Source: Macrostomum lignano
Lineage: Eukaryota
Assembly (NCBI GenBank): GCA_002269645.1
Contig: NIVC01003945.1
Location: 4,441 to 68,440, forward strand
Direction of reading: 5' to 3'
Length of the DNA: 64,000 nt
Shown here: one piece after another, positions 1-64,000 of the stretch
Numbering within the stretch: the first letter of the stretch is position 1
Layout of the letters: each line of letters starts with the position of its first letter
Notes under the pieces: generated by a model
What the model saw: only the letters and a program-made list of their open reading frames with translations
Database searches by the model: none
Told to the model about the DNA's origin: nothing
Made by a program: the position numbers and the translations under genes

Positions 1-1901
1 GGTATGTAAAATACATTCAGCGTTATAGTACGAGTACTTAGTGGTATTTTAACTTAATATACTACTTATCTAATGGTAGGATTACATCAGCGCAAGGATG
101 GCCTTGGACGAGTTAAGAGGGAAGCGGCCCGAGATTCGGAATCGTGAAGCGGGTTATGAGATAAGATACTTTTTAGTTAGTAGTCACTAATCTATTATTT
201 AACGGGTGTATTGTGCCTTTTAGCAACTGTCCATGGATGACAGGCTATGGTGCTACAAAATGAATGGGCCTCCAAAGTTGTCGCACGAACGCATGACTCG
301 CTGCCGGAAGTAGAGGCCCGTCGAAGGGAGGTAAGACAAAATATTCATGCTTTTCTTGTCGCAGAATGCACTAATTAATCATGGAAGCCCGATTCTCCTT
401 TTAGGCCCAGGCTGCATGGGTGAGTGAGGAGGTACTTTTTTGTGAGGGTAAAATTTATGCTGTCTGTATGAAAATTAAATTATTTGTCTGATCTTTCTTG
501 AAATCTTAGGAGCGCGAGAGGCTGTTGTTCGCGGGATTTGTAACGAGGTGCTGATACAGCGTTAATATATTTAGTGTGAAACAAGTCTATTAATGTAGAC
601 CAGCTTTACTATATGCTGCCACACATTCCAGGCTGCGGGTGTTCCGTCCGGCGATCGGAATCCGGTACAGCCTATGACGGTCAGTGATACTTGCAAAATT
701 AAGAAAATAAAGGCTAAAATCTTATTTGAAATTCGTGTTACAACAAAAGTTATTAATGCAACCAATTTCAAATTCCGTGTCCGCCATTCGGTCGCGGAAA
801 TCCTCGCGGATAGTGATAGATACATTTCATAATCCTTGGTTTCAGGATGCGGGCCTGTCCAAGCCATTCCGCTCGAGGGGTTGAGTAGTCTTGAGCATAC
901 CTTTTGTTGGTACATTGCGGGCAAAGTTAGAGGAGGCTACTACTTTGGGGCAGGTTCGTTACAGACTGAGGTCTATCTATATACTTGTAAATACATGATT
1001 GTGTGTAACTTTGGTTTAGTGCAGGGTTGTTCGTATGTGCTTGTTTATTCTTTTAGTTTTGTGTGCAGTATAATCCTTAATCCGTTAGTTCCGAGTCGTT
1101 TGTTCATTGCAATGGTTTGCTAGCGGGGGACTGTGTCTCATTATCGGAAAATGACTCGTTTGTTAAGGAATGGAGAGGAGACGGTGATACATTCGGGATT
1201 TGAGTTTGCGGTGGTGTGGTTTTTTCTGCGGTATGTTTGACAGCTTAATTGTATGGGTATACGTGTAACTATGCTATAAATTCCCTCTCATATCGACTTT
1301 CCAAGGATCGAAATGCAAGTAACTTGCTTAGGGACTACGATGCCAGCTGGCCGGGAGGGAGGGGGAGGGCGGCAGACCGCAGGCGGAACCGCGGTGACTA
1401 CGTTCGCTGTGCCAACTCCTGTCGGCCCACGGGGGGCGCTCAGGGGTATTTCTAGTATGACTTAATCAAGTGTTTAGCTTTTATTTTTACTTATTGTATT
1501 ACGGTAAATTTTATTAGTGAATTCTATTTGTGTTTGCTCACTCGTTGTTGTTGTGACTTTTTTCGCCGTCTACTTTTCTACATGTTAACATAGTACGGTA
1601 AATTTATTAATGAATGCTTTTTATATAATGAATTTGGTTACTTCGTTGTTTTGTCTTCTTTCGCCGTCTACTTTTTGCATGTTACCATCTACTGTAAACT
1701 TGCTTGCGCGCTATTATTTCTACGTGTAAAAATACATGTACAGTACATTGGCCTAGCCGTATTCGTTATTAAAATGTGCGGAGCTATGAGTTATGCCTCA
1801 ATTATTCTACATGTACTGGGGGGGGGGTAAATGGCGCGATAACGGAGAATTGAGCTTTAAGTTAAATATTAATTTACTGGAAGTGGCATAAGCTGCATAC
1901 G

Positions 1902-2562
1902 GCATACGCACCTCCTGCCACCCGACCTGACGAGGCTCAAGAATTATTTGAGCAGCTCTCGGTACAGGTGAAGGTAACGGCGCAGCGCGACACAGCGATA
2001 ATCCTCGTAGACCCGAATGCGGTTTTGCATAGGTCCGAGCGGTCGCAAAGTGCAGGCTCGCAACTTTTTTGGGTTGCAAGCGCAGGCGGCGGAACGCGCG
2101 TGGCCGGAACGCAACACGGAGGCAGGCACTTTTTTTATTAGAGGCAGGGGGTTGTGTGCACCCTGGCGCACTTTAAGCGACATGGGCGCACAATCGGCGA
2201 GAGGCATTGCTGCCCATTCCGCCGACTCCCCTGAGCAGGCACACAAGCGCGCGGATACGTACGCAGGCACACACACACAGGAGTGTACAGCGGCCCTAAC
2301 TTTATATTATCGTTAGGCATGTACACTTCACTGCGCCTTGGGGGGTTGACTCTCAAGGCCGTTAATTGCACGAGCAGAGCCAAGCCGAGATTCCAATTCA
2401 GCCCCAAATTGATGTGACTGCACTTGGAATCGAGCCTGGGTCGCTGGCACACCAGAGCCTGCGCTAGACCGCTGGGCTACGGCCCCCTTAGGGGGCAGGC
2501 ACAGCTCGATCATGTGCTGGTGCGCTTCTGCGAGCGCCGCCACGTCGTCAATTGCCGCGCCC
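1902..2562 (+). mobile_element. Degenerate RTE-like LINE fragment (APE endonuclease region), split by a SINE insertion
   Basis: Hand translation gives AYAPPATRPDEAQELFEQL...AIILVDPNA, then GCKRRRRNARGRNATRRQ, and after the insertion AQLDHVLVRFCERRHVVNCR. These match the APE motifs AYAP, GDFNA and xDHxL. Confidence 0.7.
2130..2493 (-). mobile_element. tRNA-derived SINE
   Basis: Minus strand has A-box TAGCCCAGCGG, B-box GGCTCGATTCC and an A-rich tail. Flanked by a 9-bp direct repeat ggcaggcac (2121-2129 and 2494-2502). A related copy lies at 51729-51914. Confidence 0.75.
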
Positions 2563-2739
2563 TATGGATTGCTAGTCTAGCGTATGGATTGCTAGTCTAG
2601 CCTATGGATTGCTAGTCTAGCCTATGGATTGCTAGTCTAGCCTATTGGATTGCTAGTCTAGCCTATGGATTGCTAGTCTAGCCTATGGATTGCTAGTCTA
2701 GCCTATGGATTGCTAGTCTAGCCTATGGATTGCTAGTCT
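2563..2739. repeat. 20-bp minisatellite (CTATGGATTGCTAGTCTAGC) x ~9, reverse complement of the 5541-7977 array
   Basis: Direct reading of tandem units. Confidence 0.95.
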
Positions 2740-2822
2740 GGTGGACACCAGTAATGGAACGGAATGGATCGCTAATCGAGTCACTAGAAGTGATCAAACG
2801 AAGCCATGTGCCAGTGGCTCAC

Positions 2823-2901
2823 CGTGGCGCAACTTGAAGAGCATCAAGAGAAACAGGCCGCAGCAGACAACTCGCCACTCGTGACTCCCTCTGCAAGCCA
2901 T
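2823..2901 (-). CDS. Inverted duplicate of cadherin exon 1 (signal peptide MACRGSHEWRVVCCGLFLLMLFKLRH), candidate first exon of a head-to-head paralog
   Basis: 2740-2923 is the reverse complement of 5357-5540 with a few mismatches. The ATG, the 79-nt reading frame and a phase-1 donor (g|gtgagc) are intact. Confidence 0.55.
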
Positions 2902-3649
2902 GCTGTGAGTTCGAACAAGAAAGTGCCGCGCTCTTCGGTCCCATCATCGACTCCTCGTCTGCGACCTTCGTCTTCGCGATCCGCTCTACCGTCCGCGGAA
3001 GCAGCCACCGCGGCGCTACTGCCGCGCGCTCAGGGACGCTAACGCGCACAGCCGCTTTGCTAGCGCTTTCAGCACTGCGCCCGGCGGCAAGCGTGGAGGT
3101 GTTGCATAATATTGATCAGTGTGATGCGACAAGTAACAAGCTGAATAGTGACAAGCTGCAAGTGTATGTGATTTTCGTTGCACACACGCACTTACAGTTC
3201 ACTGTGGATTTTTGAACTCCATGCGAATCACCAATAGCCGAAAAAGTTGCTCCAGTAGCAAGATAGCGTAGAGCGACACTAATCTGCTGCTATGGACTCA
3301 GAGCAAAATTGCACCCAGTCGGGTGCTGCAGACGCTTGCCAATCAGATGACACAGTTCGTCGACATGTTCCTCTCGCAACCGAAACCTCGATTGATGATC
3401 ATTGTAGTCAATATCAAATTCGAAATCTATACTTTCGTTGAATGTTCGGGGACGCTTAATTGGCTCCTCCGACGGAATCTTCGGAATCTGACTCGTAGAA
3501 CATTTTCGCTCAATGGATGTGATATGCTTTTCAACCGATTACAGGCTTGAATAGCTCGTGGTTCACTACTCAAATTGTCACTCTCGAATTTACTATGACA
3601 CTAGTCAACATTAGATTCTATGCAACAAACCGCTTGTAGCGCGACTAGT

Positions 3650-3940
3650 CACTATTCACTTGTAGCTTGTCGCCTACTTGTAACTAGTCAAGTCTCTATG
3701 CAACACAAGTCACCATTCACTATTCACTTGTAGCTTGTCGCCTACTTGTAACTAGTCAAGTCTCTATGCAACACAAGTCACCATTCACTATTCACTTGTA
3801 GCTTGTCGCCTACTTGTAACTAGTCAAGTCTCTATGCAACACAAGTCACCATTCACTATTCACTTGTAGCTTGTCGCCTACTTGTAACTAGTCAAGTCTC
3901 TATGCAACACAAGTCACAAGTCACTATTCACTTGTAACTT
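3650..3940. repeat. 68-bp tandem repeat x ~4
   Basis: cactattcacttgtagcttgtcgcc... recurs at 3650, 3718 and 3786. Confidence 0.9.
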
Positions 3941-5378
3941 GTAAAATACCATTTATCTTAAGTTATGTGTTATACGCATTATACGTTATGGAAGACTTCA
4001 GCCGTCATGAATTCTCTGGAAAATTGAAGCCCAGCTATATTGCAAATATATACATGTACGCTCGTAAATCAAAACTTTAAATACACACCTATAAATATTT
4101 CTAAACAAAAAGGACTTTTGAAATTTGCTAAGCAACTGTGACCAGCTCTTTAGTTCATCGGTTTCCAAACTTGAAACTTTCGGCCAGCTGAAAATTCCAG
4201 TTAAGTTTGCTGTAGGCATTCGCCGAATATGGCAATTTATGACGCATCACCGTCTTCAGTTCTTTTCTTCGCAGATCAGCAGTTTTACGCCCGTAACATC
4301 ATTACAAGTAAATTTTTGAAAATTCAGCACAAAGCATTCTCTGCCTTTCTCTCGCACTAGCTGGGAGCTTCGTCACTTTCCACTGCGTACGAGTTGTGCA
4401 GGGATGCGGTCTTGAAAAGTACATTGGGAAAATACACCAGAATTGGAGAAATTCTAGCCATGCAGGGAATTGGGAGAACAGATCCTACTGGGACTCCATC
4501 AGTGGGGTGCGCAGCCCGAAAGCCAGTCGCAATTTTTGTTGCCAGGGGCGCGGATGCGACCCGTGCGCAGACGGCGCCAACGGGGGCCGTTTTTTTTGCA
4601 TTGGAAAATGCAGCTCCAAGTCAACTATAAAGGGATTTTTGCAATGGGAGAATGGGAAGAGGAAAAAATTAGCAACTCCCACTCAAAGCCCCGCAAAGGC
4701 GGGGAGGAGGCTCCTGGCGGTCCCCAGGGCACTCATATTTCTTCTGCATTTCCTGCGCCGCCCGCCGCCACAAAGTCCTCCATCGGAGGCCGGGCCCGCC
4801 CATGCAGTGTGCCAGGGGCTGGCACTGAATCTCAGCCAATCGTTGGCTCACCTGGTTGCTCATAAACCCCCCCCCCCGGCTTTATTGGCAGATTTTCTCT
4901 GTTTCTACATGAATGATTTGCATTTGCTGACGCATCCTCTGGGCCAGTTTAGAGTGAAGAAACGAGTGCAGCAATTCTCTCCCCCCTCTATCTGGTTTCT
5001 CTTCTTCTTCAGCCATAAGTTTTCCCGTTTTTCCTGTTAAGCGGCTCTCACACCTCCACCAATAGCGCCAGCATTTCCCCAACTGCCCATGCCTACTCAT
5101 AACGGGATCGTAGTGAGTGTGTCTGTGCGCTGAGCAGGGAGCCCTGAGTTGCCCCCAGCAACCGCTTTGATGATGGCAGACCGGTAGGGGGGGGGCGAAT
5201 CCGGTGCTGCGCGCGCTGCGGGAACAAAATGCATGCTAAAATTGACCGGCAACATGACTTTCGACAACAATAGGAGGGAGAGCTTGGGCAAAGCTGATCC
5301 GCTACGGTTCCGTGAGAGTCAGGTGCTCAGGCTTCACCTTCACCTTCTGGCCAGCTCTTTCTTGTTCGAACTCACAGC

Positions 5379-21810
<16,432 letters not shown>

Positions 21811-22419
21811 ATCTCCAACCGAAAAGGATGTCTGCGCATTGCTGATTTAATCAAGGATGGGGCGCGGCTGCGACTGCTTTTTTCCTTCCTGCTTTTGGAT
21901 CTTCCTAAATAAGACATTATATTGTAGAAAACACTTGTCAGAGTTTAATAATATTTTTTCAGTCATTTACTTTGGATTGATGAAAGTCTTATTAGATTAC
22001 AAGGATAGACAACAGATGAGTTCAAGCTCTTTCTTCTCCTCCCTGTTTTTAAGGTGTCATATTGCTGCGCTGTTCTGATTCCCATATCTGCTGGCGGGAC
22101 AAAATTCCCATCTCGCTGCGCTCCCAGCATTCAAAAGCATGGCGCTCGAGCTGTCTCCCAAATACCGTGTGTATTTTTTCAATCTGAGGAAATTAAATAG
22201 CTTAATCCGCTTTTCCTGTTTGAAGTGCCTGAAAGAATCCCGCTGTCCCTATAATATAGGGCACCGCACATGTATTGTAAAATACATGTATATACGGACA
22301 GAATCTTCGTACAGCGCTTCTCTGTGGTAGACTAATGTTTCTGTTCGAAAAAAAGTGTGAATTTGACAGTACATTGACAACGGATAGGACAAGAAAAGGC
22401 CAGGGGATAAGACAAGATG

Positions 22420-23272
22420 GACAGTGGACAGAAAAATGCACAGACAGTGTACAGGACAGTGGACAGGACAGGATACAGTGGACAGGACATGATACAGTGG
22501 ACAGGACAAGATACAGTGGACAGGACAAGATACAGTGGACAGGACAAGACACAGTGGACAGGACAAGACACAATGGACAGGACAAGACACAGTGGACAGG
22601 ACAAGACACAGTGGACAGGACAAGACACAGTGGACAGGACAAGACACAGTGGACAGGACAAGACACAGTGGACAGGACAAGACACAGTGGACAGGACAAG
22701 ACACAGTGGACAGGACAAGACACAGTGGACAGGACAAGACACAGTGGACAGGACAAGACACAGTGGACAGGACAAGACACAGTGGACAGGACAAGACACA
22801 GACAGGAAACAGGATAAGACACAGTGGACAGGACAAGACACAGTGGACAGGACAAGACACAGACAGGAAACAGGACAAGACACAGTGGGCAGGACAAGAC
22901 ACAGTGGACAGGACAAGACACAGTGGACAGGACAAGACACAGTGGACAGGACAAGACACAGACAGGAAACAGGAAAAGACACAGACAGGAAAAAGGACAA
23001 GACACAGTGGACAGGACAAGACACAGACAGGAAACAGGACAAGACACAGTGGACAGGACAAGACACAGTGGACAGGACAAGACACAGACAGGAAACAGGA
23101 CAAGACACAGTGGACAGGACAAGACACAGACAGGAAACGGGACAAGACACAGTGGACAGGACAAGACACAGACAGGAAACAGGACAAGACACAGACAGGA
23201 AACAGGACAAGACACAGTGGACAGGACAAGACACAGTGGACAGGACAAGACACAGACAGGAAACAGGACAAG
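22420..23272. repeat. 19-bp purine-rich minisatellite (GGACAGGACAAGACACAGT) with variants
   Basis: Direct reading. Confidence 0.95.
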
Positions 23273-25847
23273 AGGGAGATATACCCGAGCAGCACAAGAA
23301 TATCAAGGACAGGCAATGAGATAAAACGGAATCGATATCAGAGCAGTCCCCAAGAGACTGATCAATTGGCTAAGAGAGACAAAGTCCACGCCAATCTGAA
23401 GTCCGAATCTCCTACGGCCTCTTAGACAGACGGGCCTCTGAAACTCGAATAGTCGAGTTGAACACGGGAGCAAAAGCCAATGTCAGACAATCGCTTCAGT
23501 GTCTCGTCAAACGATTGCCTCAATCAATGGGATTCTGTGCCTAACAGCCCTCTCGTTTCCAGCAGCTCTCCTTTGGCCAGGCCGCATGCCAGAAGAGATT
23601 TTCTGCACGCCTCTCCTATGCCTGAAAATCGATGTTTCCGTAAAAGCTCAAAATGGCTCAGTCTCCGTGTCTTGTCTCGCTTGTATGCTTGTTTTGCCCA
23701 AATATGAGACGATGTCTCAGCAAATTCCATCTGTGCTGCATCCCGCTACCCATCTCCTGTCTATCAGCAGTCGCAGCCACCGATTCTTGCAGAAGCTTCC
23801 CAGCCTCAGAGCTCTTATTGCTGATGGAGCTGCAACATGACCAATTTAAACACCTGCAGGTTCCGCTGCAGAACTGCCCGATCCGTGGTATACGGAAATG
23901 CGCAAAATGTGGCCCCAAACAGAGTACTTCTCGCAGCAGAGTTCTATTTTAGGATTTTGCCTGAGGCTACTTTACGGCTGAAATTTTATAGACTCCAATA
24001 TTTTGCTCAATGGGTGCGCTGGCGTCCCCTGCGGATGCGATAAAAATCTGTCTGGGATCTCAAATGCAGCACAAAGGAAAAGTCAAAACAGCTCAGGGGG
24101 CACGGAAGCTCGCAGCATCTCAATTTGATAGCGCTGAGCACTCTGAGGCTGCGGACTAATCTTCTGCCTGAGACTTGAGCATAGGCTGATCAGGGTTCTG
24201 CAGCAGTCATCTGGCCCGTGCGCTCTTTATTTATCATCCAGACGTTCAATTTCTAAATTAAATACTTCGTTTTAATGTTTTTAGACCTAAAATTGCACTT
24301 AACGAACTTGAAAATTGACTGACACTCGGAATGCAATTATGAGAAATGATTTGGAAAGACTGCCGAACAACTGAAGAAAGGTGAGCAGGAAAAACAAGGC
24401 ATTGAAAAACAGCTATTAAGTAGGCGGATAATTTATAATCATAAAAGGAGATGCGATGACAGATTGACCGCATGAATGAAATCTGAACGAACTTAATAAT
24501 TAGGCAGCAGAACAGGCACCCTGTAATCTCATCAGCCAGAACAATGGCGGTAATGAGAAAAGATTGTTCATCATTAGCTTGGCTAATTGCAATGAGTGGT
24601 TGACAGCCCTCGCTTTTTGTTGAAAGTCAAAAGATCAAAGAGAGCACCGTAGCTGGAGTACAAATAAATCAACTGGATAAAACTTACCCCCAGTGCTGAC
24701 TGATTGCTGTTGCTCTCCTTGGCCAAGAGGGTCACTAAGCCCTAGGACGATGCAACATTCACTACTCTCACTACTCACTACTCAATTATTTGGGATGATT
24801 TCAAGGTGACAGGAACAAACGCTTGGCTGAACCGAAGGTCCCCGCGTGCGGTGGGAGATAATTGGAGCTTTACTGAGCATACTGACCCGTGTTGGTGCGC
24901 AAGTCTTCGGTAGACAAGCAGTCATTGCGGGCCCGAACCTCCTGAGGCCTCAGCAGCCTGTTCTCTATTAGAGAAACATGTGCACAAACCCCAAAATGAC
25001 ACCGCTAGGAATTTGAGGCGGTAACCAGGGACTAATTCGAACCAGGACTGGCGACTTTTTCAAGCCAAGAAAAGTTATTCGGGTCAGGTGGAGCAGCCGC
25101 AGGAAAGTACTTATATTAGCTGAATCGAAATCAATTTTAGCTATTTTATTACTCACATGCTGCAGGCCAGACTGCTTCCCAAGCTGTGAGATTCTTTTAT
25201 CCCTTTGTCTAACTCCGCTAACTTTATTACAGTGAACTCTCTTAGCACTATTCAGCGAGTCTAGGATAGGTTTCTGAGATCCCTACCAGCTGCTGCACAG
25301 ACTCGTAATTAGGCCTTTGTAGTGCCGCCCGGGACCAGGATTCCACTGCTCCTGTCTGTTTATCCAGCAGACTCCGCTGTGATACCTCTATAGCGTACTA
25401 ATTGAATGCATTAGGAGCCAACGCCAGTTTCCTACGGAGAGATCCTTATTACCAAGCCATGCCCTGCTCAGCTCAGACACGCGGCACACAAATGAGCAGA
25501 AATGAAAGAGAATAAGAACCGGGAAGCAAATATGAAGTAAAGCAATTTTCTGCGTCGCCGTAGGGCAAGTGCTGATAAGTTATATTTCCGAGTATATACT
25601 GCATCTGTTGGTCCGCAGACTGTGCAGTAGAATGAGATTGTGCGCAAAGTATATTTGCAGTCTGCGCAAAACAAATAGTTCCACCAGCCTACTTGCATTA
25701 TATAGCAAATTCTACACAACATTGGTTACCATGCATATCAGACAGAAGACACCGAGCTCGCATGACTATATTTTGCAAAGGATAGCTACAACAGCGACAC
25801 TTCAGTTTGCACTGATCATCAGTTCAGTGTCGGCAGGATCCAAACGG

Positions 25848-27035
25848 TCACTGCTCCAAGACTTCAACAATTGCAGCTTTAAAATCTGACTGCAGCGAAG
25901 GGGGCAGCGGCTTCGTCTGAGCCGGCTGCAGAGGCGGCCGTTGCTGCAGCGGGGCGCTGGGCCGATGCAGTGTCCGTCCGGTGGATCGGCAGAAGGCGGC
26001 CCCGCCGCTGCCGCCCGAGTCCACGCCGCGCTGAAAGATCTGGCAGAAATTCTTGCGAAAATTCTCCGAGCTGAAAAAGTACACGAACCCGTTGATGCCG
26101 TTGTTTAGCGAGGCGAGCATTACGAACAGCAGGCCGGCTGTGTAGGCCTGTTCGCGCATGTTGGATTTCCAACTGTACGTTGCCTCAAGAATCTCAAAGA
26201 CGCACTGCGGCATGGTGAGCAGGATGTGTATGATGCACACGGGCACCAGGAGGCGATTCACGTGCGTGCCCGTGGTGGTCGCGGCTGAAGGTCGCGTTGA
26301 AGCGCTGCTGCTTTTGTGGCAGAGCGACCTGCGCTGCTGCAGGTTCTGAGCTTGATGGTGGCATCCGCTGGATATCGACATCTGCTGCCGGCGCCGGTTG
26401 GCTCTGGCGATGATGCGGATGAGTGTCACGTTGAAGACGGTCAGCAGCAGGAAGGGCAGCAGGCTGTACAAGCTCAGCGTCGTGATGAAGAACGCGAGGC
26501 GGAATTTCTTATCGTTGCTGTCGCACCTGTCCACTCTGATACCGTCGTTGTAGCGAATAACGCTCAGCTTGAATATGATGACCACGTTCTTGGCGAGCAG
26601 GATCAGCATTGAGCAGGACCACACCGCCAGCTTGAGTCTTCGGCGGTAGTACAGACTGGACTTGTGCGGCCATTTGGCGAACAAGAACCGTTCAAGAGTC
26701 ATCAGCACGAGTATCCAAGTAGCCGCCTCCTTGAGGAAGTAGGTGAGGAAGGTGTGCACAACGCAGAGAAAATCGCTCTCAAGCCTGATGTCCCGCTTCG
26801 ACTGGGTGGCCAGCATGATGAAGTAGCGGATGGGGTTCACCAGCAGCACGCAGGTGTCGGCCACCGCCAGCAGGGTGAAGACATCGCGGGACTTGGACAT
26901 GCTTCGAGTTCGCCGCATCACAACAATGACCATTATGTTGGACAGGCAGCCTATCAGCATCAGAGTGGGATAGTAGGCCATGCCGAACACTCGAATTTGC
27001 CACGGCAGGCTCCCATTCGCGCTCGAATTGCTCAT
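25848..27035 (-). CDS. Intronless class A (rhodopsin-family) GPCR, FMRFamide/peptide-receptor-like, 395 aa
   Basis: Seven hydrophobic segments. TM1 GCLSN, TM2 LAVAD, TM3 cysteine and ERF (DRY-equivalent), ECL2 cysteine, TM5 LLPF, TM6 LTMP, TM7 NNGINGFVY, helix 8 FRKNF. N-terminal NxS sequons. Confidence 0.92.
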   Translation of the reverse strand: MSNSSANGSLPWQIRVFGMAYYPTLMLIGCLSNIMVIVVMRRTRSMSKSRDVFTLLAVADTCVLLVNPIRYFIMLATQSKRDIRLESDFLCVVHTFLTYFLKEAATWILVLMTLERFLFAKWPHKSSLYYRRRLKLAVWSCSMLILLAKNVVIIFKLSVIRYNDGIRVDRCDSNDKKFRLAFFITTLSLYSLLPFLLLTVFNVTLIRIIARANRRRQQMSISSGCHHQAQNLQQRRSLCHKSSSASTRPSAATTTGTHVNRLLVPVCIIHILLTMPQCVFEILEATYSWKSNMREQAYTAGLLFVMLASLNNGINGFVYFFSSENFRKNFCQIFQRGVDSGGSGGAAFCRSTGRTLHRPSAPLQQRPPLQPAQTKPLPPSLQSDFKAAIVEVLEQ

Positions 27036-29949
27036 GCGAAGCTTTTTTTGCCTTAGTTACCTGCAGTGAGAGCAATAAGGGACTATTATATCTGTCGCTG
27101 TCTCTCTCGAAAAGCGTTTGCCGAGAGGGTTTGTCTGAATTTTTGAACGAAAAAAGCGCGTTTTAAACAGTTTGGCCTCCCCCCCCGCCGGAACTCAACT
27201 GTAATCGCTCACCTCTCCGTCCCTGCAGCAGCTTCGCCAACCCCAAGCCCGGGCCAGCTCGATTGCCACTGGCTCTCCTCAGGCAAAGGAGGGACGGCGT
27301 CTAAACCATCCAGCGAATGGACGCCGTTCTCGGCGGTTAGCAGGGGCGAAAGGAAAATTGTCAGTTGCGAGGGCGTCTGCAGGGAACGGATTAGATGAGG
27401 GGCTTTGACGTTCTGCGGGGGCGGAGAGGTGGCTGCTGCGTAGGAGGAGAGCAGGGATAGAGGGAGGCAGCGGCAGGCACCTCGTGACTGTCAGCTCGAG
27501 TTGAAGCAGCAGCCGATGCTCCGCCCCTAATAATGTCAAGTCCCTCTGCCTATCCGTTTCTGCAATTTGCATATTCACCTTTCCTACAGGCGTCCCCTAG
27601 TAACGCTTTGAACTCATTCATAGTTGTGCGCGGCAAATTTCCCATAGGCTGTCAATAAAAGAAAAAAATCTTCTTAGAGCTATTGCTCCTTTGTTTTGTC
27701 ACCCGAGCGGAGAAAAATAACAATTTAGGCCGGCTAAATCATGCCGCAATGATGAATGGACCGCGCATTTTTTGTTATTCGAATGCACTGGCAAAATTTG
27801 GTCAGCTCAACTGAAAACCTAGTAATTTATGACTAGGTTAGGTCCACGGCAAGAGCACTAGCATCAATGTGAATTCAAAAAACCTTTTCCGACCTGCCCG
27901 GAGATATGCATGTCGGTTAACAGCATAACAGTTAAGGAAATGCTTCTCCGGTCAACCGCTGGCTTCTGTACCGAAGGTTGGACCTCCAATTGGGGGTTTT
28001 TGCACGCATATTTTTTCTGCTGATTACCTTGTGTCTTACTGTAGTGTCAGCTTGCGTGTCGCTGTAGCAATTTTTCCACTCGAGCGGTCTGTTTGTAAAC
28101 TTTCCTCCGATGAACTTGAGGAACTTTATCTTCCCGTCTTGTTTTTGCCTGACAGCCAGAGCCTGAAATTAATGATCGTGCAGCTGAGAGGCGGGCTGGG
28201 ACTCTCCGAAGCACGTAATCCGTGACTTCTGGAGCAGTTTTATTGTAACGACATTTTTGGATATTTTGTCCGCAGTAAATCACAAGTCCACAAATCAAGA
28301 ATCTTGAATGTTGAAAACACAGAAAAATATGCAATATTTTAAAGCTATTGAGACCGTGCCTCTGTAGATACAAATTTGACTCCAACGAGTATTAGACAGC
28401 TCAATGCCCAGACCACGAGGCCAACACAAGGGCGCACCTATCACTGCGCCTGCACCTGCTGCAGCAGAACGTGCTTCTTTTGACGCTACAGGGGCAGCGC
28501 TATGATCTACCTGGCAAACTGCAGTCGCAGGAGGGCTTTGAAATAAGACAAAAGTCAGCCAGCAGCCAGCAAGGAGGCAGAGACATGCCCATTTTTAACC
28601 CTCGGCACGCAAAGTCATATGGATGCGTACACAGGTACTCTTTCATACAGAAGGGACGCATGCGCACTGTGAGCTTTGGGGGCTGGCACTATTGGCGTCA
28701 ATCGCTCGGGAAGCCTTAGGCAAGGAATCGAACCCAAGGTCTGTATAAGTACAATTGCCGGGCACGCTTTCACTCTACTTCTCTGCCCCCGCGTCATCTG
28801 GCTGATGACTCACGAGGTGATCCCGAATGAATTTTCGGCAGGAGCAGGTCCGATCCTTCTACGTCTTTGCGTGGGAATCGGAACTGGTTTTTTGGCCGGT
28901 CACGTGATTTTGCTTCGCTTTTAGCGAGCCAGCTGGAGCAAATATAGCTGCTTTGCCTTTTCTAAAGGGCTTCTCAAATTATTCAAGAAGCCGCAATAAC
29001 AAAAATGCAGCCCTGTTTCATCCGATAGACTGCTACTACAAGCTTTCACTCAAATTAGGTTACTTTCTCTGAATATATTAAAAATAGCTAACTCTGCGCT
29101 GAAATCCTAAATTTCCTCCGTTGAAAGTGTAAGACGTCTTCTCCGCTCGCTGTATTCATTAGTCTATGGTCCGAGTTACATTTGAAGTTGATTCGCCGAG
29201 AATTTCTCGTTTCTGAAAAACTCGGAATTTGCCTTAACTTGCATTGATGCTGCTATGCATATGCAAATGCTATGCAGCTATCGAAAGCGTTGTCAAAAAT
29301 CTGTTCTCAACTGTGCCAACTGCCGACACGACACACAACACGACAGTCTTCGGCGAACATGCGACTAAGGCTGGTGGAAGGAGGCGTAAGCAAAGCGATA
29401 GCCGCTCAAACGATAGAACGAATTAGCAAAAAGGCGGCAGAACACACATTTACGTACATGTAATTCGGAAAATAATACATGTATGTCAGCTGTACTCTAG
29501 TCCGAGCGTGCCATAGACGGCTGGCAGAGCGCCTCGGCTACATGGCGCGCGCGCGCCAATGCATGATTAAATTGAGTGCTCGCAGGATCAACTAGGCTGC
29601 AAAATTCTATAATGAGAATGGAGTGCCAAGGTAGTGTGGCTCTGAATGCTTTTAGTTGAATTTTCAATCTCTACTAAAGAGGGACTCTGATAAAGAGTGC
29701 AGTAAATGCGTATTCAATAATTCAGTCCAGAATTGGCAAGTGAAGCGAATTGACTGCGCGCTTTGATGGATGGAAAATCACAAGATATTTTTCCATTTTA
29801 CCAATTAACAAGGATGAATACGGAATTAAGTGCATTAGAGGACATGCAGGGTTCAATGCTGAGGTCATAGAGGTAACGAGGAAGCAATCTGGCGTTGTAC
29901 TGCGACACAAAAGCTGTAAAAGAGGTACCGCGGCCTGTCAAACTTCTTC

Positions 29950-30410
29950 GAGATATTCTCTGGGTGCTCCAAGGAGATACGTTAGCGCCGTTTCTGTTCC
30001 TTCTGGTGTTTGACTGGGCGTTGCGAACTGCTCTGCCTTGCAACACGGACGGCTTTCTTCTGCGGCGACGCCGAAACTTTGAGGCTGACGGATTCGCTCG
30101 AACAGCAAGTTGACGCCTTCTGCCCGCCACCTTCAAGATTGCTAACGAGTGAACCAATACGGCGTTCTATCGCTGCGACGCCCTGGCCAATTCAAGCGAC
30201 TCTAGCTGGCAGGCCACATCATCCGTAACCGAGTCTTGTTGCCCACAACCGGTGCAGGAGGTGCGGCTGCTGACGCTGCTGGCACCCTACCGGCGAGGAC
30301 AGGCGCGTGCTCTTTGCGTTTCAGATGCTGCATTCTGGCTGACGTCGGAGCGGCCTATATTCGTGCACAAACCCTAAGGCGGGTATTGTGACGCTGCTAT
30401 GACTGTCTAC
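29950..30410 (+). mobile_element. Degenerate RTE-type LINE, RT fragment and 3' region
   Basis: VLQGDTLAPFLFLLVFDWALR is the RT motif 4 pattern of RTE elements. LAGH-like and 3'-end-like sequence follow, with deletions. Confidence 0.75.
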
Positions 30411-31105
30411 ATGTACGAGCGTTTTGAATGTACGAGCGTTTTGAATTTTTTATACTTGCGTTGCCAGTGTAAAATGCAAACCTATTGAGATGGCAAGTAG
30501 AGATTTATTGCCGCTGTCGCGGCCTTGGCAGCACCCTGCCTTAATAAGGCACTCATGCGATGCAGACTACAATAAAACGATGCTCCGTTGAGCTTATCAG
30601 CTTATATTGTGGCAGAGTCGTATAATTTTCATGATTCATTTGCGTGATAAATTTTCCGAATAAAATTGGACGCCATTTCGAAAGCCGGAGCGACCGCAGC
30701 CCAGCAGCTCGGGGACCATCTTTTGAGTCCGCAATCGAAAACACGATATTTCCATCTTGCGCAGGCCGGGGGGCGAGCCGGATTTCAAGTTGAAATAAAT
30801 TATGCAATTAGGCCCACCAGAAATTGGCACTTAAATTCGGAGAGCGGCGGTCTCTGCTATCCGTGTCAGCTGATTCAGCCGGGTTTTAGTGTTAATCTCG
30901 ATTTGTCACTTTTCGACGGTCGAATGTTGATGCTCTGCTGCTTCCTGCGGTGCCGTTGGTTCAGCATCAAATCGCGTAGCCACTGAATAGTCTAGCACCA
31001 TTTATACTGACTCATTATTATAATATTATTCTATTGTTGAGTTAATGTGATTCTGTAGTCTGAATTCATGAACTGGGAATCACTGTGAGCTGCCCAGACA
31101 CTTGG

Positions 31106-32341
31106 TCAGGGAGGCTGGGCATTATGGATATCCTCTGCCTTCTCCAGTAGGGAAACATTCTTCCAGTTCATGATTAGCATTATGACGCAGATTTCGATCT
31201 TGACGGGCGAGGCTTTATCTCGCATGCAATTGAGTCTGCGGAGCAATGACGATGAGGATTTAGGAAGCCAATGAGAAGCTGGGGGAATGGTCATGATGCC
31301 GCAATCAGCGCGGGCATAATTGCTTGACTTGGCGCAAATGAGAAACCGCCCGGGGGCAGTCCATTTATCTTTCTTAACAAATTGCTTTCTGATCTGCCTT
31401 ATTCTGGGTATTTGGTTCATTTTGGCTTGTCAGAAATATGTCTGTCTGGCTACATCTGTCCTTAGCATGCCACTTCCTGCTATGACACAATATGCATAGC
31501 ATGTTATTGGCAGATGAGATTCCACGTCTATAAACACAGCTCCAAGGAGGAGTGGGGTCCGAACACAGTCTACTAATTGACAGCAGGGAAGTCCGCTTGC
31601 ACTGCCCCTGCTGCTGCACTTTCTGTTGTTTGCGCAGTCTTGCTGAGCATTAGCAAGGCCTTAAAAGCGCGATTCAATCGTTAAAATAAACCGCGGAAAG
31701 TGAATTTGACTTGTAAAATGCAATATAAAGCAGCAGGGGAGGACGCACTGATCCACGAAGGGACACTGCCTAAAAAGCGGCAGTTCCTATATGGAAGCCA
31801 TTTTCAAGTCACCCGTAAAACGCCATGTTTTTTCTTGAAACAGCAGGATTACTCCAGACATTGGCAGCAAATGATTAGCGAACACCGCTTGCACACGGGA
31901 GATCAGAGTGAGGCTGCACTGTTTGGTCTTATAAAACTTAATCTTGAGACAAGCAGAGCAGCTAGGCTAGCTAGGCAACATATTCGTACAAGTAAAAACA
32001 TACTCTGATATTTTAAAAATTCAATAGAGTCTTCACCATCTGGTTGAAACGATCAGTATTGTGAGGAGAAAATTTTCACTAACACCCGGGCATTGCAGGT
32101 TGTTCTCTGTTTGCTGACTCTGTTTCCTCGCATCCTGGGATTTGACCATTCCGGAGCAAACTGGACAAATTTTTAGCTGCTTTTGGTATTCATTGGGCTG
32201 GGGTTGGGCTGACAGGAAGTGGCTGTAGACTCGCTTAGCCCGGGTGCTGCAGTTTCCCATGCAACCCATGAGGAAGTGGGAGAATTCATTCCTTGTGGCT
32301 CCATGCTTGGTAACTGCCGTCCCTGGCAGATCACACTGCAT
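31106..32341 (-). mobile_element. Possible highly degenerate non-LTR retrotransposon (R4/NeSL-like)
   Basis: KKDKWTAPG...IPPASHWLPKSSSSLL...SPVKIEI resembles the RT entry motif KAPGxD...WxxxxxxLLxK...PxNYRPI. An upstream CPVC may be a zinc-finger remnant. Many stops. Confidence 0.35.
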
Positions 32342-35229
32342 CTGCGGTCTGCTCGCCGCCTAGCTACTCACAGACTGCTTTTCCATTAGTGCCGCACACG
32401 GCTCAGCCTTGGGCTCAGCAGCTGGCAATGGCATATGACCATTAGCCAGATGTTTGAAGTGTCAATCAATGCGGTGTGTTAGACTAAGGTCCAGGGCCGC
32501 GTTAGCATCCCCATTTTGATGTCGTCTCTCTTCTCTCTGCACTATAATAGATCAGCGAAATTTGACCTGTTCCAATCTTCAAGTCCGGGCAAGCACCACA
32601 GCTCCAGAGCCGAGCTCCAGAGCCTAATGGCGCCAATCTGTGCAAAGTAATTCATGGAATGGGAAGTATACTTTATGCCTTAGATAATGCTAAGCCCCCA
32701 GCTACTGCTGTTTATGGTTTTCTAGATTAAATTTTATGAGCCAAGCTATCTCTGCGAATGCTAGCTCGTAAAGAGTGTTCACCCTGGATCCTGTAGAATA
32801 GGATTCAGAGACTCGCGGAATGGGAAAAATACTGATAGAAGTTGGCGCCGCAACCGGCCCCTGGTCATAGATCTGCATCCACCCAAACTGAATGAATTTC
32901 AAGGTAGCGTTCGATCCTGGGGAAAAGGCTCTCTACGGACCCCAGGGCTGCTGAGGTGCCTGTACTGGTCTCCGGACCGCTGAAGGGGACCATGGAAGCT
33001 GCCACCACCTGTCATGAGCAGGCGCACCGCCATTCCCACTCTAACGAGGCAGGGGCCTCCCCCAATGACCGGAGCATTTGATCGAGCTAGTCAGGGAGCT
33101 GGCCATAGCCGAAGATGGGACTCTGCTTGGGTGTTTATCGAGAGTCTGCTACACTCATCAGAGCACTTCTCACCATGGGATCCTTGTGACTGGGACAGAC
33201 AAAAATACCAGCGTGTCAGACTACTAAAAGTGGTATGAGAGAATATGAACCCTATAGTTTCCAGATGATCAGTGCGAGAATGGCCCTATGTCCAGGGATT
33301 GTGATACTTCCGGCCCTTCCAATGCTAACAAATCTCTGCTACTCACGCTCACACTCGCGGACTGCTAGTGGACTGCTAGTGGTCCTTGCGAGCAGCTTAA
33401 TAATAGTAGTAAATTCTGCGGTTAACAGGGCACAGGCCTGAGTGCGACCGAAGATGCTCGACCTTGCTGATGCTGGCTGCTGATGCCGCAGGCAGGCTGT
33501 TGCTGCTGCTGTGTGTGTGTGTGTCGCCGGAACGAGTCCCCGATCAGAGCCACTCCGGGTGGGCTGACGAAGGGCTTCGTGTTCCGAATCAACCGAGTGT
33601 TCGTTTGTCTGGGAGAGGTTCCCTGGCTCCCATCCGCCGCTTAAAGGCCCTCGGGAAATAGGATAGGTGCAAGGACCACTGAAGTCACTTCGTAGTCCTT
33701 GGATAGGTGTTGCTGCTGTTGCTGCCGGAACTAATATATCGTCACCAGTCAGGACAGAGAGTCACCGGTATAGTCCCCGGGAACGGACAGGAGTCAGTTT
33801 GGAGTCAGGAGGGATACGTCTTACGCTCTAATTAGGCATGCTGACACCAGAAAAAGCTTTGTGTCTTCCAAATCCCAGTGTTCCGCGATGAATCAAAAAG
33901 TCCTACAACCTAGGCCAACCTCTGCGTTTTTATCGGAATCGTTGAATAGTGCAACAACTTTATATAAACCCCAATCACTGGCTCAAAAACAAAAATCATG
34001 AAATGTAAATCACAACAGTTGCAAAAGCGCCGTACATCAAAGTGGCGTTTTTAGCGATCTCTAACGTTTTTTGGTTTACTATCGCTCATGTTTAGTTTAG
34101 AAACTGAAAAGCCCTAGTGTGATATATATACAGGTCTATAATGAGTACGGGTCTTCCATTACGATTCAAAATGTTAAAAAATCACATTTAATGACGAAGG
34201 CCAATAACTGAGTTGAAATTGAACACAAATCAGTTATAGGTTTACGCTTTAACGATTTTAACAACGAAAGGCATAAAATTGCTACTTTTGTGTGTTAAAA
34301 TTAAACTTATTTTGCATTTAAGTATTTTTAACATTTTATTAATTTCAGAATTTCGTTTAGAAAAAGAAATTTGCTGCAAATTCTCTTTTTGAATTTTTCG
34401 TGGGAACCTGTACCACGTGTGTAGTTTCTTGGAGTTTTTTGTTCGTATGCGTATAGGCCTTTAGTGTATGAATATTTCAGAAAAAAACTTGCTCTTAATT
34501 CTGCCATTGAAATGTACGAATTTACTGTTCGTGCCTCACGCTTTGCCTATAAATTGTGCACAAATAAATATTTACATATTTGCATAATACTAATAGCTAA
34601 ATGCAAATAGAAATAGGCTTAAACATTGTACTTGTGAGAATATTCGTCAGACATTTTCAGACCATGCATTTTGACTTTAATGATTTTTATGCATTAATAA
34701 ATACTAGCCTAATATTTTAGTATATTAAAAACATATACTTCTATGGTCTATCCATTTGGCATTTGGTCTGTCCTTTGCGGTCCTTAAAAGTAAATTAGGA
34801 AGTTTAGTCTATTAATAAAGAATTATTATTATTATTATTAATAAAGAACTTTCAAAATGTGTTGATTTCTAATTATTTTTGAATATGAAATTGTTATAAC
34901 CAAAGAAATTTTAACCAATGAAGACTATAATGTGATATATAATGCTGTTTAGCTCCATTTTTTGTGCATCAAATAATTTACATTTAAATTTAGTTTAAAA
35001 TTGACTGTTGCATTCTTGATTGATTTTTCTAGATTTATGATGAATATTTTCCTAACTATTCTCTCTCAAAGTGGGTTGAATGCTCTATAGGTATGCATAG
35101 TTGATGGGTATTTGCTAACTAGTTTATTAAACATTGCTATATTCCTATATTCTCTAAATACATGCTGCTACAATTAAGTTTCAGCAATTTTTCAAAGACT
35201 AGCAAATCAAAGGAATATACACTGCCTAC

Positions 35230-37086
35230 ATGTGGATTCAGTATTTTGTCTGCCAGATCTCTCTAACAGTTACTTGGCTGCCAATAAATCTTGCAACATT
35301 TATTGATAACCAGGCTCTATATAGTCTGAACTGGCAAGAGTTCAATCATGTAAGTTGAGATTCACGTCCAAATCCATTTGTTTTTTTTATGCAGCATCCA
35401 ACAGTTGAACATTCCAGGACCCATCGCCGGCTGAATATGAGATTGCGACAATGCGAACTAACCAAAACGAACTTTACAACTGCCATGTGCCAACGAAAGT
35501 AATCGAGAAATTCAATGTAAGCATTCGGTTTCTTTGTCTACTTTGCTTCTTAGTCAGGGTTGCCTGCTTGTAGAAAGGGGCCTGACTGCTTGCCTCCTTG
35601 CTCTCTGCCGGTCGACTAACTGCTTGTTTTGCGGCAGTTCCCACAGCCCCGGCAACTACTTGTAGCTAATAACGAGTCGCCGTTCCTGCTTTTTGTGTGA
35701 CCGCCTGGCCCCTCCTTGGCATTTCAACTCAAAGGCCTCCGACACCTTCGTTGTGAACGAAGCCGCATTAGAAGCCGCTCGCTGGCTGCTGCTGCCGCTG
35801 CTGAGCACCGAGTCTCCCGAATCTCCGATTGAAGAGCCCGATGAAGACACCTGCTGGCAGCTGCTGACCACGGCCAGCGTGCCCGGCGAGTTTTGGCAGC
35901 GCAGCCGAGACGTTGTCTACAAATTGTGTAGCATCGCGCACGGCGGCCAGGTGCAACTGCTTAGCCAAGACGGCAGCAGCGGCGTCTGGAACATCGGTGG
36001 CTTCCCAGACGGCGGCGACGTGGCGGACGAAATCGCCGCCGCTCTGCGCCCGGGACCGCCGGGCAGCTTCGTTGAAGTTGACAGCAGGCACCGGCTGGCG
36101 TTCGTCGAGCTGACTTTAGACTCCGGCGGCGATGCCTGCCCTGATGACCCCGGAGTCAATTTGTCAACGATTCTGCGATTTGCTTGCGGCACCAAGCCCG
36201 GCCTGGTGTCGGCTGTTCAGCCCGGACCGTGTCGGCACCGACTGCTGCTGCTGACGCCGCTGCTGTGCGGTCAGCCTGCGTTTCGGCCGAGGCCGGCCCG
36301 GTTGAACCGCATCGCGTGTCGACGAGTTTCTCCTAAAAGCGGGTACGTCAAAGTTCTGGGTTTTTTACACTGCGTGTTTCTAAGATGCAGATACTTCAGC
36401 TTAACATTCTCAGGTGACCAATATGGATGCGCAGATGCTGGATTGCCCAGTAAAATAAAACTTTTACAGCAAAACTCCAGCTTGAACTGCCTCTATCCCA
36501 CACATTCTTAGCCTTCTTGTAGATCTTCCTGCATGGATAGGTTGGCCACCATTCTAAATATTCAGGCTGGGCCACCGCCATCCTCCCATTTCCTTCCAAA
36601 TTCTTAGGCTGGGTTACCACCTTCAAGATACTCAGTCTGGGTTACCACCTTCGAGATCATCCGGCTGGGCCGCACCCTCCCAAAGTCAGAAGATTTCATC
36701 CTTTTATAAGTGTTAAAATCAGGATTACAGGACCCCTTCCTCAGGAGGGAATCCAACATTCACTTGAATTTTCCCAATGCAATCAGCAGCGCCAAGTCGG
36801 GGCCGCCCAGATCTCTGGCCGAGCTGGAGGCCAGCCGGGATCACGTACGGCTGTCCAGCCTGTTGCTGGGTTCCAGGGGCTCGTCAGGCGGCACCAGTAA
36901 GCTGCGGCTTGGCGTTGGAGACGCGTCGTCTGAGGTGAGCTCGTGTTGGCTCCGGGGAATGCAGCGGTTGCGGCTCTCAGCTCACAGCTCACGGATGCTC
37001 TTCTTCCTCCTCAATTGCAGACTGTGATCTTCTGGTCCAGCAACGTACCCTGGCTATTGGACGACGAAGAGACAGATGATAACTGA
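35230..37086 (+). CDS. OS-9/ERLEC1-like ER protein with one MRH (mannose-6-phosphate receptor homology) domain
   Basis: Proposed exons 35230-35349 (signal peptide and YSLNW), 35418-35516 (MRTNQNELYNCHVP), 35735-36342, 36787-36934, 37021-37086, all phase-consistent. MRH-like cysteine spacing: TCWQL...FW...YKLC...QVQ...GGDAC...LRFAC...QPGPCRH...TPLLCGQPAF. An extra small exon near 35638 is possible. Confidence 0.7.
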
Positions 37087-37401
37087 TTTTGAACCTTTCA
37101 GTCCAATAGTTGCTACTTGTCAGTAGCGTGCTTCGGATCATTGCTACAGTTTCTTTCCAATTCAATGTCGCATTTGTTTTCATGTTTAATATGAATTCTG
37201 TCTGTTCAAGCAAATTTGGAGCTTTCTTAGAAATTTGTTAGAAATTTGCGGCGTTTTTCTTTTCGGCTATATTGGATAAAATAATGAAGTAAATGTAAGA
37301 ATGCAACATTGCAGGCATCGGTTTTGCTAAGATTCAGATTCTAAAAATGACTTTCATAATCAAGCGAATGACAGCTTCTATTTTCGGTCTTCATTTATTT
37401 C

Positions 37402-37652
<251 letters not shown>

Positions 37653-37959
37653 AGTAGTATTACATGGGATAGAAAGCTTACTATGTATCCAAGATCGCTG
37701 GATGAGTGTCAAGGACAATCTCCAGCCAATCCAAGGCACCGACCAATGTTTGCCGTTGGTTTCGGATGTTCAACTGCTGAAATTTTGAATTAAAACCCAC
37801 GCACTCCTCTTAGCGATATCCTGCGAAATCTGACAAAGAAGGCAGCTAACTTCAGCTCAAAACTGCGTGTTTAATATATTTTGAAGGTAAGAAGTTTTTC
37901 GGCGTATTTCCGTAATGAGTGAGCTTCTCGGTATCCATAGGCCAAGTCTGTTCAGGCCA

Positions 37960-38128
37960 TTTGGAGTTCCTGCATGCAAATGTGAAGTTTCATTTGGAGT
38001 TCCTGTATGCAAATTGTGGAGTTTCATTTGGAGTTCCTGTATGCAAATTGAGGAGTTTCATTTGGAGTTCCTGTATGCAAATTGAGGAGTTTCATTTGGA
38101 GTTCCTGTATGCAAATTGTGGAGTTTCA
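37960..38128. repeat. ~34-bp tandem repeat x ~5
   Basis: gagtttcatttggagttcctgtatgcaaattg.. units. Confidence 0.85.
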
Positions 38129-39174
38129 TAAACAAGAATCGCCTGATACGAAGAGATGAGCCATAGACAGAGGCTGTGTATGGCTCATCTCCTCGTATCA
38201 GGCGATTCTTTGTATGTAATCCACGGCATGTGCGACCTGAATATAACGCCTTATCTCCGCCGGAGATAATGAGTTATCTCCGCTATCCATGTCTATCCAT
38301 CTCGTTGGTTTTTCTATGGTAGCAGAGTTACGCTACTGATTATCACCGCTCATTTAACACTGGGGGAATAGACGAGGCGCACGTCTATAGACTTCGTAGA
38401 TAGACGAATTTTGACGGAATTTTGTTTGCCCTCTTTACCAAGAACTATTGCCTCACCTTCCCACACAGGGGGTAACAAACGATCAAATCCTGGCCAAAAG
38501 CAAGTGGTTCGCTGAAGAGCTGACCTTTTTTAAGCCGCCGTTGTGTTTACCTTATCGACGGTCCTGGCTGAGATTTAGTTAGCAAGGATCGTCGCCAGTC
38601 GCCGGTAGTACGATAGTACATAAGCAGCCAAAGATTGGTGAAAATACGATTAGTCATCTAGACCAAAGGTGGTCTAAGTTCGCAAAAAAATTGCAAAAAT
38701 CTGCAATGACCGATTGGCTTCTTTTAAAGATTTTCGCACCTGAAACTCCGGCGCTGCTGTGTCCGTAGTACGAAAGTCCGGGCTCTTGCACATGTTCCAG
38801 GTAACAGTGGCAACAGCCTACCATTCTTTTAGAGGTCTCGAGCGACGTTTCGCTATGTAGTGTTTCTGGACTTGACTGACGCTAACTTGCAACAAAGTGA
38901 GTCATCGTATGGAAGTCTTTTATTTTTATGTAAAACACTTGAAAACATTAAAACAGCATAATACGCTTGCACAATTTCAAAGGCTAATTTGATTAAACTT
39001 CTGCATCCGCCTTATACTCGAGCGCATATTGTATTTGTTACCATTTTAAAAGTTCATGACCCGAGTGAATGGTCGATTACATGCTAAATTTTACCGAACA
39101 AAGAAAGTAATGATAAAAACTAGGGAATAATAAGGTTATCTTTGTCTCAACCTAACATATAACCCACAGTAGCC

Positions 39175-39662
39175 ATGAAGATCACTCTACTGCAAGCTGG
39201 TCGCACTGTACAGGAGGAGATCGTGTACTGCGTGCCTGACCAGTCGCAGCAGCAGCAGCAGCAGCAGCAGCAGCCAGCTCAGCAGCAGTCACTGCAAACC
39301 CAGCAGCAGCATCACGGAACTATTTCCAGGTCGATGCGCAACGCTTTCATCACTATCTCGTATGGGACAAGCGGCGGCAGCGGCGGCGGGTCGGGCCGAC
39401 CTTCGAGCGCCGCTTCTCAACCGTCTAACGGTGGCAGCGACTTGCAGCCGCAGGACTGGCGGCGGGGCAGTCAGGAGAGTCTGCAGTGGCGACAGCCGAT
39501 CGCCGCGATTCTAACCGGATCAGTCAGCGACGACTCTTCGGGCCGTCAGCCAATCGGATCGGAGTCAACAGATGACTCATCACCTGGTCAAGTGATGTTC
39601 CGCTCGATGCAAGCCGAACCGCCCGATCTGCTGCCGAGTGAGGCCGGCCAGTTCAGCCTCAT

Positions 39663-39704
<42 letters not shown>

Positions 39705-39705
39705 C
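39175..39705 (+). CDS. Low-complexity polyQ/Ser-rich coding exon, possibly the N-terminus of the LZTS-like gene
   Basis: ATG-started GC-rich ORF with two CAG tracts ending at donor ccc|gtaagc. Its phase 0 does not join directly to the phase-2 acceptor at 42562, so linkage is unproven. Confidence 0.5.
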
Positions 39706-39736
39706 GTAAGCGGTTAATCCTAAAGCTGCTGGATAA

Positions 39737-40062
39737 GATATGATGCCTAGATTAGTATATGGTGCCTAGATCAGTGCAGATATGGTGCCTGGATTAGTAC
39801 AGATATGGTGCCTAGATCAGTGCAGATATGGTACCTGGATCAGTACAGATATGCTGCCTGGATCAATACAGATATGGTGCCTAGATCAGTGCAGATATGG
39901 TACCTGGATCAGTATAGATATGGTACCTGGATCAGTATAGATATGGTACCTGGATCAGTATAGATATGGTACCTGAATCAGTATAGATATGGTACCTGGA
40001 TCAGTATAGATATGGTACCTGGATCAGTATAGATATAGTACCTGGATCAGTACAGGTATGGT
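39737..40062. repeat. ~23-bp minisatellite (GATATGGTACCTGGATCAGTATA)
   Basis: Direct reading. Confidence 0.9.
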
Positions 40063-42561
40063 CAGACATTAATTGAACGCGAGGTTTTCCCCTAGAAAAT
40101 ACGAGCCCCAAAGCAAATTGGTCAGCAACGGTTGAGGTTCTGGAAGGTCCACCCACAGTTTCCAATCCTCCCGCCGTCAGCGGAGCTGTTCAAGCTTTTC
40201 TTGAAAAAAGCAACACAACGAACAGCAGTTGAAAGATCAGTTTGGACTAACGATTCGTCCCATTCGCCGATACAAAGTGCAGATTTCCAAATGCTTCATC
40301 ATCACTCAGCATCAGCGAGATCCTCGCAGCAGACCCCACCCCCCACTCTCTTGTCGGCTGCAAGTCTGCAACTGGAAGAATGGAGCGAACTGGGAAAAGT
40401 GATGGCTAGCAAACCCTCCCTGCCTCCCCTGTCTCTCCCCAGAATGAATGGGAGAAAAGAGATACCAGAGAGGCTATCTTTGCTTAGCTGCAGTTTCCTG
40501 CGACGAATTCCAGCCTGCTGCCCCATGCTTTCGACGCATTTGTGAAAACATTTGACAGCAGCAACCGATACATTTTAGTAGACGTTTCTATAGGGAAATC
40601 GGTTCTGCTCAGGATGACCGCTATGCAGATGAGGATACAACCAGTATCATCATTGATTCTATTGCACTCTGCCCGCACCGTTGCACAGTTTTGTAGTTAC
40701 ATTCGCTTAGCCAACCTCAGGTACCGCATTACCTCCTGGATATCCGCATAAGTCTGCAAATTAAGGAAAATTTTTAACACCTCTGTTGCGTATTCGATCT
40801 GCTGACAATATAGTCTATAATTCTAAGCTTACTCATTTAGTCTGTTTCTTAGGGACTCAATACGACTGTACCCTTTCTTTTGTGTTAAAAATCGATAACC
40901 TACAGAAAGTGCATTTCTCGACTCCTTCCCAGTCTCATCCTTTTTTCGAGGAACAACAACTTCTATGGTAATTTGCTGTTGTAGCAGGACTGAGAACCAT
41001 CTCTCAGTCCCCACGAGGCCGGAGAAATAGTTCTCCGTCCTGCTACAGTTGTATTAAACAAACGCAAACTAACAAAACTAACAACAACACGAAGTTCAAC
41101 ATAGTAAGGAATACTCGTAGAAGCGTCTTGTAAGCACTCACTCAAAAAAGGATTGCAACAGGGTTGGTGCTACCATTGATGTTATACTTTTCTTACTCGT
41201 ATAAAAGAATGCAAGCGCACAACAAGCCGCTGCGGCCAAAAAAAAACATTTTAATCCCAATCGGCCGGGTTCTTCGTCTTCATGTTCTGCTTCTACAAAC
41301 GTAACACCCTGGGTAAGCAAGAAGTGGTATACTCCAATGACGCTGCTGGGTTTCGGACTCAGAATTGTCTCTTAAGTACGCTCGTACTATAAGAGAATGC
41401 AGTTCTACTTGTTGGCTTCAAGCAAGCGGAGACAATCCAAGGCTGTACTTTTGGCAACGTGCGTAGACGCAGCCTTTGATCTGATTGAGGAGCTTTCAAA
41501 GCCCTGAGACGGCTCCAAAGATGAGGTGACTTACGAGAAGGATATTGGAACCGCACTGATTGCGCACTTCAAGAACTCAGTTGTCTTATAAAGTTCCTGA
41601 CAAAGGGCCCGAACTTTGCGCCTGTCTGTAAGCTTGACCAAGAAAACTTCCCCTCCAATGCACTCTAGTCCCTAGCTATGTGGGCAACAGGAAATTACAA
41701 ACACACGAATACGCGATCACACTATTTTGTCTGTTGAATGCAAAGCCGAGTAAGAAGAATCGAAGCCATCTGTAGAAGAAGGCGCGATCTGCCATTGCCT
41801 GAGCGAGGCTTGTTGCAGGAGCAGGCGGCGTTCGTACAATCTGGGAATAAATCGAAAAATGTGGCTAACGTTGGATTTTCTAAGCAAAACAGCTTTTTTG
41901 TCCCCAGCCGCCTGCACTTTGCCTGTACCAGTCGGGCGCCGCCATCATTATTTTCCTGGCTGTCGCCCGCCATTTTCCGTGTCCATTCTGATTGCATGCG
42001 GCTTCGGGCGCCGTGGCCCCCGCGCGCAGTTCCCATGGTCTGGGGGGAAGCGGCGGAAAAGGTCACGCAGTCTGCGCTCGCCGGAGGGGAATTCACGACT
42101 GCATCGCAGCAGAGGGGGCGGGACGAGTCTCCATCGGACACAGGCGTCACAGGCCTGTAGTGAAATTAATTATGTACTGCAGTTCTTGAATCCAGGAAAA
42201 AACGAAAAAAAACAAAACAAAAAAGCCTGCTTCATCCCAAGCCCCAGATTCGTTAAATTCAAAGGAGGAGTTTCAGATTCGAATAAATTTCAGATTAAGC
42301 TTGGGAAGACATTTTTTATTACTTTTACCGCAAAGCTTGAAACGAAAAATAACTTAAAGGCCCAGGCATCAAATTTACCAGAAAATGTGTATTGTCATGG
42401 AATTACTTGACAATTTAGCACTATTATAACTTTAATAACATCATAGAAAGTTACAGAAAGTGGTAGGAAATGAATCTCGCGAGTAAATTTGTGTGTGGAA
42501 CGTTCCAGAATCCAGACCAAAGACTAGTTAGACCTTGAGCTATGCTAGGGGACAGATGCAG

Positions 42562-44714
42562 GTTTTACACCAACTCTCATGCCCCGATCGCACAGTCCAC
42601 AGCTGGCGCTGTTCACTCTAACAGCATCGTGGTCCGGCCGACTCCTTGTCGACCGGCCGCCTCCACGTCGGAGCTGGCCGCGCCGACCGCCGTCACCAGC
42701 GCTCGCCGGCATTCAACAGCATCGGCTGCCTCAGTTGTGGGCAGAGCCGCACCGAATGGCCATGCGGTCGTTGCCTGCGGCAGCGACAGCGGCCTGAGCC
42801 AGGAGGAGCCGTCAGCGGTCTGCGGCTACTCGAGCGACTGCTGCTGCGCCACGTCGTCCTTTCCCAGCGGCGCCGGCGTCATCAAGGGAGGAGAGAAATT
42901 CGTTCAGCTGCGCCAGCTGCGTGAGAGAGAATCCGAACTGGCGATGCTCAGGCGCACCATGGAGCAGAATGAGGCCGCCCTGATGCGCGTGTTTGAGGAG
43001 AGGCGAACGGAGCTGGAGAATCGGGTGAGTTACTGAGTGAATGAGTTACTGAATGAATGAGTTACTAAATGAATGAGTTACTGAATGAATGAGTTACTGA
43101 ATGAATGAGTTACTGAATGAATGAGTTACTGAATGAATGAGTTACTGAATGAATGAGTTACTGAATGAATGAGTTACTGAGTGAATGAGTTACTGAGTGA
43201 ATGAGTTACTGAATGAATGAGTTACTGAGTGAATGAGTTACTGAGTGAATGAGTTACTGAGTGAATGAGTTACTGAGTGAATGAGTTACTGAATGAATGA
43301 GTTACTGAGTTACTGAGTGGATGAGTGAATGAGTTACTGAGTGGATGAGTTACTGAGTGGATGAGTTACTGAGTGAATGAGTTACTGAGTTACTGACTGG
43401 ATGAGTGAATGAGTTACTGAATGAATGAGTTACTGAGTGAATGAGTTACTGAGTGAATGAGTTACTGAGTTACTGAGTGGATGAGTGAATGAGTTACTGA
43501 GTGAATGAGTTACTGAGTTACTGAGTGGATGAGTGAATGAGTTACTGAGTGGATGAATTACTGAGTGGTTGAGTTCTTAAGTGGAGATGAATTTGAGTTA
43601 ACGCGATGCTTAGTGTACGAGTTGCATAGTCGGTGAGTTACTGAGAAGACTCTAGTATTTTCTGAGTAGTTTCCAAGATTTCTAGTGACAGGAAGCAAAA
43701 GTGCTTCGGTTGACCAAAGCTTTTTACACAAATGGCATTCAGAAGTGTGCAACTGCGTTGGGCCACTTCTGGACAATTCGTACGAATTTATTGCTTATCA
43801 ACCTGGGGGGGGGCAATAAACTGTTTATACTTCGAAGAGCTCTCTGGAGGATTTGCCTGACGAGATAACGCCACGCGGCGCCAACTCTCTTTCGGCACCA
43901 AGTCGCCTGTCAAAGCTGCCTCTGCGTAAATATCTGGGCGCCAGAATGCCTGTAGCTTCGTGGAGAGTGCAAACTTGAATGCAAACTTTGTCACTGAGGT
44001 TTCTACAAGAAGCACGGGGGTCGACAGAACTGCTATTGGAATCAAATTTGGCGTCAAATCGATGTTGCTATAATAATGCCGATTCCTGTCTGTGGGGAAA
44101 CCCAGATTGTGGCACAGAGTGTGCACATGCCTGGCGATGAGATCCGCATGCCTTCTGTCTGGCAGCGGGCCAACTGCCTCTCTGATTTGTCTAGTAACCC
44201 GTCGTTTTTCTTCTCTACGAGATTCTGCGGCAGAATTCTCTCCCGAACCCTCTAAAATCTCGCCGCCCAGCTCCGCGCCGAGCTGTCGCTGAACTCGCGC
44301 CTCGCTCCGGGACTGTCGCAGGCCAACCGGCGCGTCCGCCAGTGCGAGCAGGTCATCGCTGACCTGCGCCTACAGGCGCAGCTGCAGTCTGGCGAGCTGC
44401 GGGCCGGACGCAGCCGAAACCGCCGGCTGGAGGCGGAGCTGGCGGCCCAGACGGAGCGGGCGAGCGGCCTGGAGGCGGCTCTGGCAGCGTCCAACGAGTC
44501 GCTGGAGGCCGCCACGCGGGAGGTGCATCGACTTCGCCAGCAGCTGCCCACGGCTCCGGCGGCTGAGCGAGCCTGCCAGACCGAGGATTCCGCCAGTGTC
44601 GAGTCGACGACTGCGGCGACAGCGGCTGCTGAGGCGGAGGTGGAAGCGGCGCAGTCGAAACTTGAAGAAACTCGGAAACTTTTGCTGCTTGCGGAAGAGC
44701 GAAGCAGAGAGCAG
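42562..44714 (+). CDS. LZTS/Fez1-family-like coiled-coil protein, internal exons 42562-43024 and 44271-44714
   Basis: IVVRPTPCRP resembles the LZTS RPTAFKP motif. QLRERESELAMLRRTMEQNEAALMRVFEERR resembles the LZTS coiled-coil entry. Phase-0 GT-AG join between the exons; 3' exon(s) not located. Confidence 0.6.
43025..43560. repeat. 16-bp minisatellite (GAGTGAATGAGTTACT) starting at the splice donor
   Basis: Direct reading. Confidence 0.95.
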
Positions 44715-45185
44715 GTGAGACTAGCGATAGAATGGTGATGGGGAGACAGGGAGAAATAGGGGAAGCTGGAGGGGGATGGAGAAGAGAGGGATGTTCTTCT
44801 GAAGGTTCGTTAAAGCAAGCCGAGGTGTCTGACGAGCTGTTTTTCCACAGCACAGCAATTGTCATCGCAAGAAACTCCCGCGAAAAACCGCTCCACAGGA
44901 AGCCAGCTTCCAGATGGAAAGATCCCAGTGGCTCGAGGAGAAATCCAAGGTGATCGGCTACCAGCGACAGCTTCAGGCAAACCAGAAACAACTTGTTGCA
45001 ACTTGCCGACACCTGGAAGGCGAGGTGGCTCGCCTCACCGAGCTGCTGGAGTCGGGAATGAGTCCGCAGCTGCAAGGGAAGTAGCCGCTGGGACGGGATG
45101 ACATTCAAGCTGAACTTTGCGTTTGAATTTGTGCCAGTTGATGTTGCAGCAGATGATTTATCAGTGCACCGCCAGCTGAGGGCTG

Positions 45186-46810
45186 AGGAGGGGCAGGTGT
45201 CCACCAACTGTGACTGAGGAGGAGGGGCAGGTGTCCACCAACTGTGACTGAGGAGGAGGGGCAGGTGTCCACCAACTGTGACTGAGAAGGAGGGGCAGGT
45301 GTCCACCAACTGAGGACTAAGGAGGAGGAGGGCAGGTGTCCACCAACTGAGGACTAAGGAGGAGGGGCAGGTGTCCACCAGCTGTGACTGAGGAGGAGGG
45401 GCAGGTGTCCACCAACTGTGACTGAGGAGGAGGGGCAGGTGTCCACCAACTGAGGACTAAGGAGGAGGAGGGCAGGTGTCCACCAACTGAGGACTAAGGA
45501 GGAGGAGGGCAGGTGTCCACCAACTGAGGACTAAGGAGGAGGAGGGCAGGTGTCCACCAACTGAGGGCTAAGGAGGAGGGGCAGGTGTCCACCAGCTGTG
45601 ACTGAGGAGGAGGGGCAGGTGTCCACCAACTGAGGACTAAGGAGGAGGGGCAGGTGTCCACCAACTGAGGACTAAGGAGGAGGGGCAGGTGTCCACCAAC
45701 TGAGGACTAAGGAGGAGGAGGGCAGGTGTCCACCAACTGAGGACTAAGGAGGAGGGGCAGGTGTCCACCAGCTGTGACTGAGGAGGAGGGGCAGGTGTCC
45801 ACCAACTGAGGACTAAGGAGGAGGGGCAGGTGTCCACCAACTGAGGACTAAGGAGGAGGAGGGCAGGTGTCCACCAACTGAGGACTAAGGAGGAGGGGCA
45901 GGTGTCCACCAGCTGTGACTGAGGAGGAGGGGCAGGTGTCCACCAACTGAGGACTAAGGAGGAGGGGCAGGTGTCCACCAACTGAGGACTAAGGAGGAGG
46001 AGGGCAGGTGTCCACCAACTGAGGACTAAGGAGGAGGAGGGCAGGTGTCCACCAACTGAGGACTAAGGAGGAGGAGGGCAGGTGTCCACCAACTGAGGAC
46101 TAAGGAGGAGGAGGGCAGGTGTCCACCAACTGTGACTGAGGAGGAGGGGCAGGTGTCCACCAACTGAGGACTAAGGAGGAGGAGGGCAGGTGTCCACCAA
46201 CTGAGGACTAAGGAGGAGGAGGGCAGGTGTCCACCAACTGAGGACTAAGGAGGAGGAGGGCAGGTGTCCACCAACTGAGGACTAAGGAGGAGGGGCAGGT
46301 GTCCACCAGCTGTGACTGAGGAGGAGGGGCAGGTGTCCACCAACTGAGGACTAAGGAGGAGGGGCAGGTGTCCACCAACTGAGGACTAAGGAGGAGGAGG
46401 GCAGGTGTCCACCAACTGAGGACTAAGGAGGAGGAGGGCAGGTGTCCACCAGCTGTGACTGAGGAGGAGGGGCAGGTGTCCACCAACTGAGGACTAAGGA
46501 GGAGGGGCAGGTGTCCACCAACTGAGGACTAAGGAGGAGGAGGGCAGGTGTCCACCAACTGAGGACTAAGGAGGAGGAGGGCAGGTGTCCACCAACTGAG
46601 GACTAAGGAGGAGGGGCAGGTGTCCACCAGCTGTGACTGAGGAGGAGGGGCAGGTGTCCACCAACTGAGGACTAAGGAGGAGGGGCAGGTGTCCACCAAC
46701 TGAGGACTAAGGAGGAGGGGCAGGTGTCCACCAACTGAGGACTAAGGAGGAGGGGCAGGTGTCCACCAGCTGTGACTGAGGAGGAGGGGCAGGTGTCCAC
46801 CAGCTGAGGA
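45186..46810. repeat. 35-38-bp purine-rich minisatellite (GAGGAGGGGCAGGTGTCCACCAACTGAGGACTAAG)
   Basis: Direct reading. Confidence 0.96.
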
Positions 46811-47133
46811 CCGAGGGTGTAGAAGTTCCACAAAGTTTCAAGGTACGATCTTATCAATTGATAGTTCATAAACTTTCGACCAGAGCCATACGCGTCAAAA
46901 CTTTCTAAATGTTGTAATTCAACTTTCGAGCCTCGAGTTGATTCAAAGCAAAACTGGAAGGCAGGCTGCAGTTGAAAAAAAGCTTTGCTTTTGTATTAAT
47001 ATACATGTTCGTTAATTAACACAGACTTGCTTTCTCGGTTATTTGTTTATTTAAAGTACTGCTTTAAAATGTGAACTGTTATAATATTCTTTATTATCCC
47101 ACAACCCACCCTTCAGGTCTGCCCTAGTCTCAA

Positions 47134-47548
47134 TACCCATCCCAATACCCATCCCAATACCCATCCCAATAACCATCCCAATACCCATCCCAATAACCAT
47201 CCCAATACCCCTCCCAATACCCATCCCAATACCCATCCCAATACCCATCTCAATACCCATCCCAATACCCATCCCAATACCCATCCGAATAACCATCCCA
47301 ATACCCATCCCAATAACCATCCCAATACCCATCCTAATACCCATCCTAATACCCATCCCAATACCCATCCCAATACCCATCCCAATACCCATCCCAATAC
47401 CCATCCCAATACCCATCCCAATACCCATCCCAATACCCATCCCAATACCCATCCCAATACCCATCCCAATACCCATCCCAATACCCATCCCAATACCCAT
47501 CCCAATACCCATCCCAATACCCATCTCAATACCTATCCCAATACCCAT
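47134..47548. repeat. 12-bp repeat (CCCATCCCAATA)
   Basis: Direct reading. Confidence 0.96.
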
Positions 47549-48165
47549 CTACATCAATAACTTTGGAAGTAATTGTAGTTGTGCAATTTCAAGAAAACCG
47601 ATAAAGCTTATCGATGGAAGAGCTAATAATCAAGTGTGATATTAAAAGCATTTGCTAAAATTAAAAGTTCACGCGGAATCGGAATGTACACGGTACATGC
47701 AGCAGTGAATGCGCTGTAAGAGCTAACAGTTAACAGGTGATAAAGCAAACAGTCAGTCGGCAAGGAAATGCACTGCAACACACAGATACAGCACTTGAAA
47801 AGACACGGAATTGTGTAAAAGCATTTACAGAAAATTTCTTCATTCATACAATTATTGTTGGCAGTTGTGCACAATAAATGAATCGAAAAACTTCTGCACA
47901 AAATTGATGGATTAAAAATCGGTGCCAAAAGTATCAAATAAACTTTTGAAAACAAAATTCAAATATATTACACGGGAGAGGCACCTCAGCACGCGCGCGG
48001 GAAGTTTTTGTTCGTTTGTTAAAATGCAGAGAAATTCCGGAAAGTTCCGGTTAAGGCTAATATGGGTAGTTCAGGGACTCGCTGGACTGCTGGGAATGCT
48101 CATCTCGGCTGCGCATGCTGAGAACCCTCTGCGGCCTGGATATGAGGTTCAGTTTGAGGCTTAGT

Positions 48166-48465
48166 GGCAGTTCAGGGTAGATTGGTTGGGAGTTCAGGGT
48201 AGATTGGTTGGCAGTTCAGGGTAAATAGATTGGCAGTTCAGGGTAAATAGATTGGCAGTTTAGGGTAGATTGGATCGGAAGTTCAGGTTAAATTGGATTG
48301 GCAGTTCAGGGTAGATTGGATTGGCAGTTCAGGGTAGATTGATTGGCAGTTCAGGGTAGATTGATTGGCAGTTCAGGGTAGATTGATTGGCAGTTCAGGG
48401 TAGATAGATCGGAAGTTCAGGACAGATAGATCGGCAGTTCAGGGTAGATTGGCTGGTAGTTCAGG
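48166..48465. repeat. ~22-bp minisatellite (GGCAGTTCAGGGTAGATTGATT)
   Basis: Direct reading. Confidence 0.9.
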
Positions 48466-48474
48466 GCGCTCAAC

Positions 48475-50386
48475 TCACCCCGCATTTCTATGCTTCCGAC
48501 CGTGCAGTGCCAGGTGGTCGGATCTGGAGAAGCCGCGGCCGCAGATGCCACAGCGGAACGGCCGCTCGCCAGTGTGGCGCCGCCGGTGCCTCGTCAGCTC
48601 GTCGGAGCGGGCGAAGCGCCAGCGGCAGCCGGGCCAGGCGCAGGCGTACGGCTTTTCCCCGGTGTGGGTCCTCTCGTGCGACCGCAGGTGCGACAGTTTG
48701 GCGTAGGCCCGGCCGCAGCCCGGCGCGAAGCAGACGTGCCGAGCTGTCGAACAAGTCGAAGACGCAGCGGATGCTTCGCCGCTGCTTTTCTCACTGCGCC
48801 GACGCCAGCGCTGACGCCCGGGACTGCGCAGATGCGGGGGCGAGGAGACGGGAGAAGTCGGAGTTGGTAGCAGCGAAGGTGGCGGCAGCGGTGGCGGTGG
48901 TGGAGGATGCATTCCAGAGTTGCACGCGGTCGCGGAGTGCTCCAGGATGAAGTCGAGGTCCAGCAGGGACTCCCAGACCGGCCAGCAGCAGTCGTCGAGG
49001 CTGGCGCAGGGCTGCGGCTGCAGTTCCAGCGGCGGTGGCGACGGTAGCGGCGGCAGCGACAGTGACGCCTGCGAGCTGGCTGCGACTGTCTGAAGGGCAA
49101 AGTGGCATGCAATCGGTGCAGATCCTTGGATGTTCTTACCAGACTGACTCAATGAGAGAAATAGACCCAAAGCAGAGCAAACTAGATCAGACAAGACTCA
49201 TAGTATCAAAACAAACTTGAATGATGAGACCAGACTCAAGATATCTGAAAAGACGCGAAGGATCAGACCAGACTCAAAGGATCAGACCAGATCAGACCAG
49301 ACTCAAAGGTTCAGACCAGACCCAAAGGATCAGGCCAGACTCAAAGGTTCAGACCAGACTCAAAGGATCAGGCCAGACTCAAAGGTTCAGACCAGACTCA
49401 AAGGTTCAGACCAGACTCAAAGGATCAGACCAGACTCAAAGGTTCAGACCAGACTCAAAGGTTCAGACCAGACTCAAAGGATCAGACCAGATCAGACCAG
49501 ACTCAAAGGATCAGACCAGACTCAAAGGATCAGACCAGACTCAAAGGTTCAGACCAGACTCAAAGGATCAGACCAGACTCAAAGGATCAGACCAGACTCA
49601 AAGGTTCAGACCAGACTCAAAGGATCAGACCAGACTCAAAGGATCAGACCAGACTCAAAGGTTCAGACCAGACTCAAAGGATCAGACCAGATCAGACCAG
49701 ACTCAAAGGTTCAGACCAGACTCAAAGGATCAGACCAGACTCAAAGGTTCAGACCAGACTCAAAGGTTCAGACCAGACTCAAAGGATCAGACCAGACTCA
49801 AAGGTTCAGACCAGACTCAAAGGATCAGACCAGACTCAAAGGATCAGACCAGACTCAAAGGTTCAGACCAGACTCAAAGGATCAGACCAGATCAGACCAG
49901 ACTCAAAGGTTCAGACCAGACTCAAAGGATCAGACCAGACTCAAAGGTTCAGACCAGACTCAAAGGTTCAGACCAGACTCAAAGGATCAGACCAGACTCA
50001 AAGGTTCAGACCAGACTCAAAGGATCAGACCAGACTCAAAGTATCAGACCAGATCAGACCAGACTCAAAGGATCAGACCAGACTCAAAGGATCAGACCAG
50101 ACTCAAAGGTTCAGACCAGACTCAAAGGTTCAGACCAGACTCAAAGGATCAGACCAGACTCAAAGTATCAGACCAGATCAGACCAGACTCAGGCCGAAAG
50201 ACAACGCTAATTAATGTTTAACCTCAGATCGCTGAGTTGCATTCCTTCCGGTGTCCACTTCCGGGAGCTGCAGGGGGCCGTCCGCAAACAGGCTGTCTCT
50301 GCAGTAGTCGTGGTAGATCATTGCTGAGCAGTTGAGAACCTTACTGTAAATTGACTCCGGTTGCAGTAAAGACCAACCATACGCAT
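48475..50386 (-). CDS. klf4-like: Kruppel-like factor, KLF2/4-like
   Basis: Three C2H2 fingers with KLF signatures ([29 protein letters not shown]; [29 protein letters not shown]; [21 protein letters not shown]) and an LLDLDFIL motif as in KLF2/4. Main exon 48475-49089. Upstream exon 50345-50386 ([14 protein letters not shown]) is tentative but phase-consistent. Confidence 0.88.
49230..50190. repeat. 19-bp minisatellite (AGACCAGACTCAAAGGATC/GTTC) in the KLF intron
   Basis: Direct reading. Confidence 0.96.
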
Positions 50387-51302
50387 TCGGAAGGACAGCT
50401 CAGCGTCGGTTTAGTTTTGCGTTATCGCGCGCTCTCGCAGTTACCAAGAATTGTAGCAAATTTCTCGCACAGCCTATTATTTATTGCGCTGGGCGTTGCT
50501 CGCCGCTCCGACCCTCAGACGTGTAGTGGAATTCCCGCGCAGTGTGCGACCCAGACTGTACATTGAGAATAAGTGTACGATGGCGGCGCCTAGCCCCAGC
50601 TGTATTGCTGTTGTTACTAAAAATAGTTTTTTGAGACTGGCGTAGCAATAAATGCAAATGCGTGTGGCGGTCGGCAGCCATAAATGGAACGCTGAGTGTG
50701 CCAGTCTAAATTTAGAAACAAACTTTCTATTTAATTTAGGTCGAAAGCGTGCTCAAATATTTAATGAGATTAGCTGGATTAATAGCTTCGTCGCTTCGAT
50801 CCCTTCGTCTCTCGGGATTTAATCACATACCGACCTCAAACCCATAGAATGTCTGATTTAAACTACTTTAATTTTGCTGGATGTATTCACATAAATCCCG
50901 GAGCCATACTTGTATGTCTATGGTTGAAGTTGGGGATGGGGGTGTGGAAGCGAAGCCCCTGCTGGGGGTGTGGGGGCATTCTTACCATAGACAAAATTTC
51001 ATTAAGAAATTTCTCGAGTCACGAAGGAAGAGAAGAGAGAAGCTCGCTTATTTAGATACATACAATAATCCTTGCAATATGTCCGGGAAAGTGATCGATT
51101 GAATCCCGCAAAATAAAATCTATGTCAATAACCTCCCTGAAAGTGAGCTTTAATGTGGTTTAAAAATAGAGAATTATATTGTAAGATTGTCTAACTTCTA
51201 AGTTAACCGCATTAATGGCAGGAGTTCGTATGAGTAGCTCTGATTTAATTAAATGATGTGTGTACTCCAGATAATACATAATATAATACGTTAGCTGAAT
51301 CA

Positions 51303-51515
51303 ACTGAAGCATCAAGGCAGGGGGTAGCGGGATCTACTGAAGCATTAGGGCAGGGGGTAGCGGGATCTAATGAAGCATCAAGGCAGGGGGTAGCGGGATC
51401 TAATGAAGCATCAAGGCAGGGAGTAGAGGGTAGCGGGATCTAATGAAGCATCAAGGCAGGGGTAGCGGGATCTACTGAAGCATCAAGACAGGGAATAGCG
51501 GGATCTACTGAAGCA
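51303..51515. repeat. ~33-bp tandem repeat x ~6
   Basis: tgaagcatcaaggcagggggtagcgggatcta units. Confidence 0.88.
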
Positions 51516-51728
51516 ACATTAGGTGTTGCTCGTACTCACTAAACCTCAAAAATTGCTTTGGTCCACTGCGGTTATAAAATCCAGCTTTCGTTGAATACTA
51601 CTGAAAGTAGAGAAGCAAGAACACGTCAATGTGTTTAGAAAAATTCCAAAACATTTTTTTATGAACGAAAATCAAAACTAATTTGGGTTTTGGTATATTT
51701 ACAAAAAATCTTTCAGACGTTCTCAAAT

Positions 51729-51914
51729 GCGCAGCTCACTGGTCTACAGTGACGCTCTGGTGTGTCAGTGGCCCGGGCTCGATTCCAAGTGCAGTCGCAT
51801 TAATTTGGGGCTAGATTGGAATCCCCAGAGTGGCTCTGCTCGTGCAGTTAACGGCCTTGAAGGCCAACCTTCCAAGGCGCAGTGAAGTGTACATGCCTAA
51901 CGATAAATAAGGTT
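51729..51914 (+). mobile_element. tRNA-derived SINE, 5' part, same family as 2130-2493
   Basis: Clear similarity to the reverse complement of 2298-2487, with B-box GGCTCGATTCC. Confidence 0.75.
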
Positions 51915-52236
51915 ACCGTAGGGACGCTGTACACTCCTTCGTAAGTCGGTGGAATGGGCGGAATGGGCAGTAATGCCTCTCGCCGGTTGTTTGACAAGTT
52001 GCTTAAAGTGCTCAAGGGTGCACACAGCCCATTTCTCGAACTAAACAGGTGTTCTCAAGTTATCAATTCTTTCCATGAGTTAATCAAATATCAAAGACGG
52101 ATTAGTGTTATTAAAACATTATTCGAAACAACAACTCTGTACAGAAAGCGAACTGATTAAAAGTGGCACAGAAAAATAAAAGCAAAGGTAAGAAATTGCG
52201 TTAAATTCTTTAAGCAAGCGGGAGCCCGCACTGAGC

Positions 52237-52443
52237 TCAGGCATCCAGCAGGTTAATAAGCGGCAGCTTGTTGAAGTCGCATCCGTGATCTCGGCTGTCG
52301 TAGAATTTCACCAGCTCGGAGTCGCACTCCGGCTGGGGGTGTCCGGCGTCCAGGACGGCCAGGCACTCGTAGCTTTGCGGCGCTGCAGTTCGGGGCTGGC
52401 CGATGGCTGCGATGGTCTTTTGCACCAACTGGTGCTGGTCGAC
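52237..52443 (-). CDS. Terminal coding exon of an unidentified host gene
   Basis: Acceptor ccgccag| then VDQHQLVQKTIAAIGQPRTAAPQSYECLAVLDAGHPQPECDSELVKFYDSRDHGCDFNKLPLINLLDA*, with host-like GC3-rich codons. Confidence 0.5.
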   Translation of the reverse strand, partial: VDQHQLVQKTIAAIGQPRTAAPQSYECLAVLDAGHPQPECDSELVKFYDSRDHGCDFNKLPLINLLDA

Positions 52444-52479
52444 CTGGCGGGGCGGCGGTCGGGTTGAATATCCTTGGGG

Positions 52480-53055
52480 TTGCTTTGTTTGGGCATCTAT
52501 GACTGCTTTGATAGGGTGTCTATGGCTGCTTTGATAGGGTGTCTATGACTGCTTTGATTGGGTGTCCTTGGCTGCATTGATTGGGTGTCTATGGCTGCTT
52601 TGATTGGGTGTCCTTGGCTGCTTTGATTGGGTGTCCTTGGCTGCATTGATTGGGTGTCTATGGCTGCTTTGATTGGGTGTCCTTGGCTGCTTTGATTGGG
52701 TGTCTATGGCTGCTTTGATTGGGTGTTTTGACTGCTTTTTTTAAATGTCCCTGGCTGCTTTGATTGGGTGTCCTTAGCTGCTTTGTTTGGGTGTCTATGG
52801 CTGCTTTGATTGGGCGTCTATGGCTGCTTTGATTGGGTGTCCTTGGCTGCTTTGATTGGGTGTCCTTGGCTGCTTTGATTTGATTGGGTGTCCTTGGCTG
52901 CTTTGATTGGGTGTCCTTAGCTGCTTTGATTGGGTGTCCTTGGCTGCTTTGATAAGGTGTCCTTGGCTGCTTTGATAAGGTGTCCTTGGCTGCTTTGATT
53001 GGGTGTCTATGGCTGTTTTGTTTGGGTGTCCTTAGCTGCTTTGTTTGGGCATCTA
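52480..53055. repeat. 24-bp minisatellite (GGCTGCTTTGATTGGGTGTCCTT/CTAT)
   Basis: Direct reading; ends abruptly where the viral-like element begins. Confidence 0.94.
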
Positions 53056-53094
53056 AGTAGAAGGCATGAGGGGGCTTTTGGGACAAAATTTTTC

Positions 53095-53395
53095 ACATCC
53101 TCCATAATCCCATTAAATCCATCCATATTATCCCTGACAGAATCAGAAAAAAAGGGGGGTCGCACTCGCTCACAAAACATCCTCCATAATCCACCTAAAT
53201 CCATCCATATTATCCCTGACAGAATCAGAAAAAAGGGGGGTCGCACTCGCTCACAAAACGTCCTCCATAATCCACCTAAATCCATCCATATTATCCCTGA
53301 CAGAATCATGAAAAAGGGGAGGGGCCGCACTTGCTCCGAAAACTTCGAACATAATCCTATTAAATCCATCCATATTATCCCTGACAGAATCAGAG
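53095..53395. repeat. ~81-bp subterminal tandem repeat x ~4
   Basis: cataatccacctaaatccatccatattatccctgacagaatcagaaaaaagggggg... recurs near 53099, 53181, 53262 and 53349. Confidence 0.9.
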
Positions 53396-53599
53396 CAGGT
53401 GTCCACTGATACCCGTTATGCTCACTGACACAGACATCATCCACTGACATCCACCCATAGCATCTTCGAAACAATCAGAAAATAATCTGCATTCTTATCC
53501 CCACATTCAATTCGCAACATGAAACCAGATCCCTAAAACTTTAAATCATCAGCGCAGGGTCCTTACCCTTTGAAAAAAAGTAATAAATTCTCAATAAAA

Positions 53600-53839
53600 A
53601 TGTTTCCAGTTGTCTCTCCAGGTTCTTATTACAAAGCGCACGAGCCTAATTACAAGAGTAAGTACCGATGCAAACTTGAATGCAGCGAATACATGAGAAA
53701 ATATTGGCCCGACGTTCAAATCAATGTCCCTAATATTAATCTAGCTCTCCAAAGACATTGGTTTCATAAGTATGGAGTAACCTATGTAAAAGATTATGAC
53801 AGCTACTATAACTTTGCAGAAATCATTAGGCAATTGTGA
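53600..53839 (+). CDS. Hypothetical small Tyr-rich viral protein (79 aa from ATG), left arm
   Basis: Intact and identical in both arms; AAAAATG start context. Confidence 0.6.
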   Translation: MFPVVSPGSYYKAHEPNYKSKYRCKLECSEYMRKYWPDVQINVPNINLALQRHWFHKYGVTYVKDYDSYYNFAEIIRQL

Positions 53840-53843
53840 TTTC

Positions 53844-54707
53844 TCACATTCTCTCAATGATTAACGTCAATACAAACTCTTCCCCATTAAAATCAACGCC
53901 CATCCCATCTTCAGTCTCAAACTGTAGCACAATCTCGTGAATCTCCTTATTACTCAATACAACTCTTTTCACTGGATTTGGTTTCTCTACCACCATCTGT
54001 CCTCCAGCTACAGAGTTGGAGATGTTGTACAAAATATTCGTTCGCTTTCCCTTAAATACCCAATCAAGACTGAGATTAGTTCTGATTAGAATATTCAAAC
54101 CCTTTACAATGTCTGCTATATTGGGTGCTAAGAACAAACCGCGTACACTTTCCCGGGCCATGATAACAGCCCCCGTCGCTTGAGTGACAGTCCGCGCTGT
54201 GGATTCTGCCTTATAAACTTTCTTCACGAATCCCAATTCCCTATACCAAGTGTCATCTTTAAACTCAACCTCCGCATCTTTGTGAACTTGCATGACCACT
54301 CTCATTACAGTGAGATCATAGGTTAGTTTAACAGGGAACAGTTTCTTCTCTGGCTTACTCATATCAGGTGTCTCAAAATGGCCTCTTTTAGTAAAGACGT
54401 TTTCTAGAAAGTAATTGTAGGTATCCACACTTTGCGTGCTCACAGGGAATACCACAGGTTCTGCTGCTGCACCTTTCCATTTGTAATAAAACTTATTATT
54501 TGCTGCCGTCACATTGGGAACGTTTGACCAACCAGTGAAGTCGTTAAGATAGACATGGTAATTAGCACCTGGATCCAGGCGAATCGCCTGCTCTAATTTT
54601 TGAATAAATATCCCGTTTGAGTCATTAATTCGCCCAGTTATTGTAATAGGAATGCTCTCCTTGGAGTGCGAAATAATATTATTTAGTCTTTCAGCAATCG
54701 CTTCCAT
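53844..54707 (-). CDS. Minor capsid (penton, single jelly-roll) protein, left arm, intact
   Basis: AIRLDPGANYHVYLNDFTGWSNVPNVTAANNKFYY matches the Polinton/adintovirus penton N-terminal pattern (PIxL...YxxxL...SxPNI...NNxFxY). Typical size and position directly after the MCP. Confidence 0.75.
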   Translation of the reverse strand: MEAIAERLNNIISHSKESIPITITGRINDSNGIFIQKLEQAIRLDPGANYHVYLNDFTGWSNVPNVTAANNKFYYKWKGAAAEPVVFPVSTQSVDTYNYFLENVFTKRGHFETPDMSKPEKKLFPVKLTYDLTVMRVVMQVHKDAEVEFKDDTWYRELGFVKKVYKAESTARTVTQATGAVIMARESVRGLFLAPNIADIVKGLNILIRTNLSLDWVFKGKRTNILYNISNSVAGGQMVVEKPNPVKRVVLSNKEIHEIVLQFETEDGMGVDFNGEEFVLTLIIERM

Positions 54708-54728
54708 TTTTTTCACATAAAAAAATAT

Positions 54729-56015
54729 TTAAACTTTACTGGATGAATTGTTGATCATGTTAAGCTTCACCTTCCTCTCAAATGCATAGATAATGTACAA
54801 GTCCACAGGTGTTGCGACAGTCCTCTCAATGTTAGTCACGATATTCACAGGGCTGTTATCAGTAGGCATTTGTCTGGCAGACACATCAGCGCCAAACATT
54901 GGATATAGAGTTCCATATTGAAGAGCAGTGATAGCAATTCCATTGTTCTCTTTCACAGCCAAGTCGACCAACTCGCTATAAAATTTGCTAATCTTGTTCT
55001 GACTGAAATCTCCATTTTGTGGCAGTGCAGGGTAAAGATTATCACTGATTTCATGCTGAATGGACCGCACGTCACCATGCATGTAGCGTATAATGCTATT
55101 TGGGTTTCTCATATTAATAATGATATACCTTGGATTGCTGCATGATCCCTCTTTAATGCAGATGTTTGTTCTAGTTTCGTTTCGCTCATCTAGACACATG
55201 TAGGCTGTGTATGCAACATCAATGTCCTTCTCTATTGCCTTAAGATAGTCTGCTTTTAGTGCAGTCTTTGGCTCAATGACTTCCAAATACAGCTCGATTC
55301 CGGTTAGCTTCACCTCCATCCTTGTGTGGTCCGCCCCAGTCCACAACACTCTACTGCGATCATCTCTAGTCATCTTAAAAGTGTAGCTAAAGTTACTAGT
55401 CAGTCGATTAAATGTACTACAAAATCCACTCATGAATCTCAGTGGTACAAATACATCAACAGACCGATACAGCGGGTTTTTAGCAGCATCATCAGCACCT
55501 TGCAATGCATAGTTGTATCTCTTCTTCCTCTTTTTATAGCCACTGTCATTGGTGTCTCCTTCTTTTTCATCTGCGATAAAACCCGCACCACTTCCCAACT
55601 GAATAAAATCAGGATTCTCGATCAAACAATGAGCGTCATAGACAATTCCAAAGTTGGCGATTCGCTCCAACTCAGTGCTCCCATTCGATACACTAAACTC
55701 CTTGAACATGTACGCCCAAAAGTTACTGATCAGAGCCACATCCGCATCATGCTTGTCAACGTTAGCACGAGCCGCATCCGCACCACCCTTTGTCTTGAAT
55801 TGAAATGTCATATGGAAGCCGCTCTTAAGACTGTGCACACTAACCAAAGACGAACATCCATTGTATGTAAATGTCAGTGTTTGGCCAGGACCAAGATTAG
55901 TTTCATTCTGATTTTCCTGACTGGGAACTCTTACCTGAGTCACTTTGATTGTGCTATCATCACTCAAAATAGGCTTGTTAATTTTGTAGAAAACTGGTGT
56001 CAGTGGGTCGTTCAT
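54729..56015 (-). CDS. Major capsid protein (double jelly-roll, Polinton/adintovirus type), left arm, intact, 428 aa
   Basis: N-terminal ILSDDSTIKVTQVRVPSQ...NL...TFTY; ISNFWAYMFKEFSVSNGSTELERIANFG; VFVPLRFMSGFC; C-terminal YPMFGADVS...NI...LYIIYAFERKV. All fit Polinton-type MCP patterns. Confidence 0.8.
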   Translation of the reverse strand: MNDPLTPVFYKINKPILSDDSTIKVTQVRVPSQENQNETNLGPGQTLTFTYNGCSSLVSVHSLKSGFHMTFQFKTKGGADAARANVDKHDADVALISNFWAYMFKEFSVSNGSTELERIANFGIVYDAHCLIENPDFIQLGSGAGFIADEKEGDTNDSGYKKRKKRYNYALQGADDAAKNPLYRSVDVFVPLRFMSGFCSTFNRLTSNFSYTFKMTRDDRSRVLWTGADHTRMEVKLTGIELYLEVIEPKTALKADYLKAIEKDIDVAYTAYMCLDERNETRTNICIKEGSCSNPRYIIINMRNPNSIIRYMHGDVRSIQHEISDNLYPALPQNGDFSQNKISKFYSELVDLAVKENNGIAITALQYGTLYPMFGADVSARQMPTDNSPVNIVTNIERTVATPVDLYIIYAFERKVKLNMINNSSSKV

Positions 56016-56045
56016 TTTTTAACTAAAAATAAAATAAAATAAGAA

Positions 56046-57231
56046 ATGAAGCGAAAAAGTACACAGCAGATATCTGAATTGGAGAAGCTAGCACAAGCAG
56101 AGAAACGAGTTACCGGGCTAATAAATAAGGAGCAACAATCCTACAATGAGTTTGTCCAAGCAGCCACCGAATTTCACAAACCCGGATACACAGAAGCGAA
56201 GAAAAACCTCGACACTGTGAAGGAAGCAGTTGATGATATTCAAGAGAGCCACTTGCAAAACACATTGGGTAAAATCCCATCTTCACCAGGACAACCACAG
56301 GCTCAGGAACCAGGACAACCGGTGCAGATGAAAGTGACGGATAACTTTTTTGGCCCCGTAGTGGATGATGGAAAATATATTTTTGGAATTAGCGCCTGGC
56401 GAAAAAATATTACCGGGGAACCGGCGGATTACAACATTGAAGTGACAAAGGAAAACATTTCAATCAATAAAGGCGCAAAAACTAAAAGAATCCAGTTCAC
56501 TCAAACTTTACTTGATTACATGACTAAAAATCTAGAGAATACGTCTAAAAAGCAGCTCAAAAATTACAAAGATCTTGTTACCTTTGCTCTCGATAGGGAT
56601 ATAGATATGCTCAAGAACAACGGTGTTTTGAAAATTTTACATGAAAACGGGATTGTCTTGAACAGATTTAAAAAAATACAAATACTTTAAACAATGGTTT
56701 GGTTTGCCGGATCAGGAAGAGGTCATAAGACAACAACCACAACAACAACAGCAACAACAGCAACCGCCACAACAGCAGCAACATTTCACAGAAGAACAAG
56801 TACTCAGGCAACTGGAAAATGCAGATCCGACTCAAGTAGCTAAATATAATAATGATCACCCAACAGACTGGCAACACTTAGAACAACACTCTCCAGATCG
56901 AATGAACAGAATCAAGCAAAGAGTTTTCACACCTCAACAAAGACAGGCGCCACATGACAGTTCCATCTCTGAAAGTGAGCAGTCTTTTGGATCACCTCCC
57001 CAGCAGCCACAAGCCCAACCAACTCCACAACCCCAAGACCAACCACCCAAATCTGGAAAAGGAATAGCTGAAATCTACAAGCGAGTAGCGGTTCTTCTAG
57101 GAGCGGCAAAGACCGGAATGAAAGACGAGAATAGAAAAGAATTTGTCAACATCCTGGACAAAATGCTTGAGAGAAAATACATCGATAAGAGGGCGAGAGA
57201 GCTTCTGCTTTCGCGGTTCAACAAAAAATAA
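56046..57231 (+). CDS. Conserved Polinton-type protein, apparently one ORF split at an A-run (214 aa and 175 aa pieces), left arm
   Basis: TDNFFGPVVDDGKYIFG, and a C-terminal GKG...YKRVAVLLGAAKTG...EFVNILDKMLERKYI, resemble the two halves of a recurrent Polinton/adintovirus ORF. The second piece has no ATG (TTG start). Confidence 0.6.
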
Positions 57232-57247
57232 CTTATTTCAAGTAAAA

Positions 57248-57637
57248 ATGCCACTTATTTTCGAAAAAGACATTGACAAATACTATGACAAAGAGGAACT
57301 TAATCTTATTAAACGCGGATCTGGACTTTTCCCTGCAGGCCACTATCCAAGAAAAGAGCGCTCCGGGAATGGCCTTGCCGATTTGATCGCTCAGGGGGCT
57401 AAGATTTTTAAGGTCATTGGAGAGAACAAAGAGAACATCAAGAACGTTGCCGAAGCGGCTGGCAGTGTAGCCACAGCAGCCAAAAAGATAAAGGATACTG
57501 TAACACCTAAACAAGAGATTCAACCTCCACTGGCCCCGCTGGCTCCGCTGGCCCCAAATCCAGACATTGTGGACCCTGCAGTCTATGAGAAGATGAGAGC
57601 TAGCATTAAAAAAGGAAGTGGTTTCAAATTTGACTAA
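57248..57637 (+). CDS. Small virion core/membrane-active-like protein (129 aa), left arm
   Basis: ATG at 57248 in AAAAATG context. GSGL, GNGL and GSGF motifs; amphipathic LADLIAQGAKIFKVIG; Pro-rich segment. Confidence 0.65.
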   Translation: MPLIFEKDIDKYYDKEELNLIKRGSGLFPAGHYPRKERSGNGLADLIAQGAKIFKVIGENKENIKNVAEAAGSVATAAKKIKDTVTPKQEIQPPLAPLAPLAPNPDIVDPAVYEKMRASIKKGSGFKFD

Positions 57638-57675
57638 AGGGTACTTTCCGAGGGTACAAGAAATGTAAAGGTACA

Positions 57676-57796
57676 AGACTAGTCCCAAAATGACATACCT
57701 AAGTCCCAAAATGACACATCTAAGTCCCAAAATAACACATCTAAGTCCCAAAATGACACATCTAAGTCCCAAAATGACACATCTAAGTCCCAAAAT
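57676..57796. repeat. 21-bp repeat (CTAAGTCCCAAAATGACACAT) x 6 at the inner end of the left arm; mirrored at 59560-59687
   Basis: Direct reading in both arms. Confidence 0.95.
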
Positions 57797-57885
57797 TGAC
57801 AACTCTTTGGTGGTGGTTAGATTTGTTTTACGTTTGATTGTTTCGTCTGCAGTTGGCGCCAGCAGGTCTCTTCGAATCTACCTAT

Positions 57886-58692
57886 TTATTTGTCTATGCG
57901 CTCCATTCTACACTTGATCTCAAACAAACCGGTTGGCTCACGAAATTTTGGGTTAGTGGTCAAACTGGTTGGCTCACGAAATTCGTGGTCAGTGGTCAAG
58001 TCGGTTGGATCACTTATTTCCCTTGTGGTCTGTGGTGCCTCTTCAACAGTATCAATATCAGGAAGATTGTGTACTCCCTCAAGACGACTGATTCTTCTCA
58101 ACGATTTCTGCCATTCGGTAAAAATTAAATCTAAATAGACTTTAATTGCATCAAGTCTTTCTTTAATTCTATCATGCAACGATGTTGACTGAGTCATGAA
58201 CTCTTCTAAATTCCTCACTTTACCTGTGTTGGTTGCGACGTTTTCTTTAATTCTATCATGCAACACTGTTGACTGGTTCATGAACTCTTCTAAATTATTT
58301 ACTTTAGCTGTGTTTGTGAAAACTCCTCCTTCAAGAATACGCATCCGTCTATCAGTGGAATTTCCCAGAAGATTAACTGATGATCTCAAGCCGTTGATTA
58401 GCGAGACTATCGAAGTTATTTCTGACCTTAGTTCATTAGTTGCGTTTGACAACGGCACAAAAAGCTCATCACTTTCAAACTTCTGCCTAGCTACTTTAAG
58501 CCTGAGATCTTCCATGTTTATCTGTAGCTGGTGCATGGAGCGCTCTAGTAGGGCTTTCAGTCTGTTTTTATTCAGTTTGATCTCTGGGATCTCTTCGTCG
58601 CTGTTGATATATCGCCTGTCAAGGATGGATATTTGAGCTGATGTAAGAGCGCTGTTGCCAGAAATGGATTCACCTGCAAAATTAATAGACAT
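57886..58692 (-). CDS. Hypothetical coiled-coil viral protein, 268 aa, single copy in the unique core
   Basis: Intact ORF directly downstream of the ATPase; heptad pattern and an internal duplicated segment. Confidence 0.7.
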   Translation of the reverse strand: MSINFAGESISGNSALTSAQISILDRRYINSDEEIPEIKLNKNRLKALLERSMHQLQINMEDLRLKVARQKFESDELFVPLSNATNELRSEITSIVSLINGLRSSVNLLGNSTDRRMRILEGGVFTNTAKVNNLEEFMNQSTVLHDRIKENVATNTGKVRNLEEFMTQSTSLHDRIKERLDAIKVYLDLIFTEWQKSLRRISRLEGVHNLPDIDTVEEAPQTTREISDPTDLTTDHEFREPTSLTTNPKFREPTGLFEIKCRMERIDK

Positions 58693-58708
58693 CTTTTAAT
58701 AGCAAATT

Positions 58709-59509
58709 TTAAATTACAGTTCTTTTTTCTTTGCTGATAATCTCAAACTGGTAAGGCTGATTCCACTTGTCATAGCAAAGATTAACGAATTCCTCCTGTG
58801 AAATCTTTCTGTTTGAGTTTTTTGTTGGATTTATGAAATAGGCAGGCGCAATGAACTCATTGTAAAATCTTTTTAACCTGTCCTGTGGAATGGTTGGAAA
58901 CAGGAGAATCAGATTGCAGTTCCCGCAAATTGTTTTGTTCGGGAGCTCGAACCAGTTCTGTGCAATGTAAATTACATTACAATTGTTATGTCGCCCTCTT
59001 GTAAAATAGTTTTCTATCTGCTTCTGTGGGCCTGTCATACAATCATCAAAGACGATCAAATGCTTTCTCCCTTTTTCTAGCTCATCTGGATGGGGTAGAA
59101 GTTTGGTCTTTGGATCCACCTGCGGATCTCCATAGGAGAACACTTTAATGTTCTGCCATTTTTCATTGTCTTTGAGGTGCTTTGCATATTCGGCAGCTAC
59201 AATTTCTGGGTTACTGGGAAGGCTCATTTGGTTATTAAAACATTGAATAATGTCCTCTTTGTTCAGTTTGTTTTGCAATCCAGAAATCAGCATTCTATAC
59301 TCATCTTGATACAGTGTGGGAGAGTAGATGTGCAGAGTGTCATAGTCGATGAAGCCAGGTCTAAGAAGCATGTTAAAGACTCTGAATGTTTTACCTGAAC
59401 CTGATGAACCAACAACAATGCATCTGAAGTGACTCGGGATTGACTCATGATGAGAAAACTTAATCTGATTACGCGTCCAGTGAGGATTGAAGTCCTTTGA
59501 AAAGTCCAT
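58709..59509 (-). CDS. DNA packaging ATPase (A32-like, FtsK-HerA superfamily), 266 aa, single copy
   Basis: Walker A CIVVGSSGSGKT, Walker B LIVFDD, then FTRGRHNNCNVIYIAQ, diagnostic of Polinton/NCLDV/virophage packaging ATPases. Confidence 0.92.
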   Translation of the reverse strand: MDFSKDFNPHWTRNQIKFSHHESIPSHFRCIVVGSSGSGKTFRVFNMLLRPGFIDYDTLHIYSPTLYQDEYRMLISGLQNKLNKEDIIQCFNNQMSLPSNPEIVAAEYAKHLKDNEKWQNIKVFSYGDPQVDPKTKLLPHPDELEKGRKHLIVFDDCMTGPQKQIENYFTRGRHNNCNVIYIAQNWFELPNKTICGNCNLILLFPTIPQDRLKRFYNEFIAPAYFINPTKNSNRKISQEEFVNLCYDKWNQPYQFEIISKEKRTVI

Positions 59510-59725
59510 TTTTTCTATGATGAAAAAAAATTTTTTTTTAATAATAAAACATTTAGAAGATGTGTCATTTTGGGACTTAGATGTGTCATTTTGGGACTTA
59601 GATGTGTCATTTTGGGACTTAGATGTGTTATTTTGGGACTTAGATGTGTCATTTTGGGACTTAGGTATGTCATTTTGGGACTAGTCTTGTACCTTTACAT
59701 TTCTTGTACCCTCGGAAAGTACCCT

Positions 59726-60115
59726 TTAGTCAAATTTGAAACCACTTCCTTTTTTAATGCTAGCTCTCATCTTCTCATAGACTGCAGGGTCCACAATGTC
59801 TGGATTTGGGGCCAGCGGAGCCAGCGGGGCCAGTGGAGGTTGAATCTCTTGTTTAGGTGTTACAGTATCCTTTATCTTTTTGGCTGCTGTGGCTACACTG
59901 CCAGCCGCTTCGGCAACGTTCTTGATGTTCTCTTTGTTCTCTCCAATGACCTTAAAAATCTTAGCCCCCTGAGCGATCAAATCGGCAAGGCCATTCCCGG
60001 AGCGCTCTTTTCTTGGATAGTGGCCTGCAGGGAAAAGTCCAGATCCGCGTTTAATAAGATTAAGTTCCTCTTTGTCATAGTATTTGTCAATGTCTTTTTC
60101 GAAAATAAGTGGCAT
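59726..60115 (-). CDS. Right-arm copy of the 129-aa protein
   Basis: Translation identical to 57248-57637. Confidence 0.65.
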   Translation of the reverse strand: MPLIFEKDIDKYYDKEELNLIKRGSGLFPAGHYPRKERSGNGLADLIAQGAKIFKVIGENKENIKNVAEAAGSVATAAKKIKDTVTPKQEIQPPLAPLAPLAPNPDIVDPAVYEKMRASIKKGSGFKFD

Positions 60116-60131
60116 TTTTACTTGAAATAAG

Positions 60132-61318
60132 TTATTTTTTGTTGAACCGCGAAAGCAGAAGCTCTCTCGCCCTCTTATCGATGTATTTTCTCTCAAGCAT
60201 TTTGTCCAGGATGTTGACAAATTCTTTTCTATTCTCGTCTTTCATTCCGGTCTTTGCCGCTCCTAGAAGAACCGCTACTCGCTTGTAGATTTCAGCTATT
60301 CCTTTTCCAGATTTGGGTGGTTGGTCTTGGGGTTGTGGAGTTGGTTGGGCTTGTGGCTGCTGGGGAGGTGATCCAAAAGACTGCTCACTTTCAGAGATGG
60401 AACTGTCATGTGGCGCCTGTCTTTGTTGAGGTGTGAAAACTCTTTGCTTGATTCTGTTCATTCGATCTGGAGAGTGTTGTTCTAAGTGTTGCCAGTCTGT
60501 TGGGTGATCATTATTATATTTAGCTACTTGAGTCGGATCTGCATTTTCCAGTTGCCTGAGTACTTGTTCTTCTGTGAAATGTTGCTGCTGTTGTGGCGGT
60601 TGCTGTTGTTGCTGTTGTTGTTGTGGTTGTTGTCTTATGACCTCTTCCTGATCCGGCAAACCAAACCATTGTTTAAAGTATTTGTATTTTTTTTAAATCT
60701 GTTCAAGACAATCCCGTTTTCATGTAAAATTTTCAAAACACCGTTGTTCTTGAGCATATCTATATCCCTATCGAGAGCAAAGGTAACAAGATCTTTGTAA
60801 TTTTTGAGCTGCTTTTTAGACGTATTCTCTAGATTTTTAGTCATGTAATCAAGTAAAGTTTGAGTGAACTGGATTCTTTTAGTTTTTGCGCCTTTATTGA
60901 TTGAAATGTTTTCCTTTGTCACTTCAATGTTGTAATCCGCCGGTTCCCCGGTAATATTTTTTCGCCAGGCGCTAATTCCAAAAATATATTTTCCATCATC
61001 CACTACGGGGCCAAAAAAGTTATCCGTCACTTTCATCTGCACCGGTTGTCCTGGTTCCTGAGCCTGTGGTTGTCCTGGTGAAGATGGGATTTTACCCAAT
61101 GTGTTTTGCAAGTGGCTCTCTTGAATATCATCAACTGCTTCCTTCACAGTGTCGAGGTTTTTCTTCGCTTCTGTGTATCCGGGTTTGTGAAATTCGGTGG
61201 CTGCTTGGACAAACTCATTGTAGGATTGTTGCTCCTTATTTATTAGCCCGGTAACTCGTTTCTCTGCTTGTGCTAGCTTCTCCAATTCAGATATCTGCTG
61301 TGTACTTTTTCGCTTCAT
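60132..61318 (-). CDS. Right-arm copy of the split Polinton-type ORF (227 aa and 175 aa pieces)
   Basis: Mirror of 56046-57231; the A-run is 8 nt here versus 7 nt on the left. Confidence 0.6.
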
Positions 61319-61348
61319 TTCTTATTTTATTTTATTTTTAGTTAAAAA

Positions 61349-62634
61349 ATGAACGACCCACTGACACCAGTTTTCTACAAAATTAACAAGCCTATTTTGA
61401 GTGATGATAGCACAATCAAAGTGACTCAGGTAAGAGTTCCCAGTCAGGAAAATCAGAATGAAACTAATCTTGGTCCTGGCCAAACACTGACATTTACATA
61501 CAATGGATGTTCGTCTTTGGTTAGTGTGCACAGTCTTAAGAGCGGCTTCCATATGACATTTCAATTCAAGACAAAGGGTGGTGCGGATGCGGCTCGTGCT
61601 AACGTTGACAAGCATGATGCGGATGTGGCTCTGATCAGTAACTTTTGGGCGTACATGTTCAAGGAGTTTAGTGTATCGAATGGGAGCACTGAGTTGGAGC
61701 GAATCGCCAACTTTGGAATTGTCTATGACGCTCATTGTTTGATCGAGAATCCTGATTTTATTCAGTTGGGAAGTGGTGCGGGTTTTATCGCAGATGAAAA
61801 AGAAGGAGACACCAATGACAGTGGCTATAAAAAGAGGAAGAAGAGATACAACTATGCATTGCAAGGTGCTGATGATGCTGCTAAAAACCCGCTGTATCGG
61901 TCTGTTGATGTATTTGTACCACTGAGATTCATGAGTGGATTTGTAATACATTTAATCGACTGACTAGTAACTTTAGCTACACTTTTAAGATGACTAGAGA
62001 TGATCGCAGTAGAGTGTTGTGGACTGGGGCGGACCACACAAGGATGGAGGTGAAGCTAACCGGAATCGAGCTGTATTTGGAAGTCATTGAGCCAAAGACT
62101 GCACTAAAAGCAGACTATCTTAAGGCAATAGAGAAGGACATTGATGTTGCATACACAGCCTACATGTGTCGAGATGAGCGAAACGAAACTAGAACAAACA
62201 TCTGCATTAAAGAGGGATCATGCAGCAATCCAAGGTATATCATTATTAATATGAGAAACCCAAATAGCATTATACGCTACATGCATGGTGACGTGCGGTC
62301 CATTCAGCATGAAATCAGTGATAATCTTTACCCTGCACTGCCACAAAATGGAGATTTCAGTCAGAACAAGATTAGCAAATTTTATAGCGAGTTGGTCGAC
62401 TTGGCTGTGAAAGAGAACAATGGAATTGCTATCACTGCTCTTCAATATGGAACTCTATATCCAATGTTTGGCGCTGATGTGTCTGCCAGACAAATGCCTA
62501 CTGATAACAGCCCTGTGAATATCGTGACTAACATTGAGAGGACTGTCGCAACACCTGTGGACTTGTACATTATCTATGCATTTGAGAGGAAGGTGAAGCT
62601 TAACATGATCAACAATTCATCCAGTAAAGTTTAA
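61349..62634 (+). pseudogene. Right-arm major capsid protein copy, frameshifted near 61940
   Basis: ggatttgtaatac here versus ggattttgtagtac in the left copy; the two ORF pieces reproduce the left MCP. Confidence 0.75.
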
Positions 62635-62655
62635 ATATTTTTTTATGTGAAAAAA

Positions 62656-63516
62656 ATGGAAGCGATTGCTGAAAGACTAAATAATATTATTTCGCACTCC
62701 AAGGAGAGCATTCCTATTACAATAACTGGGCGAATTAATGACTCAAACGGGATATTTATTCAAAAATTAGAGCAGGCGATTCGCCTGGATCCAGGTGCTA
62801 ATTACCATGTCTATCTTAACGACTTCACTGGTTGGTCAAACGTTCCCAATGTGACGGCAGCAAATAATAAGTTTTATTACAAATGGAAAGGTGCAGCAGC
62901 AGAACCTGTGGTATTCCCTGTGAGCACGCAAAGTGTGGATACCTACAATTACTTTCTAGAAAACGTCTTTACTAAAAGAGGCCATTTTGAGACACCTGAT
63001 ATGAGTAAGCCAGAGAAGAAACTGTTCCCTGTTAAACTAACCTATGATCTCACTGTAATGAGAGTGGTCATGCAAGTTCACAAAGATGCGGAGGTTAGTT
63101 TAAAGATGACACTTGGTATAGGGAATTGGGATTCGTGAAGAAAGTTTATAAGGCAGAATCCACAGCGCGGACTGTCACTCAAGCGACGGGGGCTGTTATC
63201 ATGGCCCGGGAAAGTGTACGCGGTTTGTTCTTAGCACCCAATATAGCAGACATTGTAAAGGGTTTGAATATTCTAATCAGAACTAATCTCAGTCTTGATT
63301 GGGTATTTAAGGGAAAGCGAACGAATATTTTGTACAACATCTCCAACTCTGTAGCTGGAGGACAGATGGTGGTAGAGAAACCAAATCCAGTGAAAAGAGT
63401 TGTATTGAGTAATAAGGAGATTCACGAGATTGTGCTACAGTTTGAGACTGAAGATGGGATGGGCGTTGATTTTAATGGGAAGAGTTGTATTGACGTTAAT
63501 CATTGAGAGAATGTGA
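62656..63516 (+). pseudogene. Right-arm penton copy with three 1-nt deletions
   Basis: gaggttagttt versus gaggttgagttt (~63097); aatgggaagagttgta versus aatggggaagagtttgta (~63480). Confidence 0.72.
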
Positions 63517-63520
63517 GAAA

Positions 63521-63760
63521 TCACAATTGCCTAATGATTTCTGCAAAGTTATAGTAGCTGTCATAATCTTTTACATAGGTTACTCCATACTTATGAAACC
63601 AATGTCTTTGGAGAGCTAGATTAATATTAGGGACATTGATTTGAACGTCGGGCCAATATTTTCTCATGTATTCGCTGCATTCAAGTTTGCATCGGTACTT
63701 ACTCTTGTAATTAGGCTCGTGCGCTTTGTAATAAGAACCTGGAGAGACAACTGGAAACAT
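63521..63760 (-). CDS. Right-arm copy of the small Tyr-rich protein
   Basis: Translation identical to the left copy. Confidence 0.6.
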   Translation of the reverse strand: MFPVVSPGSYYKAHEPNYKSKYRCKLECSEYMRKYWPDVQINVPNINLALQRHWFHKYGVTYVKDYDSYYNFAEIIRQL

Positions 63761-64000
63761 TTTTATTGAGAATTTATTACTTTTTTTCAAAGGGTAAGGA
63801 CCCTGCGCTGATGATTTAAAGTTTTAGGGATCTGGTTTCATGTTGCGAATTGAATGTGGGGATAAGAATGCAGATTATTTTCTGATTGTTTCGAAGATGC
63901 TATGGGTGGATGTCAGTGGATGATGTCTGTGTCAGTGAGCATAACGGGTATCAGTGGACACCTGCTCTGATTCTGTCAGGGATAATATGGATGGATTTAA

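What the first reader, a model, noticed from the sequence alone, without database searches (positions are those of the whole stretch)
53056..64000. Palindromic virus-like element: capsid genes duplicated in ~4.7-kb inverted arms around a single packaging ATPase
Seen: 53056-57796 and 59567 onward are near-identical reverse complements. Each arm carries a small ORF, penton, MCP, a split ORF and a 129-aa ORF; the 1.77-kb unique core holds only the ATPase and a 268-aa ORF. Established: Polintons/Mavericks, adintoviruses and virophages have terminal inverted repeats that are usually much shorter (hundreds of bp to about 1 kb) and normally do not contain the capsid genes. Inference: an ~11.2-kb element in which most of the genome is inverted repeat, with the right end near 64,300. 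It is not a simple fold-back, because the core is unique and holds complete genes.
Basis: partly seen in the sequence, partly recalled or inferred. Interest (0 to 1): 0.92.

Follow-up and report, generated by a model that had tools for sequence, protein, structure and literature searches.

The report
Inverted-duplicated endogenous adintovirus-like capsid module
An animal genome carries a piece of a Polinton/adintovirus-like virus (capsid, vertex, fibre-like and packaging genes, but no polymerase or integrase) in which about 4.4 kb holding the capsid genes is present twice in mirror orientation; this is most likely a very recent one-off rearrangement of a viral fossil, not a new kind of virus genome.

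Summary
53360-57801 and 59563-64000 are reverse complements, 99.8% identical over 4.44 kb, around a unique 1.76-kb core. The window end cuts the right arm, so the outer 304 nt and the 11.2-kb size are extrapolations. The gene calls hold: double-jelly-roll MCP, penton (mavirus and adenovirus penton fold), A32-type ATPase, and a coiled-coil fibre-like gene. Relatives at 42-47% identity (L007) also carry protein-primed PolB, rve integrase and PLA2, so the lineage is Polinton/Alpha-adintovirus-like. The window has no trace of those genes. In the nearest relatives (70-79%) the right arm/core junction is native, including a conserved ~21-bp tandem array upstream of the ATPase. The core/left-arm junction is seen in none: three of three contigs have a membrane-protein gene after the fibre gene, which is missing here. 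No related locus has capsid genes inside inverted repeats. The arms differ mainly by single-base indels, which suggests consensus error and truly identical arms. Best reading: a truncated endogenous capsid module with a very young inverted duplication. An assembly artefact and an integrated 'snap-back' defective genome remain open. Interest is modest.

The parts
53056..53359 (.). It holds most of an 81-bp tandem array (53095-53394, 3.6 copies). Its mirror partner would lie beyond the window end.
   Evidence: It starts where a 23-bp minisatellite (52481-53049) ends. GC falls from about 0.49 to about 0.40 across 53000-53400. Membership of the repeat or of the element is unverified.
53360..57801 (.). 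Left arm of the inverted repeat (verified part).
   Evidence: reverse complement of 59563-64000, 99.82% identity.
53570..53839 (+). 89-aa ORF downstream of the penton gene; probably not a gene.
   Evidence: No Pfam or PHROG hit. No tblastn hit in any related locus.
53844..54716 (-). Penton (vertex, single jelly-roll) gene, left-arm copy, uninterrupted, 290 aa.
   Evidence: AF2 model pLDDT 72.7. Foldseek top PDB hits are the mavirus penton 6g41/6g42 (E 2e-9) and adenovirus penton bases. BFVD hits are adomavirus LO5, mavirus minor capsid and MELD-virus penton. 13 homologues found.
54729..56015 (-). Major capsid protein (double jelly roll), left-arm copy, uninterrupted, 428 aa.
   Evidence: Pfam PF21738 DJR-like_dom E 1.4e-4, below the cut-off here but on record for all 9 homologues. 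73 BFVD matches at E<=1e-3, mostly DJR capsid proteins (adintovirus, adomavirus LO7, virophage, NCLDV). 538 representative clusters at E<=1e-3.
56046..57231 (+). Left-arm copy of the gene divergent from the MCP. It is the homologue of the single 446-aa protein of L002. It is broken here (read in two frames). Function unknown; Q/P-rich.
   Evidence: tblastn of the L002, L004 and L001 products aligns in two frames. No Pfam family for the L002 protein.
57248..57637 (+). 129-aa gene (small virion/core-type protein), left-arm copy, uninterrupted.
   Evidence: Homologues lie next to the MCP in L005 and L007, and upstream of the ATPase in L012 and L014.
57681..57801 (.). 21-bp tandem array (5.7 copies) at the inner end of the left arm; the duplicated copy.
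57802..59562 (.). Unique core between the arms.
57886..58692 (-). 268-aa coiled-coil, fibre-like gene. It has a conserved N-terminal motif, internal 84-bp and 36-bp repeats, and is uninterrupted.
   Evidence: N-terminal columns are invariant with the genes that follow the ATPase in L013 and L014 and the penton in L001. Repeats. Only weak coiled-coil Pfam hits. 'Fibre' is an inference.
58709..59509 (-). Genome-packaging ATPase (FtsK/HerA, poxvirus A32 type), 266 aa, uninterrupted.
   Evidence: PF04665 at 26.7 bits, above the cut-off of 22.8. 77 homologues. Walker A and B columns are invariant in the alignment.
59558..59682 (.). 21-bp tandem array (6 copies) directly upstream of the ATPase; native position.
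   Evidence: Homologous arrays occur at the same place in L012, L013 and L014, and a 30-bp array in L007.
59563..64000 (.). Right arm of the inverted repeat, cut by the window end.
59726..60115 (-). 129-aa gene, right-arm copy, uninterrupted.
60132..61318 (-). Right-arm copy of the 446-aa-protein gene homologue; broken (read in two frames).
61349..62634 (+). MCP, right-arm copy; broken (1 frameshift).
62647..63516 (+). Penton, right-arm copy; broken (2 frameshifts).

Best explanation
The locus is an endogenous, incomplete copy of a Polinton/Maverick-type (Alpha-adintovirus-like) dsDNA virus in an animal genome. Only part of the virion and packaging module is present: penton, MCP, a divergent gene of unknown role, a small virion-type protein, the ATPase and a fibre-like protein. 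The right arm plus core (penton<, MCP<, |split gene>, 129-aa gene>, 21-bp array, ATPase>, fibre>, read on the minus strand) keeps a gene order seen in relatives. The left arm is a second, inverted copy of the block [array ... penton] joined about 84 nt after the fibre gene, where relatives have another gene. The structure is therefore an inverted duplication with a 1.76-kb spacer, combined with truncation. It was probably produced by a template switch or by recombination whose inner breakpoint lies at the edge of the 21-bp tandem array. Shown: the anatomy, the gene identities, the family, the missing hallmark genes, one native junction and one non-native junction. Inferred: that the event happened once at this locus after or during integration, that it is very young, and that the locus has no function as a unit.
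For: Family: in L007 (ATPase 47%, MCP 42%, penton 37% identical) the same module sits with PF03175 protein-primed PolB (134 bits), an rve integrase, a PLA2 domain, a collagen-like fibre and an Adeno_PX-like protein. In many JGI loci the order is integrase<, PLA2<, |ATPase>, penton>. PLA2X marks Alpha-type adintovirus virion modules (PMC8502044). Incompleteness: tblastn with all L007, L011, L013 and L014 products finds no PolB, integrase, PLA2 or 230-aa-gene remnant in the 64 kb. Native right junction: L012 and L014 have 129-aa gene > array > ATPase, and the intergenic DNA aligns. Non-native left junction: L012, L013 and L014 all continue fibre > 230-aa membrane-protein gene, and L001 does too; the window does not. 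No inverted repeat encloses capsid genes in 12 related loci. One gene is broken in both arms, so the duplicated template may already have been damaged. Youth: 8 differing bases in 4.44 kb.
Against: The right end lies outside the window, so a bounded unit with matching termini and a target-site duplication cannot be excluded. The penton, MCP, 129-aa, ATPase and fibre genes each have at least one uninterrupted copy. Their relatives evolve under constraint (MCP 77% amino-acid against 69% nucleotide identity to L003), so the source virus was recently functional. The capsid block lies in opposite orientations relative to the fibre>230-aa gene pair in L001 and L012. Inversions or inverted duplications of this block may therefore recur in the lineage and not be a one-off. 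Only short contigs (at most 4.9 kb) of close relatives were available. Differences between the arms are indel-dominated, which fits consensus error and leaves an assembly artefact possible.
Confidence: 0.55

Rival explanations
1. Assembly artefact. The genome holds one arm plus the core (and perhaps other copies elsewhere), and a chimeric long read or a wrong path through repeats produced the second, inverted arm.
For: The arms differ by 6 indel bases and only 2 substitutions, one of them next to an indel. If indels are 10-20% of natural differences (my assumption), at least 5 indel events among 7 has probability 2e-4 to 5e-3. The differences therefore look like long-read consensus errors, and the arms may be truly identical. 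The inner boundary lies in a tandem array, a place where assemblers and reads go wrong.
Against: Fold-back chimeric reads normally give spacer-less palindromes; here there is a 1.76-kb unique spacer and a specific novel junction 84 nt after the fibre gene. Only one indel lies in a long homopolymer. The left arm runs on into unique flanking sequence and host DNA.
Confidence: 0.15
2. An integrated defective 'snap-back' genome. During protein-primed strand-displacement replication of the parent virus, the polymerase switched template after the fibre gene and copied back along the capsid block. This gave a short linear molecule with two identical ends (arm-core-arm), which was then integrated as a unit with functions supplied by a complete virus.
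For: The layout terminal block, unique loop, inverted terminal block is what a copy-back event gives (general scheme for defective genomes in PMC13506859; adenovirus incomplete particles with long inverted duplications are recalled from memory, not checked here). The arms are near-identical. Capsid genes are intact in one arm and the ATPase and fibre genes in the core. GC drops at the proposed left end.
Against: It requires the outer arm end to be a genuine genome terminus. In the only relative that extends past the penton (L001) the next genes are fibre and the 230-aa gene, not a terminus. No related sequence matches 53056-53843. The right end is not visible. One gene is broken in both arms.
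Confidence: 0.12
3. One reading: a natural family of small palindromic virus-like elements whose 4.7-kb terminal inverted repeats carry the capsid genes.
For: The architecture itself. The block orientation varies among relatives (L001 against L012).
Against: No relative shows the layout or the left junction. There is no replication or integration gene. Three of three relatives have an extra gene after the fibre gene.
Confidence: 0.05
4. Two independent insertions of the same virus in opposite orientation, one of them truncated, lying next to each other.
For: Endogenous polintoviruses can be very numerous in some animal genomes (PMC11131425).
Against: Integrase-mediated insertion would join a terminus, not an internal intergenic array, to the other copy. 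The junction lies exactly at the edge of the internal 21-bp array. There is no other fragment of the element in the remaining 52 kb.
Confidence: 0.05

Closest known systems
Adintoviruses, Alpha type with the Mayetiola-class virion module (Starrett et al., PMC8502044); Polintons/Mavericks
   Same: DJR MCP, penton and A32-type ATPase. Relatives at 42-47% identity add protein-primed PolB, rve integrase, a PLA2 domain and a pX-like protein. The host is an animal and the element is integrated in the genome.
   Different: The window copy lacks PolB, integrase, PLA2 and any protease. The MCP is short (428 aa) and has only 9 close homologues among 5.8 billion proteins. The inverted repeat is at least 4.4 kb and contains the capsid genes, against 100-1500 bp non-coding TIRs (10.1101/2023.08.22.554363).
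Mavirus and virophage penton; adenovirus penton base
   Same: The fold of the 290-aa protein.
   Different: Sequence identity is only 8-16%. There is no virophage-type gene set.
Copy-back or snap-back defective viral genomes (review PMC13506859; adenovirus incomplete-particle DNA with long inverted duplications, recalled from memory)
   Same: One genome end repeated in inverted orientation around a unique segment.
   Different: Here the structure is chromosomal. Nothing shows that it arose during virus replication or that the outer ends are genome termini.
Chromosomal inverted duplications with a spacer formed by template switching (MMBIR/FoSTeS-type events; own knowledge)
   Same: Two identical inverted arms, a unique spacer of 1-2 kb, and a breakpoint at a repeat.
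   Different: No microhomology was demonstrated at the inner junction, and the outer junction was not seen.
Poxvirus, asfarvirus and chlorovirus inverted terminal repeats that contain genes (own knowledge)
   Same: Kilobase-scale inverted terminal repeats that carry genes.
   Different: Those are large genomes with hairpin ends in which the repeats are a small fraction of the genome. Here they would be about 84% of an 11-kb unit with no replication genes.

Membership tests
Polinton/Maverick/adintovirus (Polintoviricetes-type elements) | Double-jelly-roll major capsid protein | tested here: met
   PF21738 hit (E 1.4e-4; all 9 homologues carry it) and 73 Foldseek hits, mostly to DJR MCPs, although the model pLDDT is only 53.
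Polinton/Maverick/adintovirus (Polintoviricetes-type elements) | Penton (single jelly-roll minor capsid protein) | tested here: met
   Model pLDDT 72.7. Best PDB matches are the mavirus penton and adenovirus penton base.
Polinton/Maverick/adintovirus (Polintoviricetes-type elements) | FtsK/HerA (A32-like) packaging ATPase | tested here: met
   PF04665 at 26.7 bits against a cut-off of 22.8. Walker motifs are conserved.
Polinton/Maverick/adintovirus (Polintoviricetes-type elements) | [quoted passage not shown] | tested here: not met
   Present in relative L007 (PF03175, 134 bits). No tblastn match anywhere in the window. It could lie beyond 64000.
Polinton/Maverick/adintovirus (Polintoviricetes-type elements) | Retrovirus-like (rve) integrase | tested here: not met
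   Present in L007 and in many JGI loci. No match in the window.
Polinton/Maverick/adintovirus (Polintoviricetes-type elements) | Adenain-like maturation protease | tested here: inconclusive
   No Pfam protease hit in any window ORF or in the L007 products tested. It was not identified in the relatives either, so its absence here says little.
Polinton/Maverick/adintovirus (Polintoviricetes-type elements) | Terminal inverted repeats (100-1500 bp) flanked by a 5-8 bp target-site duplication | not testable with these tools
   The right end lies outside the window. Looking up the window's ATPase to get more flank found nothing.
Alpha-adintovirus virion module | PLA2X gene (parvovirus-type PLA2 domain) | tested here: not met
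   PF08398 is present in L007, L011 and many JGI loci but absent from the window.
   No inverted repeats enclose capsid genes in L001, L007, L012, L013, L016, L018, L022, L023, L025, L029, L037 or L045. Relatives continue with another gene where the left arm starts. The sample of close relatives is small and the contigs are short.

The most novel reading that the evidence does not exclude
The arm-core-arm unit is a real, bounded, non-autonomous derivative of an adintovirus-like virus. On this reading it is a copy-back (snap-back) defective genome with 4.7-kb identical ends, formed during protein-primed replication and then fixed in the germ line as a unit. The opposite orientations of the capsid block in L001 and L012 would be traces of the same recurrent process. 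It would be the first endogenised defective genome of this virus class. Its mirror-image capsid genes could also give hairpin RNA against the parent virus if transcribed.
Probability: 0.12. Interest if true: 0.7.

Novelty: new member of a known kind. Interest (0 to 1): 0.3.

Why it matters
It documents a sparsely sampled adintovirus/Polinton-like lineage with a small 428-aa MCP: 9 close homologues among 5.8 billion proteins, all on short metagenomic contigs. The source virus was recently functional, because one copy each of the MCP, penton, ATPase and fibre genes is uninterrupted. It also shows that a conserved ~21-bp tandem array upstream of the ATPase coincides with rearrangement boundaries here and in L013. 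If the unit proved to be bounded and recurrent, it would show how protein-primed viruses generate and endogenise defective genomes, and it would give a natural hairpin locus of capsid genes. As it stands it is a cautionary case: a long inverted repeat around viral genes should not be read as terminal repeats without both ends and a second copy.

Tried and rejected
- **More flank:** I looked up the window's own ATPase to obtain sequence beyond 64000; it is not on record.
- **IMG/VR scans:** scans with the MCP and with the ATPase alignment found no relatives.
- **JGI metagenome scans:** the MCP alignment found none. The ATPase alignment gave only distant relatives at 24-43% identity.
- **Solved structures by sequence:** the MCP and ATPase profiles gave nothing meaningful.
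- **Other searches:** PHROGs gave no useful capsid hit. Rfam found nothing in the window.
- **Other copies in the window:** no other fragment of the element or of its flanking minisatellites occurs in the remaining 52 kb.
- **Host identification:** an exact look-up of a GPCR ORF failed.
- **Circular genome idea:** rejected, because the penton>fibre order in L001 cannot be obtained by circular permutation of the arm+core order.
- **Flip-flop isomer idea:** considered as an explanation for L013 (MCP directly upstream of the array) and rejected, because inverting the core never places the MCP next to the ATPase.
- **Core as a degenerate palindrome:** rejected, because the ATPase and the fibre-like gene are unrelated.
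- **Paper not held:** the 1978 adenovirus defective-DNA paper is not in the library, so that parallel rests on memory.
Full report
**1. The observation**

A seed-and-extend search and BLAST of the left region against the reverse complement of the right region give one alignment. Left 53360-57801 pairs with right 64000-59563: 4443 columns, 99.82% identity, 2 substitutions and 6 indel bases. The right arm runs into the window end.

The core, 57802-59562, is unique. It holds a 266-aa and a 268-aa ORF on the minus strand. The inner 121-125 nt of each arm is a 21-bp tandem array. To the left of the verified arm lie an 81-bp array (53095-53394) and a 23-bp minisatellite (52481-53049). GC drops from about 0.49 to about 0.40 across this zone. 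Nothing in 52400-64000 resembles the other 52 kb of the window. That other sequence looks like animal DNA: a GPCR ORF, a KLF-type zinc-finger exon, a cadherin-like exon and many minisatellites.

**2. The genes**

- **ATPase.** The 266-aa protein matches Pox_A32 above Pfam's cut-off. It has 77 homologues with invariant Walker motifs.
- **MCP.** The 428-aa protein hits the DJR-like domain PF21738 weakly, but all nine of its database homologues carry that domain. Its AlphaFold model is poor (pLDDT 53, shallow alignment). Even so, it gives 73 Foldseek matches at E<=1e-3, mostly to double-jelly-roll capsid proteins of adintoviruses, adomaviruses, virophages and giant viruses. A profile search of 1.84 billion representatives finds 538 clusters, but only two are close.
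- **Penton.** The 290-aa protein models better (pLDDT 72.7). Its best matches are the mavirus penton crystal structure and adenovirus penton bases.
- **Fibre-like protein.** The 268-aa core protein is a repeat-containing coiled coil. Its N-terminal motif is invariant in the genes that follow the ATPase in L013 and L014 and the penton in L001. I read it as a vertex fibre by analogy; this is an inference.
- **Split gene.** The gene divergent from the MCP corresponds to one continuous 446-aa product in L002, and to continuous though cut products in L004 and L001. In the window it reads in two frames.
- **129-aa gene.** It has homologues next to the MCP in more distant relatives.
- **89-aa ORF.** It has no homologue anywhere that I searched.

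**3. State of the copies (counts only)**

| Gene | Left arm or core | Right arm |
|---|---|---|
| Penton | uninterrupted, full length relative to homologues | 2 frameshifts |
| MCP | uninterrupted, full length relative to homologues | 1 frameshift |
| 129-aa gene | uninterrupted | uninterrupted |
| 446-aa-protein gene homologue | 1 frameshift | 1 frameshift |
| ATPase (core) | uninterrupted | not applicable |
| Fibre-like gene (core) | uninterrupted | not applicable |

By gene, the arm differences are: penton 3 indel bases, MCP 1, split gene 1, array/spacer 1, plus the substitutions.

Indels outnumber substitutions. If indels are 10-20% of natural differences (my assumption), that excess has a probability of 2e-4 to 5e-3. 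The differences therefore look like long-read consensus errors, and the arms may in truth be identical.

**4. Family**

L007 is a 10.4-kb metagenomic contig whose ATPase, MCP and penton are 47%, 42% and 37% identical to the window's. Its gene order is ATPase, a 289-aa protein, penton, a pX-like protein, the 129-aa-gene homologue, MCP, a 130-aa protein, a collagen-like fibre, a 180-aa protein, a PLA2-domain protein, an rve integrase, and a protein-primed PolB on the other strand.

Thirty-three JGI loci with more distant ATPases often show integrase<, PLA2<, |ATPase>, penton>. PLA2X is the mark of Alpha-type adintovirus virion modules (PMC8502044). The lineage therefore belongs with Polintons/Mavericks/adintoviruses. 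L011, at the same distance, has an SF1-helicase gene and no visible PolB or integrase, so the replication module of the window's own clade is not known. The window contains no remnant of PolB, integrase, PLA2 or the other L007 and L011 genes.

**5. What the nearest relatives say about the two junctions**

Close relatives (MCP 70-79%, ATPase 69-76% identical) are known only from contigs of 4.9 kb or less. Genes are written in reading order, with > and < for direction.

- L012: MCP<, |split-gene homologue>, 129-aa gene>, array, ATPase>, fibre>, 230-aa gene>.
- L014: 129-aa gene>, array, ATPase>, fibre>, 230-aa gene>.
- L013: MCP>, array, ATPase>, fibre>, 230-aa gene>.
- L001: split-gene homologue<, |MCP>, penton>, fibre>, 230-aa gene> (its last 29 codons match the N-terminus of that gene).
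- L002: 129-aa gene<, 446-aa gene<, |MCP>, penton>.

Each of L012, L013 and L014 has a 20-21-bp tandem array directly upstream of the ATPase, and L007 has a 30-bp one. The intergenic DNA aligns with the window's, including a T-run and an A-rich stretch before the ATG. The right arm/core junction is therefore native.

The core/left-arm junction is not. In every relative that covers it, the fibre gene is followed within about 30 nt by a 230-aa membrane-protein gene. In the window there are 84 nt of unique sequence and then the inverted array. That gene has no match in the window. None of twelve related loci has an inverted repeat enclosing capsid genes.

**6. Mechanism**

The simplest reading is as follows. 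The right arm plus core is the original, already truncated, piece of provirus. The block from the array to beyond the penton was copied in inverted orientation to a point just after the fibre gene. This replaced, or followed the loss of, the downstream genes.

The inner breakpoint falls within the last unit of the tandem array. In L013 a different upstream neighbour abuts the other side of the same array. The array therefore looks like a preferred site of template switching or breakage; this is an inference. A break in one gene that is present in both arms suggests the template was already damaged, unless that break is itself a consensus error.

**7. Rivals**

- **Assembly artefact (0.15).** It is supported by the indel-type differences and the repeat at the boundary. 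It is weakened by the unique spacer and the specific novel junction.
- **Copy-back defective genome integrated as a unit (0.12).** The geometry fits. It needs the outer arm end to be a true genome terminus. The only relative that extends past the penton (L001) does not support this, and I cannot see the right end.
No relative has the layout.
- **Two adjacent insertions (0.05).** The junction lies at an internal array, not at a terminus.

One observation keeps the more interesting readings alive. The capsid block lies in opposite orientations relative to the fibre>230-aa pair in L001 and L012. Inversion or inverted duplication of this block may therefore recur in the lineage. Alternatively, the short-read contigs may come from rearranged endogenous copies or be chimeric.

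**8. Comparison and verdict**

The locus works like, and descends from, a Polinton/adintovirus-type virus. It meets the capsid, penton and ATPase criteria. It fails the polymerase and integrase criteria within the window, so it is a fragment and not a member in the full sense. Its inverted repeat is 3-40 times longer than the 100-1500 bp quoted for Polinton TIRs (10.1101/2023.08.22.554363). The comparative evidence says it is not a terminal repeat of a family-typical genome.

The lineage is a new, poorly sampled member of a known kind. The palindromic layout is most likely a very young one-off rearrangement or, less likely, an artefact. Interest 0.3.

Noticed in passing
window 59558-59682 and 57681-57801; L012 2474-2653; L014 342-475; L013 661-730; L007 303-375: A tandem array with a period of about 20-21 bp (30 bp in L007) lies directly upstream of the packaging-ATPase gene in every relative that covers that region. 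The units share a C-rich/A-run core although the sequences have diverged. Rearrangement boundaries coincide with it in the window and in L013. Its role (enhancer, protein-binding array or packaging signal) is unknown.
   Followed up: partly
L001 against L012, L013 and L014: Gene order around the fibre gene differs among close relatives. The fibre gene is preceded by the penton in L001 and by the ATPase in L012, L013 and L014. L013 has the MCP directly upstream of the array. The capsid block is in opposite orientations relative to the fibre>230-aa gene pair in L001 and L012.
   Followed up: partly
L011 4896-8085 and 9216-9632: A 16-kb contig has ATPase and MCP 43% identical to the window's. It carries an AAA_30/SF1-helicase gene and a PLA2-domain gene but no visible PolB or integrase. 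L007, equally distant, has PolB plus integrase. Replication modules seem to be exchanged within this MCP family.
   Followed up: no
L007 5466-6338 and 2946-3326: The relative encodes a collagen-repeat protein (probably a fibre) after the MCP. It also encodes a 126-aa protein that matches adenovirus protein X above Pfam's cut-off.
   Followed up: no
window 57886-58692: The fibre-like gene contains an 84-bp repeat (58158-58314, 1.9 copies) and a 36-bp repeat (57925-58013, 2.5 copies). Its C-terminal tail is much longer than in L013, L014 or L001.
   Followed up: partly
window 52481-53049 and 53095-53394: A 23-bp minisatellite (24.6 copies) and an 81-bp array (3.6 copies) lie exactly at the outer edge of the left arm. 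Neither occurs elsewhere in the window. It is unclear whether they belong to the host or to the element.
   Followed up: partly
window 10286-10983, 22202-23425, 47051-47548, 49217-50221: The host part of the window is unusually rich in long minisatellite arrays that give spurious long ORFs in several frames.
   Followed up: no
window 25848-27035 (-), 48475-49194 (-), 19230-19826 (+): Host genes: a single-exon rhodopsin-type GPCR-like ORF, a KLF-like C2H2 zinc-finger exon and a cadherin-like exon. The host is therefore an animal. The species was not identified; an exact look-up of the GPCR failed.
   Followed up: partly
L002 and L014 record names: The contigs of two close relatives come from a sample labelled BUSI22-1 ... 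METAG, and three others from one ENA assembly (ERZ27299534). All are short, which may mean they are host-genome reads in host-associated metagenomes and not free virus.
   Followed up: no
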